Shown here piece by piece: positions 1-64,000 of a stretch of 64,000 nucleotides of DNA. The notes under the pieces were generated by a model. That model worked only from the letters and a program-made list of their open reading frames with translations. It did no database searches and was not told where the DNA came from. How positions within the stretch are numbered: position 1 is the first letter of the stretch; the number at the start of each line of letters is the position of its first letter. The translations under genes were made by a program, and so were the position numbers. This DNA comes from a virus, in the IMG/VR virus record IMGVR_UViG_3300045988_099717, positions 82,967-146,966 of that record; one strand, 5' to 3'.

Positions 1-3
1 TCG

Positions 4-2772
4 GTGTTGGATGATACGGTCATTAACGCGATTGCCGGCACAAAAGAAGGCAAGAGGGTCATGAAGGAAATAGAATCTATAAAACAGAATCATCCTGAAC
101 TTTATTCTCCTATTAATGAATGGCATGCTTTGGATCCTTATTACAAATGGAGGTCAGATGGTAAAGCAGGATCAAGGTTAGGGGGTCTTCATTATTCTCC
201 TTATGTAGATTACACTAAGGAGATAAATAAGCTGGTTAGTGACTTTAGGAAAAATAACGAAGGCAAGAAGATTCAGACAACAGAATATGATGTTAAAGGT
301 AATCCTACTGGTGGTATTATAGAAGTTAATGTAGATGAACTTACAGATTCCCAGATAAGGAATTTTGTGTCTGCTAACTTATCTGAAAACATGAGGAATC
401 AGATGAGAATAGAAGCATCGTACATGGCAGCCACCAATCCGGTGTTCAGTAATCCGGATTTGGTTAGTCAATACATTGGGTCTTATGTCGAAAGATACGA
501 TAGACACATAGGAGCATTGGAAGCGAAAAAGAAATCAGTAGGTGATAATAAGAGTATTATTGATCGTATTGACAGTCAGATACAGGAAGCTAAAAATCAG
601 AAAGCAGAAGCCAAGAGGGAGGCAGATATGATAATAGCTTCGTCTGATCCGGTAGCGGCTGCTAATTTTGTTGTTACCAATAATCTTTTCGATAAGATGA
701 CTGATGCATGGAGATACGACAATACAAGTTTTGAAAGGAAGAAAGATGATCTTTATTTTGCGAGGTTAGAAGAGGATAGGGCTCAGCAAAAGTTTTTGAC
801 TGACAATGCTAAGTCTATGGTTGAAATATCATTGGCAAAAGAGAAACTTGCTCAGGCTAAGATTGAAACCGAGTACATGCGCACTTACGGCTCCAAGATG
901 GGAACTGAAAGCTCATCCGCAGGCGCAACAGGCGCAGGCGGCATGAGAGTGCCGATGGCTCCTATGGACGGGCCTACGGCCATTAACTCTGGCACAGGTA
1001 AGACAGGATCTGTTAATTTGGCCAATATTCCTTACGAGTTACTTAAATCTCATTCTATAGATCGTAAAGCCAATTTATTGAAATTATATAACTCGTTATC
1101 TCCTACAGATAGAAGCAATATCGTTGCAGCATCATACGAAGAAGAAAAAACTGATCCAGGATTGTATGCTAATATGACTCCTGAAGAGCGGATATATTCT
1201 TATTTGAAAAACAATGGAGGTCAGAAAAACGGATATTTCGGACAAGGAAATAACAGATTGTCTGAAGCTTATGATGCTTTACTTCTTTCTGATTCTAAGG
1301 CAAATGGAGCCACAAAGGCTATAAATAACATAACTAATTATCAAATCGATAATATAGTTACTGAAAAAAATAAGGATATTATCAGGAAGGTTCGTAATGC
1401 TAAGTTTATGAAAGGAAATTCTTTTATAAATCTTACCGATACAGATGATAAGGCTGGAGCTTTCCTACTCGCCACGGCCATAACAACTGGCGTATCTGAT
1501 GCCGTAGGGTTTAGAGAGTACATGATGGATCCTTCAAGAGGAATAGATATTCTTAGTGCTATATCTCCGTCATTAGGAGCTAAGGCGAGTGCCGGTAAGT
1601 TGGGGAAAAACATATCTGATGCTATTACAGGCGAGGATAATGGTTCTTCTACTGGCACGTTGGCTCTTATTAATGGAATGAAGAAACTCAATGGTGATCC
1701 CGATTTTAATATATCCGATTATATGACTATAGATAAGGATGGTGATATAGATCTAAAAGATTATCAGGAAGGGGAGCCTTTGACTATTACTCAGTTAAGA
1801 TATGCTGAGAAAAACAGTAGGGTGTCTGATATGATAGCAGGTCAGATGCAGGATGAGATAAAAATGTCTGTATCTCCCGATCAGATTTCTGATAAGTTAT
1901 CTCAGTATCATTACCTTGATTCTTACAAAAGATACAATTGGAATGCCGATTCACCGGAAAAGTCTTTGCAGAAGGCTCAGTTTAGAAGATTGTCTGGTTA
2001 CATGGCAGGAAAGGTAAATAATCTGGATCCTACTGCTATTAATTCCATCAATATGGATGCCGAGATAGATAATGGTACTGTCAGAAGGTTCTTGACTGCT
2101 CAAGTAGGGTCCGGTGAAAACTCTTATGTTACAGAAAGGGTAGAGATCACAAATGATGAGCTTCTTAAGGCAGGTATAGATCCTTCGGTTGAGGAGCGCA
2201 ATTATCCGGTGGATGGTTACAAATCAAGTTTTGGAACTTGTGATTTTGTAGATACCGGAAAGAAGGAAGGCTATTCTTATGATAAGTATCTCATACGTAA
2301 TGGTCTTCCCCGTTTGGCTTCTAAGGCTGATGTTAAGAATGATCTTTATGATATAGTAAAGGTGCATGGTTCTTATCTTAAGCCTGAGGAAATGAATGTT
2401 GTTAAAACCCTTGTTGATAATTTCATTGATATGTCTGACAACATATCAGTTCAGTTGGAAGGAATGGATGACAGGGGTTCGAGAGAGGTAGCGGTCAATT
2501 TCTATGATAAAAGGACTAAAAATTCTAAAAATCCTGCATTGTTGTTCTCGGATTTTGTTCCTTTGGATCCGGGTAATGATGAGTATGCGGATTACTGGAA
2601 TAACATTCACCAGAAGTGTCCTCAGTACTTCTTTGTAAAATACGTGAAGGAGGCTGTTCAAGAGCGTCTTGATCAGATGAGAGATCCGTATATGAGAGGA
2701 ATAAATATCATGCCTAACATGAATGACAAGTTTAGTAAGTTGAACGATTTTTTGCAAAAAATTTATGGCTGA
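4..2772 (+). CDS. Giant late-type protein (virion or injected protein candidate), 5' end cut by the window edge
   Basis: 922-codon open frame running from the window edge. Its TGA stop overlaps the next start (ATGGCTGA). It contains a G/A/P-rich low-complexity linker and a DKDGD motif at 1732-1746. No domain recognised. Confidence 0.6.
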   Translation: MLDDTVINAIAGTKEGKRVMKEIESIKQNHPELYSPINEWHALDPYYKWRSDGKAGSRLGGLHYSPYVDYTKEINKLVSDFRKNNEGKKIQTTEYDVKGNPTGGIIEVNVDELTDSQIRNFVSANLSENMRNQMRIEASYMAATNPVFSNPDLVSQYIGSYVERYDRHIGALEAKKKSVGDNKSIIDRIDSQIQEAKNQKAEAKREADMIIASSDPVAAANFVVTNNLFDKMTDAWRYDNTSFERKKDDLYFARLEEDRAQQKFLTDNAKSMVEISLAKEKLAQAKIETEYMRTYGSKMGTESSSAGATGAGGMRVPMAPMDGPTAINSGTGKTGSVNLANIPYELLKSHSIDRKANLLKLYNSLSPTDRSNIVAASYEEEKTDPGLYANMTPEERIYSYLKNNGGQKNGYFGQGNNRLSEAYDALLLSDSKANGATKAINNITNYQIDNIVTEKNKDIIRKVRNAKFMKGNSFINLTDTDDKAGAFLLATAITTGVSDAVGFREYMMDPSRGIDILSAISPSLGAKASAGKLGKNISDAITGEDNGSSTGTLALINGMKKLNGDPDFNISDYMTIDKDGDIDLKDYQEGEPLTITQLRYAEKNSRVSDMIAGQMQDEIKMSVSPDQISDKLSQYHYLDSYKRYNWNADSPEKSLQKAQFRRLSGYMAGKVNNLDPTAINSINMDAEIDNGTVRRFLTAQVGSGENSYVTERVEITNDELLKAGIDPSVEERNYPVDGYKSSFGTCDFVDTGKKEGYSYDKYLIRNGLPRLASKADVKNDLYDIVKVHGSYLKPEEMNVVKTLVDNFIDMSDNISVQLEGMDDRGSREVAVNFYDKRTKNSKNPALLFSDFVPLDPGNDEYADYWNNIHQKCPQYFFVKYVKEAVQERLDQMRDPYMRGINIMPNMNDKFSKLNDFLQKIYG

Positions 2773-5700
2773 TAATAACATAGATAGATATAATCCTGCT
2801 GCTAAAACCACTTACGAAGATGTGGCAAGGCAAAGGAAATTAGCTGAAGAAGAAAATTACACTCCGGCTACATTACCAGAGACGACAACGCCTCTGGTTC
2901 CTAATTATATGCCTGGTGAAGGTGTGTATGCCCAACCTAAATTTCCAGATTATGCATCAAGGATAGCTGCTGCCGAATACGAAGAGCCGTATATAGCCAA
3001 GGAGATAAGCAACAGTTACTCGGAGGCACTGGCCCGTAACAGCTACAGGGGGGCTACACCTGCCCCGCCGCCTCTTAATCCCTATGGACCGAAGGTAAGT
3101 ATCCGTGAAAGTCATCAGATGGGTAATGATGGGGTATGGCGTACAAAATATCCCAACTATATTCCGGGTATAAACAATGAAGATTATTATGCCAGGAGAC
3201 AGAGCGGATGGAGTAAGTTTTGGAATGGTGTAGGCAAATTCGCTTTAAAATCCGCATTGTACGGTGCACAAGGAGTTGTGTCATTGCCTGACAAACTTAT
3301 CAATATGGCATCTGAGGGAAGTTACAAAGCTGCGTTAAACACTAACATGGATAAGTTTGTAGGTGATCTTGACCAGCAAATAGACATGCTTCTTCCCCAT
3401 TATTACAAGAAAGAGGTAGAAGATTATAATTTCGGTCAGAAGCTTTTTAAGGATACCGGTAATTTCTTATGGAATGATGTCCTTGGTAACGGAATGTCTT
3501 TTACCGTAGGAGCCATGATATCAGCGTACATGACCGGAGGACTTGGAGTTGGATCATTGGGCAATATAGGTGCTAAATTAGGTGGAAGAATCGGAGCTAA
3601 GTTAGCAGCAAGGCAAGCTGCAAATAGGGGTATAGGAAGCCTTAAAAGCGTGTTTAATGACTATGTAAGAAAAGGAGTTGCTACCGGAAGAAATGTAGGG
3701 GAGGCGGCTAAAACCATGACGTTGTTGGCTACCAGTGCCGGATTCGAGTCATCGGTTGAAGCAAATTCTTTTATGAAGCAATCTGAGTCTGATTTCAAGG
3801 ATTATTATCGTAAGATTTATGGTCGTGATCCCAATGCAGAGGAAATGGCTGTTTTTCGTAATTTTAATGCTGATGTAGGTAGTGCTATATTTGCCGCCAA
3901 TATGGGTATAGTAGGATTATCTAACTGGCTTCTTTTTGGTAAGTATATAGGGTTAGGAGGCAAGGCTATACCAGGGTTGGAAAAGAAGCTCAACAAGCAT
4001 TTATTTGGATTAGGGACGGAAGTTGCGAAGCCGGGAGAGATGGCTATTAAAATAACCAATCCCAATATAGGACAAAAGATAGCAGGCAATGTTTTCAATA
4101 TCATGAAAAGGCCGGTGTCCGAAGGCTTATGGGAAGAAGGATCTCAAGGTGCTGTTCAGAATACGGCTGAGGAATATGTTAAGTCAAGATATGATAATGT
4201 AGCCATGAACGGAGCCGTTGATGTTCTTGATGCTATTTCTGAAGGATTTAAAAAGCAATATACGTCTAAAGAAGGATGGACTGAAATAGGAATCGGTGCT
4301 ATTATCGGTTCTTTGTTTGGTATGAGGGAAGGCTTCTTTGGGGTTAAAGAGTATAGCAATAGTCAGATCTTGCTGGAAAGGCAAGTGAATGAATACAACA
4401 AAGCATCTTCTAATCTTAACACGGCGGCTTTGAATACGTTGAAAAAATCAATGAGTTTAGGGCCTCAAGTTCGTTCCGATGCCCAGTCTATGACTGGCAA
4501 GGAGCTTGATGATGCTATGTTTGAAAAGATGTCTATTGACAACCAAATGGGAACCTTAGAGGATTCGGCTGAAAATTTTAGGCAGATGATTGATATGATG
4601 CCTATTTCGGAAATAGCCGAAGCTAATGGAATGTCTTTGGAAGAGGCAAAGAAATACAAGGATTCTATTATTGATAATTATAACAATCGTCTTTCGGATT
4701 TCAGATCTGCCCAGAGTTTTGCCGAAGATCTTATAGGTGATGATTCTAAGATTGAGTTTAGGAAATACGTGGCTCGTAATGCCTTCCTTGGTCTTCAATC
4801 AGAATCAAGAATGAAAGACATAGCTTCTGTCATAGAAACGCTTTCGGGGCAGCCTCGCGTGGCGGATGCTCTAAGTACGTTCTCCCGGCTGTCGGACAGG
4901 GCAAGGGAACGGGCGATGGCTATCCGTGGCATACGGTCAAGAATAGAAGAACTTGAATCCGAAATAGAAGATCTTGCTACCCGCCCTCGCAACGTAGAAG
5001 GGAAAGATCCACAAGCTGAATCCATACAACGAAAAACCAAAGAATTGGAAAGCCTTAGAACCAATTACAATAATTCGTTGTCTGAGTTATCAACGTTAAT
5101 AGGAAAAGAGTTTTCGATAGAAGAGCTGGTAAGTAAAACCGAATCTGTTTTATCATCTCCTCTTTCTCCCATAAGTTCACAAGATGTGATAGAAGCCTAT
5201 GATACGCTTGTGGCTTTTGATGATTATTTTAATGTAAAATCAAGACAGGAAAAGAAGTTTACAGCCAAAGACAAAGCCATGAGATCCTTGGTAAATGAAT
5301 ACCGAAGAAGTTTGATGGACTATAGGAATATGAATAACTTCTTGTCTAAGATGCTTGATAAAAGATTCTTAGCTGAGGAAAACAGGGGGTTTTCAAAAGC
5401 GCTGTCTTCTCTATGGTCTACTCCTTATAAAGGGGATGACAAGGTTCCTGATTTTGCAGAGTCTAATAAAGTTGGTGAATATGACACTGATGAGGTAGTA
5501 GATCAAGCTGTGTCAGAAGGTAAGATTTCGGAAGACGAAGCTTGGACTATCAAGGCTTTTATGCATGCTCTTGATAAAGTAAGGGAAGATAGGATGAAGG
5601 AAGCAGAAGATGATATAAAAGAGTCACCGCTTACGGAGTCTGTATCGGATGAAGATTATGAGGCTGCTATGGATAATCCTATTATGGTTCCGGCCGTAAG

Positions 5701-8700
5701 GCAGTCTATAATTGATAAACTATATACAGGTAATGCCGATCTTCTTACTGAGAGAGAAAAAGATGTGTATGATAAATACAAACAAGATTTTGATGATTAT
5801 GTATCGTCTTTGGGTGACAGTCCCGTTAATCTCATAAAATCATTATCTGAAAAGGCTGATAGGCTTACAAGTCCGAGATCTGTGTATGAGGATAATAAAG
5901 CTATTATTGATATGGCTAAATCCAATTTGGAACCAGATCAAAGGAAGGAACTTGATGATGCTATTTCTTCGTATGTTGATATAATGAACAGACGGGACAA
6001 AGGGGAGAAAGTTGACGAAGATAAGCTTGCCGATTCGGTATTTACCATAGAAGATCTTGGCCAGGTTGGAAACATCACGGATCTCCTTCCTTATATCGAA
6101 CAAAACAGGATTATTGATAAAGGTCGTATTTCCGAATCTACGTTAAGTAATTTTGGGGAGGATGATGCTAATATAGATTCTCTTGTAAATGAATTAGACG
6201 AATCTGATAATACGCCGGGAGCCAATATAGATAGCGCCCAGAATCCAGAGACGTTGATGGTAAGAAGAATCTCCAATGACGGCAATGAAAGGTATGAAAT
6301 TGCAGGTCTTAGAGCCGATAAATTTATATCTTCTATAAAATCATTGGTTCCTATTCAAATAAGCTCTGAAACGAACGCTAATGGCACTAAAAGGTATTCT
6401 CTTAATATAGGTGGAGAAACGGCTACTATAATTGAATTGCCTTATCATGCGAGATGGTCTATAGACAAAGAATCGGCTCGTGTTCTTAACCGTTACACAG
6501 ACGTGTCTATTCAGGACGTGGGTAATTCCTATTCTTTGGTTTATAAGCGTCTTGATTCAGATGAGTTGGTTCCGTACAGAACAGGTGTTGGATTCGGAGA
6601 GAATGAGGTAGATAAAATAGATCAGGAAGCATTATCTTCTTTGAAAAAAGGAGATAAGGTTAATCTCGAAATAGATGTAAATGATACCTATAATCAGTCT
6701 CTTTTTGCCGAATACAATGATGCTGTTCAGTCCGGCGATAAAAAAAGAATAGAATCTGCTGAGAATAAACTGGTGTCCAATATGGTTATCAAGGTCATGA
6801 GTGGGAACCGATTCGTTTCTGTTGTAAAAGCTGATACAGGAGGCATAGATGGTATAAGTAAAATAAGAAGAACGGCTTTCAACAAGTGGAAGAAGGATGC
6901 CGGCCGGTCGGCTACCATCGGCGTCGGCACGCATGTTGTTGCCCAGACCCTTCCCGGAAGACCGGTGTTTAACATGAAGGTGAACGGTCAAGGATATGGC
7001 CAGGTAGAAAATCTCCCCATTACCGAAAAAGGTGCTGAAAAAATATCTGATGTAGGATATGTATTAAATGGCAAAGTCGTGCTTAAGAACGGCTCTAAAT
7101 ACACAGGCTTCCCATTTGCTTATTCTATATTAAATGACAAGGGGAATAATTACAAAAATGTAAGAGTTCCGGTAGTTGTTATCAAGGGTAAAAACGGTCT
7201 TAATTATCTTTTCCCGGTTAGTCTACGTTCTGTAGAATCAGAGGAAGGAAAGAAATGGATTTCTTTTATAGATATGCTGCTTGAATCCAGTGGCTCTGAA
7301 TTGTTACAGATGGGTCAAGATGATATACAAGATCTTAATGCGTATCTAACCAAGTTAGGTCTTGATCCGGCTTCGTATCAAGTATCGTACTTGAATCCTA
7401 TTTCAGGGCTTAGAAAAGCTCGTGAGGCTATAGAAAAATTATCTACGGTTCCTGATGTTGTTAAGTGGGTAGAAGATGAAAGCAGGAATGTGAAAGACAT
7501 TGTGACGTCTGAAGTAGAATCTGGAATAGATTTCGAAGGTGAGATGTTTGTCGCTCCTAAGATCAGGATTCAGTTTGGTAAATCATCTTCCAGACCTAAG
7601 TCGCTTATAGAGGAGGATCTTCCTTTCTCTGATGAGGGTAAGATCGTTACTTCTAAAGAAGACGTGGATGTTTATGAAGAGGAAATGTCAGAGGAAGGGG
7701 CTGTCCGGGGGACTCAGCCGGCGCCATTAGCTCAGCCGGCTCCTGCGGCACAAGCTACGCAGTCTTTACCTGGCAAGAAGCGTACCTCCAGGAAAAACTT
7801 CTCTCTTATGTTAAACGAAATAGAATCTCATATAGAAAAAGAAGGATTGCCGCCTTATGCTAATATTTTTGATTTTATAGCAAGGAAGATTGTAGGAGGT
7901 GACTTGAGGTTTCTTCGTGAGAGAGGTAATCCTAAAAGTCTTAAGGAGGAAATGGGATTAGAACCTAAAGGAACAGTAGGTGATAAGATATCCACTCCTT
8001 CCAAGAAAAGTGGTAAGACCTTAGATGAATATGTTTCTTGGCTTCGTTCTCAAACAGATCAGGTAGTAGTGGATTATGTTGGTTCAAGGTCTGATGAACA
8101 AATTATATCAGAGTTGAAAAACTTTTTGAAATATATTAATTTTGTTCCGAGTAAGGCTTTGAATTATTCCCTTAGAGTCAATGGCATGGACACCCTAAAG
8201 GAATATGGCACAAAAGAGGAAGTAGAAAAAATGGAATATGACATCAATAGTTTGGTTTCTAAAGTTTTGCCTACGGTGGATAATCAAACTGTAGAAGATG
8301 TTTCTACTGCAATAAAATCAAACAACTTGCCTGCCATATGGAGTCCTGTGGAAAGTCTTAATATGACAAATGAGGAAAAAATAGAGTTTTTGAATAACAT
8401 AGCGGATTTCCTTAGCGGCATACCAGGGTATGATACCGTTGTGGAGTCTATAGAGTCAGAATCAGATAATATTTTAAATGATGGAAAAGAAGGAAGTGCA
8501 GAAGGCGGTGCAGTACGCACTGAGGAAGATGGCGATAAAAAGGGAGATGGAGAAGGCAAAGGACAATCCAGAACAAATGTCGAAGTTGAAGGAAATGTCG
8601 AATTACCTGGATCTGAAGAAGGAAGAGTAGATAACTATAGGAAGAACGGAGATAAGTTCTCTGACATTGCTGAAGTCACCTTATGGCTACTTAGAAGGGC

Positions 8701-9406
8701 TGCCGGCATAACCTCTATCCCAGAAGGAGAAGAGGTTTATGTAGAGGGAGATGAGGTTAATAGTATTATGACCGATATGGAATCCAGGTACGGTATAGAC
8801 ACCATTAACCATGCGCATACAACTAAGGCTATAAGGGGTCTTAATGATGTGTCAGGTTATAAAGTAGAATACGGCTTAACCTTTTTGACATACGATCCTT
8901 TTATTAGGATATCCAATCCAAGGAAAGAATCTAAGGCTGCAAAAGACGAGCCTCGTATATTCGAAGAACCGTTTACTTACATATCAAGGGTAACAACCCC
9001 TTATTTCTTGTACGGCGGTGATGAAGCATACACGTCTGTTTCGGCTAAGATAGAACCTATACCAGAGAAGATAATGGCTCGTAATGGCATTAAATTTGGC
9101 ATGAGCGTAACCCAGCTAACCAAATTAGGATACAAAAAAGCTGGTGGAAACTGGATATACAAATTCTACATGAACTCAGGTGTGTATGATTTATATAATA
9201 TCAGTACCGGAGAAGCGTTTAGGGCAAAACCAGATCTTGGAGTTAAGATAAGTTCCAGCGCATTCATCCGTTCTTTATCTCAATCTGGTAGGAAAATACA
9301 AAATATGATGAGTAACATGAGCCAGGAAGAGATAGATAGGAATAAGAATCTTGTAGAAGGTTCTGATAATTCGGATTCGATAAATGAGTTAAATAAGGAG
9401 TGTTGA
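2765..9406 (+). CDS. Giant protein of 2213 aa, function unknown (virion or injected protein candidate)
   Basis: Uninterrupted 6.6-kb ORF that overlaps the upstream stop. It has coiled-coil-like stretches, several low-complexity linkers (P/A-rich near 7700, G/E-rich near 8500) and local GC-rich patches. No catalytic motif recognised. Confidence 0.75.
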   Translation: MADNNIDRYNPAAKTTYEDVARQRKLAEEENYTPATLPETTTPLVPNYMPGEGVYAQPKFPDYASRIAAAEYEEPYIAKEISNSYSEALARNSYRGATPAPPPLNPYGPKVSIRESHQMGNDGVWRTKYPNYIPGINNEDYYARRQSGWSKFWNGVGKFALKSALYGAQGVVSLPDKLINMASEGSYKAALNTNMDKFVGDLDQQIDMLLPHYYKKEVEDYNFGQKLFKDTGNFLWNDVLGNGMSFTVGAMISAYMTGGLGVGSLGNIGAKLGGRIGAKLAARQAANRGIGSLKSVFNDYVRKGVATGRNVGEAAKTMTLLATSAGFESSVEANSFMKQSESDFKDYYRKIYGRDPNAEEMAVFRNFNADVGSAIFAANMGIVGLSNWLLFGKYIGLGGKAIPGLEKKLNKHLFGLGTEVAKPGEMAIKITNPNIGQKIAGNVFNIMKRPVSEGLWEEGSQGAVQNTAEEYVKSRYDNVAMNGAVDVLDAISEGFKKQYTSKEGWTEIGIGAIIGSLFGMREGFFGVKEYSNSQILLERQVNEYNKASSNLNTAALNTLKKSMSLGPQVRSDAQSMTGKELDDAMFEKMSIDNQMGTLEDSAENFRQMIDMMPISEIAEANGMSLEEAKKYKDSIIDNYNNRLSDFRSAQSFAEDLIGDDSKIEFRKYVARNAFLGLQSESRMKDIASVIETLSGQPRVADALSTFSRLSDRARERAMAIRGIRSRIEELESEIEDLATRPRNVEGKDPQAESIQRKTKELESLRTNYNNSLSELSTLIGKEFSIEELVSKTESVLSSPLSPISSQDVIEAYDTLVAFDDYFNVKSRQEKKFTAKDKAMRSLVNEYRRSLMDYRNMNNFLSKMLDKRFLAEENRGFSKALSSLWSTPYKGDDKVPDFAESNKVGEYDTDEVVDQAVSEGKISEDEAWTIKAFMHALDKVREDRMKEAEDDIKESPLTESVSDEDYEAAMDNPIMVPAVRQSIIDKLYTGNADLLTEREKDVYDKYKQDFDDYVSSLGDSPVNLIKSLSEKADRLTSPRSVYEDNKAIIDMAKSNLEPDQRKELDDAISSYVDIMNRRDKGEKVDEDKLADSVFTIEDLGQVGNITDLLPYIEQNRIIDKGRISESTLSNFGEDDANIDSLVNELDESDNTPGANIDSAQNPETLMVRRISNDGNERYEIAGLRADKFISSIKSLVPIQISSETNANGTKRYSLNIGGETATIIELPYHARWSIDKESARVLNRYTDVSIQDVGNSYSLVYKRLDSDELVPYRTGVGFGENEVDKIDQEALSSLKKGDKVNLEIDVNDTYNQSLFAEYNDAVQSGDKKRIESAENKLVSNMVIKVMSGNRFVSVVKADTGGIDGISKIRRTAFNKWKKDAGRSATIGVGTHVVAQTLPGRPVFNMKVNGQGYGQVENLPITEKGAEKISDVGYVLNGKVVLKNGSKYTGFPFAYSILNDKGNNYKNVRVPVVVIKGKNGLNYLFPVSLRSVESEEGKKWISFIDMLLESSGSELLQMGQDDIQDLNAYLTKLGLDPASYQVSYLNPISGLRKAREAIEKLSTVPDVVKWVEDESRNVKDIVTSEVESGIDFEGEMFVAPKIRIQFGKSSSRPKSLIEEDLPFSDEGKIVTSKEDVDVYEEEMSEEGAVRGTQPAPLAQPAPAAQATQSLPGKKRTSRKNFSLMLNEIESHIEKEGLPPYANIFDFIARKIVGGDLRFLRERGNPKSLKEEMGLEPKGTVGDKISTPSKKSGKTLDEYVSWLRSQTDQVVVDYVGSRSDEQIISELKNFLKYINFVPSKALNYSLRVNGMDTLKEYGTKEEVEKMEYDINSLVSKVLPTVDNQTVEDVSTAIKSNNLPAIWSPVESLNMTNEEKIEFLNNIADFLSGIPGYDTVVESIESESDNILNDGKEGSAEGGAVRTEEDGDKKGDGEGKGQSRTNVEVEGNVELPGSEEGRVDNYRKNGDKFSDIAEVTLWLLRRAAGITSIPEGEEVYVEGDEVNSIMTDMESRYGIDTINHAHTTKAIRGLNDVSGYKVEYGLTFLTYDPFIRISNPRKESKAAKDEPRIFEEPFTYISRVTTPYFLYGGDEAYTSVSAKIEPIPEKIMARNGIKFGMSVTQLTKLGYKKAGGNWIYKFYMNSGVYDLYNISTGEAFRAKPDLGVKISSSAFIRSLSQSGRKIQNMMSNMSQEEIDRNKNLVEGSDNSDSINELNKEC

Positions 9407-9408
9407 GT

Positions 9409-9939
9409 ATGAGAAGGAGATTTTTTAATGCTGCGGATAATTTTGTGGGAGGATGTTATAATAAGTTATCTAATGAAGATATAAAAAGGCTTGGAGGAAA
9501 AAGGCCTTATGTATGTCAGTTTAATAAAATTCATATACATATAGGACCTGTATTAAAAGATCATGATTCCGATGTTAGTTACATAATGTTTAATAGTAAT
9601 TGGAATTATGGTGGTTATGAATCTATGGTTTATCATCATAGCAATAATGGTATTTTTATATTAGGTGAAAACAAAATTGGTAATATAGAAGACCATATAC
9701 AAGATCTAACATATTGGTACGAATATGATCCGAGTCTTAATGAAAATTATTGTTATTTTTATTATGAGGCTAATAACAGCGGAAATGCTATCAAGTTGAA
9801 TGGTGAGTTTGGTAGTGCCAGTACTGTTTTCAACATTCCCAGCTTGGAAGTCACCACTCTTCGTGATGGCAGTTTGAGTTTTCCGGAGATTCATATAGAG
9901 GGAGTTTGGGATCCGTCATTGTATAAATCAGTTTTATAA
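9409..9939 (+). CDS. Hypothetical protein with N-terminal MRRRF motif
   Basis: ORF directly downstream of the giant ORF. The likely ATG is at 9409, preceded by AAGGAG; the ORF track begins at GTG 9400. The N-terminal MRRRF is shared with the ORFs at 28816 and 29438. Confidence 0.55.
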   Translation: MRRRFFNAADNFVGGCYNKLSNEDIKRLGGKRPYVCQFNKIHIHIGPVLKDHDSDVSYIMFNSNWNYGGYESMVYHHSNNGIFILGENKIGNIEDHIQDLTYWYEYDPSLNENYCYFYYEANNSGNAIKLNGEFGSASTVFNIPSLEVTTLRDGSLSFPEIHIEGVWDPSLYKSVL

Positions 9940-9965
9940 TTAACTTTGCAAAAAAGTTAATTATT

Positions 9966-12221
9966 ATGGGTGTCAAATGTCAGATAGAAAAGAAGGAAAA
10001 TAAAATAGAACGGGTTGAGGCTCCTAACGGTGAGCCTTCCGTTCTTTACGAAAGTGCCTTAAAATTATTAGGAAACAGCGAGCGAGCTCTTCAAGTATGG
10101 GCTAAGGCTTACACCTCTGATTTTTTGTCGTATTATGGTCATTGGAATAACCCGGCTCCAGGGGAGATGTTTAATACCGATCCTAATGGCGAACCTCTTT
10201 TAGAAGATGTGCTGTCGTATATGAAGCGTCAGGCTTATTTTTCCGATCCCTTAACGGCTCAGGATGTTAAGGATGTAAGAGATGTTATGATATCCAATTC
10301 CATATATAGCATACGATCTCTTATTAATAGAGTTAGAAGCTCTTTTTATGTGGATGGCAATCTTATCCTAAATGAAGAAAATCTAAGAAGATCCGGCTTG
10401 TATAATGAGACGGAAATAAGTAGGATATTAGATAATCCTTCTGTATTCAATGAGGTCAGCTCTTTTATGAGGCTATTATTAGACTATTCTAATAACGAAC
10501 ACGATCTTGGGAAAGAGTTTTACTTCACAACCGTAGAAAAACCATACGGTCCTGTTGTGTATAAAAAAGGCGTCTTCAATAAATTAGGAAAGAGAGCATC
10601 ATACAATCCGGCTGAAGTTTATGAGGCTATAAAAAATACAGTAGGAGGTATTAGTGTTGCTTCAGAGTTTGATGCTGCTTTCGGATCTTTATCTGATTCA
10701 TATCCGGAGTTAGTTGAAAGATATCAGTCGGATAAGAGTTTTGCCTTGTCGATGTTCAACGAATTTTCGAATATGAACATCGTTCCGGTTGTGGCTTTAG
10801 AAGATAATAATATCGTAGAAGGGAAGAGACGGTCATTATCAAAGTTGCAAGATTATGCTTATTACAGCCCTATTGGATCTGAGTCATTACGAGCTCGTAT
10901 ATCAGCCTTTCTAAATAGGGTTAATGCTGATACAGAAGAAGACCTTAGAAGTATGATATGGGACGTAGAAGAGGCTTGTGTGGGTCTTGGTATAGATATC
11001 GTAGGCGTGTCTAAGGCATATGACGGAACAGAAGAATCGCTGAATAAAATTGATAGCTTGATGTTGGATCTTGATATTTATGTAGCAAGGCGCAACGATG
11101 ATACTTATGCTCCTACTTTAGCTTCTGCTATTGATGACGTTCTTGGAGATAGCAGGGATCGCCGTGTTATGTTTTTGCCAGAGTATATGGATAATATGAA
11201 TATCGTTTATATGGAATCTGACATAGATCCGGTATCGGCATTTGAAAATCATTCTCTGCTTTATCTTGGTGGAAACCTATATCATAAGGTAGAAAGAGAT
11301 AATTTAGGTGATTTGTACGATATGGCTGCCGAGCTTGCCAAGCAGAGCCTAACTTATTTCCCACCTGGTATCTATCCTGAATATTGTTTTAAAGATGGTG
11401 TTTTAGATAAGCTCCGCGTGAAAAACGTAGATAGTAAGGCCCTTGCTGATTCTATTAAAAAATACGTCCTGTCTTATACCGATTCTCAGAATACGGAAGA
11501 GATGAATGCTACCAGATTGGCGTTTGGTCATCTTGTTATTCCTGAAAGTCCGTATGTTAATGAAGAACGGGAGTTTAGCCGATACATAAACAGAAAGCAG
11601 GACAAAGAGAATCCTTTACTCTTATTCGATTTATACCAATCTTATCTTGAAAATAAGCTTCATAATACGGAAGTGTATGAAGGGGCATACAAGTATCTTG
11701 ACTTTAAACCAGATTATTTGCTGGGTCTTACCGTTTCAGATCCGGATACGTTAAAACAAATTGAACTATCTTTGGCAGGTAATGATCGTGAACAGCTATT
11801 TGAGTATAGCATGAGCAGTACCGATCCTTCTTTTACAGATCTGTTCTATTTGGATTATTATGATATGTTATATGCCGGTTCTGATTTCTATCACGATCTT
11901 TTCACAAAGCATCCTAATCTCTTAAATGAGGTTCGGGATCATAACATAACTAAGCAGGATGGTAATGTTATCGTAGAAGGGTTGTATAATAATTTTATCA
12001 GAATAGGGAACACAGTGTTCACTAAAGTCGGCGAAAGTAGTTCCGGCTCTATCTACCAAAATCTAACAGGAACCGAATCGGAGGTGAAATACGATTCTAC
12101 TCAGAAGGCTAAGACGGTAGAAACCGATTATGCTCCATACCAAAACAGATCTGGCTTGACACAAGACATGACCATAAGCAAGTCTGAATTAGGTGATCTT
12201 AATAAATTAGAATGCAAATAA
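9966..12221 (+). CDS. Large hypothetical protein of 751 aa, possibly structural
   Basis: Long ORF in the same direction as the giant-gene block, followed by a strong intrinsic terminator. No motif recognised. Confidence 0.7.
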   Translation: MGVKCQIEKKENKIERVEAPNGEPSVLYESALKLLGNSERALQVWAKAYTSDFLSYYGHWNNPAPGEMFNTDPNGEPLLEDVLSYMKRQAYFSDPLTAQDVKDVRDVMISNSIYSIRSLINRVRSSFYVDGNLILNEENLRRSGLYNETEISRILDNPSVFNEVSSFMRLLLDYSNNEHDLGKEFYFTTVEKPYGPVVYKKGVFNKLGKRASYNPAEVYEAIKNTVGGISVASEFDAAFGSLSDSYPELVERYQSDKSFALSMFNEFSNMNIVPVVALEDNNIVEGKRRSLSKLQDYAYYSPIGSESLRARISAFLNRVNADTEEDLRSMIWDVEEACVGLGIDIVGVSKAYDGTEESLNKIDSLMLDLDIYVARRNDDTYAPTLASAIDDVLGDSRDRRVMFLPEYMDNMNIVYMESDIDPVSAFENHSLLYLGGNLYHKVERDNLGDLYDMAAELAKQSLTYFPPGIYPEYCFKDGVLDKLRVKNVDSKALADSIKKYVLSYTDSQNTEEMNATRLAFGHLVIPESPYVNEEREFSRYINRKQDKENPLLLFDLYQSYLENKLHNTEVYEGAYKYLDFKPDYLLGLTVSDPDTLKQIELSLAGNDREQLFEYSMSSTDPSFTDLFYLDYYDMLYAGSDFYHDLFTKHPNLLNEVRDHNITKQDGNVIVEGLYNNFIRIGNTVFTKVGESSSGSIYQNLTGTESEVKYDSTQKAKTVETDYAPYQNRSGLTQDMTISKSELGDLNKLECK

Positions 12222-12266
12222 TTTTTGTATATATATGATATAGTTTTTTCATAATCACAATTTGGG

Positions 12267-12298
12267 AAGTGAGGCTTGTGAAAGTCTCACTTTTCTTA
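12267..12298 (+). terminator. Intrinsic terminator after the 751-aa ORF
   Basis: 7-bp stem aagtgag/ctcactt with a 12-nt loop, followed by TTTTCTT. Confidence 0.55.
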
Positions 12299-12931
12299 TA
12301 TATGTGTATATATCAATAACATATAAGAAAAGTTAGATTTTCATTGTTTATGGATTATTTTTATTAAGTTTGCGATATTAGTTTCAGGAAGGGATTATAG
12401 AAAATAGGGAAAAGTAAGAACAGAACGCAACTAATAACGGTAGGAAATGAGAATCAGTACCATCAAACGTAATAACAGCATTCATCTTATGTATAAAAAC
12501 ATTATGAATGATTTAGGTCAATTAAGAACTGTAGTTTCAAAATCCTATATTTATAATCTGATACAAAATCAAACCGGATTAAGTATCAGAACTATATCCC
12601 ATGTCTTGAATCACACAAAAGAACAGGATACAGATTCTTTGTGAAAAGCATACATTTTCATACATTTGTGTGTTCTTTAGTTTTTAGATTTAAGTTTTTC
12701 ATGGTATTAGTTTAGATTAGTGTAGATCAGGGTTCGCAGTGATGCGGGCCCTGGTTTGATTTAAAAAGTATTAAAATATTTGCTATTTAAGATCCTGTTC
12801 CTATCTTTGTTTCAGAAACAATGAACAACGAGATCCCACCTCTGGTTGTTTGATGTTGAAAGATATTTTTGGCTCATTAGGGTTTGTCATAGTGGGATCT
12901 GACATTCTCTTTTGGGCCTATTTTTTTTATC

Positions 12932-13816
12932 ATGGATAAAGTTTCTGTTTTTGAAAGTTCGGATTTTGGAGAGCTTAGAATTATTGTAGATCCAAAAGGA
13001 GATGTTTGGTTTGTGGCGTCAGATGTGGCTAAATCTCTTGGATATATAAATGCTAAAGATGCGGTAAAAAGACATGTAGATGATGATGATTCTATGCTTT
13101 TGCAAGTATCTGATAATCAATGGGGCGTAAAACGATCTATATTGAAAACCAGATATATAGATAGTATAAGAATAATTAATGAATCTGGTTTATATTCTCT
13201 TATATTATCTTCAAAATTAGAGTCTGCTAAGAGATTTAAGAAATGGGTAACATCTGAGGTTCTTCCTTCTATTCGTAAAACAGGAGAATACAAAACAAGT
13301 TCAGGCGGCAAGGGAATTTTGGTTCCTGACTTTTCTAATCCAGCAGATGCGGCAAGGGCATGGGCTGATCAGTATGAAGCTGCTCAGAGAGCTATAGCTG
13401 AAAAGTCGCAGGCAGAGGCAGAGAAGCAACAAGCCTTGAAAACAATAGAAGAGCATAAACCTGATGTGGAATTTGCCGAGTCTTTTAGGAAAGTAGACCA
13501 TAATAATATGTGGTTGATTCGTGATATTGCTAAAAAGTTAGAACAGAATGGTGTTATTATCGCCGAAAAGAATCTTCGATCATTTCTTGAAGAAGCTAAG
13601 TTTATGTTTAGAAACGGTCTTGGAAAATGGGGACTATATAGCAATGTTGTAGCTAAAGGATATGGAGTATATAGGTCTTATTTTGTTGATAAATATTCTG
13701 GTGAAAGAGTTAATCAACAAACTATCTACATGACAGGATCTGGATACGAAGTGACCCTCAATGGCATAAAAGGAAAACTCAAAAATGTATTTTTAAAATA
13801 TGGTAAATTTGCTTGA
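12932..13816 (+). CDS. Bro-N domain antirepressor-like protein with a KilAC/ORF6C-like C-terminal domain
   Basis: The N-terminus FGELRIIVDPKGDVWFVASDVAKSLGYINAKDAVKRHVDDDD matches the Bro-N signature. The C-terminal half resembles phage antirepressor C-terminal domains. Confidence 0.75.
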   Translation: MDKVSVFESSDFGELRIIVDPKGDVWFVASDVAKSLGYINAKDAVKRHVDDDDSMLLQVSDNQWGVKRSILKTRYIDSIRIINESGLYSLILSSKLESAKRFKKWVTSEVLPSIRKTGEYKTSSGGKGILVPDFSNPADAARAWADQYEAAQRAIAEKSQAEAEKQQALKTIEEHKPDVEFAESFRKVDHNNMWLIRDIAKKLEQNGVIIAEKNLRSFLEEAKFMFRNGLGKWGLYSNVVAKGYGVYRSYFVDKYSGERVNQQTIYMTGSGYEVTLNGIKGKLKNVFLKYGKFA

Positions 13817-13826
13817 GTTTGTTTAC

Positions 13827-13870
13827 AGGTAGTGTTTTAAAAGAACAAAAAAACACTACCTATTTTTTTG
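13827..13870 (+). terminator. Strong intrinsic terminator after the Bro-N gene
   Basis: Perfect 12-bp stem aggtagtgtttt/aaaacactacct followed by ATTTTTTTG. Confidence 0.7.
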
Positions 13871-13995
13871 TTTCTGTCTTTTCTGAAAATACTTCTCTTC
13901 TATAGGAAATAAATACACCCATATTCCACCTTACAATCATGATCTTTGTTACGTGCTTCATGCACGTATGTTTAACAATTAAATACTATAAAATT

Positions 13996-15006
13996 ATGGG
14001 TGGTGATAAAATCGTCCTTTTAGATGGAGCCGGGGCTAACGGCGGTGGTGCAGCAGCTACCAACGGTCTTCTTTCAATGATTCCCGGCATGTTTGCTAAT
14101 TTGATAGGTGGTAATAAAATGGATCCTAATCTGGTGGCGGCTTTGATGAACGGTCGTAACAACCAGGACGGTTTCGGCGGGGCTAACGGTTGGTGGCTCT
14201 GGATAATTGTTTTGTTCTGGCTGTGGGGTGGACGCGGCTTCGGTAACGGTTTTGGAAATGGCGGTGATTGTTGTGCCAATGGTTTGCCGGCTCAGTTGAA
14301 TAACGATTACGGTCGTGAACTTTTGATGCAGGCAATTCAAGGTAATCGTAGCGCCATAGATCAGATTGCTTCTGCTTTGAACTGTTCTACTACTCAACTT
14401 CAGAACGCTATCTGCAACGTACAGGGTGCTATTGATAAAGTAGCTGGTCAGGTAGGTATGACTTCTCAGGCTGTTATCAACGCAGTTCAACAACAAGGTT
14501 GTGAAATAGGAAATCAAATCAGCTCTTGCTGCTGCAATCTGAGTTCGTTAATCAATCAAAGCACTTGCCAGACTCAGGGAATGATTACTCAGCAAGGTTT
14601 TGATAACCAGCTTCGAACGTTGGAACAAACCAATATCTTGCAGAACGGTCTCAACCAAGGTCTGGCTAACAATCGAGAGCAAGCTACAAGCCAATTCAAT
14701 ATCTTGTCTGCGAAACTTGACGCCCAAACCGTTATGATCAACGACAAATTCTGTCAGTTGGAAATGAGGGAGATGCAGAACACTATTGCTCAACTTCGTG
14801 AAGAAAAAGCGGCTTTGACAGCTTCGGCATTATCTCAGCAACAAACCCAGAATATCGTTGGTCAATTACGTCCGACGGCCGTTCCGGCCTACCCCTCTTG
14901 TTCTCCTTACCAGGCTTATACTTGGGGACAGGTATTCGGAGGAGGTTGCTGCAATAACGGATGTGGATGTAACAACGGATGTTGCAATAACAACGCTGCT
15001 GTCTGA
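13996..15006 (+). CDS. Gly/Asn/Cys-rich predicted membrane protein
   Basis: ORF with a Gly-rich N-terminus, a Trp-rich hydrophobic segment WWLWIIVLFWLWGG, a Q/N-rich middle and a C-terminus GGGCCNNGCGCNNGCCNN with several CC/CCC motifs. The track start at 13939 is an alternative; ATG 13996 is more plausible. Confidence 0.55.
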   Translation: MGGDKIVLLDGAGANGGGAAATNGLLSMIPGMFANLIGGNKMDPNLVAALMNGRNNQDGFGGANGWWLWIIVLFWLWGGRGFGNGFGNGGDCCANGLPAQLNNDYGRELLMQAIQGNRSAIDQIASALNCSTTQLQNAICNVQGAIDKVAGQVGMTSQAVINAVQQQGCEIGNQISSCCCNLSSLINQSTCQTQGMITQQGFDNQLRTLEQTNILQNGLNQGLANNREQATSQFNILSAKLDAQTVMINDKFCQLEMREMQNTIAQLREEKAALTASALSQQQTQNIVGQLRPTAVPAYPSCSPYQAYTWGQVFGGGCCNNGCGCNNGCCNNNAAV

Positions 15007-15029
15007 TTTTATTAAGAGAGGAGGCTAAT

Positions 15030-15443
15030 ATGGCTTGTGTTTCTAAAATAGGATCGTTGTATGAGATGGTTACGAAGAATGTTATTGTTAGTACGACAAA
15101 TACAGTCTTCGGTATTAACCCACGGGCTTGGATCGCCCTTCCGTGTGAGGGTCTTATCCTTCTTAAGATAAGGCAAGTAGTCCCCACAGCCGGAAGTGCT
15201 CTACCGGTACAGATTGCGGTCCCGGCAAACAGCACAGTTTCAACAGTAGGAGCCGACACCTGTTGCCCGGTTACGGGAGTGAATGTCGTGAACCCTATTA
15301 ACGTAGCTGTCACGGGTGCTGCTATGGTAAATGGCACAGAACGCCTTCTGTACTTCAATAAAGTTCGTGGCGTGTTAAGATTAATGGATTGTTGTGTTCC
15401 GACAACAACAGCCCAGGCATCTGAAGTTAAAGCAGGTAAATGA
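15030..15443 (+). CDS. Hypothetical protein
   Basis: 137-aa ORF followed by a perfect 10-bp-stem terminator. Confidence 0.5.
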   Translation: MACVSKIGSLYEMVTKNVIVSTTNTVFGINPRAWIALPCEGLILLKIRQVVPTAGSALPVQIAVPANSTVSTVGADTCCPVTGVNVVNPINVAVTGAAMVNGTERLLYFNKVRGVLRLMDCCVPTTTAQASEVKAGK

Positions 15444-15450
15444 TTTCAGT

Positions 15451-15480
15451 AGGGTGATGAAGATCATCACCCTATTTTCA
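15451..15480 (+). terminator. Intrinsic terminator
   Basis: Perfect 10-bp stem agggtgatga/tcatcaccct with a 3-nt loop, followed by ATTTTCA. Confidence 0.65.
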
Positions 15481-15493
15481 CCTAACTAATATT

Positions 15494-15988
15494 TTGATCA
15501 TGTTTTCAGATTTGAAGAAAGGGTTTCAGGTACATACCCTTGATACTAATACAGTACCTAAATACGAATTGGGAAAGGTAGTAGCCGTATCCGAACCCAG
15601 GTATCTTCCTCCTCAGCCAGGTCAGTATCAGGCGATGCAGACCCGCGTGGTGGATCTGACGGTAGAGCTCACTGGCGAAACCAAGACCTATACGGTCCCG
15701 GAATCCCAGAATGTGGCTAAGGCTATGGGCATAACATTATCTACCAGCATAGATCCGATTATGAACGAACTGAATGCTATAAAAAACACCAGTCAAGACA
15801 TAATAAACAGCGTAGATGCCCATCGTGCCAAGATAGAGGCTTGTGAATCTATATTAGAAGATATCAATCCGGCATTCAAGCAAACGAGAGAGCAGGATCG
15901 TAAAATAGCTGGTATAGAAAATAAGGTGAATGACCTTACTGATTCATTCGAAGATTTAAAGAAGTTAATTGTAGAACGTTTGAAATAA
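15494..15988 (+). CDS. Hypothetical protein
   Basis: 164-aa ORF. No motif recognised. Confidence 0.5.
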   Translation: MIMFSDLKKGFQVHTLDTNTVPKYELGKVVAVSEPRYLPPQPGQYQAMQTRVVDLTVELTGETKTYTVPESQNVAKAMGITLSTSIDPIMNELNAIKNTSQDIINSVDAHRAKIEACESILEDINPAFKQTREQDRKIAGIENKVNDLTDSFEDLKKLIVERLK

Positions 15989-15995
15989 GTATAAT

Positions 15996-16364
15996 ATGAT
16001 AGTATATGATTTAAATTCAGGACACAGAGAATATCCTGGATATGACGAGATAGAAGACAGACGAGGTGGAGGCAGAGGCAGAAGCCGGCGTTCTGATGGG
16101 ACGTACATGGGGTATGGTGGTGGTATTTACGACCATTACGGTATGCATGAGAAGATGAAAGAAATGGAAGAGCGCGAAAACGAGCTGGAAGAAAGGGAAA
16201 GAAGGCTCGAAGAGCGCGAACGTCGTCATGAAATGGAGGACCGGGAATACCGGAGGATGGGTTACGAATCCTACCCGACCGATTACTATGGAGACGACAG
16301 ATACTACGGTGACGGACCTCAGATGCGTAGAGGTCGCGGACGTGGCAGAGGTCGTTCTTATTGA
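15996..16364 (+). CDS. RG/RGG- and ER-repeat-rich low-complexity protein
   Basis: Contains GGGRGRSRRS, ERERRLEERERRHEMEDREYRR and RGRGRGRGRSY. It ends in TGA and is in frame with the next ORF across an open 31-codon linker. Confidence 0.5.
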   Translation: MIVYDLNSGHREYPGYDEIEDRRGGGRGRSRRSDGTYMGYGGGIYDHYGMHEKMKEMEERENELEERERRLEERERRHEMEDREYRRMGYESYPTDYYGDDRYYGDGPQMRRGRGRGRGRSY

Positions 16365-16457
16365 GGAGCAGACGCAGAGGATCCAGCTTATCAGAAATAT
16401 GTAGATACTTACGGCTACCATTTTTCTAATGCTCTCGCTGATGAGGCGGTAAAGAAG

Positions 16458-16751
16458 ATGGTCAACATCGATGGATCCAAGAGGATCTGGAAGCAGCCGG
16501 AAATAAAAGATATTTTTGAAAAGTGCGGAGCGAAGAAGCCGGATAAAGCGACATGGGGCGATGTCCAATATGTCTTTGCAATGTACTATTCGGATGGTTT
16601 TCCGAAGGTCTTCAAATGTGAGAACGAGTTGGTGAAAGCTACGTTAATGTATTTGGATGATCCGGATGCTCCCGAAGGAGTAGCCTTTATAAGATGGCTT
16701 GCCGTGCAAGATTACCTCGGCGAAAAAATAAACTGGAAGGATCTGACCTGA
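16458..16751 (+). CDS. Hypothetical protein
   Basis: 97-aa ORF ending in TGA, followed by 62 further open in-frame codons. Confidence 0.5.
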   Translation: MVNIDGSKRIWKQPEIKDIFEKCGAKKPDKATWGDVQYVFAMYYSDGFPKVFKCENELVKATLMYLDDPDAPEGVAFIRWLAVQDYLGEKINWKDLT

Positions 16752-16908
16752 GATCCAGATCCAGGTCCTTCCGGTGGTGCGGGAGCCATAGTAAAAAATA
16801 TGATTCCCGCATTCCCGTTTTTCCCGTTTGGAAAAAAAGGAATAAAAATATTATACCGGTCGGCGGGCAATAGAATACCCGTGGCCGGTTTGTTTCACAT
16901 AACTTTTT

Positions 16909-17091
16909 TTGGATATGAATATAGCACACGAATCTAAATCGAATAAAACCCCATTGTATTTAATAGGAGAGTTGATTGGCGTACCGAATACGGTTATGGA
17001 CTCAGCATTGCATGAACTGAAAGATAGAATAGACAAAGACCCTAAATATAAAGATGTTAAAAATTGGCTCGAATCTTTACCCAAGATCTGA
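16909..17091 (+). CDS. Small hypothetical protein
   Basis: 60-aa ORF followed by a terminator. Confidence 0.4.
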   Translation: MDMNIAHESKSNKTPLYLIGELIGVPNTVMDSALHELKDRIDKDPKYKDVKNWLESLPKI

Positions 17092-17113
17092 ACCTATTTT
17101 TTTTAATACCAGG

Positions 17114-17143
17114 CCCGATGCGATTTTAACGTATCGGGTTTTT
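17114..17143 (+). terminator. Intrinsic terminator
   Basis: 6-bp stem cccgat/atcggg with a 13-nt loop, followed by TTTTTATTTT. Confidence 0.6.
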
Positions 17144-17218
17144 ATTTTAATTCATATTGTTTTATTTTAAATCTAATTAATTCATGAATGTCGTACTTTT
17201 GTTGAAAAAGTATTCTAT

Positions 17219-17446
17219 ATGGAAAATAAGGAAGATTACGTTGGTTACGAAGATCAAGAACTGTGTAACCTGTATTACAAAGAGGCTGAAGCCATGAGGC
17301 AAAAGCAGGACTGGTCTCGGCTTAGGGCTGTCCCTGCTCCGGCCAAGGGAACGCCATCGCCAGGCTGGGGTCAGCTTGGACGTGGAAATGATGTCCGTGT
17401 TAAGTACGTTAGCATCAATTCAGGATTAGGAGGGGACAGATTATGA
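17219..17446 (+). CDS. Small hypothetical protein
   Basis: 75-aa ORF whose stop overlaps the next start (ATGA). Confidence 0.4.
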   Translation: MENKEDYVGYEDQELCNLYYKEAEAMRQKQDWSRLRAVPAPAKGTPSPGWGQLGRGNDVRVKYVSINSGLGGDRL

Positions 17447-17658
17447 CTGTAGAAGAATTGGCTAATAAAAGATACAGTGGCGAATTTGTTTTCATGCTTG
17501 GTCATTTGGAAGGTATAACAAGATTCGTTTTTGAATGTTTTGATCCCAGACCTGATCACGAAGGTAAAAATACTTATATGGTTTCCTATTTTGATAAGGG
17601 ACTTCGTAGAAGAGATGTGGTAGATGTGCCATGTTATATGAATGTTTTAGCAAAATAA
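17443..17658 (+). CDS. Small hypothetical protein
   Basis: 71-aa ORF translationally coupled to the upstream ORF. Confidence 0.45.
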   Translation: MTVEELANKRYSGEFVFMLGHLEGITRFVFECFDPRPDHEGKNTYMVSYFDKGLRRRDVVDVPCYMNVLAK

Positions 17659-17678
17659 ATTAAAATATTGTAAATATC

Positions 17679-18314
17679 GTGGTTAGAATCGCATATTTCG
17701 GAACCGATGGCTGCCCTGGTCATTACGCTATTCCGATACGAGGTAAATTCACAGAAGAGGATATTAAGGTAATAGAATCTGTAGATTGTGATGATTTCTA
17801 TAAGGTATTTGACGTCATGCGTTTTAAGATAGCTGAGTTTAAAGGATGGACGATATTGGGGATCCCGGCAAGCTTAGACGATCATAGACCTGGAAGCAAA
17901 ACCGTTATCTTCATAGAGGGTGAAGCTAACGAAGCTGATTTTATAGAAGTCACACAAGAGTATTCTTTTCTTAAAAATAAGGTAAAGAAACTTGCCGAAT
18001 TGTATCATGATGGAGAATGGCTTGCGACTGGTAAATTGAATCAAGATCCGCCTACTAACAAGGAGCGGTTTCAATTTACGTTAGACAAGGATGATATTAT
18101 TAACATGATTAGGGGAGTCGATTTAGATCCTTATTCTGATGTGGCGAATGAAATGGAGAAAATCGGATTGGGATCATCATCTGATTCTTCATATGAGGGT
18201 CCCACATGGTCTTGGTTTGTTAACAAAGTAGAACTTTGGCAGAAGAATAATGTATGGGATAGTTTCTCCGCTGAGTTTTTGTGGGGTTTGTATTGTAGGA
18301 TAAAGAAAGTATAG
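17679..18314 (+). CDS. Hypothetical protein
   Basis: 211-aa ORF. No motif recognised. Confidence 0.5.
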   Translation: MVRIAYFGTDGCPGHYAIPIRGKFTEEDIKVIESVDCDDFYKVFDVMRFKIAEFKGWTILGIPASLDDHRPGSKTVIFIEGEANEADFIEVTQEYSFLKNKVKKLAELYHDGEWLATGKLNQDPPTNKERFQFTLDKDDIINMIRGVDLDPYSDVANEMEKIGLGSSSDSSYEGPTWSWFVNKVELWQKNNVWDSFSAEFLWGLYCRIKKV

Positions 18315-18337
18315 TAACAATTAATTTAAAACAAATC

Positions 18338-19201
18338 ATGGAATTAAAAGATTTTAAAGATGTGGTTAGAGTAATGACAAAAGAAGAGTTCGAATCAACA
18401 ATCGAAGAAGATATTAAATTCGTTGAGGGATTCAAGAATTTCTTAAAACATGATGATGCCACGAGGATAGTAGAGCATATCAAGTCTGTGTTAGAAGCAT
18501 CAGTAGATTACTACTATCCTAATCATCCTGAAGTAGAATTTGAAAAAGATTTTAATATACAATACGATGTCAATAATATCTTGAACAAATACGGCCACAC
18601 CGAAATGGGTATGTATAAAATACAGCTCTATATAGAGAATATTTTGGGTAGTATTCAAAACAAGAAGCCTGTAGACGTGGGAGAAGTCTCTGACGGATAC
18701 CACACTTTCAATGAATTGTATCGGTATCGCATGTTGTATAACGCTGCCTTCTTTAATCTATTAGCCAGAAGCGGACAGGTTGAAGTTTGCAAATCAAGGA
18801 GACACAGCGACGGAGAAAAATGCTTCGGTTCTGATGATTGGTTTATTGTGATGGCGATCCTACCTACCGGTCAGGTATCTAATCACTATGAAAGCAAATA
18901 CTGGGATTTGTTTGATGTTCCTGAAAGAGAAACCGCTTTCGAATACGATGGCCATACACCAAATGAAGCCTCCGACAGACTTGAAAAGTATCTCAAACTG
19001 CCTCGTCATGGCATGACATTCGAACAGGCTTTAGAACGGCTTAAATTAGGTCGTAAGATAAAAAGAATCGATTGGGGTAAAAAGTATATCTGTATGTTTG
19101 ACGTAAATATATTGATGATAGATACAGGTCAAAAAGTAGCATCAAATTGGAATCCAACCGAACATGATATTATGTCTAATGACTGGGAGATTGCGGGATG
19201 A
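18338..19201 (+). CDS. Protein with a C-terminal DUF2829-like (Tad2-like) domain
   Basis: The C-terminal ~60 aa, FEQALERLKLGRKIKRIDWGKKYICM...NWNPTEHDIMSNDWEIAG, match the DUF2829 signature as I remember it: an N-terminal F..AL..LK.G+.+.R..W and a C-terminal W.P...D....DWEI. The N-terminal ~220 aa are unknown. Confidence 0.55.
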   Translation: MELKDFKDVVRVMTKEEFESTIEEDIKFVEGFKNFLKHDDATRIVEHIKSVLEASVDYYYPNHPEVEFEKDFNIQYDVNNILNKYGHTEMGMYKIQLYIENILGSIQNKKPVDVGEVSDGYHTFNELYRYRMLYNAAFFNLLARSGQVEVCKSRRHSDGEKCFGSDDWFIVMAILPTGQVSNHYESKYWDLFDVPERETAFEYDGHTPNEASDRLEKYLKLPRHGMTFEQALERLKLGRKIKRIDWGKKYICMFDVNILMIDTGQKVASNWNPTEHDIMSNDWEIAG

Positions 19202-19473
19202 GTTTGTTTGTATGTTCAAAGTGTGGCTGTATAGATAATACAGCCACATCATGTTACTGGGCTATTATAAGACCTTGTAAGAATCGTATTTACGATAAGT
19301 CGCTAAAGGGATATGAAGGCAAGCCTCTTTGTTCTGAATGCGCCGCTATTGAATATGATAAGGATGATAAACTGGTGGTAGTTCCTGGAACGTGGCATGG
19401 TAAGTTCAAGAAAGAATGGCCTACTGAAGAAGAAAAGAAGCATATTGGTAAAAACGGTATTTTAAATATGTAA
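19198..19473 (+). CDS. Small Cys-rich zinc-ribbon-like protein
   Basis: Contains CSKCGC...C...C...CSEC. Its start overlaps the upstream stop. Confidence 0.45.
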   Translation: MSLFVCSKCGCIDNTATSCYWAIIRPCKNRIYDKSLKGYEGKPLCSECAAIEYDKDDKLVVVPGTWHGKFKKEWPTEEEKKHIGKNGILNM

Positions 19474-19476
19474 ATT

Positions 19477-19782
19477 ATGTGTGATAAGGAAATTGTTGTA
19501 TGTGCAGCTATATGGGTTCAAGATCACAAGAACAAGCCTCACGGTCCAGTAAATATACCATCTGGAACCGTATTTTGTGGATTGAGACACTGTTCCATAA
19601 TATCGCAACTTGCGGCATACGGAATAGCCCATAAAAACCGCAGTGTTCAAGGATTTTTGACAAGCAAGAATCGGTTTTTAACAAGAGAGGAGGCATCTGA
19701 ACTTGTTAAGAGCAATAATCAGGAAATGATAGTAGATAGGAATGCCGTTAGAGAACAATTGTATTCAGAAGATTTATATTAA
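19477..19782 (+). CDS. Hypothetical protein
   Basis: 101-aa ORF. No motif recognised. Confidence 0.45.
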   Translation: MCDKEIVVCAAIWVQDHKNKPHGPVNIPSGTVFCGLRHCSIISQLAAYGIAHKNRSVQGFLTSKNRFLTREEASELVKSNNQEMIVDRNAVREQLYSEDLY

Positions 19783-19799
19783 CTAAAAACAAAATAATA

Positions 19800-21125
19800 T
19801 GGGATTTATGATTATTTAACCAACAAAACCACCATACTTTAGTAGGTGGATGAATTGGTTTGATTAATTTTGAATCAAAATTACAGATAAAAAAATGATT
19901 TCATACAAATACAACATCTATCATTCGAAGAAAACGAAGTATCTTGACAAGATGCTTCGTGAATGTTGTTTTGTATGGAATCATGCGTTAGCTCTACAAC
20001 GTAGGTATCACAAACTGTTTGGGAAATATATATCAATTGGTAAAATGAAGAAACATTTTACCAAAAGAATTAAAAGAAATCTTCTTCATTCCCAAACAAC
20101 ACAAGAAATACTTGAACGTCTTGATGAATCTTATAATCGTTTCTTTAAGAAGTTAGCTAAACGACCTCCTAAGTTTAAATCACCGGAGAAATTCAATTCT
20201 TTTGTATTCAAACAAGGTGGTTTTACCCTGAATGGTAATTGTTTAACAATTAACAAAGGAAAGAAACGATTTAGATTCTCATACAGTAGAGTCTACGAAG
20301 GTAATGTTAAACAAATTAGAATAGTTAGAGAAACGTGTTCCCGTTTTAGTTTGATTATAGTTACAGACTATAATCCTATAAACTCCTATAGAAAGACACA
20401 TGATGGTGCATCTATAGGATTGGATTTTGGCCTGAAAACTTATCTAACTAAAAGCGATGGTAGCAAAATCGATTCTCCATTATTCTTAAAACAATATCAA
20501 AACAAGATTAGAAAACTAAACAAACGGCTTTCTAATGCAAAGAAAGGATCCAACAATAGAAGAAGGAGATTGTTTGAACTCCAACAAACGTATCGTAAAA
20601 TAAACGATCTTCGATCGGATTTTCAATGGGGATTAGCACACCAGTTATGCAAACAGTATGATTATATTTTTATTGAAGATCTAAACATTGAAGGAATGAA
20701 ACGTTTGTGGGGAAAGAAAGTTTCTGATCTCAGTCATTCTTCTTTTATTGATAAGCTAATGTATGTTTCTTCAAAGTATGGAGTAACGATACACAAGATT
20801 GACAAATGGTATCCTTCTTCCAAAACTTGTGAATGTGGCTGCATTAATAAAGGACTGTCGTTACGCGACCGCACGTGGGTGTGCCCAGCGTGCGGAGCGA
20901 TTAACGACCGTGATGTTCTTGCAGCTAAAAATATTCTTCGGAAGGGCATTTCCGAATTGGAGAGCAAGAGTAATTCCAGCGATAGTAATATCGGGGTTTC
21001 TTGCGTTTGTATCCAAGAATCCCATTCGCTTTAGCGATGGGAGTATGTCAAACTGGTAATTGCATAATTTAATTGAACGTAAATCCAAAGGACCCCAGTG
21101 AATCCTTTTTTGACGTATATGATAG
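19800..21125 (+). mobile_element. Candidate IS200/IS605-family element carrying only tnpB (IS1341-like); boundaries approximate
   Basis: An intact TnpB ORF. A hairpin ccacc-N11-ggtgg lies upstream at about 19834-19854. A hairpin aaagga-N10-tccttt followed by TTTT lies downstream at about 21093-21118. The 3' flank could encode a guide (omega) RNA. Confidence 0.5.
19895..21034 (+). CDS. tnpB: TnpB (IS200/IS605 OrfB-type RuvC-like nuclease, RNA-guided family)
   Basis: The N-terminus YKYNIYHSKKTKYLDKMLRECCFVWNHALA is typical of TnpB. A RuvC-I-like D is present (GLDFGLK), an E in FIEDLN, a zinc finger CECGC...CPACG, and a C-terminal DRDVLAAKNI (RuvC-III). Confidence 0.85.
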   Translation: MISYKYNIYHSKKTKYLDKMLRECCFVWNHALALQRRYHKLFGKYISIGKMKKHFTKRIKRNLLHSQTTQEILERLDESYNRFFKKLAKRPPKFKSPEKFNSFVFKQGGFTLNGNCLTINKGKKRFRFSYSRVYEGNVKQIRIVRETCSRFSLIIVTDYNPINSYRKTHDGASIGLDFGLKTYLTKSDGSKIDSPLFLKQYQNKIRKLNKRLSNAKKGSNNRRRRLFELQQTYRKINDLRSDFQWGLAHQLCKQYDYIFIEDLNIEGMKRLWGKKVSDLSHSSFIDKLMYVSSKYGVTIHKIDKWYPSSKTCECGCINKGLSLRDRTWVCPACGAINDRDVLAAKNILRKGISELESKSNSSDSNIGVSCVCIQESHSL

Positions 21126-21185
21126 AGATGAGATGAAATTGATATACGGAATAAAGATCAGTATTCTGAAAGAAATGTTTATCAT

Positions 21186-21503
21186 ATGATTACCAAGCAG
21201 GACATACAAGCAGCAGCATCGTATATTTTCCGAAGCAGTTTTGTCTCGGAGGACCAGGCAAGGAAAGCAATGGTAAGAGTCGGCAATAACGCTACCAAGA
21301 TCCTCGTCAAGACCTTTAGAGGCAAGTTGTTCAAGAAAGCTTTTGAAAGAGCCCGTAGAGGAAAGGATATCAGTTCTTTTGAAAGACAGGAAAAAGAAAG
21401 TGGTTTCAATTTTCTACACAATCCTAATAATGGTCGTATGCAAAGCGGTCATATTATAATAGATGGAATTGGTCTGTTTAAACAAATAATTCATGAAAGG
21501 TAA
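21186..21503 (+). CDS. Hypothetical protein
   Basis: 105-aa ORF. Confidence 0.4.
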   Translation: MITKQDIQAAASYIFRSSFVSEDQARKAMVRVGNNATKILVKTFRGKLFKKAFERARRGKDISSFERQEKESGFNFLHNPNNGRMQSGHIIIDGIGLFKQIIHER

Positions 21504-21643
21504 AAAAGTTGATATTCGTTTAGGCAGAGGTCTGGCGAATCAGATTAAGATAAACAAAACCATCCCAGTGTCTCATAAACCAAAAGAAGAACGTCGAATG
21601 ATGTTTGTTTGTGGTGATGATATTGCTTCTATTATAAAGCGGT

Positions 21644-22036
21644 TTGAAAACGAATCAAAGTAATATAAAGTCGGACATATATCTTGTCCGATTTTTTTTA
21701 TATATTTGTGGCATGGCAAGAGGTTATTATTGGATACCACAAACAGATGAAACGTTAAATGGCAGAAGCTATTACGTGGCTAAGATAGTAGGAGATATCA
21801 CGTTTGATACTAAACGAAAAAGAATCGTATTTCAAGCTGATAGGTATTTCCCTGTAGGATCTGTTTTCCATTTTACGCACAATTGCTTCAATTATATCAT
21901 AACTTGCCTAATTCGTAAGCCGGGGCTTTGGTTTGAAGCCAGGAGAGAGGATTCGGGCTCTATTTGCCCTGAAGATATTGAGCGCTTTGAATCGGGAAGG
22001 TTTATACACCGAGATGGGTACATGCATTACATATAA
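21644..22036 (+). CDS. Hypothetical protein
   Basis: 130-aa ORF followed by the hairpin tgacga-tttt-tcgtca and a T-run. Confidence 0.45.
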   Translation: MKTNQSNIKSDIYLVRFFLYICGMARGYYWIPQTDETLNGRSYYVAKIVGDITFDTKRKRIVFQADRYFPVGSVFHFTHNCFNYIITCLIRKPGLWFEARREDSGSICPEDIERFESGRFIHRDGYMHYI

Positions 22037-22089
22037 GCTGAACTTGACGATTTTTCGTCAGATTATAATTTTTTTTTCATATTATTTTT

Positions 22090-22127
22090 AAGCCATCAGA
22101 CTGAGAAGTTAGATGGCTTTATTTTCT
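22090..22127 (+). terminator. Terminator-like hairpin upstream of the 2140-aa gene
   Basis: 8-bp stem aagccatc/gatggctt with a 14-nt loop, followed by TATTTTCT. Confidence 0.5.
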
Positions 22128-22148
22128 ATGATATGCTTGATTTTTAAC

Positions 22149-22156
22149 TACCTTTG
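22149..22156 (+). promoter_or_regulatory. Candidate Bacteroidota-type -7 promoter box (TAnnTTTG) for the giant ORF
   Basis: TACCTTTG lies 24 nt upstream of the ATG at 22180. The assignment rests on the motif alone. Confidence 0.3.
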
Positions 22157-22179
22157 TCTCATAACAAAAATGTTTTACT

Positions 22180-25100
22180 ATGACATCAACGTGTATTATT
22201 AAAAGAGATAATAAAAAGAAAGTTGTTTCTGTCTCTACCAGATCAGGGGACAGGTCTATGTTGTTTGATAAAATAGCATCTGTTCCCCTTATGGAGAATA
22301 GGGAACGGGCTACTACTGTTTTTAAAACCGTATTTTCTAATAAGTTCTTAAAGGCTTTTGGCGACTGGAGAAAGAGAGTGCCTATCAACAAACAGGCTTA
22401 TAATAAGGTAAAATCCAACATCGATCTTATCCCAGAAGCCTATATAGAAAGGGTGCTGGATAAGGCTTCTAAGATGAGTAACCCTGTTCTTGTGTCAAAA
22501 TCAGATGCACCTTATGGGATTCAAGAATCGGGCTTTGGATTCTACAGCCAAGATCTGGGTGATAATATTATGTTGGTGGATGCTATGGTTCCGTCAAGTA
22601 TTTCCGTACCGGAAGGACCGGGAATAGACGCCGGGCAGTATCTACAAGATGCTATATCTTCGGACTTCACTCCCGTATCTATGGTACAGGATAAGGGTGT
22701 TAATTATATGGTTATAAAAGACGGTCTTAAGATATTTAGCCCAGAAGAGCTACCAGAAACAGATTCTAATCCTGTGGGTGTAACGTATCAGACCGGAGAG
22801 CCTCGTTTGTTTTTCATGAACGATCGTAGTCAATTATTTGAAGATTACGAAGAAGCTCTTCGCTCTGGCGGGAATGATATTAGAATAGGATTCTTATCCG
22901 GCACCGTTCAAGAATCTACCGTGGATGGCGTGGCAGACATTACTTACAAGGCTGGAAAGTATATTCTTAATAATCCCAAGTCTTTTATACCGGTCATGAC
23001 CGCTTCTGCTTCTACTTCTTTATCAACAAAAGGCGGGATAATTAACTACCTTATAAAGAAAGGTCTTTTGTCAGGATCTAAGATATTCGATTCGGAAACA
23101 AGAAGCTATTATCTTACAGGAGAAGGACATACAGGACAAATTAGACTTTTCAATTCAGCATTATCCTACACCGAGCTCCGTAATCATTTTGGTTCCGATG
23201 TTTCCATGAACGACCAAGGTATGATAACCATAAGCTCGTTGGATAATAGTAAGGTAACTATGAGGCTCGCTACCGGAGGAACGGAAAGGGTTAGCAAAGA
23301 GCAGATAAAGAACGATCTTAAGTCAGGAAGATACAATGAATTGGACGCCAAGTACGATCATTTTGATGCGCTTGTAGTTTCATTCATATTAGAAGACAAC
23401 GATCTTTATGCTGATACTAAAGCTAAGATCGTATCAGATTATAGCAGGCAGGAACGTGATCAACGAAATTCTATTGTCGAGATACTGAAAACTCTTGGCG
23501 TTAGTGTCATAGGTATGACCGACTATATAGAGAAGTACCAAACCAAATACGGGCATGAACCTTCTGCTAAGGCATTGGCGGATATTGCCAATAACGTAAT
23601 AGCAGTTGGTGAAGATGCTACTTTATCTGATTTAGTAGAAGAAACAGCCCACTTCCTTGTAGAGGCATACAGAGATCAGAATGCTGTTGAGGCTGTTCTG
23701 CAAGATGTAGAAGGTACGGAAGAGTGGAACCAGTATGCAGGTCAGTATTATAATACATACGGTAAGGTATATGAAGGAGCTGAGCTTGATAATGCTGTTA
23801 GGAGAGAAATTTTTGGAAAGATCCTCGCCAGGGAGATGCAGACCGGCACAGCACAGGCGCCGGTAGAGCCCACCTCCTTCCTGGGGCGCGTCCGGCAGCT
23901 TCTCTCTGGAATCGTAAGCTGGCTTAAATCAGCTTTATCAACCCAAAGACAAGATTTGAATAACGTTATTAAAAGCATTCGTGATCTTGCCATTACTGAC
24001 ATAGATAAAGGATTTGACACCTCTCTGTTAAAGGATAATGACTTTACATTATACTCCCTTTCTTCTATGAACAAGAACAAGTTTCTTGAGTCTAAGATCC
24101 GGGCATTGAGAAAAACCTTAAGAGACTTGCGTCAGATAAGCTCTGATAGGGCTGTAACTACGTCTATGACCCTTGCTCAGCTTAAGACTATAGAAGATAA
24201 GATAAATAAGGTAGAGACCGAAATAGACAAGAATGAGATGGCGGCTGCCATGAATAGCATGATCTCTACAGCCGAAGCTCAGGTCAGATACTTAAGCAAT
24301 GTGGTGAACACCATCCTTCATGGTGATACCAAAGATGGTAAGCTTCACTTCAATACCAATGATCGAAAGAACGTAGATATTATCAACAATCAGGTTCTTC
24401 CGATCATGAACGATCTTCGAGGATATATCCGTAACAGAAGTACCGAATTTGATGAACGTGAAAAGCAGGATTATACAAATAGGATTAATACCGTCATTGC
24501 CGACATTAATGGTATTCAGTCTGATATTAAATCAGTACAAGACCTTGATGAAAGCACGTTGCTTGATAAGTTAATGAACGAACTTCATGTGCCGGCAGAT
24601 AAGGTAAAGAGAGTAAAAGAATTTTTTGACAAAGTTCAACATGATGTCTCTTGGATAAGTAGGTGGTTCGGTATATTAGAGCATTCTTCCAGTCCGTTCA
24701 ATAACGCTCTTGGAGCTATGATTGCCAAAGACAATTACAATGCGATGGTGAATGCTCAGCCCGCCATATCCGACTTCCTGGCATATGCTAAAAAGCATGG
24801 TTTTAACAAATATGAATTTGAAAAACTGCTTCAGAAAGTAGATGGCAAAACTTCTAATTACCTTCGCAGTGCTCTTGATATGGCTAAATACGATCGTAAT
24901 AAGAAACTGGCACAGATGCGTGCGTTTGCGGCTGCCATGAACATAGAAATATCAGAAGAAGAAATCAATGATGTGGTTGACAATAATCGTAATTACGTAT
25001 TTAAAAGAGAAGTAGTTGACAAGGACGGAAATACGGTTACTGAAAACGCTAAATTTAAGCCCTCATCTGACAGGGTTAATACCGATATTTTTACCATCGA

Positions 25101-28100
25101 GCAGGAAAAGATCTATACGGAGCAGATGGAAAAGTGGGATGCTGAAAATTCAGAATTGGAATTTAGTGAAAGTTACGCCACAAGAATGGAATCCATATAC
25201 AAAAAGGCTGAAGAAGAATTAGGACATCCGGTTTCTCAAACAACCAAAGAATACCTTAATGCCTTATCCCGGCAAAAACGGATATTGAGGCAGCCTTTTA
25301 TTGATAGCGGTGGTAATTTTGATGAGGTTGCCTACTATAAGAGTAGTAACTACGAAGAAGAAGGACTGCTTCGTAAACAACGTAAGGAAGCAGCTTCGGA
25401 ATACATATATGTAGGGACCAGACGTGTTGAAAAAACCGGCGACCAACTTAAGATGGCCAAAGAAATACAAGCCATAAATGAAGTTTGGAGAAAAGAATCA
25501 AATAATGCCACTAATTCCGTATCAGAATCGTTTTTGCAAAAATTAAGAACGATTCAGAACGAGTCAGGAGGAGAAGCTGCGTTGAAGGCACTTATGTTGG
25601 GAGGTCACCTGTCATTTAATGATCGGTTTTGGAATGATGTAGAATCGGAACAGTCGGCACGTACCGAATCAAATAACAAGGCTTCGTATCTTAAAATGGC
25701 GCATGATATCATTAGTTCTACGACAAGTGATAGAGATGCGACTGACGTGGACTCGATTGTAAAAGATATAGAAAAAAATAAGGCCATTATCAAGGAAATA
25801 ATCGGAAACAATCGCGATGTGGCTGATATCGGAGAAATTAACGAAGCGACATTTACCTCATCTGAAAGAGATGCTTTTAGGGCCGCATCTGAAGCTATTG
25901 AAGCCGATTACGCTATCTTAATAGATTATGCTAAGATGGTGGGTCTTGAAGATATTGATAAGTACCTTACTAAAAGCAGTAAGGCTGAAAACGAAGTAAA
26001 TCAGTCTTATTTAAATGCTCTTGCTGACTCCAAGGAAGTGGAATGGAAGTTCGTACAACGTCATACTACGGCGAAGAAAGCAAAAAGGATTCAGGCTTTA
26101 AGGGATAAGCTGTTTAAGGCTGCTGATAACCGATATCTGTTTACCGTATCTGAAACCAACTACCTGTCAGAAAAGCTTGGTATAAGCAAAGAATTAGACG
26201 GTAGAGATTTCAGGAATGCTGTTAATGCTAAGATGGCCAGCTTATTTTTAAATAATACAAGAGAAGAGGGTATAGAAGAAGCTAATGCTATTGTTAATGA
26301 ATTTGCCAGGAGCCAGGTTTTTTCGTACTATAAACGCATGGCGCCTACCGGATATGCGGCCATGATCGACAAAATCGGTCGAGGTGAGATAGATGTGGCG
26401 CAGATGGTTAAGGACGTACAAAACGGTACATCCACCCAAGATTATGGCATGGACATATCGTACCTTTCTTTCGACCCTGCAAGGGCATGGGTGGCTGAAT
26501 CTGAAGCCGAAAATAGCGGCCGTAATCCTGATTATGTAAAAGATCATGGGTATGGTCATCGCATGCCTAAGAAAAGCCTGTATCGTGACGAATCGTATTT
26601 CAATGACTTTGGTATCAAGTATGATGCTGACGGTAATGAAGTTGCTACTAAAAACGTAGATCAGTGGAATATGATTCAAAAACTCAAGGAAATAAAAAGA
26701 CAATCACTTGATCTATACAAAGAGCAGAGCCCGAACCTGTATGCTATTCCACAGATATCAAAACAAGATATAGAACGTATAGAAGGATTGGGTATTAACT
26801 TCAAAAATACGGTTCGTAATTTTGTATCAGATCTGTGCCTGGACAGAGTAGACGATTCTTTATACGGTAAAACCAGACAAGGGGAAGTATATGATCCGGA
26901 AGACAGACTTAGGTCTATACCCAAATACTACATATATGAATTGGAGAACCAAGATGATGTATCTCACGATTTTGGCTACTCTTATTCTATGCTTATGATG
27001 CAGTCATCGTTATATAACGAAAAGCAGAAGTCTATAGAGCTTGCCCAAGGACTGGAGCAGATGTTACTGAATAAACAATTTGAAGGCGGTAAGAAGGCTG
27101 AAGCAACCCAAGCGTATCAGATGTTCAGGGACTTCTTCAACGATCATTATTATGGCATTAGGATGAACACCAAAAAACTTACGGTGAACATCGGAGGATA
27201 TACGGTAGACCTTACAAGAATTATGATGGCTGTTGAAAGATTTATGTCGGTCATGAACTTGGCACTGTCTCCGTTTGTGGCAGCTACCGGCGCCCTGACA
27301 GGTCATATCAACCTCATCATGGAATCTGCCGTAGGACAGTATATAAGCAAAGACTCCCTTAAATACGCATCGGCTGAATTTTCACGCCTTGCTCCATCTT
27401 GTATAGCAGAAACCGGAGACATAGATAGGAAAAGCAAATTATATGTCATAGGTGAGAGAATGGGGATATTCAATATCCGAAATCGTATGTATGGTGCCGG
27501 ATACAATAGAGTGGCCAGGACCTTAATGCGTTCACCTATGTATGCTTTTATGGAAATCCTGAACTACCCTCTTGATCCGCAGGTTATGATTGCTACTATG
27601 GACAATGTTCGTTATTACAAAGGCCGGTTCTACACGTTCCAAGATTTCAAGATGGAAAAAGAACGCAATAAAGAACAGAGTACCATAAAAAGAGAATGGA
27701 ATGCATTAAAAGATCGTACTTTATGGAGTATGGTAGATGTCGTGGATGGGAAGGTGGTTGTAAAGCCCGGATCAGGTGTTACTGTTGAGGAAGTTGAAAC
27801 CCAGATGGCTATAACCAGGAATCAAGTCCGTAGCTTGTCGCAGATATGTAACGGATCTTTGAATGAAGAAAATCGAACTGCCGCATCGCGCAACTGGATA
27901 GCCAGGTTCATGACCGCCCACCGAGGATGGTTGGTGCTGGCGGCTCAACGCCTGTGGAAAAGACGTGGCTTCAATTTCCAAACAATGCAAGAAGAGGAAG
28001 GGTTGTCAATTACGTTAAAGAATATGATAGCCAAAACATTTAGCTTAGCTTCCGAGTCTGGTATGAAAAACATCATAGATGCCTGGAACGAAAATAAAGA

Positions 28101-28602
28101 TAATATGAATGAGGTAGAGAAAACCAATATAAAACGCCTCAGTGTCTATGCCGGCACGTTCCTTATCATGCAAGCCGTATCCATGCTTCTTGCCGGATGG
28201 CGTGATGATGATGAAAACGAAGAAAGTTGGCTTACTCAATTTGGATCCTATGTCGGATTCAGAACCATAAACGAAATAGCTTCACAGATGCCGTTTATTA
28301 TGGAGCTTAACGTTGTAGATATCATTAACGACCCGTTTGTCATGGGGCGGAAGTTGAAGGATCTTACTGATCTTAGGAATTACTCACTTGATAAAGTAAC
28401 ATCCGGCACATACAAAGGAGAGTTTAAGTTATTTAGGCAACTCGCCAGACAGACGTTTATCAAACAATGGTATAACATCAAGACGCCGGAAGACATAGCG
28501 CGCGCCTATAATTGGTGGCAGCAGACAAACAACAAGTCAATGATGTTCTTCATCGGCGCCACTCCTGATTCGGAAGGAGACGATGATGTTAGTTACAAAT
28601 AG
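22180..28602 (+). CDS. Giant protein of 2140 aa, function unknown (virion or injected protein, or tape-measure-like candidate)
   Basis: Uninterrupted 6.4-kb ORF with long helical, coiled-coil-like stretches and hydrophobic segments near the C-terminus. No catalytic motif recognised. Confidence 0.75.
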   Translation: MTSTCIIKRDNKKKVVSVSTRSGDRSMLFDKIASVPLMENRERATTVFKTVFSNKFLKAFGDWRKRVPINKQAYNKVKSNIDLIPEAYIERVLDKASKMSNPVLVSKSDAPYGIQESGFGFYSQDLGDNIMLVDAMVPSSISVPEGPGIDAGQYLQDAISSDFTPVSMVQDKGVNYMVIKDGLKIFSPEELPETDSNPVGVTYQTGEPRLFFMNDRSQLFEDYEEALRSGGNDIRIGFLSGTVQESTVDGVADITYKAGKYILNNPKSFIPVMTASASTSLSTKGGIINYLIKKGLLSGSKIFDSETRSYYLTGEGHTGQIRLFNSALSYTELRNHFGSDVSMNDQGMITISSLDNSKVTMRLATGGTERVSKEQIKNDLKSGRYNELDAKYDHFDALVVSFILEDNDLYADTKAKIVSDYSRQERDQRNSIVEILKTLGVSVIGMTDYIEKYQTKYGHEPSAKALADIANNVIAVGEDATLSDLVEETAHFLVEAYRDQNAVEAVLQDVEGTEEWNQYAGQYYNTYGKVYEGAELDNAVRREIFGKILAREMQTGTAQAPVEPTSFLGRVRQLLSGIVSWLKSALSTQRQDLNNVIKSIRDLAITDIDKGFDTSLLKDNDFTLYSLSSMNKNKFLESKIRALRKTLRDLRQISSDRAVTTSMTLAQLKTIEDKINKVETEIDKNEMAAAMNSMISTAEAQVRYLSNVVNTILHGDTKDGKLHFNTNDRKNVDIINNQVLPIMNDLRGYIRNRSTEFDEREKQDYTNRINTVIADINGIQSDIKSVQDLDESTLLDKLMNELHVPADKVKRVKEFFDKVQHDVSWISRWFGILEHSSSPFNNALGAMIAKDNYNAMVNAQPAISDFLAYAKKHGFNKYEFEKLLQKVDGKTSNYLRSALDMAKYDRNKKLAQMRAFAAAMNIEISEEEINDVVDNNRNYVFKREVVDKDGNTVTENAKFKPSSDRVNTDIFTIEQEKIYTEQMEKWDAENSELEFSESYATRMESIYKKAEEELGHPVSQTTKEYLNALSRQKRILRQPFIDSGGNFDEVAYYKSSNYEEEGLLRKQRKEAASEYIYVGTRRVEKTGDQLKMAKEIQAINEVWRKESNNATNSVSESFLQKLRTIQNESGGEAALKALMLGGHLSFNDRFWNDVESEQSARTESNNKASYLKMAHDIISSTTSDRDATDVDSIVKDIEKNKAIIKEIIGNNRDVADIGEINEATFTSSERDAFRAASEAIEADYAILIDYAKMVGLEDIDKYLTKSSKAENEVNQSYLNALADSKEVEWKFVQRHTTAKKAKRIQALRDKLFKAADNRYLFTVSETNYLSEKLGISKELDGRDFRNAVNAKMASLFLNNTREEGIEEANAIVNEFARSQVFSYYKRMAPTGYAAMIDKIGRGEIDVAQMVKDVQNGTSTQDYGMDISYLSFDPARAWVAESEAENSGRNPDYVKDHGYGHRMPKKSLYRDESYFNDFGIKYDADGNEVATKNVDQWNMIQKLKEIKRQSLDLYKEQSPNLYAIPQISKQDIERIEGLGINFKNTVRNFVSDLCLDRVDDSLYGKTRQGEVYDPEDRLRSIPKYYIYELENQDDVSHDFGYSYSMLMMQSSLYNEKQKSIELAQGLEQMLLNKQFEGGKKAEATQAYQMFRDFFNDHYYGIRMNTKKLTVNIGGYTVDLTRIMMAVERFMSVMNLALSPFVAATGALTGHINLIMESAVGQYISKDSLKYASAEFSRLAPSCIAETGDIDRKSKLYVIGERMGIFNIRNRMYGAGYNRVARTLMRSPMYAFMEILNYPLDPQVMIATMDNVRYYKGRFYTFQDFKMEKERNKEQSTIKREWNALKDRTLWSMVDVVDGKVVVKPGSGVTVEEVETQMAITRNQVRSLSQICNGSLNEENRTAASRNWIARFMTAHRGWLVLAAQRLWKRRGFNFQTMQEEEGLSITLKNMIAKTFSLASESGMKNIIDAWNENKDNMNEVEKTNIKRLSVYAGTFLIMQAVSMLLAGWRDDDENEESWLTQFGSYVGFRTINEIASQMPFIMELNVVDIINDPFVMGRKLKDLTDLRNYSLDKVTSGTYKGEFKLFRQLARQTFIKQWYNIKTPEDIARAYNWWQQTNNKSMMFFIGATPDSEGDDDVSYK

Positions 28603-28815
28603 ACGAAGAATATCGGACTTGCATTGTTTTTGTATGATTCCAATATGTTATATTAGCATCGTCAAAGAGTAGATTGTACGTTTTTTGTTCTTACTTGAAA
28701 GATTATGTAGGTTAATTTTTTTCTGAAATTGTTTTCTTACCGGTTCTCAGTCAGAGATGATAGGGAACCGGTTTCTTTTATGTTGTCAATTATTGCTATC
28801 TTGCAAACAAAAATC

Positions 28816-29433
28816 ATGAGACGAAGATTTCAAATAGGGATGGGGGTAAATCCCTCGCTTATAATCAATAAAGGCATATACATCCGACATGTAGATGGAG
28901 GATTATATACAAAAGAAAATTGGTCTAATAAAGGATATTCCAATGATCTATGCAATGGAATAGCTCTTGTAGATAAAGTGTGTTTTGTTATAGCCACTGA
29001 ATATATTGGCACATTTAGTTGGGGTAAGAATGGAAGAGTAGACAATGTATTTGCACAAAATAGTTCTTATATGGAGACCGTTAAAAAGGATTATTGGGGG
29101 CGTGAAAATCAGAATGCGTATCTTGAATATGATACCAGTAATGAAAATTACGCTTTTAATAAAGCTAATAGCTATTTATTTAAAAATGGTCAAAATGGAT
29201 ATGTAGGTGGCGCCGGAGAGTTTTTTTTGATATCATTGTATGCGAATGAAATAAACGAATGCCTTTTAATGGTAGGAGGTACGATAATGAGTAATAAAAT
29301 GTGGACATCCACTCAATCTACACAATTTACCTATTCGTGGTATTATGATATAAACATCCAAGGAGATCATTTGGATACAAGTACAAGGAGTAATCCACGT
29401 TATGTCCGCCCCTTTACCGAATTAATTTTATGA
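28816..29433 (+). CDS. DUF1566-like (Lcl C-terminal domain-like) protein starting MRRRF
   Basis: The internal ATG at 28816 gives MRRRFQIGM. The C-terminus ...MWTSTQ...W...RYVRPFTEL resembles the DUF1566 signature as I remember it. The track ORF begins at 28729. Confidence 0.45.
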   Translation: MRRRFQIGMGVNPSLIINKGIYIRHVDGGLYTKENWSNKGYSNDLCNGIALVDKVCFVIATEYIGTFSWGKNGRVDNVFAQNSSYMETVKKDYWGRENQNAYLEYDTSNENYAFNKANSYLFKNGQNGYVGGAGEFFLISLYANEINECLLMVGGTIMSNKMWTSTQSTQFTYSWYYDINIQGDHLDTSTRSNPRYVRPFTELIL

Positions 29434-29437
29434 AATT

Positions 29438-30175
29438 ATGAGAAGAAGATTTGAAAATAATGCTAAACTATATGAGTATAAGATAGTTAGCGATTGTATA
29501 GGGGGGGGGGTAATCGTAGAAGGAAAGAAAGTAGGCACCATTCCACAGGGCGGGCAATTTATCTTTCTGTCTAAAAAAGAACGGCTGGATTCCATAAGTG
29601 TCCAAGGCGGTGTTCCAATGGAAGATAGGCAAGAGATCGATAGTCAGGTTGATACGACAGAGGAATTGCTTGAACAGGATTCGGTGGTTCTTGCTATTGC
29701 TTTAACAACCTCTCCTTATTATGGATTTAGAGTAAGTGTGATAGCACCTGATGAGTTTACGCTAAGAACAACCAATAGGATTAATAGAACCTTTTTAATA
29801 ACAAGCTTTACTCCACCTGCTGCTATATACGGTGTAAACTTTGGTGATCCTATTGTCCTTAATTATGATAGTTACCAATATGAGATGCCAGATCTTGTAA
29901 TTGATGGACCTCATGATAGAATAGTTAGGGCAGATCCTAATCTTACTTGGGTTGTAAGATGTACAGACGCCGACTTTAAACCTTTGCCATATCCAGAATC
30001 ATGGTCTGGCCAAGGTTTAAATTCTATGTTCTTATCAGATATGAAACGTCTTGCTCCTGGTGATCATCATGTATCATATACAGCTTATATTAATTTGGAC
30101 TTGATAAATGATGGCGGAAGTAAAGTTCATACTGAATATCTGATATTAGAAAAAACACTTAATTTTACGATATGA
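29438..30175 (+). CDS. Hypothetical protein starting MRRRF and containing a G10 tract (tail fibre or receptor-binding candidate)
   Basis: 245-aa ORF with a G10 homopolymer at 29501-29510 inside the coding sequence. It is the last + strand gene before the strand switch. Confidence 0.55.
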   Translation: MRRRFENNAKLYEYKIVSDCIGGGVIVEGKKVGTIPQGGQFIFLSKKERLDSISVQGGVPMEDRQEIDSQVDTTEELLEQDSVVLAIALTTSPYYGFRVSVIAPDEFTLRTTNRINRTFLITSFTPPAAIYGVNFGDPIVLNYDSYQYEMPDLVIDGPHDRIVRADPNLTWVVRCTDADFKPLPYPESWSGQGLNSMFLSDMKRLAPGDHHVSYTAYINLDLINDGGSKVHTEYLILEKTLNFTI

Positions 30176-30220
30176 CAACAATCCCCAACCGTACGCCTAT
30201 TGTATGGTTGGGGATTGTTG
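30176..30220. terminator. Bidirectional terminator hairpin at the convergent strand switch
   Basis: Perfect 15-bp inverted repeat caacaatccccaacc/ggttggggattgttg with a 15-nt loop, lying between the + strand stop at 30175 and the - strand stop at 30265. Confidence 0.6.
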
Positions 30221-30264
30221 TAGTTACCATCTTTTCTTGTATAAGCAGAACATGAAATAAGTTT

Positions 30265-30753
30265 CTAAGCATTAACTTCATGACCTCCCCTATCTGTGAA
30301 AACTAAACCAATACCTTCTATGATATGTCCTACTACAGGAGCTTTGTCAAATTCCTCCTTCGTAGCCCAAGTAGCATTATCAGGCATAAGATCCTTGAAT
30401 GCGTCCGAAACATCACCTTGACACCAGCAGTTATTTGATGTAACAATGCCTTTCCCTTCGATATTGATATACATTTTTCTTCCACCACATCCAAGGCTGT
30501 TCCATCCGCTCGGTACGTTTTCCACCATAGGCTTAAGCACCCAGCTTACACCGTCTATCCTAACCCATCCAGGATCGTCTTTGTGCTTGTCGTACAAGTT
30601 TTGCCAAAAAGAGCATTCGTAGCACCATCCCCTGTCTTCCATGACAGTTCTTATCTCACTCCTTTCAAATCCATCTGCATCCATCGTGTGCGGAGAATGA
30701 GGCTGGTGAGGGGTGCCACATTTTGGACATATGAGTTTTAAATTCTTTTCCAT
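30265..30753 (-). CDS. Zinc-ribbon protein, paralog of 51217-51654 (family A)
   Basis: Shares CP.CG...C..C.FW..LY.K.K..P.W..IDG.SW, GGR.M and FKDL.PDNA.W with the ORF at 51217. Confidence 0.6.
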   Translation of the reverse strand: MEKNLKLICPKCGTPHQPHSPHTMDADGFERSEIRTVMEDRGWCYECSFWQNLYDKHKDDPGWVRIDGVSWVLKPMVENVPSGWNSLGCGGRKMYINIEGKGIVTSNNCWCQGDVSDAFKDLMPDNATWATKEEFDKAPVVGHIIEGIGLVFTDRGGHEVNA

Positions 30754-30754
30754 A

Positions 30755-30991
30755 TTATTTAACTTTTACGATCTTAATAGAATCTCCGATATTGTATTCC
30801 CCTTGGTATCCAACGAATTTTATAAGCCTATTATTATAAAATATTGAAATTCTTTCGTCTTCACCATAATACATTATACATCCATCTTCTAAAGGAAGTA
30901 GATCATATATAACCCATCCGTTATTAACCTGACTATCATCATGCGAACATGATGATAACACAAGTGCCATCAATAAAATAAAATACCTCAT
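30755..30991 (-). CDS. Small lipoprotein
   Basis: The N-terminus MRYFILLMALVLSSC carries a signal peptide and the lipobox LSSC. Confidence 0.5.
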   Translation of the reverse strand: MRYFILLMALVLSSCSHDDSQVNNGWVIYDLLPLEDGCIMYYGEDERISIFYNNRLIKFVGYQGEYNIGDSIKIVKVK

Positions 30992-30998
30992 ATTATTT

Positions 30999-31190
30999 TC
31001 AACATAAAAATTTATAACCTGTTTTTACAGCTTCCGCTTCTTCTCTCGTATCAAACATTAAGGTAGTGACAGCTCCTATTCCTTCACAAACGTAAGACAC
31101 TTTCACCCACCACCTAAAAACCCCAGAGCCATAATCGTCATAGTACGGCTCAGAAAGAACTTCTTCTACATACCCATCCAAATAATTCAC
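30999..31190 (-). CDS. Small hypothetical protein
   Basis: 63-aa ORF. Confidence 0.35.
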   Translation of the reverse strand: MNYLDGYVEEVLSEPYYDDYGSGVFRWWVKVSYVCEGIGAVTTLMFDTREEAEAVKTGYKFLC

Positions 31191-31933
31191 GATTGCTCCT
31201 CCTTATTTTTAGATTCTGCCTCTTCGAGTATGTTGATCACCTTATCGACAATATCCGAATCAGACATTTTCTCAATAAAAACATCCATTGCCTTAGTTAT
31301 GTCATTGGCTTCTTTTTCTTCAAGAGCTATTTCTCCACCGGTAATAGCATCAGATAATGATGTAGATAAGTGTCTTATCTTATCAATGCTCATAAACGTA
31401 AATGGATTACCACCCCATCCACCACCCATTTCTTTCATGATCTGATATCCACCTGAAATAAGTCTGCCTGATGTCGTGGCCAAGGAGGATACGATTAGGG
31501 ACAGTACCGCCACCTCCGTCCGCTCCTCGGATACACCCCTCGACCACACGGCTGCCCTTATAGCGCCGGCCAGGTCGTCTATGTATGGCATGAGGTAATC
31601 TTCCATCGCTTGTGTTATATCAGCTATAACCTCACTACGCTCTTTATTTATGTAGTAGATAGAAGCATTGTACTTCTTTATCTCTTTGTCCATATCATTT
31701 AAAAGACGCTTGATATTGTGCTTATACATAGGACTGGTTTTAATTACTTCCTTTAGCTTAAGAATGTAATTATAAGCCTGGTCATTTACGAACAACGTCA
31801 TGGTTTCAACCGTTGAATGAAGCGTGTTGAGGCTGTTAAGAATCTTATCGAAATTGTTTATCAAATAAGCTCTTCTGGTTTTTGCTGCGTAGTTAATGTT
31901 ATTAAAATTATTCATTTTATTCATTAGATTCAA
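31187..31933 (-). CDS. Hypothetical protein
   Basis: 248-aa ORF. Confidence 0.5.
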   Translation of the reverse strand: MNLMNKMNNFNNINYAAKTRRAYLINNFDKILNSLNTLHSTVETMTLFVNDQAYNYILKLKEVIKTSPMYKHNIKRLLNDMDKEIKKYNASIYYINKERSEVIADITQAMEDYLMPYIDDLAGAIRAAVWSRGVSEERTEVAVLSLIVSSLATTSGRLISGGYQIMKEMGGGWGGNPFTFMSIDKIRHLSTSLSDAITGGEIALEEKEANDITKAMDVFIEKMSDSDIVDKVINILEEAESKNKEEQS

Positions 31934-31940
31934 CCTTATA

Positions 31941-33138
31941 TCACAAAATATTTATTCTAACCGGATTAAACACAAATCCACTATCGATTATCTTTCCAAT
32001 GAAAGAATCACCGACTACTTTTCTTGCTATTCCTATAGCTCCATTAATATCAGCATTAATTAGCTTTCCAACGGAACTTTGGAATAATCCACGTTTCTTT
32101 CTTTTCCCTAAATAGGATTCTTGTTTCTTTAGAGGTTCAAAAGCAAGATGGTCAATCTTTGATGTGTAAGATTCCTCATGAGTAATTACCTCTATCCCTA
32201 AAAGATTTGCTTTGTAAACAATCTTATCAATCAATTTAGAATTTAGAATGAGGAATAGAAACAAAATGTTGGTTATTCCTTTTACCGATATTTATCTCGT
32301 TTTTCCATTCTTTGTTTAATCCAATGATGATTGTTCCTATATTGTTAGATTTACAAAAGTCTACAATGTATCTACTGATTTTATGCAATTTGTCTTCTAT
32401 CCAACAATTTCTAAACAAAGTAATTTTTCTTATTCTATTTGAAGTTCCCTTATTACCAACAAAAGACATCAACTTAGCTTTCTTCTTATTGTACCACTGA
32501 TTTACTGATTTCATAACCCGTCCGTTTATAATGAAAGAATTAGTTTCTACATTACTAATACATGAACATAAATTATTCAATCCTAAATCAATCGAAAGAA
32601 AATTGTCTTTGTTTAAACCAAGATCAGTTTCCTTTCTTTCATAAACTACCTCTACTACATAACATGTAGCTTGAGGGATTATTCTAACTTGTTTTAGTTC
32701 GTCTTTCTTTACATTTGTTTTGATAGGTTTGATTATATCTTTAACAAAATAAATACAATTATCACCCTTTACCCTACAATTGCAGTTGGTGAAAACAACC
32801 ATGTTTTGTTTCTTACCTTGTTTGTATGATGGAAGGTGAGGTCTATGATTTCCGTATTTAGAAGGATTCTTTTCAAAATCCTTCTTGAGTTTTATCCAGG
32901 ATTTTATGTTTTTAAATACCTGTTTAATCACCTGTTGGGATACATGATTAGGTAAATTCCTGAAATCGAATTGGTTTTCTTTGCAAAGTTTGTCTGATAA
33001 ATCAAATTCCTTTAAATAGTTACCTGAAAAGATTCCTTGACGAATGTTGTAAAGAACATAATTATATAACAAGCCGGATTTGAAGCAAATATCCTCAAAC
33101 CGGTTGTCTTTAACTATAGGCCTTTCAACTAATCTCAT
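31941..33138 (-). pseudogene. tnpB: Second TnpB-like gene, frameshifted (300-aa N-terminal ORF plus 107-aa C-terminal ORF in another frame), without a zinc finger
   Basis: The N-terminal ORF has a TnpB-like start and LSIDLGLNN (RuvC-I). The C-terminal ORF has HEESYTSKID (RuvC-II E) and NADINGAIGIARK (RuvC-III). The two frames overlap at 32236-32264. No CxxC pairs are present. Confidence 0.65.
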
Positions 33139-33191
33139 TTGAATGATTTATATCGTAAATGTAATCGTTATTTGTAAAATAATCAAATTAT

Positions 33192-33713
33192 TCAATCATC
33201 GCATTTAAATTTTAGATTTTCAAGTTCGTGTATTTGCAACTTAAGATGCTTAATTAAATCCGTTCTCTGTTCCTCTACATATTTCAAAGCTTCTTCTTTA
33301 TTTTTAAAAGCTTGATACCCTATCGTATAAGGAGTGAACCGGTTAGGGGTGTCGGCTAATAAAGTACCATCATAATCTTCTATTTTAGCTTTTACTTTTC
33401 TTATCTTACCATCTTGCAAACATGTGTCTGTAATCCACACAAATGTATCATACATTTCTTCATATAATTCATACCATTCCGGCTTAGGAAATCTTAATGT
33501 GAATCTAATTTCGGTATCTTTCTCTAAGACATTAATATCATACGCCTCCGGCCACAGTTCTTTTATGCTGTCTTCATCTTCAGCATACGCCACCAATACA
33601 AATGAATTACTGGATTCTGCACTACACCAATATGGATATTTTATAGGCCATTTGACCGGACGGTAATCGTTATCGCAGTCGTCTTTTCTAATATAAAATC
33701 TTGCTCTGATCAT
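33192..33713 (-). CDS. Hypothetical protein
   Basis: 173-aa ORF. Confidence 0.5.
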   Translation of the reverse strand: MIRARFYIRKDDCDNDYRPVKWPIKYPYWCSAESSNSFVLVAYAEDEDSIKELWPEAYDINVLEKDTEIRFTLRFPKPEWYELYEEMYDTFVWITDTCLQDGKIRKVKAKIEDYDGTLLADTPNRFTPYTIGYQAFKNKEEALKYVEEQRTDLIKHLKLQIHELENLKFKCDD

Positions 33714-33714
33714 G

Positions 33715-34023
33715 TTATTCTACTTTTTTGATTTCACTTAAATCGCCTTCATACACCAAATAAGATCCTCTTCCAGGTCTTCCTTCTTTATTAACTTCCT
33801 GGATTGTAAATATAACTGTTCCAGTATTCATGATTTGAACGCTCTTGAAGAAACCAACAAGAGGTGCTTTCGAACGTTTGTAAAGAACGTTCACTTTATC
33901 CCCCTTCTTGAATCCATAAACAGAATCGAAATATTCCTTTTTAATTCTTTCAATATTACTTCTGTGTTTGTTCATTGCATCAAGCTCTGTGTCTAACAGT
34001 TGAATCATTTGTTCTTTTGTCAT
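33715..34023 (-). CDS. Hypothetical protein
   Basis: 102-aa ORF. Confidence 0.45.
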   Translation of the reverse strand: MTKEQMIQLLDTELDAMNKHRSNIERIKKEYFDSVYGFKKGDKVNVLYKRSKAPLVGFFKSVQIMNTGTVIFTIQEVNKEGRPGRGSYLVYEGDLSEIKKVE

Positions 34024-34577
34024 TTCTTTTCCTCCTTATTTAATGGTATTAACCCTTTCCCGTGCTTATCATACCATAGCATAGCTATACAGTTCCACGC
34101 ACATTGTGCAAGATGAAAACACCCTGTATCTGAATCTATTCTTTCTCCTTTCATGTATTCCATTAGGTGTCTGGCAGCCGCAGCACGATACCGTTCAAAG
34201 CCGTTATCAAGATTCTGCCAATTGTTAGGTCCGTACTTCTTTGCGCCAGCATGATAGACTCTTACAATGTCTTCAATCTCTTCCATAGGAAGTAAATCCC
34301 ATCGTAGTTTGTCGTCTATGATGTCATTTTTCACCGATTTGTTTTCTATGGGGTCTTTGGTAAGAATAATACCCATAATATCCGTTTCTATAACGAACGT
34401 CTCCCCATTGCAACAAACCTCAGCATATTTATCATTTACTTCTATGTCTGATACTGCCTCCGCTATAGCTCCTTTGGCGACTTTAAATTCGGCACTGATT
34501 ATATCATCTTTCAATATGCGAAAAATAGATCCTTTTGGATAAAGGATATTTTTAGTATTATCATCCATCTTTTCCAT
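34020..34577 (-). CDS. Possible phage dNTP pyrophosphohydrolase-like protein (DUF5664/dGTP-diphosphohydrolase N-terminal-like)
   Basis: The stretch W..L..EE.E..V.VY..GAKKYGPNNW...G..RY..A..RH......G...D..TG..HL...AWN...L matches that family as I remember it. Confidence 0.35.
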   Translation of the reverse strand: MEKMDDNTKNILYPKGSIFRILKDDIISAEFKVAKGAIAEAVSDIEVNDKYAEVCCNGETFVIETDIMGIILTKDPIENKSVKNDIIDDKLRWDLLPMEEIEDIVRVYHAGAKKYGPNNWQNLDNGFERYRAAAARHLMEYMKGERIDSDTGCFHLAQCAWNCIAMLWYDKHGKGLIPLNKEEKK

Positions 34578-34629
34578 TGTTTTATCGTTGTTTTACCTCA
34601 TTTCGATAGTAATATAATCCATCTTCGTC

Positions 34630-34917
34630 TTATACCCTATCATTTCTGTTTTTCTCAAAATACTGTCTTACGGCTTCAATCGCCTTATCGTCATCAAAAG
34701 CCTCTACAAACCCCTCATAGAATCTATTTCGCTCCATAGAGAACGTATTGCTTCCATCCGGAATGGTTCTGAACACAACTACCTTCTCTCCATCCACGTT
34801 CGTTCCTATGATGTTGTTATGGAGAATAATAGAATACCGCCCAGAGTTTTTGTTCTGGACGACACTATGTTCGAGATTGTAGAGTCTAAGTAGTTCTCTT
34901 ATTTCTTTTACTCCCAT
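34630..34917 (-). CDS. Hypothetical protein
   Basis: 95-aa ORF. Confidence 0.45.
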   Translation of the reverse strand: MGVKEIRELLRLYNLEHSVVQNKNSGRYSIILHNNIIGTNVDGEKVVVFRTIPDGSNTFSMERNRFYEGFVEAFDDDKAIEAVRQYFEKNRNDRV

Positions 34918-34918
34918 A

Positions 34919-35665
34919 TTATTTTACGTTTTTAGAAGTTACAGCCTCTTCTCCCCATTTCTTTACATATATAGACCTCATCATGTTCATTAAATTAGAG
35001 AAAGAAGAGATGGTTCCCATCTCTATGCAGAATGCAAGATTAGACTGTAGGGTTTCAAGTTCTTTCAACTGCTCCTGTGTAGCCCTATTTCTTATCATGC
35101 TTTCATGCTCATTAAATACAATCCAATTTAAACCTTTAGCCATCTTGGAGTAATCGGCATCCGGAAATCTTGATATAGCTCTTGATAAGACATTGTATTT
35201 ATCACCTGCCTCTATTCGGTTTAAGATAAGCTTATCTGTTAACCACGTAACAACCTCAGCATACAACATAGGGTTTAGTTCCATAGCTACAAGCACCCAT
35301 ATATATGGATTACACATAGTTCTCCTATTCTCTCCTCTACCCATTGTCTTATAAGCTCCCATTTTTTTCATCACTTTTATAAGTGACTCTTTTTCAACAG
35401 ATTGTATAAAACCAGGAAATCCTGATTCTATCTTATATCCTTGTTTTTCAAGGATATAGTAAACACGTTCCGCACTCTCCTTATTAGATAGGATATTTTC
35501 TATTCTCTTTTCATTCCACCCCATCTCAACCCTCTTCTTCGTATAGGCTTCCTGAAGGTCTGTTAAGGACATAAACGAAGTTTTAGTGTCCTGCTTAATT
35601 ATTACGCCAAATAATTCTCGGTCTTTTGATACCATTGTAACATTTGTTTTCATAAAATATAACAC
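34919..35665 (-). CDS. KilA-N domain DNA-binding protein
   Basis: GENRRTMCNPYIWVLVAMELNPMLYAEVVTWL matches the KilA-N core G...W..P.LA..LA..L.P.F...V..W. Confidence 0.6.
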   Translation of the reverse strand: MLYFMKTNVTMVSKDRELFGVIIKQDTKTSFMSLTDLQEAYTKKRVEMGWNEKRIENILSNKESAERVYYILEKQGYKIESGFPGFIQSVEKESLIKVMKKMGAYKTMGRGENRRTMCNPYIWVLVAMELNPMLYAEVVTWLTDKLILNRIEAGDKYNVLSRAISRFPDADYSKMAKGLNWIVFNEHESMIRNRATQEQLKELETLQSNLAFCIEMGTISSFSNLMNMMRSIYVKKWGEEAVTSKNVK

Positions 35666-35674
35666 ATAAAAAAA

Positions 35675-35704
35675 TAATACGATACAAAAATATGTATCGT
35701 ATTA
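35675..35704. promoter_or_regulatory. Perfect 12-bp inverted repeat (operator-like) upstream of the KilA-N gene
   Basis: taatacgataca-aaaata-tgtatcgtatta, 10-40 nt upstream of the start at 35665. Confidence 0.4.
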
Positions 35705-35751
35705 TATCTATACAAATATATTGTGTTAAATTTTATGGTTGTATTTTTATA

Positions 35752-36114
35752 TTATGCGCCTATGGCTGCCTCTAAATTTCCTATAATATCAGTTTCTATC
35801 TCATCGATTTTATCATCAATGGTTGAAACCGCATTCTCTAAATCCCCTACAATACTTTCCATATCATCAACAACCGCCTCCATATTAGCTACAGCCTCAT
35901 CTGATTGATAATATCTTTCTGTATCTTGTAACGACTCCGGCATATTGTCTCTTGCTTCTGTCTCCTCGTCTAAAATCATATCAACATCATCCTTGGCTGA
36001 ATCCAGATTATGCCTGACCTCTGACAGCTTTGATTTGATAAACTCAAGATCTGTTTTATGCTTTTCCAAATTGGAAATAATATCCTCTATTTTCTTACGT
36101 CTTTTGCTGTTCAT
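35752..36114 (-). CDS. Acidic coiled-coil protein
   Basis: 120-aa D/E-rich ORF. Confidence 0.45.
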   Translation of the reverse strand: MNSKRRKKIEDIISNLEKHKTDLEFIKSKLSEVRHNLDSAKDDVDMILDEETEARDNMPESLQDTERYYQSDEAVANMEAVVDDMESIVGDLENAVSTIDDKIDEIETDIIGNLEAAIGA

Positions 36115-37532
36115 GCTTTTATCCTATTATAATATTCGATAATCTTTTCTTTCCTATCTCCCTGTTTTACTGCCATATTCTCAGCCAAGAACCTAAAATA
36201 CGACACCGGTATGTCTTTGAATCTAATTCCTTCATATTTTCCAAACCACATTATTATGCTGTCAAGATCGTCCTCTCTCCTACCATCTCCATTTACGGAT
36301 TTAAGAGAAGCTGCCCGGCGAAGTATTTCGTCTTTGGTAATAATATCTCCCATCCTTATATTGGACAGAAGTTGATCGCCGGCAAACATACACCAGCCCT
36401 TAGAAGGGAATTGTTCGATTGTCAAGTCTTCTATCCGGCCGAAACGCCTCATGTTGTCGCAGCAATCAACTATCAGCGCCTCTTTCTTGTCAGGATGGAT
36501 GCGGACGGCGCGGCCTAATATTTGGTAATAAGTTGAATATGAGAAAGTTGGGCGACCAAACATCACACAATCAAGTTCAGGAAAATCAAATCCGGTAGCA
36601 AGCGTTGAATAATTAAACACGACCTTTAACTTACCTTCTTTGAAATCGGATATGATTTGCTCTCTTTTCTTTTTGGTTGTTAGCGATGTTACGACACCGG
36701 TTATGGCTCCCATCCTGGCATTCATGAACTCTGATATTCTATTACATGATTCGATAGAATCCATGCAAACCAAAATGGCTTTACGCTCGTTCATAAGTTG
36801 AAGAAGGCGCTTGTAGATAGAGTTGTTTAAGCCGTTTCGTACAATACTTTCTTTAATAGATTCGTTGGTGTATTCGGCTCCGGTACTGTTTAACATCAGA
36901 GCCGATTCATCAAACGACCATCGTTCGTACTTAAGTGGACACCAAAACCCTTGAGAAGTTAGTTCTTGTATTTGAGTCACATGAACTATTTTCTTGAAGA
37001 AGTTATGCTCGTCTTTCGTCAGCATATTGAGCTTGCTATAGTTCCCTTCCAGCATGGAACTGTAGGTTCGGAGGCGGCAGGGAGTGGCGGTGAAGCCCAG
37101 TACCTTCGCCTCTGGGAACCTGTTCATAAACTCCATAAATTCAGAACCTTCTTCAGGAGAATATCCTGAATGACATTCGTCTATCAATAAGGTATCTATC
37201 CCTATATCCTTCAACCTCGCTACATCTTTCTTTATGCTCTTTAATGTTGCATAAGTCATAGCCGACAGCTCCTTTATACCACATGAAGCAGAATATATAG
37301 TAGGTTTAGAACCGAATGATACGGCCTTTGCATAATTCTGCTCCAGAATCTCTTTTGAGGGCTGTAATACTAATGTCGGTCTATTTATTTCATGTGCTAT
37401 CTTGGATATCAGAAGGCTCTTTCCACATCCGCATGGGGCTACGATTATGCCAGGCTTCTTAGATCTTCCTGTAAGAAACTTAAGCCCGGCATCTACTGCT
37501 TCTTTTTGGTAAGGTCTAAGTTCAAAGCCCAT
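36111..37532 (-). CDS. SF2 DNA helicase (DEAD/DEAH-box-like) with a DUF3820-like C-terminal domain
   Basis: LRPYQKEAV is followed by motif I APCGCGKS, motif II DECH and motif VI QILGRAVR. The C-terminus WFGKYEGIRFKDIPVSYFRFL resembles DUF3820. Confidence 0.8.
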   Translation of the reverse strand: MGFELRPYQKEAVDAGLKFLTGRSKKPGIIVAPCGCGKSLLISKIAHEINRPTLVLQPSKEILEQNYAKAVSFGSKPTIYSASCGIKELSAMTYATLKSIKKDVARLKDIGIDTLLIDECHSGYSPEEGSEFMEFMNRFPEAKVLGFTATPCRLRTYSSMLEGNYSKLNMLTKDEHNFFKKIVHVTQIQELTSQGFWCPLKYERWSFDESALMLNSTGAEYTNESIKESIVRNGLNNSIYKRLLQLMNERKAILVCMDSIESCNRISEFMNARMGAITGVVTSLTTKKKREQIISDFKEGKLKVVFNYSTLATGFDFPELDCVMFGRPTFSYSTYYQILGRAVRIHPDKKEALIVDCCDNMRRFGRIEDLTIEQFPSKGWCMFAGDQLLSNIRMGDIITKDEILRRAASLKSVNGDGRREDDLDSIIMWFGKYEGIRFKDIPVSYFRFLAENMAVKQGDRKEKIIEYYNRIKA

Positions 37533-37908
37533 CGCAATCTATTATATTATTTTTTGAAAGTTCTATTATCGCCTCTTTCAACATCTCCCTTGCTTTATTC
37601 TCATTATCTTCAAACAGGCATACACTGCATGTAGCACCTTTGGAGGGGTAGTCTCTGTAGGCTTCTGCTCTTTCTACAACGTACTCACAACAATAGTCGT
37701 GACTCATGTCTTTTGCTATACTTATAAAATGATCTTCTCCATCCATCAACACGCAATATTCAGCATCGTTTTCGCATGCAATAACACCTTTGTTTTTTAA
37801 AATGGATAGCACTTTATTTCCAAAAAGTCCAATATAGACCCATATATCTTTCCCTGCATTTTTGTAAAAAATATCCATTCCTTCTTTGATTGTGACTTTC
37901 TTTTCCAT
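37522..37908 (-). CDS. Hypothetical protein
   Basis: 128-aa ORF. Confidence 0.45.
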   Translation of the reverse strand: MEKKVTIKEGMDIFYKNAGKDIWVYIGLFGNKVLSILKNKGVIACENDAEYCVLMDGEDHFISIAKDMSHDYCCEYVVERAEAYRDYPSKGATCSVCLFEDNENKAREMLKEAIIELSKNNIIDCDGL

Positions 37909-37914
37909 AATCCC

Positions 37915-38238
37915 TTATTTTATATCAGTAATTAAAATATATTTTTTAACAATATATTCAAGACTCTCAGAAGAACGTATATATAGTTTTTCTTCGTACT
38001 CATATAGAGCGTACCCTTCTTTTATGTCTAATATCTTAATCACATGCTTGCCTCTTTCAAATGGATCCTCAAAGTAGCTCTTATGTTCGTATCTTTGACC
38101 TACTTTGATTTTGTCAGTTTTCTTCTTCATCTTATAACGATTTATTGCTCTACCTGTTTTTATGAAAGCTGTCGTGAGTAAGTATAATAAAACTAAATAC
38201 AAAAGGATCGCTACTCCACATATTAGATCTTCTTTCAT
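37915..38238 (-). CDS. Hypothetical protein with an N-terminal transmembrane segment
   Basis: 107-aa ORF containing the hydrophobic helix AILLYLVLLYLL. Confidence 0.45.
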   Translation of the reverse strand: MKEDLICGVAILLYLVLLYLLTTAFIKTGRAINRYKMKKKTDKIKVGQRYEHKSYFEDPFERGKHVIKILDIKEGYALYEYEEKLYIRSSESLEYIVKKYILITDIK

Positions 38239-38404
38239 TGCACTCCCTTTAAGTAGTTAAACCAAATAGCCTCAAGTTTCTCCTGGAACTCAAACGCCTT
38301 TTTAAAATTTCCGCACCGTACCGCCACGTTCCTCATCTCTTCAAGATATATGACTTCCGGATCTTGCCGGTATTTTGTTCTTAACTTTTGAACGTCCTCG
38401 TATT

Positions 38405-39424
38405 TCATCGATTTATCTTTTTAGACGGATCCCAATCTGAAGAGAAAGGGCATTCGTTTTTGTTATGTAATCCAAAGTCACAATAATAACACAGTGCCGA
38501 CGGGCAGGGTAGCTTGTTTTGCGAAACAGGCTGGCTTAGGGTGGCACGCCGCTTGCTATACCTGGCTCCTTCTGCTCCCTGGATGTATGCCTGAAATGTT
38601 TTTACACTATTATCTTCAAAATCATACATTTTAGACAAAGTGTCATTTAGCATCTCTATAGATTTTGTTTTACGTTCCTCATCCACCTTAACCTTTTGGT
38701 ATTGTCTGGTCCTGGTAAAGAAATAGATGTTCATATCTGGCAGAACTCCACCATATTTTCTATAGATGTAAAACGAATATATAGGATGCTGTAAATTCGT
38801 TTCCAACTTCTTAGAATCAAAAACCTTATTACCTGATTTCCAATCTATGACATAATGGTGAACTACGTTCTTGCTTTTTATAGCCAGATGAAGGTCTACC
38901 GATCCTACTATGTACACATGAGTATGAATTACTCCATTTATGTTAACAGGCTTAGGAAGACGGTACGGCAGCACAAAATCTTCTTCGACTCCAACTATAG
39001 CGCCGTGTCTGATAAGTTTCTCGCAGGGATTAAGATCACTATCAGCTATCATAAACCTATTGCCGTCTTTTTTGAACAGATCCACAATCCAAGCAAGAAG
39101 CTCTCCAGATTGCTTCATGGCTATCATCATATTTTCCGGTGATTGCCAAGGTATGTCTTCTTGGTAAGCATAGTAACTTATAGCTTCCCCCAGGTCTTTG
39201 CCAGAAGGCTGTCTTCCGTTCTTGAAGAAGTATTCCAGTGTCTTATGAATAACCGTACCATAAGACGTAGCTTCTTGTTTTTCCGTAGACCTTTTGCCCT
39301 CCACGTAAGTTTTATACCATTTCATTGGACAAGTAAGAAACGTATCTATCTGGGAATAAGATATGGCAAGACGTTTCACACCATTAAACTCCTTATATAG
39401 CAAATGCGTTTCCGGGACCATCAT
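38405..39424 (-). CDS. Cas4/RecB-family PD-(D/E)XK nuclease with an Fe-S cysteine cluster
   Basis: An N-terminal Cys (LTCPMKWY), a D..IDWKSG motif and three C-terminal Cys (CPSALCYYC...CPF). Confidence 0.6.
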   Translation of the reverse strand: MMVPETHLLYKEFNGVKRLAISYSQIDTFLTCPMKWYKTYVEGKRSTEKQEATSYGTVIHKTLEYFFKNGRQPSGKDLGEAISYYAYQEDIPWQSPENMMIAMKQSGELLAWIVDLFKKDGNRFMIADSDLNPCEKLIRHGAIVGVEEDFVLPYRLPKPVNINGVIHTHVYIVGSVDLHLAIKSKNVVHHYVIDWKSGNKVFDSKKLETNLQHPIYSFYIYRKYGGVLPDMNIYFFTRTRQYQKVKVDEERKTKSIEMLNDTLSKMYDFEDNSVKTFQAYIQGAEGARYSKRRATLSQPVSQNKLPCPSALCYYCDFGLHNKNECPFSSDWDPSKKINR

Positions 39425-39780
39425 AAGTCATTGTCTTTAAATCCTTCCGGGTAATATACGACATACTTCTTACCGTCTTCTGGTGTCATGGCAAACTGCA
39501 TGTAGTTATCACGATTACGATGCTTGCCATCCAATCCTCGTTTCCAATACAGGATACCGTCTATATCCACATAAGATCGGCCGCGGTCGGCTCTAACCAC
39601 GTCCGTGTGTAGCAGATACCCGTCGGAAGACACAATCCACACTTTATCCCCTTTGCTTAAATAAGATATTCTTTTTCTTACAACAACCCTTTTCTTATTA
39701 TCCAATACAAATTCCTCGTCAGTCATACTCTTCATCCTCCTCTTCTTCTGTTTCAAAATCAATTCCATAATACTGATCAT
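39421..39780 (-). CDS. Hypothetical protein
   Basis: 119-aa ORF. Confidence 0.45.
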   Translation of the reverse strand: MISIMELILKQKKRRMKSMTDEEFVLDNKKRVVVRKRISYLSKGDKVWIVSSDGYLLHTDVVRADRGRSYVDIDGILYWKRGLDGKHRNRDNYMQFAMTPEDGKKYVVYYPEGFKDNDL

Positions 39781-39933
39781 AATGCTTGGTCAGTTCTTCT
39801 GGTTCTAAATCTTGTCCAAAATCCATGTTAAAAATATCGTAATTAGTAAAGCACTGTTCCTGCCGGCAGGAAATCTATGAATGCTGCTTTTATTTCTTCA
39901 ATTAGGCCCAAGTGTAACCCTGGGCCATTGTAT

Positions 39934-41634
39934 TTATTTTTTGTCATCTCCTTTTAGCTTCTTTAAAGTATCTGCAATCGGAAGCTGATCAATGACTCCC
40001 AATGCCGGAGCGACGGTCTTAACAACATTGTTAAGGAAATTACCGGTACTGTTCTGACCGCCGTCAAATACCGTGATATTTCCGAGGTTAATGTGCTCAA
40101 ATGCCTTAACCTGTTCTCCAGCAATTTCTTTCCACTGATTAACCATCTTGTACTGGATGGCTATCTGAGGATTGGATTCTGCTGCTTCCACCATAGCCTT
40201 AAATCCCTCTGCTTCTGCCATCAACGACTTTTTCTTACCTTCGGCTTCTGCTTCCAACTTCATCTTAATAGCCTTTGCTTCGGCTTCTGCTTTTGCCAAA
40301 TTGGCTGCTGCTTCAGCGGCAGCCCGGCGTTTAATCTTTTCTGCTTCAGCATCAGCTTGCAAAATAGCTTCTTGCTTCTGGATTTCAGCCGGCACAATCT
40401 TTTCAGCTCGAAGCGCAGCTTGAACTTTCTCAGCCTTAGCCTCTTCCACTTCTTTATCAGCAAGCTCTTTTGCCGTTTTCACAGCCGCTTCCGATTTAAC
40501 CCTCTCTTCTCCAGCCTTCTTTTCTGATTGAGCTTTGATAACCTGTAATTCTGATTCTGATATAGCAACCTCTTTCTGGGCATTGTTATAACCCACAGAT
40601 GCGTTTTTCTCAGCTTCAGCTTTCTTGATCTGAGCTTCGGAATCTTGGATTGCTATAGCTGCTTGTTTATCAGCCTCAGCCTTATTCTTTCCGACTTCTT
40701 CCATTCTTTCAGCCTCAGCTTTGTTTACCTCAAGTTCTGCCTTAGATCTTGCGATCGCTGATTCCTTATCAGCCAAAGTCTTTGCAATAACCGCAGCCCT
40801 ATCTCTATCGGCTTGAGCTACACCGATCTGTTTTTCTTTATCGGTTAAAGCCAAAGCTACTTCTTTTTCTTTCTTTGTTTCAGCTACTACCGTTTCCTTT
40901 TCTTTTTCAGTATAGGCAATTTGAATCTCTTGCTCTTTTTGGGTATTAGCTACAGCCGTTTCTTTTTCCTTTTGCTGTACAGCAATCTTAATAGCACCCA
41001 GCTTTTCCTGTTCTTCGATATTAGCCTGTGCTTCGTTCAGGGCCTTACTTTCAGCTTCTTTGCCAAGATTCATGATATAGCCGGCTTCGTCTCTGATGTC
41101 ACTGATGTTGATATTTAGGAGGTAAAGGCCTAACTTATTAAGTTCGTTATCAATGTTTTTTCTTGCCTTATCCAAAAACTCATCCCTGTCAGAATTAAGT
41201 TTTTCAATCGTCATTTCAGCAATGATCAAACGCATTTGGCCATAAACGATATCCGTAATAAGATTTTCAGTAGATTCAGTATCCATCCCCAAAAGCCTTT
41301 CTGCTGCATTCTGCATAATTTCAGGATTTGTGCTGATTGCTACTGTAATAGTAGTAGGTACATCCACTCTGATATTTTGAGACGACAAAGCACCGGTGAG
41401 CCTACAATCTATTTGCATAGGCTCCATAGACAAAATATCATAGCTTTGAATAATAGGCAAGACGAATGCCGCTCCACCATGATATAATTTCGCCGATTTC
41501 TTTTCCCCACCTGTCTTACCATAAACGACCAAGACTTGATTAGGTTTACATCTACGATACCTTGATAAGACTCCGATGATTGTCAAAATAATCACTACAG
41601 CTAAAATAGCTGACACGTACATGATTGTTGTCAT
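39934..41634 (-). CDS. SPFH/band-7 (flotillin/YqiK-like) membrane protein
   Basis: An N-terminal transmembrane helix, an SPFH core (YRRCKPNQVLVVYGK...IRVDVPTTITVAIS...) and a long A/E/K-rich coiled-coil tail made of EAEK-type repeats. Confidence 0.8.
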   Translation of the reverse strand: MTTIMYVSAILAVVIILTIIGVLSRYRRCKPNQVLVVYGKTGGEKKSAKLYHGGAAFVLPIIQSYDILSMEPMQIDCRLTGALSSQNIRVDVPTTITVAISTNPEIMQNAAERLLGMDTESTENLITDIVYGQMRLIIAEMTIEKLNSDRDEFLDKARKNIDNELNKLGLYLLNINISDIRDEAGYIMNLGKEAESKALNEAQANIEEQEKLGAIKIAVQQKEKETAVANTQKEQEIQIAYTEKEKETVVAETKKEKEVALALTDKEKQIGVAQADRDRAAVIAKTLADKESAIARSKAELEVNKAEAERMEEVGKNKAEADKQAAIAIQDSEAQIKKAEAEKNASVGYNNAQKEVAISESELQVIKAQSEKKAGEERVKSEAAVKTAKELADKEVEEAKAEKVQAALRAEKIVPAEIQKQEAILQADAEAEKIKRRAAAEAAANLAKAEAEAKAIKMKLEAEAEGKKKSLMAEAEGFKAMVEAAESNPQIAIQYKMVNQWKEIAGEQVKAFEHINLGNITVFDGGQNSTGNFLNNVVKTVAPALGVIDQLPIADTLKKLKGDDKK

Positions 41635-41665
41635 AACTTTTAAAATTTAATTGTTGATAAAAAAA

Positions 41666-42160
41666 TTAGATACTTAATTCTCCTTCTTCGTATTTTATAT
41701 TCACCTTGTCACCGTTTTTGTAATTTTTTCCAGACAAGCATCTTACTCTCATTTGCTCCTGTCTTCCATTTTTCGAAATATTTACCATATAATGATTCTT
41801 CCCTAATCTAAACACTATCTCCACCTCTCTGCCATTTAAATCTTCCGGACATTCGTACACCATTTCTTGCTTTAACTTAAGAAGTAACTTATATACGTAA
41901 AACAAAACGATAAAGAAAAACGACCCTATCACAACCCCTACTAAATGGGAACCCGAAAAGTAGGTAGTCCAGCTATATCCAAGAATAAAATGTGTTATGC
42001 CCTTGAATGATATGATGTCCGACAAAGACATACTTAAATCAGAAGCATCATCAATATCAATATCCGTATCCAGATCAGATCCTAATATCGACAACAAAAA
42101 CTGTATAACAAAAGCAAATGACGCTATTAAAGCCATGCATAAAATTATGTCACTTCCCAT
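41666..42160 (-). CDS. NfeD-like membrane protein, partner of the SPFH protein
   Basis: Hydrophobic transmembrane segments followed by a C-terminal beta-rich OB-like region (GREVEIVFRLGKNHYMVNI...GDKVNIKYEEGELSI). It lies immediately upstream of the band-7 gene, as in yqiJK and nfeD-floA pairs. Confidence 0.55.
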   Translation of the reverse strand: MGSDIILCMALIASFAFVIQFLLSILGSDLDTDIDIDDASDLSMSLSDIISFKGITHFILGYSWTTYFSGSHLVGVVIGSFFFIVLFYVYKLLLKLKQEMVYECPEDLNGREVEIVFRLGKNHYMVNISKNGRQEQMRVRCLSGKNYKNGDKVNIKYEEGELSI

Positions 42161-42398
42161 ATCCTTCTGTTATTATTTTGTAAACAAGATCAGTCATATC
42201 TTTGATGGTCTCCATATCATAATCAATAATAATATTGAATTTTTGTTCCACCATCATTTCCAGTTCAATTTGATCAATAGAATCTAATCCAAGTTCTTTA
42301 AACGTCACATCTTCTTCATGAACTATATCTATTTCCGAATTAAGAAACTGAGTAATAATTATATCCTCTATTATCTTTCTGATTCTTACTTTTTCCAT
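42150..42398 (-). CDS. Acyl carrier protein (ACP)
   Basis: 82 aa. FKELGLDSIDQIELEMMVEQKF matches the ACP helix-II phosphopantetheine site [20 protein letters not shown], including the conserved Ser. The overall alignment to E. coli AcpP also holds (KII...EEV...SF..DLG.DS.D.VEL.M..E..F.I). Confidence 0.7.
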   Translation of the reverse strand: MEKVRIRKIIEDIIITQFLNSEIDIVHEEDVTFKELGLDSIDQIELEMMVEQKFNIIIDYDMETIKDMTDLVYKIITEGYGK

Positions 42399-43099
42399 TG
42401 CTTTCTAATTTTGTTAAATAAATACGTTTTTATGTTTTTCAATCGCTCTTTGTCTGTTTCAGAACTTCCGGTAAACAAATAATCCGGATTGCCTTTAGCT
42501 GGCGGCGTAGGCAATTTAGATACGGCAAACAACCAATCCATTTCCTTATTCTTCTTAGACTCCAAATAAGGCTCGGTAGCGATCTTAAATTTTTCAGCTA
42601 TTAAGTCAAAGAGCTTTGAATTTTTAAGGTTCATATGGACTGAAAAAGCCTGAGAAGGTGGTTTCCATATGAAGTTGCATAAGCTCATTGTATAATCTCC
42701 TGACTCTGCTATATAAGATTCCGTTACCTGAAGTATGATCTCTTTCTTGAATGAGGTGTTACCCATAAACCAACACAATCTGGATTCCGCTTCTTTTCTA
42801 CTGACACCTATGTCTTTTGAATATGATTCGTACATTCCTATCATAATCTTCAACGTTTCCAGAACCTCGTCTGTCATCTCTGGTGTCTCTATATAATTCA
42901 CAAAAGACGTTCCTTTGTTGGTTAATCTCATCACACCTGATTTTAATTTCTCAACCAGGCCAAGTTCTATATATCTACCAGCATCTTCTTCCGGCATGGC
43001 TTCGATCATAACCGAATCCTTCTGTCTTATGGCAAGAAGATTGGCAAGATCATTAGGAGTCATGTCTGATGCTGCAAGTTGTCTGAAATTGATGTACAT
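42386..43099 (-). CDS. Hypothetical protein
   Basis: 237-aa ORF. No motif recognised. Confidence 0.5.
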   Translation of the reverse strand: MYINFRQLAASDMTPNDLANLLAIRQKDSVMIEAMPEEDAGRYIELGLVEKLKSGVMRLTNKGTSFVNYIETPEMTDEVLETLKIMIGMYESYSKDIGVSRKEAESRLCWFMGNTSFKKEIILQVTESYIAESGDYTMSLCNFIWKPPSQAFSVHMNLKNSKLFDLIAEKFKIATEPYLESKKNKEMDWLFAVSKLPTPPAKGNPDYLFTGSSETDKERLKNIKTYLFNKIRKQWKK

Positions 43100-43101
43100 T
43101 T

Positions 43102-43299
43102 TTAATCAGCTTTAATAAAAATAACATTCTTGTTATCTTGTCTATCAACATGTCCACATGGACCAACAATTATGTCTATACATGAACAAGAATCGTAATC
43201 TTCGAATATACACCTATCGCATGTATCACCTTCCACACATTTTAATCTTACAATTCCGGCAGTAAATACTTCTCCTACTTTAAATTCCTTCTTTTCCAT
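43102..43299 (-). CDS. Small Cys-rich protein
   Basis: 65-aa ORF containing CDRC, CSC and C..H. Confidence 0.35.
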   Translation of the reverse strand: MEKKEFKVGEVFTAGIVRLKCVEGDTCDRCIFEDYDSCSCIDIIVGPCGHVDRQDNKNVIFIKAD

Positions 43300-43314
43300 A
43301 TTCCCTCCTTGTTT

Positions 43315-43917
43315 TTAACTGTTGTACCCTTCTTTAATAATCGAATTTCTACCGGTAGATACCGACTGTCGAAGATCGTCATGTACAGAATCTACCGTAG
43401 AATACTTGTTTCTGGTTGTAAAAATCACTTCCAGCATCTCCTTGTAATCACCTAAAGCTACTTCGTATCTCGGATCTACTTTGGCTTTTCTTTCGGCCTC
43501 GGCATTACTTTTAGCCAGTTCTCGATCAAGAAGGTCTTCTTTGATTCGGTCAGCAATCATATCAAGCTCTTTTTTGATTACTTCGCCGGCTGCCCGAAGT
43601 TGACCTTCTACGTCACCAAGCTGATCTTGGACGGTACCTATTTCTTTCTTTAGACGATCGTATTCGTTAATCATACCCATATCACCTGCATAGCCGGAAA
43701 AGTCCTTGATTATTCTGGTTCCTTCTTTAAGGAGCTCAATGACTCGTCTTTTACGTTCTCTGCTTATTAAAGACGGAAGACGATAATTCATATCCGCCAC
43801 CGCCTTATCATGTATGGAGTTGATTAAAAACATCTCTCTTTCATCCCCTGCAAATTCAGTAAGAACCAAAAGGAACTTACTTATCAGGTATTCGTTTTCT
43901 TCTACTGTTAGTCTCAT
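43315..43917 (-). CDS. Hypothetical coiled-coil protein
   Basis: 200-aa ORF. Confidence 0.5.
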   Translation of the reverse strand: MRLTVEENEYLISKFLLVLTEFAGDEREMFLINSIHDKAVADMNYRLPSLISRERKRRVIELLKEGTRIIKDFSGYAGDMGMINEYDRLKKEIGTVQDQLGDVEGQLRAAGEVIKKELDMIADRIKEDLLDRELAKSNAEAERKAKVDPRYEVALGDYKEMLEVIFTTRNKYSTVDSVHDDLRQSVSTGRNSIIKEGYNS

Positions 43918-43932
43918 GGTTCTTATTTTTTT

Positions 43933-45066
43933 TTAATATACTGACTGTTCTTCCTTTACCTCTTGTTCTTGATCTTGATTGTTCGTAACGTCTTCCACAG
44001 TATAGAGCTTGGGCGGCGTCGGCGGCTGGTTGGGGTTCACGAACTTCGTCCCTCCCTCCCCGTACATCCATCCATGCCCCGGCAAGATCTCTGGGTGGAT
44101 TGTATTAGTAAGCTCTTCCATACTAACTTGCCTTACCTTCAGTATATGATGAAACACCAGTCCGGCTGTCCTGAATGATGTTTTGTTTTCAGTTTTAAAC
44201 CGGTCAAGAGTCTGATACCAATCTTTCCCAAATATCATATACTTATCCAGCCCGTACCTACGAGGATTGTGCAAGCCTATCATTAACGTACATAGTTGCC
44301 CCAGCGTATCAGATTGGTAAAAATCAGAAAGACGCGGAGGCTGCTCTTGTGGGCTTTTTATCCTTCCTTCTATCTCTCTGTTGAATTGGGATATGATGAG
44401 GAAAAATATGTTTTTATATACTAATTTAGCTTCGTTCATAACCGCCACCAAATCATCTATAGCCGACTTAGGATCTAATCCCATTCTTTTTATCAAAGCA
44501 ATATGATCGACTTTAAATATTATAAGACGTTTGTCTTTGTGTTTGGTAGCTATATGATACACAGCCGCCTCAAACTCTTTTACCGTACACGGAGCATCGA
44601 TGTATATTATATTATTCCTGATTTCACCTTGAAGGATTTCAAACATCCTCATCTCTTCTACTGTATTAGAATCTTGCCTTCTTAATATTTCAGGAGCCCG
44701 CTTTTTCATATCCTGGCTCATTCTGCGAAGAAGAAGATCTTGAGGATTCATTTCGAACTCGCAATTAACAAGAAAATAATCTTCTGCTTGCGGGTTGATC
44801 ATCGGATTCATCACATTTTCCAATATCTTTTGGGCCACATACGATTTACCTACAGATGGCCGGGCTCCTATGGCAATAGCGTGCTGAGGAAAAATACCTC
44901 CAAGCAAAGCCTCATCAATATAATCGTATCCGGTTTTAGCGGGGATAAGCTCTCCCCGCCTGTATTTCAAGATATTCTCATACGCCTCCTCCATAACCTG
45001 TTTAGAGGTCTTGAATATCCTTCTTATATCTATCTTATTTGCTATCTCCTCGTGCATTTTTGTCAC
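43933..45066 (-). CDS. DnaB-family replicative helicase (RecA-like C-terminal domain)
   Basis: Walker A GARPSVGKSY, plus FLVNCEFEM, IDAPCTV and LIISQFNREIEGR (the DnaB H3/H4 motifs). Confidence 0.8.
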   Translation of the reverse strand: MTKMHEEIANKIDIRRIFKTSKQVMEEAYENILKYRRGELIPAKTGYDYIDEALLGGIFPQHAIAIGARPSVGKSYVAQKILENVMNPMINPQAEDYFLVNCEFEMNPQDLLLRRMSQDMKKRAPEILRRQDSNTVEEMRMFEILQGEIRNNIIYIDAPCTVKEFEAAVYHIATKHKDKRLIIFKVDHIALIKRMGLDPKSAIDDLVAVMNEAKLVYKNIFFLIISQFNREIEGRIKSPQEQPPRLSDFYQSDTLGQLCTLMIGLHNPRRYGLDKYMIFGKDWYQTLDRFKTENKTSFRTAGLVFHHILKVRQVSMEELTNTIHPEILPGHGWMYGEGGTKFVNPNQPPTPPKLYTVEDVTNNQDQEQEVKEEQSVY

Positions 45067-45313
45067 CTTTTGTATCCGATTTGGATCCCCTATTAGCTTT
45101 TACTGATTTATACCTAAGACCATTCTTGGTATGAGAACAATCCTTGCCTTTCCTCCAGCCCTTGCCCTTCTTCTTGTCCGTTTCGTAGTTTTTACGACCA
45201 AGCTCCCGGCGTTTGGCTTTCTGTTCCGGTCTGGCATTTATCTCCTTGTCCTTTTTAGCCTTTTTCTTCCTGGCTTCGGGATGAGTCCTGTAGTACTCTG
45301 TCGATCTACCCAT
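45035..45313 (-). CDS. Highly basic K/R-rich small protein (DNA-binding candidate)
   Basis: 92 aa with about 35 percent K+R. Overlaps the dnaB start by 32 nt. Confidence 0.4.
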   Translation of the reverse strand: MGRSTEYYRTHPEARKKKAKKDKEINARPEQKAKRRELGRKNYETDKKKGKGWRKGKDCSHTKNGLRYKSVKANRGSKSDTKGDKNARGDSK

Positions 45314-45362
45314 GTGCTTATGTTTTTGGTTAATAATAGCACAAAGATAGGCAATTCGCGCC

Positions 45363-45929
45363 CTATTTCAATCTGCCGTAACTCATATCAGGATCACACC
45401 AGACATACCCGTCTTTCTCATCATGAAGATACTCAGGGCATCCTCTGCATGCGCTACTGCCTGACACTATTTGGTTGTTCTTATTAGGGCACTTATCTCC
45501 AGGCTTATGCCATTCTATTCTCGAACCTGATCGTTCTTTGTTTACATGACAGAACTGAAAGACTTTTCCCATCGTCTTCTCGCCGAACATACCTATATGT
45601 GTGTATTCTTCCGGTATAGATAGAAATTCGGATAAATCTTTATACATCCTTTCCCGTTCCTCCGGCGTAGACCATAGTCTATCAAGTTCGGCATGGACTC
45701 TTATCTTAAGAGACCTCAGTGATGGCCCCGCAAGCCGGCCTTTAGCTTTTCCCTTATTCGGCCCTGATTCATGAACACCGACATAAGCATTGCATGGTTT
45801 ACACATCATAACCATCCCTAAGCCTTTTCTGCTATATATTTTATCGGCATTGACCAACTCGGTTTCTCTTCCGCAATAAGGGCAAATTTCGCCTCTTAAA
45901 ATCCGTTGTTGCCGCACATTGAGTTCCAT
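45363..45929 (-). CDS. Cys-rich zinc-ribbon protein
   Basis: CPYCG...CKPCN at the N-terminus and CRGCPEY at the C-terminus. Confidence 0.5.
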   Translation of the reverse strand: MELNVRQQRILRGEICPYCGRETELVNADKIYSRKGLGMVMMCKPCNAYVGVHESGPNKGKAKGRLAGPSLRSLKIRVHAELDRLWSTPEERERMYKDLSEFLSIPEEYTHIGMFGEKTMGKVFQFCHVNKERSGSRIEWHKPGDKCPNKNNQIVSGSSACRGCPEYLHDEKDGYVWCDPDMSYGRLK

Positions 45930-46174
45930 ACTCTATCCTTTTGTTTCTCTTTAAACTTTTCATACAAACTGCTTTCAGTTTCCATTTCTGAGATCTCTAC
46001 CTCTACGTCCTCTCTTTTGAAAATTACTTTCTTGGCTGTCGGATACGCGCATTTAGAGATACGAATAGCATTACGAATAGCGTAAACAAAATACGTTTCT
46101 GGTGACGATTCGATCACCACTACCTCGTTTAAAGTGTTTTTATAATTTTCCATGTTGTTATCTACTTGCTTCAA
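45896..46174 (-). CDS. Hypothetical protein
   Basis: 92-aa ORF. Confidence 0.4.
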   Translation of the reverse strand: MKQVDNNMENYKNTLNEVVVIESSPETYFVYAIRNAIRISKCAYPTAKKVIFKREDVEVEISEMETESSLYEKFKEKQKDRVWNSMCGNNGF

Positions 46175-46511
46175 TTACACACCCTGGATTATCTTCACAT
46201 GCCTCTTTGTATTCGATAAGAAACTTAAGAAATGAATCATAAGACCCCCATCCGTTTTCTGGTTCGTATCTCAAAAGACTCTTTCTCTTGGAGATCATAA
46301 TATATATACCTTTTGTGAGTATCTTCACCATCTCCTTAGTATCTATTTCCCTGCCCAATTCTTCCGGTCTCCAAACATAATCGTATAGTGTTTCTTTGTT
46401 TTCTGATACGAATATTTTTTGTGCCATCTTGTTCATGTTGTGGGTGATGTTTGCAACCCATTTACGATCCTCTTCTTTCTTCTTGCTCTTAATATAAACG
46501 TCCAGGCTCAT
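46158..46511 (-). CDS. Hypothetical protein
   Basis: 117-aa ORF. Confidence 0.45.
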   Translation of the reverse strand: MSLDVYIKSKKKEEDRKWVANITHNMNKMAQKIFVSENKETLYDYVWRPEELGREIDTKEMVKILTKGIYIMISKRKSLLRYEPENGWGSYDSFLKFLIEYKEACEDNPGCVIEASR

Positions 46512-47502
46512 AATATTTCTCTTTTACTTTGTTACTAATTATCAAATCTGCCACATCATCTCCATCTCCTACATTTTCAACATTTTGAAGATAGTCCGAT
46601 ACTTTTATCCTTGATCTCATCATCATCCCATCTATCTTTTTACTCCATGTCTCAAATGCTTGTCCTTTGTCCGGAAAAGCTACGGTCTTTCTATCTTTTA
46701 AAACATCTATCACTTCCGGCCTTAGATTCTGCAACCCACCGGTAGCTACAAATAACTCATCTGGTTTATTCACAGCGCATATAATAGCCGTCTTTTCTGA
46801 TTCCACCAAATTAACCACCTTATCCGGATACTGGCTTAGAAGATGTTCTCCGAACAGGCATTGTCTAAACAAGAAGTCTCTTGCATGCAACGAGTGATAA
46901 AACATGACATGAGGCCGCTCATTGTCACCGTCTTTTTCTTTCACTCTTTTTACATCAATCTCATTCCCCTGGCTGTCGGTCTTTATATAAAAGTCCATGA
47001 TCTTGCCGGTTCTACATACAAAATCTTTGTCTATCTGCCAGAATATACAACACCCTTTCCATCCCCATAAGTCCATTGTTCCGACATGATACCTCCTGAA
47101 TACATCAGATACCCTTTCTTTTCCCCATAGAGACGATAAAAATCTAAATACGGTGTTTCTGTCGTCTGGAACCACAGTCCTCTCAAACTCGCTAAAAGGT
47201 ATGTAATTTACAACGTCAGGATTTACAGGAGGACGATAAGCTCTTATACACTTGTTTCCCGAAATCCAAAGATCTTTGTCACCTACATCCTTACCAGTAG
47301 GTCGTTTATCATAACCGCAAGTCCGTTCATGATCGCATCTTCCAAACTCGTTTCCAACAACCTGACCTGTTGCCACATCAATATAAGGGGTGAGGCACCG
47401 GCTTTTCCCGCAAGCGGGGCAGGTTAGCTTCAGTCGGCTCCTGCCAGGTCTGCGGTCAAGTTGAAACCGGGGTACGTTTTCGTATCTTCTGAAATCAAGC
47501 AT
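46489..47502 (-). CDS. DNA primase (zinc finger plus Toprim)
   Basis: Zinc finger CPACGKSRC...CDHERTCG. Toprim motifs VNLVESEKTAIICA, VATGG, AFPDKGQ and GDGDDVADL. Confidence 0.7.
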   Translation of the reverse strand: MLDFRRYENVPRFQLDRRPGRSRLKLTCPACGKSRCLTPYIDVATGQVVGNEFGRCDHERTCGYDKRPTGKDVGDKDLWISGNKCIRAYRPPVNPDVVNYIPFSEFERTVVPDDRNTVFRFLSSLWGKERVSDVFRRYHVGTMDLWGWKGCCIFWQIDKDFVCRTGKIMDFYIKTDSQGNEIDVKRVKEKDGDNERPHVMFYHSLHARDFLFRQCLFGEHLLSQYPDKVVNLVESEKTAIICAVNKPDELFVATGGLQNLRPEVIDVLKDRKTVAFPDKGQAFETWSKKIDGMMMRSRIKVSDYLQNVENVGDGDDVADLIISNKVKEKYYEPGRLY

Positions 47503-47512
47503 TTTTAATTCC

Positions 47513-48841
47513 TCATATTATAAATCTTTTAGACATTTCCTCTGCAATATCATACACGACCGTATGATCCTCTTCATTGTACGGCTTATTGATATTCAGC
47601 ACTCCTTTTCTCACTTTGAACTTCTTATCTTTTCTAAGGTGATTCAACATACCTTGTTGGAACACGCAGTCCGCCTTTTCAAGTGCTATACTGTCTTCTG
47701 TCCATTCTTTCAACGTATATCCTTTGCTGCTCGTGCTTTTTGGAGAAAAGTTCATAATACGTGCATCAATCCCATACCATGCTTTAACCATTCTTCTTTC
47801 AGCTTCTAATTGAAATGCGTATGATTCCCATATTCCCCCTGATTTAAAGTCGAGAATAACCACTTCTTCCTTCTCCACGTCTCTTACCTCCTTCTTCGGA
47901 TCACCTTTTTTGAACTGTCCGGTAGCCCTTTGATATACGGCTCCAAAATAACCTTCTTCTTTGTATTTGAATGTCATTTTAACCATCGCATCAATAGGTG
48001 TTGCTACAAGGTAATCCTCTAAAGAAAGGATTCTTTCTATCATCATCGGTTTCACCTTGTAATCAGAACAGAATTTGGCAAACTTCATGACCCTGACAAT
48101 CATATCGTCAAGATCATCTATGCTATTAAAGAACCGATCAAGATTTTTCTTAGATATCTTCAGCTTGCCTTCTTGCACTGTCTTAACTACAAAGCTTCTA
48201 TTTAAGACCATATCTCTACCTGTTAGGTACAATCCGTATAAGTAGTGCATGATCGTTCCCTTATCGGCTTCATACTGCGCTACCTCTTCTGGATTGCGAC
48301 CAAGCATCTTCATCTCTTGCTTCCATTCCTGAAGTGCCGTCTTATCATCTACATACCCATCTTTGATTAAAGTTGTTACCGAAGCATATATCTTAGCCGT
48401 CCCATCATCCATCTTTCTTACATAAAAACGATTATCGTCTAATGTCAATCTTACGAATTTGGGTGTCTCAATCTTCTTCAACTCATCACAGATATAAAAC
48501 GGCTCTAACGTTTCCTGGTTTTCTGTAAACGGATTCGAGTCTTCTTCTCCAGGGTTAGGAGCGGCTTCCTCCGCCGGAGCTTCCGGTTCCTCCTTCTGGG
48601 CCTGCTCTGGCTCAGAAGCCGGCTCTTCAACTACTGGAACCTGTCCGCCTCTTTCTGCTATGTCTCTGTTCTTTATTAAAGACATAGCTTCCTTTTTTAA
48701 TTGCTCCGGTGTTTGATTAGGATCTGATACTGACATCACAACATCGTTCATTCTAAACAACGTATTTCCTTCTCCTTCCACCATAGGTACAAACCCTAAA
48801 TCTATTAATATTTTAATCTTTTCTTCTATCATATCTATCAA
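47513..48841 (-). CDS. Protein with an acidic disordered N-terminal linker and a C-terminal RecB/Cas4-like PD-(D/E)XK nuclease motif
   Basis: IDAMVKM is followed by VVILDFKSGG (a D-x-K core) and then Y..QLEAERRM. A P/E/A-rich linker lies near residues 60-110. Confidence 0.45.
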   Translation of the reverse strand: MIDMIEEKIKILIDLGFVPMVEGEGNTLFRMNDVVMSVSDPNQTPEQLKKEAMSLIKNRDIAERGGQVPVVEEPASEPEQAQKEEPEAPAEEAAPNPGEEDSNPFTENQETLEPFYICDELKKIETPKFVRLTLDDNRFYVRKMDDGTAKIYASVTTLIKDGYVDDKTALQEWKQEMKMLGRNPEEVAQYEADKGTIMHYLYGLYLTGRDMVLNRSFVVKTVQEGKLKISKKNLDRFFNSIDDLDDMIVRVMKFAKFCSDYKVKPMMIERILSLEDYLVATPIDAMVKMTFKYKEEGYFGAVYQRATGQFKKGDPKKEVRDVEKEEVVILDFKSGGIWESYAFQLEAERRMVKAWYGIDARIMNFSPKSTSSKGYTLKEWTEDSIALEKADCVFQQGMLNHLRKDKKFKVRKGVLNINKPYNEEDHTVVYDIAEEMSKRFII

Positions 48842-49340
48842 TTATTTCAATAATCAACCTACCTCTTTCCTTGATCATTCCTCTGCTTTCCATATCCAGT
48901 ACCTTCTTTACCGCATACTTCCACACAAAAGGAAATTCTGTTTCAAGTTTATCAAATTCCATCCGGTCAAGATACATGTCGAATACCGTATGCTCCGATT
49001 CATGAAGGAAAACTATATTATCCCTGCAAGTAGCAACCGACTTATATATCCTTTTCGGAAGTATGTGACAGACGTTACATACTGTAGGAAAATGAATAGC
49101 TTTACCAGTCATAGACATTCGAATAGTACTCAACTCCTCCAACATAAGACGAAAAAACCCGGATAAATCCGGGTTCTCTAACTTTTTCTTCTTGCTGCTG
49201 TTTTTAATGGATGTAATTCTGTTTTTTTTCTTCGGAGTCAACTCTTTGCTCCTGCAAGCCTGGCATAAGCCATGACTTCTTATCATCACTTTTCGTCCGC
49301 ATCGTTCGCAGACGTATAGCTTCTTTTCCTTGCTTTCCAT
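48813..49340 (-). CDS. Hypothetical protein with an N-terminal zinc ribbon
   Basis: 175 aa containing CERCG...CQAC. Confidence 0.5.
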   Translation of the reverse strand: MESKEKKLYVCERCGRKVMIRSHGLCQACRSKELTPKKKNRITSIKNSSKKKKLENPDLSGFFRLMLEELSTIRMSMTGKAIHFPTVCNVCHILPKRIYKSVATCRDNIVFLHESEHTVFDMYLDRMEFDKLETEFPFVWKYAVKKVLDMESRGMIKERGRLIIEIIDRYDRRKD

Positions 49341-49525
49341 TCGAACAATAATGATATTATTGAAAAGAACAATCCCGCTGAAGCCAGTAGATAAGGTACG
49401 TTCATTAATAATTTAGATACCTCGTCTGTCTTAATCACTATCAGAAGGAAAGCGCCTGCTGAAAGCAATGATATTATCGCCACAACAAGCGCTATGTCGG
49501 AAACTACATCAGCCTTACTCTTCAC
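49286..49525 (-). CDS. Small membrane protein with two transmembrane helices
   Basis: 79 aa with two hydrophobic helices and a charged C-terminus. Confidence 0.4.
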   Translation of the reverse strand: MKSKADVVSDIALVVAIISLLSAGAFLLIVIKTDEVSKLLMNVPYLLASAGLFFSIISLLFEWKARKRSYTSANDADEK

Positions 49526-49985
49526 TCTTCTTCTCGCCTAATTTTTCAGCTCCCTTCTGAAGATCGTATTTGAATACGTCAATAATCTTCGTTTCAGCAA
49601 TAGCTTCGCAATTCCAGTCGCCCAACGTACCCTGCATGCCTTTAGTCAACACAGCTTCGGCATCCTTGGGATTGCCGGCCTGGACATACATATAGCATGG
49701 TGTTTTCTTTTCTTTACCTTTCTTTTCATCCAGTGTAATGTAATTCACCTTACACTTATACCAGTACTCAGCTTCTCCGTTGAAGAAAATTTCCGACACT
49801 TTAATAGGATTTATTTTAACAATATCGAACTCGTTAAATAAATCCTTGAAAATCTCCAAAGATCTTGATTCTGCCTCTGTATAAGACAAGGCATCTACCA
49901 AATACTTTTCAGTTACTTTCTTTTTTTTGCCGTTCTCGATATTATCAATCTCGGCTTTTACCGTAATTTCAAACCAGCGATTCAT
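49515..49985 (-). CDS. Family-B paralog (DUF4494-like), copy 1
   Basis: Shares W.E..V......ENGK.KKVTE.YLVDALS.TEAE, EIFFN and Y.ITLDEK.G.EKKT with the ORF at 58396. Confidence 0.55.
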   Translation of the reverse strand: MNRWFEITVKAEIDNIENGKKKKVTEKYLVDALSYTEAESRSLEIFKDLFNEFDIVKINPIKVSEIFFNGEAEYWYKCKVNYITLDEKKGKEKKTPCYMYVQAGNPKDAEAVLTKGMQGTLGDWNCEAIAETKIIDVFKYDLQKGAEKLGEKKSEE

Positions 49986-49989
49986 TGTA

Positions 49990-50250
49990 TTAATATTTAA
50001 TTAGTTGATTTTTCCCTTTCTCTATACTGTTTTTAAATCTTTCAGAACACCATTGCAAAACGTCCATCATCATCATCTCATTATTAGATAAGATACCTTT
50101 TATAACTAACGCCAATTGATGTTGTGACATTCTTAGGCTCATATCAAATCTTCTTTCCTCTTCGTTTACTATCGTAGCCACGAAATACTTACACCCCTCT
50201 AAGTGCGTCAGGGCTTCAATCATAGCTTCTTTTATCTCTTTTTCTTCCAT
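49990..50250 (-). CDS. Hypothetical protein
   Basis: 86-aa ORF. Confidence 0.4.
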   Translation of the reverse strand: MEEKEIKEAMIEALTHLEGCKYFVATIVNEEERRFDMSLRMSQHQLALVIKGILSNNEMMMMDVLQWCSERFKNSIEKGKNQLIKY

Positions 50251-50322
50251 TTTGTTTGTTTTTTGGACAAAGATATGTCTTTTGATAATAAAAAAGATTC
50301 AAAATGATTTAATTTAGCTTAA

Positions 50323-50991
50323 TTACTGCTCTTTTGATTCGTTCGGCATAGGCATGTCAAACTTTTTCCTGATAAACGATTCTGTTTCTTCATTGAATGG
50401 ATAGGCCTCCTTAATAAAATTCATAGCTACTTCCATGTCACCGTCTGCTATATCTTTATACCTTTCAAAGATACCAACCAGGTCATTGTTGTATGAACGT
50501 TCTTGTTTTATATTGTACACGTATTTCAATACCCTGTCTTTAATTTCATTGGCTTTTTTCACAGTATCATTGAAAGAATTTATACTTTCCAATTCTGGAT
50601 CTTTGTTTTCCTTGTTTACCTTATCAAACTCTTCCTTGCTATATCCCGCTTCTCCTGTAATGGCTGGGCAAACACTTCCATTTATGATCCAAAACTGCTC
50701 ATACGATCCTATCAGAAACTTTGATTCCATTTTAAATGCATTATATTTAATAAGCGAATTAGCCACCTCAGTTGCACCTTCTATGGTTCTAAAACCTATG
50801 CCGATATCTTTTAACATAAATACTGGAACTCCCGTTCTTGGATACACGACTTCTTTTTCGTTCTTTATATTCCAATTTTTAGCTTCAATTGGAATACCCT
50901 TACCAACAAGCTCTTTGTCTATATACAGACTTATCTCTTCGTCTGTTAATGCCACAATCTCATCTCTGCTTAAATCAAAAACTGTTTTCAT
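50323..50991 (-). CDS. Hypothetical protein
   Basis: 222-aa ORF. Confidence 0.5.
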   Translation of the reverse strand: MKTVFDLSRDEIVALTDEEISLYIDKELVGKGIPIEAKNWNIKNEKEVVYPRTGVPVFMLKDIGIGFRTIEGATEVANSLIKYNAFKMESKFLIGSYEQFWIINGSVCPAITGEAGYSKEEFDKVNKENKDPELESINSFNDTVKKANEIKDRVLKYVYNIKQERSYNNDLVGIFERYKDIADGDMEVAMNFIKEAYPFNEETESFIRKKFDMPMPNESKEQ

Positions 50992-51191
50992 TTCTTTTTA
51001 TTTATTAAATTAAACAATCTACCTCTTTGTTCGGGCTCCGTATATTCAACCCATATATCGGCTGCCACATTTCTAAGAAATTCCATAAAGTCTTGATGAT
51101 CCCTGTATTCAGCAGAATCAACTTTTCTCACAAAACTTAGAATTTCCTTTAACATCTTATTGTTTTCTTCGAGAAGTTCTCTGTCGGTCAT
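50988..51191 (-). CDS. Small hypothetical protein
   Basis: 67-aa ORF. Confidence 0.4.
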   Translation of the reverse strand: MTDRELLEENNKMLKEILSFVRKVDSAEYRDHQDFMEFLRNVAADIWVEYTEPEQRGRLFNLINKKK

Positions 51192-51216
51192 AACCTTTCA
51201 TATTTTCTTCTTAAAC

Positions 51217-51654
51217 TCATTTTACCCATTTGGCATTATCAGGTATTAAATCCTTAAATTCTTCTGGGATTTTCCCTTGATGCCACCAATCATTGGAAAT
51301 GATTTTTCTCCCATCATTTGAAATAGCCTCCATCATTCTTCCTCCCATACCCATGAATCTTCGTGTTTTGTTGTTTGTATTGGGAACAAACGGATTAGCT
51401 ATCCATGATTCTCCATCTATAATCAACCAATTGGGATTATTCTTATTCTTTTCATATAGTCTGATCCAAAACGCACAAGAATAGCAAACTCCATCTCGTT
51501 CCATAATAGACCGTATAGGACATTTACAAGAATGTTCTGGATTCATGCTATGTATATTATTTTGCCCCGACCCATCTTCGCATCCGCATTCGGGACATAT
51601 TTTCTTCTTTTCGCTTTCCATGTTGTTTATCTTGTTTTTAAGGTAATAGATCAT
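51217..51654 (-). CDS. Zinc-ribbon protein, paralog of 30265-30753 (family A)
   Basis: See the entry at 30265. Confidence 0.6.
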   Translation of the reverse strand: MIYYLKNKINNMESEKKKICPECGCEDGSGQNNIHSMNPEHSCKCPIRSIMERDGVCYSCAFWIRLYEKNKNNPNWLIIDGESWIANPFVPNTNNKTRRFMGMGGRMMEAISNDGRKIISNDWWHQGKIPEEFKDLIPDNAKWVK

Positions 51655-51898
51655 CTAAATAAGCCCATGATTCCATTTCATCTAATCTGTATAAGATACA
51701 TCCTGGATGGCTGGATATAAAAGTTTTGTTCTCTTCCAATATACCCATAATTGGATTCTTTGATCCTATTGTTGATTTCTTAGGGAGAAACACAATAAAA
51801 CGGTGGCAATCTGGAATTACTGTTATAGAATGCCACACGCTGTTAATGCGCCACTCTGCACCAGCTTTAAAAAGAGGAATAGCATATTCTTGTTCCAT
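51638..51898 (-). CDS. Hypothetical protein
   Basis: 86-aa ORF. Confidence 0.4.
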   Translation of the reverse strand: MEQEYAIPLFKAGAEWRINSVWHSITVIPDCHRFIVFLPKKSTIGSKNPIMGILEENKTFISSHPGCILYRLDEMESWAYLDDLLP

Positions 51899-51904
51899 GT
51901 CTAT

Positions 51905-52360
51905 TTAGTTTTGAATTAATGTGAAAAGAGCAATTATAGCCGCAACTGATATAATAGATAAAATAACGTTTGCCAATGCATGCTTTAAGAGGCGCCTTTC
52001 GAGATTTGCGATATGCTTTCTTAGTCCTTCGCAATGTTTTTTTGTAGATCTGGATTCTTTGAGTTCTTTGTTGTATTTTACCATATTTTTGTCGCACCAT
52101 TTCATTATATCAGCACTTGCTTTGTTAAGCATATCTCTGATTTTTTCATCATCATAGAATGGTATTTCAACATCAACACAAGTATTTGGCCTGTATAATA
52201 ATCCGTATGTATCAAAGCACACTTTCAATGTGACAACTTCAGGCTTAGCCATTTCTTCGGCTTGTTTCTTTATCTGCTCATCTGTTGCTTCGGCTTTAGC
52301 TTTAAGCTCATTGTAGTCTTCTATATTCAGCAAAGCCATGTTTTCAAATTCTGTATTCAT
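51905..52360 (-). CDS. Coiled-coil protein with a C-terminal transmembrane anchor
   Basis: 151 aa ending in the hydrophobic helix VILSIISVAAIIALFTLI. Confidence 0.45.
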   Translation of the reverse strand: MNTEFENMALLNIEDYNELKAKAEATDEQIKKQAEEMAKPEVVTLKVCFDTYGLLYRPNTCVDVEIPFYDDEKIRDMLNKASADIMKWCDKNMVKYNKELKESRSTKKHCEGLRKHIANLERRLLKHALANVILSIISVAAIIALFTLIQN

Positions 52361-52380
52361 ATCTACTATTTCTTATTTAG

Positions 52381-52527
52381 AGTGAATGTTTGCCAAATGC
52401 TTTATCCCAACGCCTGCTTGCTATCTGTACACATACTACCAACGCATCACGATATTTACGGGATTAGATGGTTCTTATGTGGCGGATGTTGATAATCCTA
52501 ACAACGCATTCGTACTGATTTTTGCAA
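52381..52527. promoter_or_regulatory. Intergenic element flanked by a 13-bp inverted repeat and containing CAACGCAT-like direct repeats
   Basis: agtgaatgtttgc at 52381-52393 against gcaaactgttcact at 52514-52527. Internal repeats caacgcctg, ccaacgcatcac and aacaacgcattc. Confidence 0.35.
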
Positions 52528-52546
52528 ACTGTTCACTCAATTATTT

Positions 52547-52798
52547 TTAATTTTTAATTAATTCAACTCCTATAATATCTTCGTAATCAATATAGTGCAT
52601 CATTGAAACACCGTTGTCATCATTAGCCATTATTTCAACACAAGCAGAACATCTATTGAATGCACCTTCGATTGTTATACCCGTTAATTGCCTAAAGAAT
52701 CCTAAAAATTTCTTTGGCCTGATAATCCTAATACGGACAAGATCATTCCAAGTTATTCCTTTATATTCACAAATAGATTTAAACTTCTCGGCTGTCAT
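52547..52798 (-). CDS. Hypothetical protein
   Basis: 83-aa ORF. Confidence 0.4.
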   Translation of the reverse strand: MTAEKFKSICEYKGITWNDLVRIRIIRPKKFLGFFRQLTGITIEGAFNRCSACVEIMANDDNGVSMMHYIDYEDIIGVELIKN

Positions 52799-52817
52799 AA
52801 TTCGATTATTTTAGCTG

Positions 52818-53102
52818 TTAGTCATTTTTTGGAATCCAGTTATCCGTATCACAGTGAAAGCAATATCCGGTTTTAGGATGCTCCGCACCGTCTTTAGCTC
52901 CGCAGGTTCCGCAATAATATTCCTTATCATATTCTGGGGAAAGACCTTTATTTCGTTCTTTGATAACAGCTTTTCTTTCTTCGAGCATCATCATTTTATC
53001 AGGATTACGACTCAAATAAAACTTTCTGACTTTATGTATTTGCTTATCAAACAGATCATCGGACTCGGCAATTTGTTTTGCTGTATATTTACTCATGCTC
53101 AA
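52818..53102 (-). CDS. Small zinc-ribbon protein
   Basis: 94 aa containing CGTCG...CFHC. Confidence 0.45.
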   Translation of the reverse strand: MSMSKYTAKQIAESDDLFDKQIHKVRKFYLSRNPDKMMMLEERKAVIKERNKGLSPEYDKEYYCGTCGAKDGAEHPKTGYCFHCDTDNWIPKND

Positions 53103-53255
53103 TTATTTTTAAAGTTTATCTATTATTTTGTCACCCATTTCCTGCCATTCATCACTCACGCTTATAACCAATCCTATGACAGTGAATGATAATAACAACG
53201 TAAAAATAAGTCATAACAGAAAGCAGATAAAAACACATACATACCTCATGATTTT

Positions 53256-54002
53256 TTAGTTGTTAGATAAAAGCAAAATCGGTTCATTTGACTCCGCAAT
53301 TGCTTTTATTTGTTCTGGATTGATAAAACTCTTAACTTGTTCGCTTATATTACAAATAGACTTGATCATATCAACGAATAATTTCGAGGTACATTCGTTA
53401 CACTCCACTTCCATTACCTGTTTATATCTATTGTATGATATGCTCGTTACACAATTCAGCCAGTGCGCATAGGTTCCTTTTTCTGTATTTAACCTGCTGT
53501 ATTCTACTTTTGTCTCTCCATTTCCATATTCAATTACTCTTTTTAGAAATGGTTTTGCATAAACACTAAAACCGAAAGGTTGGGCGTTTAAGGCATCTAA
53601 ACGGGAAGTTCCATCCCTCCATTCTCCATTTTCATCGCCTCCTGTCCATTCCTTAGAGGGGTTAGGGACAATATTTCCGTTTTTGTCATATGAAAACAGG
53701 CAATTCGTTTCCAGTTGATACTTAATAACAGGCACTTCTTCTACTATTTTATAACTCAAACATCTCTTCAGAACTTCCCTGATTTGACTTTCCAAATCAG
53801 AAAGTGCTATACTATTGAAATATCCTTCGTTGCCTAATCTGTTTGTAGGTAATTTGATCCCATAAGAATGAATCTTGTCCACATCTTCTTTTGACAAGGT
53901 AGTGGTAAACACTCCTTCTTTGGTGACATTCACTTTAACAGTTACAGACAAACTGTTATTAACGTTCTTTTCCGTTATATTTAGTGTTGTTAATGCTGCC
54001 AT
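53256..54002 (-). CDS. Hypothetical protein
   Basis: 248-aa ORF. Confidence 0.5.
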   Translation of the reverse strand: MAALTTLNITEKNVNNSLSVTVKVNVTKEGVFTTTLSKEDVDKIHSYGIKLPTNRLGNEGYFNSIALSDLESQIREVLKRCLSYKIVEEVPVIKYQLETNCLFSYDKNGNIVPNPSKEWTGGDENGEWRDGTSRLDALNAQPFGFSVYAKPFLKRVIEYGNGETKVEYSRLNTEKGTYAHWLNCVTSISYNRYKQVMEVECNECTSKLFVDMIKSICNISEQVKSFINPEQIKAIAESNEPILLLSNN

Positions 54003-54020
54003 AATCAGATCTTTTTAAAA

Positions 54021-54272
54021 TCAATTCGAATAAATATAATACATTCCTGCTTCATATACCTTATGTACATCAGGGTCATTCTTGTCTTCCGGTTCCAATT
54101 CACTCTCTTCACAAGTATAATCCCATTCAGAGTTGTAGTACATATCCTCGTCTGTTTTCTCCAAGGAACAATCTTTCATTAGATTCATATTTTCTCCCCA
54201 TACTGCAACTTCTTGTCGTTGCTCTTCTTCTGTCATAAGGGATATTTTGTCTTTTAATTCTTTCCAGGTCAT
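54021..54272 (-). CDS. Small acidic protein
   Basis: 83-aa ORF, in frame with the upstream ORF across a TGA plus 8 codons. Confidence 0.4.
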   Translation of the reverse strand: MTWKELKDKISLMTEEEQRQEVAVWGENMNLMKDCSLEKTDEDMYYNSEWDYTCEESELEPEDKNDPDVHKVYEAGMYYIYSN

Positions 54273-54296
54273 GATTTCTAAAATATGATCAATAAT

Positions 54297-54680
54297 TCAT
54301 TCTACATCAAAAAGTTGATCTAACACCAATAATTCTGCATCCATATCTTCATCTTTCGGGAAACGAACTTTTATGTTTCCGAACTTAGATGTCTTAAACA
54401 AGATGTAGGGGTTCATGTCTTCGGCGGTCACCGGCTTATATTCCTTAACTTCCGACATCTTGAGATACCAGTCGCCTATTTTTACAAATCCGGAGAAGAT
54501 AGAACACAGATGCGCTTTTACGGACTGTATCTCCTTTTTATCTTTGAAAGGTATAATTTCGTCCTTTCCCCTTATCCTGATTGACAGAAAAGGACGAATG
54601 TTATCTGTTTCATTTTGAAATTTGAAGCCTGTTATAGCTTGTTTGGGGATTCTTCTTCCCATTAATATGAAATAAGCCAT
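54297..54680 (-). CDS. Hypothetical protein
   Basis: 127-aa ORF ending in TGA. Confidence 0.45.
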   Translation of the reverse strand: MAYFILMGRRIPKQAITGFKFQNETDNIRPFLSIRIRGKDEIIPFKDKKEIQSVKAHLCSIFSGFVKIGDWYLKMSEVKEYKPVTAEDMNPYILFKTSKFGNIKVRFPKDEDMDAELLVLDQLFDVE

Positions 54681-54989
54681 TGCAATAAGTTGTTTTACTT
54701 TGTATTCTATAATCCTACCAACAAGTTCCCCGATGATAGAAAATATTCTAATTCATAGAGGAAAGAAAAGAAGTAGCTCTTTCAAATTTTCTTCTTAGTT
54801 CATTAGACCATTGATGATCATAATCTGCCAATAATGATCCCATTTCCATTATTAAGGAATAAACTTCTTCTTTTCTTGCTAAAAAAGATTGTTTGTCTTT
54901 TTCTTTTAATGTTTTCATGACTGTAACTTAAAAATGAATAATTAATTGATTTATAAAAAATGTATTAAAATGACATATAAATGCCTTGA

Positions 54990-55790
54990 TCAATTGGACA
55001 CAAATGTACAAGTTTTATTAAGATACCCTTCTGTCATCTCTATGAAATTCACACAATCTAATTTGCTTAACTTGTAAATCAATGCCGGATTGTGTACTAT
55101 GGCTATAATTTGTGTTTGTGGTTTATGGAATGACAATACATTATAAATTTGCATTATGTTGTCAATGTCAAGATTCCTATCTGGCTCATCCATGAGAACC
55201 GTGTATTCAAAACTGCTTTCTGTTAATGTTATGCGGTTTCTTTCATAATACTTCAACAGGTTATCAATTCTTTTAATCCAAAACGCATTTGATTTTTTCT
55301 TGTATTCTACAAGATCTTGTATTGGAAATGTATAATCCTTTTGACCGAACATTAAATTGAAAAGTGATTCCAATGATAACACCACTTTCTCTCCATAAGA
55401 TCTTCGAATATTATTCACATACAAATCTAAGTTGCTGATGTTTTTTAATACACTATCTCGATTCATCTCCGCCGATGGCAATAAACGGAATACTTTCCCT
55501 GCATAATCGGATGATATGTCAATCCCATCAAGAACCTTGTCATCATCATCATCAAATATAGGTGGAAAATCCAGTGCCTCGATCGGTATTTCAGAGCACA
55601 TGGATTTCTCACATAACGCATACATTGATATGATGTTAAGCAAGGTTGATTTTCCACTACCGTTTTTACCTATAATTACGTTCACTCCTGGCTTGAAAAT
55701 AAATTCTCTGCCATTTTCAAATGCTTCTATGTCAGAAGCATATTCAAAAGGAGTTTTTGTGTTGTCTTTTATTTTTACCGATGTTATCAT
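54990..55790 (-). CDS. ABC-type ATPase (AAA_21/OLD-N-terminal-like)
   Basis: Walker A GKNGSGKST, an ABC signature-like SYGEK, Walker B TVLMDEPDRNLD and H-loop AIVHNP. Compact at 266 aa. Confidence 0.65.
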   Translation of the reverse strand: MITSVKIKDNTKTPFEYASDIEAFENGREFIFKPGVNVIIGKNGSGKSTLLNIISMYALCEKSMCSEIPIEALDFPPIFDDDDDKVLDGIDISSDYAGKVFRLLPSAEMNRDSVLKNISNLDLYVNNIRRSYGEKVVLSLESLFNLMFGQKDYTFPIQDLVEYKKKSNAFWIKRIDNLLKYYERNRITLTESSFEYTVLMDEPDRNLDIDNIMQIYNVLSFHKPQTQIIAIVHNPALIYKLSKLDCVNFIEMTEGYLNKTCTFVSN

Positions 55791-55801
55791 TGTAATCCTT
55801 T

Positions 55802-56431
55802 TTAAAAATCAATTACCGTCCGAACCATGTCTCCGATGTGCTTGTTGCCGGTGCCCGTGAGGCCACTGGAGAAGACCACGTACCACGCGACGGCCTGGCT
55901 GCTCTCAGTACTGGACCAATACCACGTCGAGGAGAGGGGAGATGCCGAAACATAAGTGAATGCTTTGTTTAGTTCGTCCATATAATGGGCCATTAAATTT
56001 AATTGACCAAGAGATGGTATATACTCGCCATCTTCCAGCAGATTTCTCAATTTTGGATTTCTGGCTACAAGGCGTTCCGTATTGCCGCGTCCGTCAATGT
56101 CAAACAGCGCATCACATTCACGTTCGTAATATGTCCCACTTCCGGATTCTTCACGGCTATCATCGTCAAGCAATTGTACGATATCATGCTCCGTCAGTGA
56201 GATTGCAAATGACATGTATCTGTGCTTCAACCCGATGTATCGTACACAATCTTTGGAGTTATCGCCGGTAAACGGCTCTACGTGTCCGTCTTCGTAGATT
56301 AGATACAGTCCGCTGGCGTGCTCTACTTTGTCATCTTTAGATGGTTCGCGGTCGTTACATACGGGTTGGCCACTCTTGGTGATCGCCGGCATGATTACCG
56401 ACAGGTTTAAATTTTTGATGTTAACATTCAT
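55802..56431 (-). CDS. DUF1566-like (Lcl C-terminal domain-like) protein
   Basis: The C-terminus YWSSTESSQAVAWYVVFSSG...KHIGDMVRTV resembles the DUF1566 signature as I remember it. Confidence 0.4.
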   Translation of the reverse strand: MNVNIKNLNLSVIMPAITKSGQPVCNDREPSKDDKVEHASGLYLIYEDGHVEPFTGDNSKDCVRYIGLKHRYMSFAISLTEHDIVQLLDDDSREESGSGTYYERECDALFDIDGRGNTERLVARNPKLRNLLEDGEYIPSLGQLNLMAHYMDELNKAFTYVSASPLSSTWYWSSTESSQAVAWYVVFSSGLTGTGNKHIGDMVRTVIDF

Positions 56432-56786
56432 TGTTTTTAAATTTTAGGTAGTTATAGATGTATTAATGTTTCGTGTTTTGATTGATTTCCTTTTCCAGTC
56501 TGTCGATCAGTCTTTGATGTTTGGCAGCCACATAGTTACAGTGTATTGCCAAGTTCCTGTCGCGTTCCTTTTCGAGACGCTTTATTTCTTCTAATTTCCA
56601 GTCTTTTTGCATGATCATATATTTTTTATTCCGATGTTAATAACTCAACCTCTGTACAACGAACCCACAGACGGCGGTCTAAACAAACCTCATTGGTACT
56701 TCGGTTTATGTCGACAACTTTTCTTGTTTTCTGTTTGTATTTGACAGATGAACCTATTTTACATTGAGTTTTGAAAACATTGATTT

Positions 56787-57590
56787 TCATTTCTTGATTG
56801 CTTTTTTGAGTTCTGAAATAATATATTTGCCGGGAGAGTGCAGCCGAGCTCCTCCTCGTTCAGCAGCTTGGATTATGGTCCAAATGGGATGCCCTATTTC
56901 TCCATTGTTCGACAATTGGCAAATGGTGTTGAACTCGTCTGGAGGGATAAATAATCTGTTCAGCCTGTTGGTCAGTCCTTCGAAGTTTCTTTCTATCCCA
57001 TCTGTATTGGAATCTTTAGAAAAAAGATTATTTCCGCATCCTCCATTTCCCCCTGTGGGGGATAGAGGGGGAGGATACTTTTCTTTACTTTCTTTTTCTT
57101 TCCTTTCCTTTTCTTTTCTTTTATTGCTATCATTTCCCGTAGCATTTGCTATAGCTTTGCTATCATTTTCGATAGCATTTGCTATATTTTTGCTATTTCC
57201 CCACCTTTTTTCAAGACCTTTCTTTCCAGCTTCAGCTTTTTTTCTACTTTGTTCGTCTTTAATCTCCATTCTTTGTTTGAAACTTTCGGAGTAGAAGTAC
57301 TTACCGTCATCGGTAAAGACAAATAACCCAAAATCTTCAACGACTGATTTTATCAGGGAAGCGTCTTCACGAAGGTCAAAGGCTATCATGTTATAATCTT
57401 TGACACTCGTGTATTCCGGTTCTTCCCTTAATCTTTCAAGGATCATAAAGTAAACACTGTAACCGGCAGCTTTATGCCGCATTCTAAGCCGTATAAGTTT
57501 GTCAGAGTTTCTTGCATTGCTGTCATGGGGAAAGTAGCTTGTCAACTCTTTCCTTGTTGCCATATCATAAATTCTTCTCCACTTTATCAA
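56787..57590 (-). CDS. Replication initiator or replisome organiser (DUF4373-like N-terminal domain) with internal iterons
   Basis: The N-terminus YFPHDSNARNSDKLIRLRMRHKAAGYSVYFMILERL matches DUF4373, which is found in phage replisome organiser proteins. A central KEKERKEKESKEK low-complexity stretch and AIAN repeats are encoded by the iteron-like DNA repeats. Confidence 0.55.
   Translation of the reverse strand: MIKWRRIYDMATRKELTSYFPHDSNARNSDKLIRLRMRHKAAGYSVYFMILERLREEPEYTSVKDYNMIAFDLREDASLIKSVVEDFGLFVFTDDGKYFYSESFKQRMEIKDEQSRKKAEAGKKGLEKRWGNSKNIANAIENDSKAIANATGNDSNKRKEKERKEKESKEKYPPPLSPTGGNGGCGNNLFSKDSNTDGIERNFEGLTNRLNRLFIPPDEFNTICQLSNNGEIGHPIWTIIQAAERGGARLHSPGKYIISELKKAIKK
57124..57200. 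promoter_or_regulatory. Iteron-like direct repeats (candidate origin of replication) inside the initiator gene
   Basis: Five TTGCTAT cores at about 57125, 57146, 57158, 57181 and 57192. Spacings alternate between about 11-12 and 21-23 bp. An adjacent 40-nt T/C-rich AT tract at 57083-57123 could act as a DNA-unwinding element. Confidence 0.5.
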
Positions 57591-57967
57591 TATCCTGTCT
57601 TATTGAGTCTAAGCGATTCCTTCTCGTAACTAAGCAGGCTTCGAAGCGAATCCAGTTGATGCGTGCAAGAAGCATTGAGTCGGTCCAATCGGTCGACCAG
57701 ATAGCATTCGTCTTCCGCGATGCTATCCAGTAAGGCATTCTGCACTTTGGCCGACAGGCAATTTTCTTTCGCTATCCGAATGATCATGTTCTGTATCTCG
57801 TCAGACTTTTTCTTCCGGAGTATTTTTTTTGCCTCTGCGAGCATTTCGCCGGTACGCATCATGTAGACCATGATGACGGATATGCGCTCTTGTATTTCCG
57901 CCGGATTGTTCGAGCAGGTGGTGTTTAGATAATCGCTTATTTCTTTTATCTCTTTCTCCATCGTCAT
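57587..57967 (-). CDS. Hypothetical protein
   Basis: 126-aa ORF. Confidence 0.45.
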   Translation of the reverse strand: MTMEKEIKEISDYLNTTCSNNPAEIQERISVIMVYMMRTGEMLAEAKKILRKKKSDEIQNMIIRIAKENCLSAKVQNALLDSIAEDECYLVDRLDRLNASCTHQLDSLRSLLSYEKESLRLNKTGY

Positions 57968-58317
57968 ACGTTGTTTAAGTACTCATTCACAACTTTCATG
58001 AATTCGCCGATCGAACGGACAACGACATATTTGGCGCCGATCCGACCAAACTCAGCTTCGTATTCCTTCTGGTGTACGGATTGTCTGTTTTTGCCGGCCT
58101 TCAACTCGATCCCCATAAACGGGTGTTCTTTATTTGGATATAGCAAAATGAGGTCCGGGACCCCGGCTCTGACACCCATTTGTTTAAACTTCGCCGCCTC
58201 GACTGCATTGCGATAGCCTCCGTTAGGAACGTGTATCAGCAAGTGTCTGAGGTTCGCATATTGCAAATCGAACCATCTGACTATTGACTTTTGTAATTGA
58301 TCTTCTATATGTCTCAT
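57964..58317 (-). CDS. VRR-NUC domain nuclease
   Basis: HVPNGGYRNAVEAAKFKQMGVRAGVPDLILLYP...MGIELKAGKNRQSVHQKEY contains the PD-(D/E)XK core motifs typical of VRR-NUC. Confidence 0.65.
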   Translation of the reverse strand: MRHIEDQLQKSIVRWFDLQYANLRHLLIHVPNGGYRNAVEAAKFKQMGVRAGVPDLILLYPNKEHPFMGIELKAGKNRQSVHQKEYEAEFGRIGAKYVVVRSIGEFMKVVNEYLNNV

Positions 58318-58395
58318 TCGTAATCGTAATTATCGTATTCATCCGGTTCATAGTCCGGTATGTCGTATCCAAAATCCATCGAGCTGTTTCCTTTC

Positions 58396-58995
58396 TCATC
58401 CTTCACCAGAAGGTGTTACAACCGTGTCACGTCCGGTCTTGTCTACGATGATCTTCTTTCCCGATACGGTGATTTCCGTCTTACACCCTTCAGGTAGGGA
58501 CTGGAAGAATTTGCGAACGGATGGATTGTTGGCGTCGGCTGTTTTATCCGTATCTTTGTCATCTTCGGCATCATACGGGAATATATCCATGAGTGCGGTT
58601 TCGGTGACAGAAGCAATTTCGTAATCGGCCAAAGTGCCCTTCATTCCTTTTTCCAGCACTTCGATAGCTTCTTTCAAATTGGAGGCTTGTGTCAGCATCT
58701 GTGCAGCTGTTTTCTTTTCAGCTCCGCTTTTCTCATCAAGCGTAATGAAGTAGACTTTGATCTTATAGAAGCGGTCGCCATTCTCATTGAAGAATATCTC
58801 GGACAACTTTGCCCGTTTGATGTCTTTTATCACAAACTCACCGCTGATAAAAGGGGTTAATTCTTCGATGATACGAGCCTCTGCTTCTGTAAACGACAAG
58901 GCATCGACCAAATAGGGCTCCGTCACTTTCTTTTGCTTTCCGTCCTCCATTATCTTTTCATAGGAGACTTTACATTCAAACCAATTGTGCATCAT
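58396..58995 (-). CDS. Family-B paralog (DUF4494-like), copy 2
   Basis: See the entry at 49515. It has a C-terminal extension relative to copy 1. Confidence 0.55.
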   Translation of the reverse strand: MMHNWFECKVSYEKIMEDGKQKKVTEPYLVDALSFTEAEARIIEELTPFISGEFVIKDIKRAKLSEIFFNENGDRFYKIKVYFITLDEKSGAEKKTAAQMLTQASNLKEAIEVLEKGMKGTLADYEIASVTETALMDIFPYDAEDDKDTDKTADANNPSVRKFFQSLPEGCKTEITVSGKKIIVDKTGRDTVVTPSGEG

Positions 58996-59027
58996 ACTCT
59001 ATTTCTTTTAATTCGTTCAACCTATTT

Positions 59028-59091
59028 GTGGGACGGAGCGGAATCGAACCGCTCTGACGCATGGCTTATGTGACCACTCCCTTTCGTCCCA
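59028..59091 (-). tRNA. tRNA-like element, apparently truncated: no D-arm and no encoded CCA
   Basis: In RNA sense: GGGACGA-AAGGGA-GTGGT CACATAA GCCAT-GCGTCAG-AGCGG TTCGATT CCGCT-CCGTCCC-A. The T-arm is canonical (GGTTCGATTCC). The acceptor halves match at 6 of 7 positions. The anticodon-like loop CACATAA has A rather than U at position 33. The element is only about 62 nt, so a full cloverleaf cannot form. Confidence 0.35.
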
Positions 59092-59375
59092 AAACTCCCC
59101 TCTGCATATCCTCACGGACGGCAAGGGGAAACTAACCTAAACTAATACCATGCAAAACATACTATTCGACTATTCCCAGACTTTCCAATCCGGGATGTAT
59201 TCGTAATCATTCATTTCAAGCTCCTTTCTAATTTACGGGCCATCTTCCTGCATCTGCGGGCTACATCCAGATCGACCGGCTTAGAGCAGTTGGTGTCTAT
59301 TAGTACTTGCGATCGATTGAGCAGACCTATGATTGTTTTAATATCTGTTTTACTTATCCTGTCTTCATCCTCAAG

Positions 59376-60344
59376 TCATGGAACCTCTATCTTGTCGAAG
59401 TCAATGCCGTGTTCGTTCATGAAGTTGCCGAGAGCGATAATATTTTCACGGGTTGTTGTGACCTTGAAGGCACGAGTTAGAAGTTCCGGCTGTGCCGGCA
59501 CAGGCTGTTCTTTAGGCTGATCCATAAAAGAAGGTTGCCTATTCATCCTTTGATTAGCCGTATTAAAAGGATTGGGTTGGCTAACTTTGGGTTGTTCTGC
59601 TTCTACTTTCTTACGTGCTTCTTCCTGTTCTTTTCGTTCCTGTTCAGCTTTGATACGTGCTTCTTCTGCTGCTTGGGCACGTTCGCGTTGTTCCTTCAGA
59701 CGATTAGCATACTGGATGGTATTGCCAATGTTCATCGTGTCCATATAGTATGTGCGAAGTACGTCAAAATCATCACCGCCAAAGCCTTTAAGCGTTTCAA
59801 GATCTTCGTCAACCTTAGCGAAAACCGTTTCAATGTCTGCTTGTACCGCTTTCATGCTTGTGGACTTGTTAAGCCATTCCTGCTTGAAGATTTTCCGAAA
59901 GTCGATCAGAGTCGTATTTCCATCGTCGAAGTAGGAACGGATAACGGCAAGTTTCTTGTCTTTATACTGCTGTTCGTTCTGCTTGACTACCGTGTCAATC
60001 TTGGCAGAGCATTCGCCAATCAATTTTACGGTTTCAGCCACAACTTCCTTGAACTCCCCGAAAGGTTTCATAAATTCCTTTTCGATTTCAAGACGTTTTG
60101 AGTTGAGAAGTTTGGCCGCCTTGTTGAGAGCAGCTTTATCTCTCTTCGCTTGGTCGATATTGTCATCGTTATAGTTAGATATATCGTACATGGGAAGAGT
60201 TGATTTTACCATGTCTCTGATTTGGATCGCATTAGTAGTAAGGCTACCTAATGTTTTTTCACTAACGACCAGTTCAAGATCGCTTTCTTTGATTGCTAAT
60301 TGTGTGTTCATTTCTCTATATTTTTTATTAGTCCCATCCACCAT
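59376..60344 (-). CDS. Hypothetical coiled-coil protein
   Basis: 322-aa ORF. The K/E-rich central region is encoded by a local GC-rich patch. Confidence 0.5.
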   Translation of the reverse strand: MVDGTNKKYREMNTQLAIKESDLELVVSEKTLGSLTTNAIQIRDMVKSTLPMYDISNYNDDNIDQAKRDKAALNKAAKLLNSKRLEIEKEFMKPFGEFKEVVAETVKLIGECSAKIDTVVKQNEQQYKDKKLAVIRSYFDDGNTTLIDFRKIFKQEWLNKSTSMKAVQADIETVFAKVDEDLETLKGFGGDDFDVLRTYYMDTMNIGNTIQYANRLKEQRERAQAAEEARIKAEQERKEQEEARKKVEAEQPKVSQPNPFNTANQRMNRQPSFMDQPKEQPVPAQPELLTRAFKVTTTRENIIALGNFMNEHGIDFDKIEVP

Positions 60345-60993
60345 TATTATACATGGATAAATCGGCAGAATCTAAATCCGTTTTCTGAATAGCTTCTAAA
60401 AGTTTTTTCTTGGTTTCCCGACACATGTCATAACCATAGCCTTTGTACCGGTATGTACGCTCCCATGTGCTGATTGGGAAAGGAATATTTTCGTCAATGA
60501 CCAGCCTCTTCATATGAAGATGTTCGAAGAATTTCTCATGATAGAGTAGTTTGTACTCGTATGCTACTATACTTGCAGATGAGAATGGAAAATAATCATC
60601 TTCCTTTTCTTCGTATTTAGGCTCCTTATAGTAAGCCATTTTTGCCACAGTAAAGTCGAAGCTCCTGAGAATCTCTTCTGGCTTTCCGAACTCTGACTCT
60701 ATGAACTCTACCCATACCTTTTCTCCCTCTTTCTGGAATGCGCATACCTTCTCATTCCTATACTTAAATTTCCATCCTTCTTTCTGATGTCTTCCTTCAT
60801 TGAACAAATTAACAGCTTCCTGAAAATCGCTTTCACTTTCAAAGAAAATATCAATGTCTTTTACTCTTTCTCCGGAAAGGATATTCTTAAAACATCCTCC
60901 GGCAATGAATCCTTTATGACCTTCCATGTATTTGTCAAGCCATCTTATTTGCCCAAAATTGTCAGGTGTATTTTTCTGATAGTTAGTTTCCAT
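60328..60993 (-). CDS. Polymerase-beta-superfamily nucleotidyltransferase (CCA/poly(A)-polymerase head-like motif)
   Basis: FIAGGCFKNILSGERVKDIDIFF follows the hGG..R..L.G...KDIDI pattern of tRNA nucleotidyltransferase and poly(A) polymerase head domains. A later acidic residue lies in SFDFTV. Confidence 0.4.
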   Translation of the reverse strand: METNYQKNTPDNFGQIRWLDKYMEGHKGFIAGGCFKNILSGERVKDIDIFFESESDFQEAVNLFNEGRHQKEGWKFKYRNEKVCAFQKEGEKVWVEFIESEFGKPEEILRSFDFTVAKMAYYKEPKYEEKEDDYFPFSSASIVAYEYKLLYHEKFFEHLHMKRLVIDENIPFPISTWERTYRYKGYGYDMCRETKKKLLEAIQKTDLDSADLSMYNNGGWD

Positions 60994-60994
60994 T

Positions 60995-61669
60995 TCAATT
61001 AATTATTTTATCTATCATATCGTTAGCAAGGCGTATACGCCTCTCCATCTCCGCGAATATTTTTTCATCCGGCAGGATACGGACGATGTGTATCGGATCG
61101 GATTGATATGGATTATAGGCAATGAAATATACCTCTTTCGCCCCTGTACACATCATGTGTGCCATGCACTGGTAGAAGTATTCATATTTTACGCTTAATA
61201 GGGATGCGTTGTCATAAATCTCGTTCTTGTAGCGCATGAATGTTGCCTGGTTGGGACATTTTATTTCCAGACAGGACTTTATGCCGGTGTTCTCGTCGTA
61301 GTAAAAACCGTCTGGACTGCTGGCAAAATGTGGAATGGTAGGATGTTTGCACGAACCGACCTCCACAATATGCAGACCGGATATTTCGGCATACAGGTTG
61401 CGAGCATCCGCCTCTTGTTCGTTGCCCCATCGTATCGCCTTGCTGGTCACTTCCGTTTGCTTGAGATATTCGGCAAACTGGCTATCGTCATTAACGATAG
61501 CCGGATTCATTGCCCTTTCTGATGCTATTTGATATATGTAGCTTTTCCCTGTTTCAGAAAAGATGTCCGTGCGCCCGCTTTTCATTAGTAAGCCGACATT
61601 GCTGCCTGTGATATTCCCATGACGGGCGCGGAACCAAGCTATCGTATGCTGTGCTGCATTATCAATCAT
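60995..61669 (-). CDS. YqaJ-like viral recombinase-associated exonuclease (lambda-Exo family)
   Basis: The N-terminus AWFRARHGNITGSNVGLLM matches the YqaJ signature W..R.G.ITAS. It is adjacent to RecT. Confidence 0.6.
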   Translation of the reverse strand: MIDNAAQHTIAWFRARHGNITGSNVGLLMKSGRTDIFSETGKSYIYQIASERAMNPAIVNDDSQFAEYLKQTEVTSKAIRWGNEQEADARNLYAEISGLHIVEVGSCKHPTIPHFASSPDGFYYDENTGIKSCLEIKCPNQATFMRYKNEIYDNASLLSVKYEYFYQCMAHMMCTGAKEVYFIAYNPYQSDPIHIVRILPDEKIFAEMERRIRLANDMIDKIIN

Positions 61670-62538
61670 AACAGGGTTTTTTGTGAGGGTTGTTTACTAT
61701 CCGTCTCTGCTTTTTCAACCGGGTATGGTTGCTGTTCTTCCATTTTTTTTTGGACGGCTGCTTTGCTTGCCAGATCGGCCAGCTTGTTTTTTGGCTTGAT
61801 TTCTTCATATTCGACATCCTGTATGTCGTCAGCTTCTTCTTTAGTCAAGAATCCCATGCTGATTTCAGGACAGTACATACGTTGCCAGAATGCAGCAGCA
61901 CGATAAGTAAGCATAAGGCTTGGCATTGTAACCCACTTGCTACCGGTTTTTGTATACCATCCTTCCTTAATTGCCGTTTCAATCGTTATAGGATCGGATT
62001 CAAGTGTCTCCCCTGTAGAAAGTTCAGTTGCGTAGGCAATACATTCAATGTTGTCAACATCTGTACCGTCAAACTCTTTTACCACTATGGTATTACGCTT
62101 AGCAACATTATCCCAAACCGTTTCGTTATATTTGATCTTTCCGACCTTACCGAGACTTCGTTTTCGGTATCGTAGGGATGAATATTTACCACTCATGTTG
62201 ATGGTAGCAATAAGGAATTTGCTCGACCATGAGGGGTTGCCCTTGACAATGTAAAGGTTTTGCATGACCATCAGCGAATTCACGCCCATACGTGTTGCCA
62301 TATCAATCGCAATCACACAGTTGCCAACATTGCCTTTATAGGCTTCTGGTACGATTGTGCTTTCCGTGTACATCTTTGCCATGCGTTGCATGACCTCGAA
62401 CTGTTTCACCATCTGTCCGACCGGAGTAAGTGCAAATTCGGCAGCTTGTTTTGCCTGGGTAATCTGCAGTTCTGTTGTTTGAATCTGTTGTTCCATTATT
62501 ATACTGTTTTTAATGTTGTTCGTTTTTGTAAGCCTCAT
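61666..62538 (-). CDS. recT: RecT-family single-strand annealing protein
   Basis: A RecT-like core (...TESTIVPEAYKGNVGNCVIAIDMATRMGVNSLMVMQNLYIVKGNPSWS...) translationally coupled to the YqaJ exonuclease gene. Confidence 0.6.
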   Translation of the reverse strand: MRLTKTNNIKNSIIMEQQIQTTELQITQAKQAAEFALTPVGQMVKQFEVMQRMAKMYTESTIVPEAYKGNVGNCVIAIDMATRMGVNSLMVMQNLYIVKGNPSWSSKFLIATINMSGKYSSLRYRKRSLGKVGKIKYNETVWDNVAKRNTIVVKEFDGTDVDNIECIAYATELSTGETLESDPITIETAIKEGWYTKTGSKWVTMPSLMLTYRAAAFWQRMYCPEISMGFLTKEEADDIQDVEYEEIKPKNKLADLASKAAVQKKMEEQQPYPVEKAETDSKQPSQKTLL

Positions 62539-62818
62539 ATACGATGCCGATGGCGGAAAGGATCTCCTCCAGCCTTATGCATTTTCTTTGATAGTCACAT
62601 GCAATAATTATGTTATTCTGTGCTTCCAATGCGTATTCAACGAGCTCTCCGTGGCTCATCGCCTGCAAGTCTTCTTTTGTTTTCATTTGCTATGTTTTAA
62701 TAGTTGTACGTGTTCATTTCAAACCTCCAATCTTCCAACATTTCGTCGAATTCTGGATCATTGGTTTCTTCTCCGTCGTAGCAAAGATCGCCGTCCGGGT
62801 TCTTGATGTAGATCTCCT

Positions 62819-62968
62819 TCATTTCCGTTCCTCCTTATGTATTGCATATAATAAGGAAAGGCCACATGCAAAGAAGAGAACAAGGGAATAGTTGTAGAAC
62901 ATCCCGACACCACTGCCTATTGCCATAAGCAAGGCCATCACAAAGATGATTTTGTTTTCTGTTTCCAT
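62819..62968 (-). CDS. Small membrane protein with two transmembrane helices
   Basis: The ATG at 62968 gives METENKIIFVMALLMAIGSGVGMFYNYSLVLFFACGLSLLYAIHKEERK. The track ORF begins at GTG 63019. Confidence 0.4.
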   Translation of the reverse strand: METENKIIFVMALLMAIGSGVGMFYNYSLVLFFACGLSLLYAIHKEERK

Positions 62969-63002
62969 ATCGTTGATTTTTAAATTTGTTTCAAAAAGGA
63001 AA

Positions 63003-63031
63003 CCGTATCTACCTGTCACAGGCCGATACGG
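63003..63031. repeat. Conserved hairpin element, copy 1 (stem ccgtatc/gatacgg)
   Basis: tcaaaaaggaaaccgtatc-loop-gatacgg. The 21-nt left flank is nearly identical to that of copy 2 at 63319-63347. Confidence 0.5.
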
Positions 63032-63318
63032 CGATATTACTACTTATTCTAAACCAATAAAAAATAACTGAGGCCAATCGCGGACTCGATCCGCGTGTAA
63101 ACCCAGGTGAGCTTTTTAGGCGAGACACGTTGATATAATTAAAATTTTCACCTTGTTTATTTGGCCGCCCAACCATCTCTAAGGCGGAATAAATATTTCT
63201 TTCATATCAATGTTTGTTATGTGGCAATACGGTCTTCTTAACCAACCACCGCAAGGATACCCGGATAGGGATTGCCACGAGTTATATAGTATGGAAATAA
63301 AAAGAGTCAAAAAAGAAA

Positions 63319-63347
63319 CCGTATCGGCTTGTCGCAAGAGGATACGG
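63319..63347. repeat. Conserved hairpin element, copy 2 (stem ccgtatc/gatacgg)
   Basis: tcaaaaaagaaaccgtatc-loop-gatacgg. Confidence 0.5.
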
Positions 63348-63418
63348 ATAAGTTGGTTTTGCCAACTTCGTTAGCTGTAAACAATAAAAATTAAAGAATT
63401 AGTTGAGTAAAAATTTGT

Positions 63419-63463
63419 CCCCGGCAGCCGATCCGATCGACAGCTTCGCGCCTTTGTACCGGG
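63419..63463. repeat. 45-nt structured repeat, copy A (cccgg...gccgatcc...gcgcctt...ccggg)
   Basis: About 73 percent identical to copy B at 63859-63903 and in the same orientation. The ends can pair (cccgg/ccggg). Confidence 0.5.
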
Positions 63464-63504
63464 TTTTCTTAACTTTGTAGTGTCAAATCAAAAAAATTAA
63501 GAAA

Positions 63505-63693
63505 ATGAGCAAGTTTATTGAACTAAATTCTGGGAAAGACAAATTTATCGTGAATGTTAATTCTATTTCTTATGTCGAAAGAAGCGACTTGTCTGGTTCT
63601 GTTGTGCATTTTGCCTATTCAAGATCGGATGCTACTGCTGTTTTGTATGTAGATCAAAGTCTTGATCAGATCAGGGAATTAATCGCTGAATAA
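63505..63693 (+). CDS. Small hypothetical protein
   Basis: 62-aa ORF lying between the two copies of the 45-nt repeat. Confidence 0.4.
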   Translation: MSKFIELNSGKDKFIVNVNSISYVERSDLSGSVVHFAYSRSDATAVLYVDQSLDQIRELIAE

Positions 63694-63858
63694 TTCTTTC
63701 TTCCGGAAAACGGGGATTCCTATGATATAAAGGGTTGTTACCTGTTCTGCAATGTGCATTTCTTTTTTAAAGGTTTCCCCGATTCTTACTTCACGTAAGC
63801 GTTTTGTCTTTACTTCTTTTTGAATAAGTACTTTCATAATCACGTTTTTTAATTCGTT

Positions 63859-63903
63859 CCCGGAGGCCGATCCAATCAGCAGCGTAGCGCCTTCATGTCC
63901 GGG
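63859..63903. repeat. 45-nt structured repeat, copy B
   Basis: cccggaggccgatccaatcagcagcgtagcgccttcatgtccggg. It lies inside the doubtful minus-strand ORF 63679-63966. Confidence 0.5.
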
Positions 63904-64000
63904 ATATATCTTATTCGTAACGACGGTTGACCAACTCCATGACCGAGTAACACCGAAAGGGATCATCTGAAAGATGAACGTTACGCGTCACAACCTCACA

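Follow-up and report, generated by a model that had tools for sequence, protein, structure and literature searches.

An evidently host-derived flotillin gene and its predicted NfeD-like partner in a variable slot of the replication module of an abundant human-gut phage

The stretch of DNA analysed here (the window, 64,000 nt) comes from a very abundant tailed human-gut phage of about 150 kb, with 94% identity to the GenBank phage csAssE-Sib. A preliminary description had placed three consecutive minus-strand genes at 39934-42398, within a phage replication module, and read them as an acyl carrier protein (ACP), an NfeD-like membrane protein and a flotillin. The ORF coordinates proved exact, and the setting was borne out by Pfam and PHROG matches, with a DnaB-like helicase on the upstream side and both a PD-(D/E)XK nuclease and an SF2 helicase on the downstream side (Table 1). 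The genes are closely packed: the ACP gene shares 13 nt with the 237-aa gene and 11 nt with the 164-aa gene, which a spacer of 31 nt separates from the flotillin gene. The DnaB-like helicase gene forms the upstream edge of a conserved replication block, and a variable slot of the module extends from the 237-aa winged-helix gene to the nuclease gene, its downstream edge. The slot of sister phages holds an ACP-like gene with a DNA methylase and two radical-SAM genes, or other small genes, and the exonuclease is conserved there despite this different cargo. Scanning for intrinsic terminators and for promoters of the sigma-70 type, not the Bacteroidales type, gave counts no higher than those in shuffled sequence, so operon boundaries cannot be claimed.

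Table 1 Features of the flotillin locus, with positions in the window
Feature	Position	Strand	Basis
PD-(D/E)XK exonuclease	38405-39424	-	Pfam PDDEXK_1 1.2e-20, phrog_69 8.7e-24
Presence/absence polymorphism (flotillin gene and short flanks)	39833-41662		
Flotillin gene, 566 aa	39934-41634	-	ORF
Flotillin partner gene, 164 aa	41666-42160	-	ORF
ACP gene, 82 aa	42150-42398	-	ORF
Winged-helix gene, 237 aa; core gene of the replication module and constant neighbour of the ACP gene	42386-43099	-	ORF
DnaB-like replicative helicase	43933-45066	-	Pfam DnaB_C 8.9e-17, phrog_37407 2.6e-40

The reading of the 566-aa ORF as an SPFH/flotillin-like protein with a coiled-coil tail was confirmed. From the N-terminus it consists of a hydrophobic anchor, an SPFH/Band_7 domain, an EA-rich coiled coil and a Flot domain. 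Residues 30-211 matched Pfam Band_7 (PF01145; 2.5e-25, 90 bits, cut-off 23.6) and residues 450-559 matched Flot (PF15975; 7.9e-10, 39.3 bits, cut-off 27), while the putative anchor, read by eye from the sequence, covers residues 5-24 (MYVSAILAVVIILTIIGVLS). The SPFH domain also matched the chains of the human flotillin-1/2 cage (9bq2/9l3g) with an E value of 2.6e-23. E. coli YqiK, at 24-25% identity, aligned with the phage protein over its full length, coiled coil included (about 25% identity, E 2e-19). Compared with B. subtilis FloT, the phage protein fell far below the cut-off of the NCBIfam FloT equivalog (NF058507; 147.6 bits against 700), and it is accordingly a flotillin rather than an orthologue of FloT.

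The adjacent 164-aa protein had been called an NfeD-like membrane protein. This held for the predicted fold and the gene context, and profile searches gave no NfeD match at all. In the structure model, three transmembrane helices (residues 2-25, 52-69 and 72-101) precede a C-terminal OB-fold barrel of five or six strands, predicted to resemble the soluble domain of NfeD; the protein also has an acidic D-x-D loop. Searches against NfeD (PF01957), YqiJ_N and YqiJ_OB (PF21001 and PF07290) and other Pfam models returned nothing even at E<=10; single-sequence and small-profile searches found nothing in NCBIfam, PHROGs, PADLOC or PDB sequences, and hhalign gave no match to E. coli YqiJ. In this the partner differs from its counterparts in the yuaF(nfeD2)-floT(yuaG) pair of B. 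subtilis and the yqiJ-yqiK pair of E. coli: neither the NfeD profile nor the two YqiJ profiles recognise it, although both YqiJ models matched E. coli YqiJ itself, the control in the profile search. Its Bacteroidales homologues likewise lacked a match to the NfeD or YqiJ profiles, and among 80 distant relatives two matched the NfeD profile (best 6e-5). Judged by modelled fold and context, the partner is a short-NfeD/YqiJ-like protein whose family lies outside every Pfam model.

Both genes of the pair have close counterparts on the chromosomes of gut bacteria. Flotillins from 80 Bacteroidales genomes (Bacteroides, Parabacteroides, Prevotella and Phocaeicola) were 62-66% identical to the phage flotillin, and in 79 of these genomes a homologue of the partner (about 40% identity) is encoded directly upstream, forming a two-gene operon. 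The genes flanking this operon vary from genus to genus, indicating that it is chromosomal and not prophage-borne. Gene order, spacing and both protein architectures are the same as in the phage, the bacterial operon coding for a transmembrane protein of 165-177 aa and a flotillin (for example in B. thetaiotaomicron and P. vulgatus). The phage copies have nevertheless diverged, to 66% identity for the flotillin and about 40% for the partner; the coiled coil of the phage flotillin is longer by about 33 residues, and the phage cassette, unlike the bacterial operon, adjoins an ACP gene in a replication module. Compared with the B. thetaiotaomicron flotillin, the SPFH domain is 80% identical and the Flot C-terminus 76%, and a Cys beside the membrane anchor (RYR[RK]CK) is common to phage and host flotillins. 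In a neighbour-joining tree the phage flotillins branched with the Bacteroidales clade, far from E. coli YqiK and the flotillin of Vibrio phage KIT04. A second phage lineage, L083, keeps the pair at 83% (flotillin) and 60% (partner) identity. By these sequence comparisons, the cassette was evidently captured from a Bacteroidales host. Loci L085-L088, which carry a distant partner and a flotillin without an ACP, were considered as further phages and rejected because they look bacterial; the gene downstream in L088 is of the same type as in B. thetaiotaomicron.

The flotillin gene is accessory and dispensable, and has been lost repeatedly in nature. Among 74 contigs of the same species chosen through the 237-aa gene, 21 (about 28%) lack an intact flotillin. 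The common deletion junction (41663|39832) lies at an ATTTTT microhomology, and two others were found in L227 (41640|39834) and L219 (42139|40302). The deletion state is scattered over the tree of flanking genes, requiring 14 parsimony changes. Such repeated loss suggests that the benefit of the flotillin is conditional. Contigs that retain the gene almost always have an uninterrupted reading frame, and the flotillin is under purifying selection comparable with that on the DnaB-like helicase and the nuclease (pN/pS 0.055, 0.067 and 0.056, respectively); the values for the partner and the ACP were 0.10 and 0.44.

The assignment of the 82-aa ORF as an ACP with an intact GLDSID motif stood. It matched Pfam PP-binding (PF00550; 27.9 bits, cut-off 20.8), phrog_5934 'acyl carrier protein' (1.6e-8) and 49 ACPs in the PDB at E<=0.01, its Ser aligning with that of the DSLD motif. 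All cut-offs of the NCBIfam ACP equivalogs were missed (best 29.7 against 71), showing that the phage ACP is divergent. Because the best 120 matches in the homologue search were near-identical alleles, conservation of the Ser was judged instead by neighbour-gene sampling and a viral scan. The residue was present in 133/133 full-length copies (43 alleles) of the phage species, the motif being unreadable by regex in 3 of 136 flotillin-carrying copies; 17/17 flotillin-less genomes of the same species retain the ACP with its Ser, and so does L083. Conservation thus extended to every readable copy of the species and to L083 but broke down in the sister lineage, where Asp replaces Ser (GFDDLD) in all five positional orthologues; one unrelated viral ACP also has Asp. 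The initial description had seen no acyltransferase or phosphopantetheinyl transferase (PPTase) near the ACP, and neither was found in the window or in csAssE-Sib, the closest complete genome; the same two sequences hold no acyl-ACP synthetase or Fab gene. Phosphopantetheinylation of the phage ACP would therefore require the host AcpS. Stand-alone phage ACPs (PHROG 5934) have been reported in jumbo and other phages (PMC13573597). The present protein is like them in being small and acidic, with a DS[LI]D motif and no phage-encoded PPTase, and unlike them in being always coupled to a winged-helix protein of the replication module and in having sister-lineage orthologues with Asp in place of Ser.

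The 237-aa neighbour had been put forward as a possible enzyme for the ACP. As a PPTase or acyltransferase it was rejected, since the only signal it shows is a MarR-like winged helix at the N-terminus, followed by an all-alpha C-terminal domain. In three phage lineages, including one that lacks the flotillin pair, the ACP gene comes directly after the 237-aa gene and overlaps it. The ACP is translationally coupled to this gene and does not belong to the flotillin cassette. Most likely, the ACP would work with this putative DNA-binding protein or with host enzymes. A further, unlikely reading, suggested by the Asp variants, is that it would act as a phosphopantetheine-independent protein ligand of the winged-helix protein. 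FabT is a MarR-type regulator with acyl-ACP as its ligand; dozens of other MarR proteins matched the 237-aa protein at least as well, and nothing in FabT corresponds to the C-terminal 150 residues of the phage protein.

Taken together, we consider it likely that the slot holds a host-derived flotillin and its NfeD-like partner as a membrane aid of conditional benefit, the ACP being separate. The pair would be co-expressed with the early or middle replication genes, and its hydrophobic N-terminal segment would tether the flotillin to the cytoplasmic side of the inner membrane, where the coiled-coil and Flot domains may drive oligomerisation into an SPFH cage. By analogy with host systems of the yuaF-floT and yqiJ-yqiK type, the OB domain of the partner would dock to this cage. 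The phage flotillin could then supplement or replace the host flotillin scaffold in the infected cell, most likely keeping the membrane organised and intact (fluidity, proton-motive force and membrane-bound machinery) while the phage replicates.

A different reading would make the trio one functional module, in which an ACP primed by the host supplies acyl groups for lipids or components of a phage flotillin microdomain. The three genes adjoin one another in the same orientation, with some overlap, and L083 keeps this arrangement; all readable ACP copies of the flotillin-carrying species have the Ser, which is lost in the flotillin-lacking sister lineage. Eukaryotic flotillins are S-acylated, and the Cys next to the anchor is shared by the phage and host flotillins. 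Against this, no homologue of the phage ACP occurs within 5 kb of the 80 Bacteroidales flotillin loci, and no flotillin or partner gene lies near the ACP in 33 unrelated ACP-bearing viral contigs. The ACP is present where the flotillin has been deleted and in the sister lineage without the pair, its coupling is to the 237-aa gene, flotillin or no flotillin, and selection on it is much weaker than on the flotillin. The enzymes that such a module would call for are absent from the window and from csAssE-Sib, the 237-aa neighbour is not one of them, and the replacement of Ser by Asp in a lineage without flotillin also speaks against joint action. The earlier proposal that the ACP, the NfeD-like protein and the flotillin act together is thus unsupported, and we regard a single module as improbable.

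That the cassette is mere passenger DNA, acquired horizontally not long ago, serving the phage in no way and now being lost, would fit the recurrent clean deletions, yet it is very improbable given purifying selection as strong as that on the DnaB-like helicase and the nuclease and reading frames that are intact in nearly all gene-carrying contigs. Divergence from every host copy (66%/40% identity to the nearest) and retention of the pair in a second lineage point instead to long residence under constraint. A role of the pair in competition or defence, either superinfection exclusion at the inner membrane or a buffer against membrane-damaging abortive-infection effectors, is doubtful, although several observations agree with it. 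Presence and absence are scattered over genetic backgrounds, the typical pattern of arms-race genes whose benefit is conditional; the accessory slot is hyper-variable and in sister phages carries radical-SAM genes and a DNA methylase, and the same early region includes other counter-defence-type domains, a Tad2-like one among them. SPFH proteins also act alongside the PspA membrane-stress response. Such a role has no known precedent, however, PADLOC gave no match, and the phage protein, with 80% identity in the SPFH domain, is so close to the host protein that the two probably share one biochemical activity. In its more specific form the idea is unlikely: as a counter-defence or competition device, the flotillin cage and its co-diverged partner would stabilise or re-partition the Bacteroidales inner membrane, so that abortive-infection effectors aimed at the membrane, or the entry of DNA from superinfecting phages, fail; if true, a benefit dependent on the host strain would maintain the presence/absence polymorphism. 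A membrane aid of conditional benefit remains our preferred account of the flotillin and its partner.

Flotillin genes are rarely found in phages: matches occurred in 9 of 50,697 GenBank phage records, mostly short contigs. The present phage ranks among the human-gut phages assembled most often: at least 165 IMG/VR stretches match, and the 80 retrieved have amino-acid identities of 96% or more. A flotillin-family gene, KIT04_048, is also annotated in the lytic, T5-like Vibrio phage KIT04; its product is about 30-32% identical to the phage flotillin, the phage family and host are unrelated, and, unlike here, no NfeD-like partner is annotated upstream. Literature searches on phage flotillin/SPFH/NfeD, on crAss-like phages with flotillin and on csAssE-Sib yielded nothing relevant, and no paper among those searched discussed a phage-encoded flotillin with a partner protein. 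The sole flotillin-rich phage paper found concerns prophage integration into a host floA gene.

The identity of 66% to Bacteroidales flotillins supplies a host assignment for this phage, the GenBank record of csAssE-Sib listing no host. The analysis also bears on the bacteria: the widespread gene upstream of their flotillin, whose product NCBI and UniRef list only as 'hypothetical' or 'transmembrane protein', may now be said to encode a predicted NfeD-like OB-fold partner. The ACP adds a caution that neighbours in a variable slot of a phage need not share a function. Flotillin genes are very rare among phages, yet here one is under strong constraint in an abundant gut phage, and its coexisting flotillin-plus and flotillin-minus variants constitute a natural knockout series for the role of bacterial flotillins during infection, a question that applies even to the host proteins.

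Over 3.8 kb the region shares 94.3% identity with phage csAssE-Sib (GenBank OR575929), the closest complete genome, a 151-kb human-gut Caudoviricetes genome with no host stated in the record, whose structural genes bear crAss-type names such as ring and muzzle proteins. Its depositors labelled the genes considered here 'flotillin family protein', 'transmembrane protein' and 'acyl carrier protein'. A flotillin relative is encoded in 165 IMG/VR stretches, with 96-100% protein identity in the best 80 of the 165, and the source phage is very common in IMG/VR. The coordinates assigned to the ORFs in the preliminary description proved exact in the ORF list. The gene for the 237-aa MarR-like winged-helix protein overlaps the acyl carrier protein (ACP) gene by 13 nt, the ACP gene overlaps that of the 164-aa partner by 11 nt, and an A/T-rich spacer of 31 nt lies ahead of the flotillin gene. 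All four ORFs lie within a long co-directional minus-strand block starting at about 30 kb, at a GC-skew sign change, and a primase-like gene, a DnaB-like helicase, a PD-(D/E)XK nuclease and an SF2 helicase in the same block bear out the proposed replication-module setting. Promoter and terminator signals in a simple scan did not exceed the shuffled expectation, and therefore no operon boundaries are claimed.

Features of the flotillin locus and of related loci (window positions unless a contig is named)
Feature	Positions	Strand	Source
237-aa winged-helix protein	42386-43099	-	ORF list
ACP, 82 aa	42150-42398	-	ORF list
Partner, 164 aa	41666-42160	-	ORF list
Flotillin, 566 aa	39934-41634	-	ORF list
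Recurrently deleted interval	39833-41662		
Cys-rich ORF, 65 aa	43102-43299	-	
Coiled-coil protein, 200 aa	43315-43917	-	
Acidic ORF, 35 codons	39719-39826	-	
ORF, 34 codons	39843-39947	-	
TnpB / IS605 OrfB-type gene, 379 aa	19895-21034	+	
TnpB-like ORF, 300 aa	32236-33138	-	
TnpB, second phage lineage L083	13497-14288		
GFDDLD ACP-like gene, sister lineage L169	5675-5938		
GFDDLD ACP-like gene, sister lineage L173	4563-4826		
GFDDLD ACP-like genes, sister lineage L174-L176 (same loci as L256-L259)			
Protein upstream of flotillin, Bacteroidales locus L110	4471-4968		
Protein upstream of flotillin, Bacteroidales locus L148	4430-4963		
Diversity-generating retroelement, L252 (OR575929)	45751-47816		

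Small ORFs and other elements were also recorded. The Cys-rich ORF (pN/pS about 1.7; fast-evolving or not a real gene) and the coiled-coil protein (pN/pS 0.003, stronger conservation than in any other gene of the block) are neighbours with extreme, opposite constraint. Just downstream of the flotillin gene are two tiny ORFs, a very acidic one of 35 codons (MDFGQDLEPEEL...EEEEDEEYD) and one of 34 codons that overlaps the stop codon of flotillin; at the position equivalent to the latter, csAssE-Sib has an annotated 50-aa gene. The window carries a TnpB / IS605 OrfB-type gene (phrog_506, 9.5e-90) and a second, shorter TnpB-like ORF (2.6e-24), two TnpB genes are annotated in csAssE-Sib, and another was found in L083. 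Among 40 window ORFs scanned with Pfam, one contained a Tad2-like (Thoeris anti-defence 2) domain (7.1e-11), and therefore the early region carries candidate counter-defence genes; the other matches were AAA_21/SMC_N, YqaJ, DUF1351, WDGH and DUF4494 (twice). In csAssE-Sib a diversity-generating retroelement (VR/TR/IMH plus reverse transcriptase) sits beside a putative tail-fibre gene and, by coordinate offset, falls outside the window.

The 566-aa ORF is an SPFH/flotillin-like protein, as first proposed: it matched Pfam Band_7 (2.5e-25) and Flot (7.9e-10), both above the gathering scores, and aligned over its full length with E. coli YqiK (25% identity, E 2e-19). Among solved structures, the human flotillin-1/2 cage chains are its nearest relatives. 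The protein fell well short of the cut-off for the NCBIfam FloT equivalog, indicating that it is a flotillin but not a FloT orthologue. Phage flotillins are rare, as only 9 of 50,697 GenBank phage records matched, and of the nine just three look like genuine phage genomes: csAssE-Sib, Vibrio phage KIT04 and a faecal contig of 121 kb. No paper treating a phage flotillin/NfeD pair was found in the literature searched.

The partner had been called NfeD-like, which holds by fold, architecture and gene position but not by Pfam profile. Neither an NfeD nor a YqiJ profile matched it even at E<=10, and comparing small profiles with PDB sequences or with YqiJ gave nothing significant. Its family comprises 434 representatives (exhaustive HMMER search, 50% clustering), almost all of 155-185 aa. 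The AF2 model (pLDDT 74) predicts three TM helices, an acidic D-x-D loop that is disordered, and a barrel of six strands at the C-terminus (pLDDT 83-88), and the best non-TM PDB match of a profile of 80 relatives was YuaF (E 0.05), over the barrel. Pfam NfeD was reached by 2 of the 80 relatives, and a 34%-identical full-length viral homologue in BFVD is named 'NfeD-like C-terminal domain-containing protein'. The Bacteroidales homologues also missed the Pfam NfeD/YqiJ models, which E. coli YqiJ matched. Thus the partner is NfeD-like by predicted fold, architecture and position, together with gene context, and sequence profiles do not establish its membership of either the NfeD or the YqiJ family of Pfam.

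The flotillin scan, in which each prokaryotic species was represented by one genome, gave 228 relatives, of which the best 80 were all from Bacteroidales (62-66% identity; Bacteroides, Phocaeicola, Parabacteroides, Prevotella, Leyella, Xylanibacter and Tannerellaceae). A partner homologue (about 40% identity, tblastn) lay directly upstream of flotillin in 79 of these 80 loci (L089-L168). NCBI and UniRef name this protein just 'hypothetical' or 'transmembrane protein', and it is covered by no Pfam model; it appears to represent a family of NfeD-like OB-fold partners that has gone unrecognised. The flanking genes of the operon vary from genus to genus, indicating a chromosomal operon and not a shared prophage. 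In an NJ tree the phage flotillins of the window and L083 formed one clade that joined the Bacteroidales sequences about as deep as P. vulgatus does, with the flotillin of Vibrio phage KIT04 (32% identity) and E. coli YqiK (24%) far removed. Relative to the B. thetaiotaomicron protein, the SPFH and Flot domains were 80% and 76% identical; the coiled coil, which is about 33 residues longer in the phage protein, was 57% identical. The yuaF-floT and yqiJ-yqiK type operons share the architecture of the phage pair, and the unannotated Bacteroidales operon is its closest match. The simplest reading of these comparisons is capture of the two-gene operon from a Bacteroidales host, which doubles as a host prediction for the phage, and we rated the pair as a host-derived accessory gene cassette of flotillin and NfeD-like partner.

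Pooled pairwise pN/pS, with the window allele as reference, was 0.055 for flotillin and 0.10 for the partner (DnaB 0.067, nuclease 0.056, 237-aa gene 0.038), indicating that the captured genes are maintained by selection. Nevertheless, among 74 same-species contigs picked via the 237-aa gene, and so unbiased as to flotillin, 53 had the full interval, 20 lacked the flotillin gene and one lacked the partner and flotillin residues 1-444. The deletion is recurrent and clean, at short A/T microhomologies, in about 28% of these contigs. The common junction (41663/39832, microhomology ATTTTT) brings the partner stop codon within a few bases of the ATG of the 35-codon ORF; in contig L227 (41640/39834), 23 nt of the spacer between partner and flotillin remain, and the junction in L219 (42139/40302) differs from both. 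These differing junctions indicate deletions, more than one event, and not the ancestral state. Flotillin-less genomes were as diverse as flotillin-carrying ones, and the deletions were scattered on a flanking-gene tree (14 parsimony changes for 18 deletions among 68 genomes). The partner remained full-length in 16 of 17 flotillin-less genomes and was truncated at residue 125 in the other; its retention hints that it can work with host flotillin too.

The 82-aa ORF passed the PP-binding HMM (27.9 bits, cut-off 20.8) and matched phrog_5934 'acyl carrier protein' (1.6e-8), and its Ser aligned with the DSLD Ser of 49 matched PDB ACPs. The Ser is invariant within the species, with variable surrounding residues (GLDS[I/V/L]D[Q/R]), in all 133 full-length copies (43 alleles) and in 17/17 flotillin-less genomes, and is kept in L083. 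This conservation did not extend to the flotillin-less sister lineage (L169, L173-L176), where all five positional orthologues read GFDDLD, with Asp at the phosphopantetheine site; they share 47-100% identity among themselves and 33-37% with the window ACP, and they still score higher than the PP-binding cut-off. An unrelated viral contig, L277, has the same LGFDDLD motif in a viral scan in which 29 of 37 phage ACPs have the Ser. These variants suggest that the carrier-protein fold may be used without its prosthetic group. Stand-alone phage ACPs are common (PMC13573597). As first noted for the vicinity, no phosphopantetheinyl transferase or acyltransferase was found, either in the csAssE-Sib annotation or in a Pfam scan of 40 further window ORFs.

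The 237-aa family spans 49 clusters at 35-98% identity, with members of about 235 aa throughout and no Pfam domain. In every context read, its gene held a constant position, following that for the DnaB-like helicase and preceding those for the nuclease and the helicase. Between this gene and the nuclease lies a slot whose content differs by lineage. The window species and L083/L084 have the ACP, the partner and flotillin there, L169 and L173-L176 have an ACP-like gene followed by a DNA methylase and two radical-SAM genes, and contigs L170-L172 have small, unrelated genes. In three lineages, therefore, an ACP-like gene comes immediately after the 237-aa gene and overlaps it, whether or not the flotillin pair is there. 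The reading of ACP, NfeD-like protein and flotillin as one lipid/membrane module is the least supported, since the ACP also stays in flotillin-less genomes and none of the 80 host loci had a homologue of it less than 5 kb from the operon. None of the 37 ACPs in the viral scan had a flotillin, partner or 237-aa homologue nearby, save the 237-aa gene alone in four sister-lineage contigs, and ACP pN/pS was 0.44, the least constrained in the block bar the small Cys-rich ORF. The ACP is a separate, older resident at the slot edge, tied to the winged-helix protein. The initial observation is confirmed, and its interpretation is supported in part.

The flotillin and its partner form an accessory cassette of host origin, which occupies a variable slot within the replication module. 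It would build or join a host SPFH scaffold on the inner membrane in early and middle infection, probably preserving membrane organisation and integrity during phage replication, with a benefit that would hinge on host or conditions. A less likely role in defence or competition, through superinfection exclusion or buffering against membrane-targeting abortive infection, would fit both the presence/absence polymorphism and the nature of the slot; a PADLOC search gave no match. The locus matters mainly because the host-derived accessory cassette provides a natural flotillin presence/absence series in a very abundant gut phage, and secondly for the Ser-to-Asp ACP variants coupled to a winged-helix protein.

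Follow-up and report, generated by a model that had tools for sequence, protein, structure and literature searches.

The initiator gene and its surroundings

The window, by which we mean the whole 64,000-nucleotide stretch of phage DNA that was analysed, encodes on its minus strand at 56787-57563 a putative replication initiator of 258 amino acids, counted from the ATG at 57563-57561, with an in-frame TTG at 57590 as a possible upstream start. The first-pass annotation had described this coding sequence as a DUF4373-like initiator, an assignment backed by Pfam Lin1244_N (PF14297, formerly DUF4373), which covers amino acids 10-94 (57282-57536, minus strand; E 1e-10; score 42.6 bits, the cut-off being 25; alignment to profile positions 1-94 of 95), and by a match to PHROG 2562, 'replication initiation protein' (E 3e-32). 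Homologues in EF62phi, JNU_P2, LBR48 and Porphyromonas phages are likewise annotated as replication initiation proteins, and a phmmer search with the window protein retrieves 6101 cluster representatives at E <= 1e-3. In a Pfam scan at E up to 5, the N-terminal part matches Lin1244_N only and no other initiator family, a sequence relative in the PDB was not found, and a literature search on DUF4373, Lin1244, PF14297 and EF62phi returned no replication study.

The Lin1244_N domain, presumably a winged-helix DNA-binding domain, is followed by a basic helix (amino acids 95-121; 57201-57281, minus strand) which ends in the conserved AGKKGLEKRW directly before the repeats described below. R120 and W121 hardly vary, if at all, among homologues, and the helix is, judged from the sequence, a candidate for the specificity determinant of the initiator. 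At the other end, a four-helix domain of about amino acids 187-258 (56790-57005, minus strand) is presumed to serve as adaptor to a helicase or helicase loader. The C-terminal 97 amino acids have no match in Pfam at E up to 5 and none in NCBIfam; the C-termini of relatives are of several unrelated types, including DnaB_2/DnaD-like, DUF7833 and HNH-containing ones, and the EF62phi homologue ends in DnaB_2 (Pfam E 2e-14). An AF2 model of the window protein (mean pLDDT 60) predicts three to four helices and a beta hairpin for the N-terminal domain at a pLDDT of 50-73 and the C-terminal domain at 85-89, and amino acids 123-186, encoded by repeats, tract and hairpin, are predicted to be disordered (pLDDT below 50). 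Foldseek against the PDB gave no match at E <= 0.001, and the weak ones (E >= 0.38), mostly winged-helix regulators, are only suggestive for the N-terminal domain.

In the window the initiator gene has genes for RecT, a VRR-NUC nuclease and an exonuclease as its neighbours. A phage DnaB-family helicase gene (43933-45066, minus strand; Pfam DnaB_C E 9e-17; NCBIfam phage_DnaB E 1e-17, a match far below the curated cut-off of that model) belongs to the same block of minus-strand genes, some 12 kb from the initiator gene and outside the candidate origin; its product is the likely client loaded at the origin. A DUF6371 zinc-ribbon protein is encoded at 46489-47502. A helicase loader beside the initiator gene was not detected in the window from the open reading frame list and Pfam; in relatives, the gene next to the homologue encodes a DnaC-like loader (EF62phi, a Porphyromonas phage), a DnaB helicase (Vibrio 1.119.O, L171) or, elsewhere, a P-loop NTPase. 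The cumulative GC skew of the window has its maximum at about 30 kb, where genes switch from the plus to the minus strand, and then falls monotonically to the window end with no extremum at 57 kb; because the skew follows the coding strand, it neither supports nor refutes an origin at 57 kb. DnaA boxes (TTATCCACA with at most one mismatch) are not enriched, numbering 26 against 20.5 expected, with none in 55420-64000.

Iterons, purine tract and hairpin within the gene

Between the codons for amino acids 121 and 147, and thus between the DNA-binding and the presumed partner-binding domains, lies an iteron array (57124-57196) of five direct TTGCTAT cores and two inverted half-sites. Five copies of this heptamer at distances of about 11-12 and 21-23 bp had been described at first inspection, and they are found on the plus strand at 57124-57130, 57146-57152, 57157-57163, 57179-57185 and 57190-57196, with core-to-core spacings of 22, 11, 22 and 11 bp; together they make up 2.2 units of a 33-bp tandem repeat, the TRF score of which (111) is the highest among 41 arrays in the window. 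Both strands of the window hold 25 TTGCTAT in total against 12.9 +/- 3.6 in shuffles, none of which reached 25, and 57124-57196 is their sole cluster. The half-sites GTAGCA (57139-57144) and GATAGCA (57171-57177), which the first reading had missed, combine with the cores into near-palindromes ATAGCAAATGCTAT(C) on the coding strand, and because of these near-palindromes the array region folds as single-stranded DNA better than 200 of 200 shuffles (z = -4.1 to -4.2). An additional iteron in the codons of HD(S/Y)NA, a conserved motif of the N-terminal part, conceivable for looping or autoregulation, was discarded, the association being weak (7/41 vs 14/328) and the iteron missing in the window (GACAGCAATGC). 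A packaging site was likewise rejected, as the array lies inside the initiator gene, in the block of early genes for replication and recombination.

Palindromes made of inverted half-sites are typical of dimer operators, and the repeats might be initiator sites that control expression, by stopping transcription of the distal operon part, by titration or by handcuffing, with the true origin elsewhere. On the plus strand, the array twice matches the -7 promoter consensus of Bacteroides, TAnnTTTG, at 57152-57159 and 57185-57192, and the GC skew lends an origin at 57 kb no support. In iteron plasmids, one protein serves both control and initiation. A purely regulatory role is nevertheless unlikely: there is no competing repeat cluster in the window, where this array ranks first by TRF score, and a pure operator would leave unexplained the conserved period-5 purine tract and the hairpin described below as well as the helicase or loader genes that adjoin the initiator gene in relatives. 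The studied analogues, too, all have in-gene repeats as their origin (PMC7466680; PMC6316719; PMC8965321).

Adjoining the array, the CTTT-rich tract seen in the first-pass annotation is present at 57078-57122 (TRF period 5, 9 copies), 45 nt with a 5-nt period and 76% A+T, homopurine on the coding and homopyrimidine on the plus strand, as a candidate DNA unwinding element. Its 35-nt pure pyrimidine run at 57088-57122 is the longest homopurine/homopyrimidine run of the window, the runner-up measuring 19 nt. The tract is the least stable 45-mer of the gene; ranked by low duplex stability across the window, however, it is only at the 95th percentile, and intergenic stretches near it are less stable still. 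A literature search with its literal purine sequence brought up no paper on phages or replication origins.

On the other side of the tract follows a GC-rich hairpin (57040-57074). Its inner part is the CCCCC-TGT-GGGGG structure reported beside the tract (57049-57061; C5 57049-57053, loop 57054-57056, G5 57057-57061), and its outer stem pairs CCTCC at 57040-57044 with GGAGG at 57070-57074. The fold of -7.8 kcal/mol is, taken alone, no better than that of composition-matched shuffles (z = -0.4), and the significance of the C5/G5 hairpin comes only from sequence comparison with relatives. An intrinsic terminator at this place was considered and dropped, as the terminator scan marks only the inverted iterons at 57158-57177 and the idea of an antisense terminator fits some relatives only; programmed frameshifting in the window was dropped as well, there being no in-frame slippery heptamer and a distance of about 17 nt between hairpin and tract. 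An Rfam 15 covariance-model scan of 55500-58500 gave no match at E <= 1, and a tRNA scan found nothing.

The repeats are also visible in the protein, and both peptide stretches reported earlier, NIANAIENDSKAIANATGNDSN and KRKEKERKEKESKEK, occur in the translation of the initiator gene; it had been proposed on this ground that the DNA signal constrains the coding sequence. This holds, since ATAGCAA is read in two frames in the window gene, as IAN and as DSK/DSN (more generally I-A-N/K and (D)S-K/N), and five copies of any 7-mer arose in 0 of 20,000 synonymous recodings of the gene. Of the same 20,000 recodings, 19 reached the lag-5 autocorrelation observed for the tract and 235 contained a stem of 6 bp or more. 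The repeat signal sits in the DNA, not in the protein. One might suppose instead that replication slippage produced a low-complexity protein linker, of which the peptide repeats and the K/E-rich spacer count, or nothing does, and that the DNA has no cis-acting function, in keeping with the predicted disorder of the encoded segment, with changes of copy number by whole 33-bp and 15-bp units and with peptide repeats visible across family representatives. Slippage of this kind is, however, very improbable as the explanation, considering that one 7-mer serves two reading frames in the window gene and all three in the 11-bp arrays of relatives, that a phasing of 11 bp is no multiple of 3 and the tract has a period of 5 nt and not 3 or 6, that synonymous recoding never reproduced the DNA pattern, and that the peptide changes between lineages while phasing and layout persist and hairpin stems covary.

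Homologous initiator loci

For comparison, 197 homologous loci, taken from metagenomes and from phages whose annotated hosts are Bacteroidota or Firmicutes, were grouped into 62 clusters by linker-sequence similarity. A lack of the repeats in homologous initiator genes had been named as an argument against an origin; the repeats are present, with at least three exact copies of a 6-8-mer at the same gene position in 41/62 clusters against 69/1687 (4.1%) control segments. These repeats are lineage-specific and phased at 11, 22 or 33 bp, spacings of 11n +/- 1 bp making up 69/88 (78%) as compared to 26/140 (19%) in controls. The TTGCTAT core itself occurs at the same position in five copies in Enterococcus phage EF62phi and in two in Lactobacillus phage JNU_P2. 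Cores vary with the divergence of the binding domain, from ATAGCAA and ATAACAA to ATCGCCACC (L084, 54% identity), ATACAAA (a Porphyromonas phage, 44%) and AATGCGAACGC, and by inspection GTCATG in Vibrio phages. One lineage has ATAACAA instead of ATAGCAA in every core copy, and the only residues which separate initiators of the ATAGCAA type from those of the ATAACAA type, K115->L and L/A/V117->M, lie in the basic motif adjoining the array. Near-identical relatives possess 0 to 4 of the 33-bp units, a variation typical of iteron arrays; P0040 is without any such unit, for which assembly collapse is also possible, and L029 and L140, with an HNH insertion, and L194 are without a clear array.

The tract and the hairpin recur in these loci. 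Mean lag-5 autocorrelation of the tract across homologues is 0.91 versus 0.39 for lag 3, and a period-5 purine tract is found in 48/62 clusters versus 5/578 control segments. C5-loop-G5 occurs in the same zone in 50/197 loci, in about five loop or sequence contexts, against a single occurrence in 696 kb elsewhere. Hairpins of at least 6 bp lie within 60 nt downstream in 23/60 clusters versus 8.4% of background windows, more than half of the clusters being without one, and TAAC-loop hairpins with covarying stems account for 11/73 TAAC sites in the zone and 0/4770 elsewhere.

The boundary at which C-terminal domains are exchanged coincides exactly with the repeat/tract region, and several distant lineages have an identical 23-nt (AAAGG)4AAA in common; in L044, L073, L063 and L189, moreover, a T-run comes directly after the hairpin on the antisense strand, so that the hairpin resembles a terminator. 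On these observations tract and repeats could be taken mainly for a recombination junction whose shared microhomology allows C-terminal swaps, or for an RNA element such as a translational pause, a frameshift signal or an antisense terminator. A conserved origin would, though, be expected to bring domain swapping with it, as at the O genes of lambdoid phages; the window offers no slippery heptamer in frame and places its hairpin some 17 nt from the tract; the terminator scan passes over the GC hairpin of the window; there is no Rfam match; and the lineage-specific repeats phased at 11 bp would stay unexplained. Junction or RNA element is thus a reading to which we give hardly any weight.

A candidate replication origin and its relatives

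We consider 57040-57210 to be, with good probability, a phage theta-type replication origin situated within the linker-coding part of its own initiator gene. The lambda analogy drawn at first reading fits as far as the layout goes, in that an N-terminal, presumably DNA-binding domain is followed by in-gene repeats with an A+T-rich tract and then by an exchangeable C-terminal domain; sequence comparison lends good support to the lambda-like reading, in which the initiator gene contains the putative origin. In this scheme the Lin1244_N domain, together with the AGKKGxxKRW helix, would bind the 7-bp ATAGCAA in its five direct copies and two inverted half-sites. The cores, spaced at 11 and 22 bp, would be displayed on one face of the helix, and because they share this face the initiator may oligomerise and wrap or bend the DNA in a manner similar to the lambda O-some. 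The resulting strain would open the adjoining 45-bp tract (76% A+T, period 5 nt) as unwinding element, with the GC hairpin or clamp at 57040-57074 either bounding the bubble or being extruded to stabilise it. The exchangeable four-helix domain at the C-terminus would recruit the replicative helicase, probably the DnaB-like protein encoded at 43933-45066, and the peptide encoded by the origin would be a disordered linker that tolerates the constraint imposed by the DNA.

Lambda O has a binding domain at its N-terminus and a partner-interaction domain at its C-terminus, and the repeats lie between the two. The origin of lambda lies in the middle of gene O, where initiator-binding repeats, each with inverted-repeat character, are followed by an A+T-rich tract (PMC7466680). 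The candidate origin has the same mid-gene position, the same order of repeats and A+T-rich tract and sites with inverted-repeat character, but instead of four roughly 19-bp iterons it contains 7-bp cores at 11/22-bp spacing, succeeded by a strict homopurine period-5 tract and then a GC hairpin, and it belongs to a phage with a Bacteroidales host. Homology of the window protein to lambda O (Pfam Phage_rep_O) was not detected at E up to 5.

ORF13 of TP901-1 and Rep2009 of Tuc2009 bind direct repeats inside their own genes, these repeats are the origin, and the cloned origin gives phage-encoded resistance (PMC8965321). In the TP901-1 rep gene, the part between the HTH at the N-terminus and the DnaD-like domain at the C-terminus holds two TTTTCCAGATGTGG repeats, which an A-rich stretch follows. 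As TP901-1 Rep ends in DnaB_2, so does the EF62phi homologue of the window protein. In contrast, the N-terminal domain is HTH_36 in TP901-1 and Lin1244_N in the window protein, the C-terminus of the latter is not DnaD-like in searches of Pfam DnaB_2 and NCBIfam, and the two proteins have no significant similarity (BLASTP E 0.78). In phage SPP1, G38P binds direct repeats in its own gene 38 (oriL) beside an A+T-rich unwinding element, and its partners are a DnaB-family helicase and a loader that is a protein of its own (PMC6316719). Repeats inside the initiator gene with an adjoining A+T-rich tract are common to oriL and the candidate origin; SPP1 has a second copy, oriR, whereas the window is without a second repeat cluster, and no sequence relationship to G38P was detected, Pfam giving Lin1244_N only.

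The origin of plasmid RK2 has a GC-rich flank. Iteron theta plasmids of the RepA/RepE/TrfA class employ a winged-helix initiator on phased direct repeats beside an unwinding element (PMC4980987). The candidate origin shares with them phased direct repeats next to a candidate unwinding element, a presumably winged-helix initiator and the GC-rich flank that is sometimes present in the class; it differs in much shorter repeats, in its location inside a coding sequence and in having neither DnaA boxes nearby nor, in Pfam, a Rep_3-type domain in the initiator.

More tentatively, Lin1244_N initiator and origin could constitute one portable cassette, composed of the binding domain, cognate short iterons phased at 11 bp, a homopurine tract of period 5, for instance (GGAAA)n, and a hairpin that covaries, and distributed over phages whose annotated hosts are Bacteroidota, Firmicutes and Gammaproteobacteria. 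The purine tract might then be a distinct opening device and not a generic A+T-rich element, either as an H-DNA-prone mirror repeat or as a strand-specific single-strand site for the initiator or a helicase adaptor, while the hairpin might provide a loading or priming signal; new hosts would be accommodated by swapping the C-terminal adaptor domain only. Such a cassette is possible, and we rate it well below the origin itself.

We know of no experimentally defined replication origin of a Bacteroidales phage. The analysis places a candidate origin of a gut phage within about 170 bp and identifies a cognate initiator for it. That the origin layout recurs across a large initiator family, the Lin1244_N/DUF4373 phage proteins, is well supported by the loci compared, and suggests a rule for annotation by which, in Lin1244_N/DUF4373 genes (about 6,100 clusters at 50% identity), the origin is to be read in the linker-coding DNA, where it would be marked by lineage-specific repeats phased at 11 bp and a subsequent period-5 purine tract. 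Uses may lie in the annotation of phage genomes, in shuttle and phage-derived vectors for Bacteroides and Parabacteroides and, as a suggestion, in origin-decoy phage resistance, 'PER', as in lactococcal phages. The locus may also serve as a natural model in which a single sequence encodes both a DNA element and a protein linker, and as a model for the co-evolution of specificity, with ATAGCAA going along with K115 and ATAACAA with L115.

An iteron array, a purine tract and a hairpin within the putative initiator gene

The putative initiator gene (56787-57563, minus strand; 258 aa from its ATG) is a member of the minus-strand early block, with RecT, an exonuclease, DUF1351, DUF4494 and a VRR-NUC nuclease encoded upstream and a DUF6371 zinc-ribbon protein, an SNF2 helicase, a PD-(D/E)XK nuclease and a DnaB-family helicase (43933-45066, minus strand) downstream. 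Its product matches Pfam Lin1244_N (formerly DUF4373) at residues 10-94, above threshold, and also PHROG 2562 'replication initiation protein'; the Pfam scan gave no further family, and comparison with PDB sequences found no relative. AlphaFold modelling with 29 homologues gave, at modest confidence, an N-terminal domain of helices and a beta hairpin, followed by a long basic helix (residues 93-121), a disordered stretch (residues 123-186) which coincides exactly with the part encoded by repeats, tract and hairpin, and a confidently modelled C-terminal domain of four helices. Foldseek searches with this model returned no significant match, the non-significant ones being mostly winged-helix regulators.

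Just downstream of the initiator gene, an AAA_21/SMC_N-type ATPase (AbiEii-like P-loop; 54990-55790, minus strand) and a protein with an Lcl_C/DUF3988-like C-terminus (55802-56431, minus strand) are encoded, the gene of the latter being 97.7% identical at 56000-56307 to the 151-kb 'phage csAssE-Sib'. The window also holds two TnpB-like genes (19895-21034, plus strand; 32236-33138, minus strand) which both match OrfB_IS605, the former additionally a Cas12f1-like TNB domain, and two very large ORFs of 2213 aa (2765-9406, plus strand) and 2140 aa (22180-28602, plus strand). SPFH/Band 7 and flotillin domains are found in a 566-aa protein (39934-41634, minus strand) encoded in the early or middle region, an unusual phage cargo.

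Five iteron cores TTGCTAT (ATAGCAA on the coding strand) start at 57124, 57146, 57157, 57179 and 57190 on the plus strand, with spacings of 22, 11, 22 and 11 bp, and are contained in a 33-bp unit repeated 2.2 times, whose TRF score of 111 is the highest of all tandem repeats in the window. The heptamer occurs 25 times on both strands of the window versus 12.9 +/- 3.6 times in dinucleotide shuffles, and this array is its only cluster. Because each 33-bp unit also carries an inverted half-site (GTAGCA, 57139-57144; GATAGCA, 57171-57177), near-palindromes ATAGCAAATGCTAT(C) alternate with direct copies on the coding strand, and the array as single-stranded DNA therefore folds better than 200 of 200 shuffles (z about -4.1). 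Read on the antisense (plus) strand, the iterons give rise to TAGCTTTG at 57152-57159 and TATTTTTG at 57185-57192, both fitting the Bacteroides -7 promoter consensus, TAnnTTTG; it is conceivable that antisense or origin-activating transcription could start within the array.

Adjoining the array downstream in gene sense, the purine tract (57078-57122; 45 nt, coding-strand purines, A+T content 76%, TRF period 5) includes the longest homopurine/homopyrimidine run of the window, 35 nt as compared to 19 nt for the runner-up. Less stable DNA exists in its neighbourhood. The GC hairpin comes third, with C5 (57049-53), TGT and G5 (57057-61) nested in CCTCC/GGAGG (57040-74), and is unremarkable in folding when taken alone. 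The first-pass annotation had read five iterons, a CTTT-rich tract and a C5-TGT-G5 hairpin from the sequence of this gene, and all three elements are present where it had located them. Neither DnaA boxes near array, tract or hairpin nor an Rfam family match at the region were found, and these negatives, like the stability of the tract and the folding of the hairpin taken alone, lend the origin reading no support. The anatomy of array, tract and hairpin, demonstrated here along with its conservation among relatives, leads us to infer that 57040-57210 is probably a phage replication origin inside its own initiator gene. GC skew, proposed as a check, has no feature at 57 kb; it was judged uninformative for the origin, since skew tracks the orientation of the genes, and this switches near 30 kb.

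A signal in the DNA and its conservation among relatives

The suggestion that the DNA signal constrains the coding sequence holds. Two readings of the coding-strand ATAGCAA occur, ATA-GCA-A (I-A-N/K) and gAT-AGC-AA (D-S-K/N), so that one 7-mer is kept in two frames per 33-bp unit, and among 20,000 synonymous-codon resamplings, with the protein kept and the phage's own codon usage, none produced five copies of any 7-mer (maximum four, in 13 trials). The tract's periodicity at lag 5 was equalled in 19 recodings, and 235 contained a stem of 6 bp or more. The repeat and tract signal resides in the DNA, not in the peptide; the tract translates to K-E-R-K-G-like peptides, and a period of five is not the product expected from selection for a K/E linker. 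That the stretch is a protein linker made by slippage is most improbable, as this fails to explain jointly the multi-frame use, the period-5 tract, the 11-bp phasing and the helicase context.

Four IMG/VR scans and annotated phage records yielded 197 homologous loci with 117 distinct linker regions in 62 clusters, the binding domains being 35-100% identical to the best query. Repeats are kept in these genes: at least three exact copies of a 6-8-mer follow the conserved ...RW motif in 41 of 62 clusters versus 69 of 1687 control segments of equal length from the same loci. Spacings of 11 bp (27 times), 21-22 bp (22) and 33 bp (10) are found, 69 of 88 fall on 11n +/- 1 as compared to 26 of 140 in controls, and where copies lie 11 bp apart the array draws on each of the three reading frames. 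A purely regulatory binding array is improbable, as it does not cover this phasing and frame use together with the tract and the helicase context. The core varies with the protein (ATAGCAA; ATAACAA; ATCGCCACC in locus L084; ATACAAA in a Porphyromonas phage; AATGCGAACGC; GCAATGCACTT; others). Four further records were judged by eye, outside the cluster statistics; GTCATG repeats were seen in Vibrio phages XM1 and 1.082.O, and no clear array in Flavobacterium phage 1/32. Within the set of loci, L194 is an exception that shows no array. In the ATAACAA lineage, with a binding domain about 87% identical, every copy is changed, and only two residues split the ATAGCAA and ATAACAA groups, K115->L and L/A/V117->M, both within the conserved AGKKGxxKRW motif that directly precedes the array; as a single evolutionary event, this apparent concerted change is a lead, not proof.

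At least three tandem pentamers of the GGAAA/GAAAA/GTAAA type are present in 48 of 62 clusters versus 5 of 578 control segments, with lag-5 autocorrelation averaging 0.91 and lag-3 autocorrelation 0.39 over the 26 tracts of 20 nt or longer, and several distant lineages share the exact (AAAGG)4AAA. In 23 of 60 clusters the 60 nt past the tract hold a stem of 6 bp or more, versus 8.4% of background windows (binomial P = 2e-10). Hairpins of a first class have a TAAC loop, mostly with a C-G closing pair, on stems which differ and covary (GAGATTC, TCTACTTC, TCTATATC, TACCTAC, GTATCTC, CATCTAC, CCTCTAC); TAAC sites with a stem of at least 6 bp make up 11 of 73 in the hairpin zone versus 0 of 4770 elsewhere. 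The second class, C5-loop-G5 as in the window, occurs in the zone of 50 of 197 loci with about five different loops, versus once in 696 kb elsewhere. Locus L189 carries, at about nt 193-217 of its linker, an 11-bp stem AAAACGTTTCG-CCC-CGAAACGTTTT flanked by A-runs and T-runs, which looks like a bidirectional terminator in mid initiator gene.

Domain exchange, unit number and insertions

Close relatives occur on 52-97 kb contigs and in Parabacteroides genomes. By distant blastn, the gene's N-terminal half shows about 72% DNA identity to genes annotated 'replication initiation protein' of the Lactobacillus phages JNU_P2 and JNU_P4, where the match extends through the repeats, and of the Enterococcus phage EF62phi; TTGCTAT occurs at the same gene position five times in EF62phi and twice in JNU_P2, with the pyrimidine tract next in both. 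Window positions 57098-57536, which cover the binding domain and the repeats, are 64-69% identical in protein to the JNU_P2 (L001) and EF62phi (L002) loci, and the C-terminal halves are unrelated. A cassette of origin and binding domain seems to pass from phage to phage across bacterial phyla, the adaptor domain alone being replaced. Beyond repeats, tract and hairpin, several unrelated C-terminal types are swapped among relatives, including DnaB_2/DnaD-like (EF62phi) and DUF7833. In locus L171 the gene ends 34 nt past the tract and a DnaB helicase gene is next; a DnaC-like loader gene follows in EF62phi and the Porphyromonas phage, and a DnaB-like helicase in Vibrio phage 1.119.O. That the region is a junction for recombination, or an element acting at RNA level, is highly unlikely, since either would leave this helicase context unexplained in combination with phasing, frame use and tract.

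Near-identical relatives carry the 33-bp unit 0, 1, 2 or 4 times (4, 1 or 0 in the homologues P0001, P0039, P0040 and P0037, versus 2 in the window), and the 15-nt unit that encodes ESKEK is variable too, which could reflect genuine polymorphism or collapse in the metagenome assemblies; P0037 is fused by read-through to the downstream 54-aa ORF. In two separate lineages, an in-frame HNH endonuclease domain is inserted exactly at the repeat position (L029, nt 1902-3062; L030, L139 and L140; protein P0071); L029 still has the purine tract, a TAAC hairpin and a pair of CTAACAA copies with a 22-bp spacing. The insertion may be a homing element aimed at the origin repeats.

A probable in-gene origin of classical kind

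In lambda, iterons and an A+T-rich tract lie in the middle of O, whose product also binds single-stranded A+T-rich DNA (PMC7466680), SPP1 gp38 binds oriL direct repeats inside gene 38 beside an unwinding element (PMC6316719), and TP901-1 ORF13 and Tuc2009 Rep2009 bind in-gene direct repeats which serve as origin (PMC8965321). The proposed origin would work in the manner of lambda O/ori-lambda, SPP1 G38P/oriL and TP901-1 ORF13/ori, and the proposed mechanism follows the logic established for these phages. The N-terminal domain and basic helix would bind the 7-bp cores, the 11-bp phasing placing the sites on one face so that bound protein could oligomerise and distort the DNA; the adjacent purine tract would open, the GC hairpin would bound or stabilise the bubble or act as a loading or priming signal, and the C-terminal domain would recruit the helicase, probably the phage DnaB-like protein.

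As far as tested, the window initiator is outside the lambda O, SPP1 G38P and TP901-1 ORF13 families; BLASTP against TP901-1 Rep gave an E of 0.78, and no DnaD-like domain was found in its C-terminus. TP901-1 rep, ordered as HTH, two TTTTCCAGATGTGG repeats, A-rich stretch and DnaB_2, shares this layout apart from its N-terminal domain, which is another one, hence the layout looks like a convergent or modular solution.

As a kind, the in-gene origin is classical and therefore no surprise to the specialist. The searchable literature reports no experiment for any Lin1244_N protein, and in the literature searched no phage or replication-origin description of a homopurine period-5 tract or covarying hairpin was found; tract and hairpin might, tentatively, form a distinct opening or loading device. 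What is new is, first, that a gut phage of Bacteroidales now has a specific, testable candidate origin; second, that two accessory elements, the homopurine tract with its 5-nt period and the hairpin with its covarying stems, are conserved; and third, a family-wide rule for genes with the Lin1244_N domain, which is present in about 6,100 clusters at 50% identity.

Follow-up and report, generated by a model that had tools for sequence, protein, structure and literature searches.

What RNase P, RNase Z, and the CCA-adding enzyme recognize in a tRNA is its acceptor/T-arm part. In the MALAT1-mascRNA and MEN-beta transcripts of mammals and in the TMER units of murine gammaherpesvirus 68, a tRNA-like structure that is cleaved by RNase P or RNase Z sets the end of a neighboring RNA, with the tRNA-like piece itself representing a by-product; in the TMER units, the tRNA-like structure is located upstream and also supplies the promoter. 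D-armless mitochondrial tRNAs, such as the tRNA-Ser(AGY) of metazoans, for their part, decode and have preserved both a paired anticodon stem and a conserved 7-nt loop with U33.

The FopS/GibS small RNAs (sRNAs) of Bacteroides (Rfam RF04319 and RF04182; PMC11697453) carry a single-stranded 5' seed, by which they base-pair around the start codon of susC-type mRNAs and prevent their translation. Host FopS sRNAs measure 65 to 70 nt, and a FopS sequence has been noted in one Caudovirales phage (PMC11697453). The family is further characterized by a sigma-ABfr promoter of its own, by RbpB binding, and by a terminator hairpin with a U tract at the 3' end.

The present analysis concerns positions 59029-59160, on the minus strand, of the window, i.e., the whole 64,000-nt stretch of viral DNA that was analyzed (positions 82,967 to 146,966 of IMG/VR record IMGVR_UViG_3300045988_099717). 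The locus is situated between DUF1351 and DUF4494 genes within a co-oriented array of recombination and replication genes. We propose, with slightly less than even confidence and from sequence comparisons, that it constitutes one composite non-coding RNA gene, in which a tRNA-like element may serve as an RNase P/RNase Z processing handle that releases an adjoining FopS-like sRNA. As in MALAT1-mascRNA, MEN-beta, and TMER, a non-coding RNA adjoins a non-decoding tRNA-like structure; unlike these eukaryotic and herpesviral systems, the window module belongs to a protein-coding operon of a Bacteroidales phage, and its cleavage is something that we infer.

The D-armless tRNA-like element

The 3' part of the locus is a D-armless tRNA-like element of 62 nt (59029..59090, minus strand), delineated from sequence and fold, which extends from G1 at position 59090 to the discriminator A at position 59029. 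Its acceptor stem (5' strand, 59084-59090; 3' strand, 59030-59035/6; GGGACGA/CCGTCCC) forms six of seven pairs or, alternatively, 6 bp stacked with the 6-bp T stem. The T arm (59036-59054; GAGCGG-TTCGATT-CCGCTC), with its T loop UUCGAUU (59042-59048), contains GGTTCGATTCC, and both the GTTCGAnnC loop and the acceptor stem of a tRNA are thus present; the consensus GGTTCRANTCC occurs once in the 64 kb, compared to an expectation of 0.21. The place of a D arm is taken by just 6 nt (AAGGGA), which connect the acceptor to the hairpin that follows, a weak and degenerate anticodon-like structure at about 59056-59077 (GTGGT-CACATAA-GCCAT), in which CAT occupies the anticodon position and "position 33" is A. 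RNAfold predicts a three-way junction of -25.3 kcal/mol (z = -2.65). An earlier reading, made from the sequence only, had described a 62-nt minus-strand element with a T arm, a six-of-seven acceptor match, no D arm, and A33, and each of these traits was confirmed from the sequence and the RNAfold structure. That reading also set store by the ACA which directly follows the discriminator. The trinucleotide is indeed there; its value as a distinguishing trait was lost, however, because the few tRNA genes examined, comprising a host tRNA-Ser gene (locus L192) and the phage tRNA-Met and tRNA-Thr genes of related loci, do not encode a full CCA either.

The covariance-model check suggested in the sequence-only reading, with tRNA and tmRNA models, went against it, as no Rfam family matched the element at gathering score; at E<=10, the T arm alone matched tmRNA models (E 0.08-0.6). 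ARAGORN reported 0 tRNA genes and no tmRNA in the window, and the element has neither a cloverleaf D arm nor a U33 anticodon loop. In common with the tRNA-like domain of tmRNA (PMC3985003) and with acceptor/T-arm minihelices that RNase P and the CCA-adding enzyme accept as substrates, the element has a conserved 12-bp acceptor/T stack and T loop. It further resembles them in having no functional anticodon arm, and its best T-arm matches in Rfam were tmRNA models; unlike tmRNA, it possesses no tag reading frame, no pseudoknots, and G3-C70 in place of G3.U70. A tmRNA or tmRNA-like identity was consequently discarded, as the match is confined to the T arm and ARAGORN was negative, and an alanine identity (G3.U70) was rejected for the window element, in which the pair is absent. 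The short connector in place of a D arm and the length of approximately 60 nt are reminiscent of the D-armless tRNA-Ser(AGY), from which the element differs in the A at position 33 and in an anticodon-like stem that its relatives have not preserved.

Diverged homologs (L072/L073 and L062) display compensatory T-stem changes together with an acceptor A-U to G.U change. In L072/L073 (lineage B), the tRNA-like element has kept its place, next to genes whose proteins are 55-83% identical; the T stem GAGCGG/CCGCTC has become GGGAGG/CCTCCC, which amounts to two compensatory pairs, and the acceptor pair A4-U69 has become G.U. The anticodon-like stem GTGGT/GCCAT, in contrast, has lost one or two pairs in variants and in lineage B, where GTGAT or GTAAT faces an unchanged GCCAT, and the idea of a conserved anticodon-like stem was rejected on account of this decay. 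Compensatory changes have preserved the acceptor stem and T arm, whereas pairing in the "anticodon" stem is being lost; the element is, judging from these substitutions, under selection, and on the acceptor/T-arm minihelix only.

The adjoining FopS-like sRNA and its stand-alone paralog

A neighbor that the sequence-only reading had overlooked, a FopS-like sRNA, is located 0 to 4 nt upstream of the tRNA-like element. This 70-nt sRNA (59091..59160, minus strand; putative 5' end) was recognized from its fold and from a match of 17.7 bits to Rfam FopS (RF04319), in which positions 59128-59160 align with model positions 1-31, most positions matching around a 2-nt gap. The matched segment is the seed-like, single-stranded 5' part. 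It is followed by a hairpin with a GUGA tetraloop (about 59095-59131), whose invariant core GCCGTCCGTGAGGATATGCAG (59102-59122) occurs once in the window, and by a tail of only four U residues (U4; 59091-59094), with 0 nt to G1 of the tRNA-like element. The sRNA was not scored as a terminator, no terminator-like site being scored at 59091-59131 on the minus strand, and no promoter of the sigma-ABfr type (TTTG/TAnnTTTG pair) was recognized by eye upstream of position 59160.

A second, stand-alone FopS-like sRNA gene (12692..12765, plus strand) was located via complementarity to the seed and serves as a comparison case. It matches the full Rfam FopS model at 29.9 bits (E 0.0075) and shares the seed variant of the first copy, which is followed by a strong hairpin capped with GUGA and by a UUUGAUUU tail, with no tRNA-like element after it; its fold is markedly stable (z = -5.2), and it was not flagged in a simple terminator scan. 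Among homologs of the module, FopS scored 31.5 bits (E 0.0036) in L149, and the FopS R1' seed is near-perfect in L149 and L230-L334.

The length of approximately 70 nt, the 3' hairpin with its GUGA-type loop, and the seed (AUGUUUUGCAUGGUAUUAG-UUUA-GGUUAG, against a consensus of GUGUUUUUCAUgGUAUUAGAUUUAAGGUUAA) are all FopS/GibS-like (PMC11697453, which also provided the 5' end of FopS-10 and the sequence of the universal probe). The differences are that both window copies fall below the FopS gathering score of 56 bits, as does the L149 homolog, and share two 1-nt seed deletions, and that the 59091-59160 copy is placed within an operon, ends in U4 only, is fused to a tRNA-like element, and has no recognized canonical promoter. 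Positions 59091-59160 probably represent a FopS/GibS homolog carried by the phage. A complementarity noticed by eye between GCAUGG of the seed and CCAUGC of the tRNA-like element is absent from lineage B and was taken as chance.

Recurrence of the sRNA/tRNA-like tandem in phages

The tandem arrangement is not restricted to the window. Of 72 distinct FopS-like phage loci in IMG/VR, approximately 60 combine the core hairpin with a tRNA-like structure, of 61-201 nt and of various types, that begins 0 to 7 nt after it, and the same architecture was retrieved by searches seeded on the hairpin alone or on the seed alone. A tRNA-like structure was likewise recognized in 64 of 78 distinct core-hairpin contexts, as opposed to 468 of 20,000 random windows. 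The partners represent at least eight body types, with or without a D arm, which have only G+1 (16/16), the acceptor, and the T arm in common. Across the family, 93.8% of acceptor and T-arm cells are paired and double changes affect 8 of 12 pairs, figures that are partly circular as the elements had been picked for pairing. Such interchangeability of bodies fits a generic handle and does not fit an anticodon-specific function. Several members encode CCA after the discriminator (type E variants, the type G element of L280, and the type H element of L244), and the alanine identity pair G3.U70 with A73 is found in type E and in a second family ("2") of anticodon-less tRNA-like elements.

Fused copies other than those of type A, to which the window copy belongs, have no U tract after the hairpin (AUUCC, GUUC, AUUUC, or CAAACAC), while U-rich tails are found on copies with no tRNA-like element, including window positions 12692-12765, L235, L243, L263, L278, and nine terminator-type contexts. 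A U tail and a tRNA-like element therefore tend, on the sequences compared, to be mutually exclusive; exceptions are L257, with a fused-type hairpin and neither feature, and L196, with a small open reading frame (ORF) between the hairpin and the tRNA-like element. The 0 to 7 nt from hairpin to G+1 leave no space for a separate promoter, and the flanking genes are co-oriented in the window, L119, L149, and Bacteroides phage BF1-TP2, the one cultured example (PQ571263.1; module at about 3740-3935), whose annotation lists the module as a hypothetical protein.

The 17-nt hairpin core is also found in ordinary U-tailed terminators of hosts (L213, an sRNA-like gene of Phocaeicola vulgatus; L192, after tRNA-Ser; and L175) and in nine other phage contexts, for which reason the idea that the upstream hairpin stands in for a D arm, or is specific to tRNA-like elements, was not supported. 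A mimic of the Y-RNA (YrlA) type was set aside, given that the 5' and 3' ends of the element form an acceptor stem, which is the wrong topology, and that Rfam gave no match. Searches of the literature turned up no account of phages in which an sRNA is joined in tandem to a tRNA-like structure.

Proposed processing of the composite transcript and alternative explanations

The portion retained in the 3' 62 nt is the 12-bp coaxial acceptor/T-arm minihelix (6 + 6 bp) with its T loop, preceded by a U-1/G+1 junction and a 5' leader, as is structurally expected of a processing handle. Under the proposed mechanism, transcription would read through the weak U4 tail, and host RNase P would cut at U-1/G+1 (59091/59090), giving the sRNA a defined 3' end right behind its protective hairpin. 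RNase Z would then cut after A59029 to free the downstream DUF4494 mRNA, and the released tRNA-like piece, possibly CCA-tailed, would be a by-product. The sRNA could in this way be made inside an operon with no terminator that would silence the genes downstream. The U4 tail behind the type A hairpin of the window could cause some transcripts to terminate, in which case the handle may be less necessary in this phage; the model gives no account of why the hairpin core is so strictly conserved.

Maintenance of the acceptor stem and T arm by compensatory change would equally be expected if the tRNA-like element were itself the functional product, namely, a free mimic of the tRNA top half that engages, whether as decoy, sponge, or substrate, tRNA-binding proteins such as host acceptor-end toxins, modification enzymes, or CCA-adding/NTase enzymes, including the phage nucleotidyltransferase (NTase) where present. 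Such a product, which we consider unlikely, would accord with the encoded CCA and the G3.U70/A73 pair of the family members named above and with the CCA/poly(A)-polymerase head fold of the NTase. It leaves unexplained, however, the near-constant joining to a FopS-like hairpin 0 to 7 nt upstream, and it is at variance with the interchangeable body types, with the absence of G3.U70 from the window element, and with an NTase that is missing from about two-thirds of the phages with an identical element and found in phages with none. The same evidence of adjacency and co-occurrence that underlies the handle proposal could also be read as the mark of a chimeric sRNA of approximately 135 nt, whose parts stay joined and whose tRNA-like 3' cap stabilizes it or recruits a protein, in replacement of a terminator hairpin and U tail; the composite does fold as independent domains. 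Against this decidedly improbable arrangement, a free 5' leader before a G+1 minihelix is, by established knowledge, a canonical RNase P substrate, the cleavage of which is to be expected, and the sRNA is already closed by a stable GNRA-capped hairpin. Host FopS sRNAs, moreover, have a length of 65-70 nt (PMC11697453).

The sequence-only reading had offered two further origins for the element, namely, a deletion remnant of a phage tRNA and an attP-like tRNA fragment. A decaying pseudogene, e.g., of tRNA-Met(CAU), from which the D arm was deleted and which is functionless now, would account for the CAT at the anticodon position, for a variant (GATCAC.CATAA) that is like the anticodon arm of a true phage tRNA-Met approximately 5 kb away in relatives, for the decay of the anticodon stem, and for the rejection of the element by tRNA callers. 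As an account of origin, this may fit; as an account of the present state, it is very improbable, as the element keeps its position at 55-83% neighbor-protein identity with compensatory changes in the T stem, and many other phages show the architecture with tRNA-like bodies that are unrelated to it. The attP-like alternative, i.e., a host tRNA fragment used for integration, draws on the T arm and acceptor 3' half that are typical of many attP cores. It was rejected as having a next to negligible likelihood: the acceptor 5' strand is present too, both flanks are constant in 26+ contigs, the T-arm and acceptor 22-mer was found in 0 of 185,579 species' genomes, a scan of the neighboring genes and of 10 large window ORFs detected no integrase, and a phage genome of 151 kb was the closest relative.

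Possible implications for phage gene expression and host surface composition

Taking the family as a whole, it is tentatively suggested from these comparisons, as a possibility short of a probability, that Bacteroidales phages harbor widespread and apparently undescribed composite RNA genes, in which a FopS mimic and a non-decoding tRNA-like element may be excised by host RNase P/RNase Z from an operon. Were this so, the module would represent a bacterial counterpart of MALAT1-mascRNA or of the herpesvirus tRNA-miRNA units, tRNA-like structures could serve phage gene expression as processing signals, and a whole population of such elements would be escaping tRNA callers. Gut phages would, in addition, carry copies of a host sRNA family that controls polysaccharide-utilization transporters. 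Because host FopS silences SusC-type outer-membrane transporters, a phage copy could, during infection, redirect glycan uptake or strip the cell of surface receptors as a means of superinfection exclusion, which would provide a direct phage route to alter the nutrient uptake and surface composition of Bacteroides. The arrangement would also constitute a compact natural design for the release of small RNAs from polycistronic transcripts in Bacteroides.

The neighboring nucleotidyltransferase

The ORF at 60328..60993 (minus strand; 221 amino acids) encodes an NTase which is composed of a stand-alone class II (CCA/poly(A)-polymerase-type) head domain and a C-terminal part, and its gene lies between YqaJ exonuclease and DUF1351 genes. 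The sequence-only reading had recognized a GG...R..L.G...KDIDI-type motif in this ORF and had made its assignment dependent on a polymerase-beta fold and acidic DxD residues; both expectations were borne out. The motif (GGCFKNILSGERVKDIDIF) is present, a Pol-beta head fold with motif A, GGx(9-13)DxD, was found, and residues G32, G33, D46, D48, E96, and D113-F114-T115, inclusive of both aspartates of DxD, are invariant among 27 homologs. When compared to class II tRNA nucleotidyltransferases and poly(A) polymerase I, the 221-residue protein is devoid of neck, body, and tail domains, with approximately 110-170 of its residues aligning to enzymes of 340-520 amino acids. Motif D (EDxxR) is also absent, the aligned stretch, FPISTWERxYRY, having neither ED nor the arginine at its fifth position (R5) in a region modeled at pLDDT <50. 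Pfam and NCBIfam returned no significant family (Pfam PolyA_pol, 14.8 bits; cut-off, 23), and the precomputed label of the protein is PF26128. A stand-alone "CCA-adding enzyme head domain" protein (PDB 2LA3) is among the closest known systems.

The functional link between NTase and tRNA-like element that the sequence-only reading had put forward was not upheld, since the presence/absence patterns of the two do not match. Among the 96 related loci that contain the tRNA-like element and both flanking genes, 66 have no NTase cassette, an 11-nt gap being found in its stead (41 or 38 nt in three loci), so that about two-thirds of near-identical phages possess the element without the NTase; on unique IMG/VR contigs, the NTase is present in 11 and absent from 23. 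Conversely, the closest cultured relative, csAssE-Sib, encodes the NTase and has no RNA module, and the NTase family is represented in Listeria phage P35 and Bacteroides phage BF503P4, in which there is no tRNA. The tRNA-like element is thus probably not a partner of the NTase encoded 1.3 kb away. The NTase itself, whose family was found in 116 cultured phages of Firmicutes, Bacteroidota, and Proteobacteria, is, as far as its distribution indicates, an independent, facultative, and widely distributed phage accessory cassette.

Sequence, fold and conservation of the tRNA-like element

The window is part of a large gut phage and shares, across its 36- to 56-kb portion, 94.6% identity with the 151-kb phage csAssE-Sib. 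The tRNA-like element (positions 59029 to 59090, minus strand) is located in a 380-nt gap between the DUF1351 and DUF4494 genes, in an array encoded throughout on the minus strand (RecT, YqaJ exonuclease, a nucleotidyltransferase-like protein [NTase], DUF1351, the gap, DUF4494, VRR-NUC, and a replication initiator); an integrase was found neither among these neighbors nor in the 10 large ORFs of the window that were scanned. Its sequence, GGGACGA-AAGGGA-GTGGT-CACATAA-GCCAT-GCGTCAG-AGCGG-TTCGATT-CCGCT-CCGTCCC-A, followed by CAAAT, harbors the single occurrence of the T-arm motif GGTTCRANTCC in the 64-kb window (0.21 expected). RNAfold predicts that a 65-mer containing the element adopts a three-way junction (-25.3 kcal/mol; z = -2.65) composed of a 6- to 7-bp acceptor, a 6-bp T stem, and, between the two, a weak hairpin, with no D arm and an A at position 33 of the middle loop. 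The features described in the sequence-only reading are thus present. ARAGORN called neither a tRNA nor a tmRNA in the window, and no Rfam model matched the element at gathering score; at an E value of ≤10, the T arm alone matched tmRNA models. The noted lack of an encoded CCA is real, but it carries no weight as a distinguishing sign, since the encoded CCA is also incomplete in a host tRNA-Ser gene (L192) and in phage tRNA-Met and tRNA-Thr genes of related loci. A canonical 77-nt tRNA-Met(CAT) gene is situated approximately 5.1 kb upstream of the element in close relatives (L002, L013, L015, and L016, among others); as synteny would place it near position 64180, just past the window end, the absence of tRNA calls may represent an edge effect.

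The element is neither a fragment of a host tRNA nor an attP site, the latter raised as an alternative from sequence, because a 26-mer spanning the T arm and acceptor was recovered from 26 IMG/VR contigs with both flanks identical in every one, and the corresponding 22-mer was found in none of the genomes of 185,579 species. Diverged homologs of the element were retrieved via the neighboring DUF4494 protein. In lineage B (L072/L073), whose neighboring proteins share 55 to 83% identity with those of the window, the T stem reads GGGAGG/CCTCCC instead of GAGCGG/CCGCTC, a difference of two compensatory pairs, and acceptor pair A4-U69 becomes G.U, with the T loop and 3′ acceptor strand the same as in the window. 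In lineage A′ (L062), one T-stem pair changes from A-U to G-C and one is broken. The “anticodon” stem, on the other hand, decays from GTGGT to GTGAT or GTAAT opposite a constant GCCAT partner. Such compensatory changes, coupled with an “anticodon” stem that is not maintained, show that selection acts on the acceptor/T-arm minihelix rather than on a decoding arm. In L062, L116, L122, and L124, the 3′ two thirds of the tRNA-like element is swapped for a diverged version, suggestive of a co-conversion tract, and a homing-endonuclease-like gene (C-terminal ...GIKHQNISRVCNGKYRQAGGFRWKF motif) has inserted between the element and DUF4494.

A FopS-like sRNA abuts the element

Just upstream of the tRNA-like element, the 21-nt stretch GCCGTCCGTGAGGATATGCAG (59102 to 59122) is identical in lineages A and B and makes up the upper part of a hairpin capped by a GUGA tetraloop, the outer stem of which varies between lineages. 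The 30 nt preceding this hairpin weakly match the Rfam family of the Bacteroides FopS sRNA, an assignment confirmed by the score of the homologous L149 module against the full FopS model (31.5 bits; E = 0.0036), by alignment, to positions 59128 to 59160, of the 5′ end published for FopS-10 (GTGTTTTTCATAGTATTAG) and of the universal FopS probe (GTATTAGATTTAAGGTTAACAAA, reverse complement), and by the GuGa loop of the FopS consensus hairpin. Host FopS sRNAs, which are 65 to 70 nt long and built from a single-stranded seed plus a terminator hairpin, interact with RbpB, an RNA-binding protein, and act as translational repressors of susC-type mRNAs; a FopS sequence was also noted by the authors in one Caudovirales phage (PMC11697453). 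The 70-nt FopS-like sRNA of the window (59091 to 59160, minus strand) terminates in a U4 end which directly abuts G1 of the tRNA-like element, and no promoter was recognized for this operon-embedded copy. A conserved 14-amino-acid micro-ORF, MNDYEYIPDWKVWE, lies directly upstream of the sRNA (59170 to 59214, minus strand), with counterparts in L072 (MTDHDCEYIPDRKVWI) and L196 (MVENEYIPDWKVWG).

A second FopS-like sRNA gene (12692 to 12765, plus strand; 29.9 bits; E = 0.0075) came up in a search for sequences complementary to the seed. It stands alone between two plus-strand ORFs of the structural region, with no tRNA-like element behind it, and possesses a very stable GUGA-capped hairpin (z = -5.2) and a UUUGAUUU tail, though it was not flagged by a simple terminator scan; a -7-like box, TAGTTTTT, was recognized upstream by eye. 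Both window copies have two 1-nt seed deletions in common. The structural-gene region also harbors a transposase gene (phrog_506; E = 9.5e-90) at 19895 to 21034 (plus strand). The 17-nt hairpin core CGTCCGTGAGGATATGC is present in U-tailed terminators of host genomes (L213, a Phocaeicola vulgatus MAG; L192, a Bacteroidaceae MAG; and L175), one of which ends an sRNA-like gene with a textbook TTTG/TAtaTTTG promoter, while another follows tRNA-Ser.

A recurrent family of composite genes

Searching IMG/VR and metagenomes with GCCGTCCGTGAGGATATGCAG alone identified further phages in which the same hairpin is followed 3 to 7 nt later by quite different tRNA-like elements, including one of 116 nt with a D arm (L119), one of approximately 83 nt (L108), and one of 78 nt with G3.U70 (L149). 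A seed-only scan of IMG/VR yielded 72 distinct FopS-like loci, approximately 60 of which carry the conserved core hairpin and then a tRNA-like element within 0 to 7 nt; the stand-alone copies (L235, L243, L263, L278, and window 12692 to 12765) possess different hairpins and U-rich tails. Defined by a T loop, a T stem, and a 6- to 7-bp acceptor whose 5′ strand starts ≤26 nt from the core hairpin, a tRNA-like element was present in 64 of 78 distinct core-hairpin contexts, compared to 468 of 20,000 random windows of the same loci. The 14 exceptions comprised nine U-tailed terminator-type hairpins, three GC-rich chance matches, one long element, and one locus with nothing (L257). The partners represent at least eight body types (61 to 201 nt) and 16 distinct acceptor/T-arm combinations, among which G+1 is invariant, 93.8% of cells are paired, and double changes occur at 8 of 12 pairs, the last figure mainly showing diversity, as the elements were chosen for pairing. 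Fused copies other than those with the window's body type, type A, lack a U tract behind the hairpin. The best explanation of the element is that it forms the tRNA-like half of a composite gene, “FopS-like sRNA plus tRNA-like,” which recurs in phages.

The cultured Bacteroides phage BF1-TP2 (PQ571263.1; host B. fragilis BL19) harbors a type-F module (approximately 3740 to 3935; L337, 1497 to 1690), whose sRNA and 116-nt tRNA-like element are annotated as a hypothetical protein CDS (gp8); this phage allows a direct experimental test. Directly downstream of this tRNA-like element is a small acidic ORF, MDFGNYIPDYDPEVFDNYDYE, related to the window's micro-ORF through a common YIPD[YW] motif; ORFs starting with MDFG likewise lie behind the tRNA-like element in loci of type G and in some of type E.

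A second phage tRNA-like family (L005, L011, L071, L143, L119 [1565 to 1631], and L196) possesses full D and T arms, an anticodon stem under a 3- to 5-nt loop (e.g., CCCC-UACC-GGGG), G3.U70, and A73, with a different hairpin, GCCGGGAAAGACCGGC, 4 to 5 nt upstream; ARAGORN reports its members as “tRNA-???” with a 2-nt anticodon.

Proposed role as a processing handle

We infer that the tRNA-like element functions as a processing handle, because only the minihelix is conserved, different tRNA-like bodies can stand in for one another, the space between the hairpin and G+1 is too short for a promoter, the flanking genes are co-oriented, and U tracts and tRNA-like elements tend to exclude each other. 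It is well established that the acceptor/T-arm stack suffices for RNase P, for RNase Z, and for the CCA-adding enzyme. RNase P cleavage at U-1/G+1 would generate the 3′ terminus of the sRNA downstream of its hairpin, a second cut, by RNase Z, would follow the discriminator, and transcription would run on into DUF4494 and the genes beyond. Against such a handle stand the U4 tail retained in type A and the failure to recognize a promoter for the operon-embedded copy; L257 and L196 fit the module pattern poorly, and the model leaves the strict conservation of the hairpin core, an ordinary terminator in the host genomes, unexplained. Of known arrangements, MALAT1-mascRNA and the tRNA-miRNA units of murine gammaherpesvirus 68 come closest to the phage tandem; in the searchable literature, no account of a comparable tandem was found for bacteria or phages.

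The neighboring nucleotidyltransferase

The functional link initially proposed between the element and the NTase (221 amino acids; 60328 to 60993, minus strand) is not supported. In 66 of 96 related loci, the element is present and the NTase absent, with a YqaJ-DUF1351 gap of just 11 nt (41 or 38 nt in three loci), while csAssE-Sib encodes the NTase (86% identical protein, annotated “polyA polymerase”) and lacks the module. Family members are found in 116 cultured phages (Streptococcus, Listeria, Bacillus, Maribacter, Aeromonas, and others), and Listeria phage P35 and Bacteroides phage BF503P4 possess a homolog without any tRNA. The NTase is, therefore, not tied to the RNA element.

The reported nucleotidyltransferase motif is present, as GGx(12)DIDI. 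The protein belongs to phrog_4400 (unknown function), with a weak match to an NTase family, and scores below threshold against Pfam PolyA_pol. For the AlphaFold model (pLDDT, 76.9; residues 1 to 130 well defined), every one of the top 39 PDB matches in Foldseek is either PAP I or a class II enzyme that adds CCA, CC, or A. Motif A and a DFT motif show no variation. The protein lacks the EDxxR pocket as well as the neck, body, and tail domains, and is thus a head-domain-only relative of these enzymes, not a demonstrable CCA-adding enzyme. Many close homologs (among P0002 to P0010, all bearing the precomputed label PF26128) are approximately 311 amino acids long, with an extra N-terminal region of approximately 90 amino acids not found in the window's protein. 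In BF503P4 (L229, 6861 to 10376), the genes around the homolog include a dUTPase gene and two that resemble dCMP hydroxymethyltransferase genes, neighbors which hint at a role of the family in nucleotide or DNA-modification metabolism.
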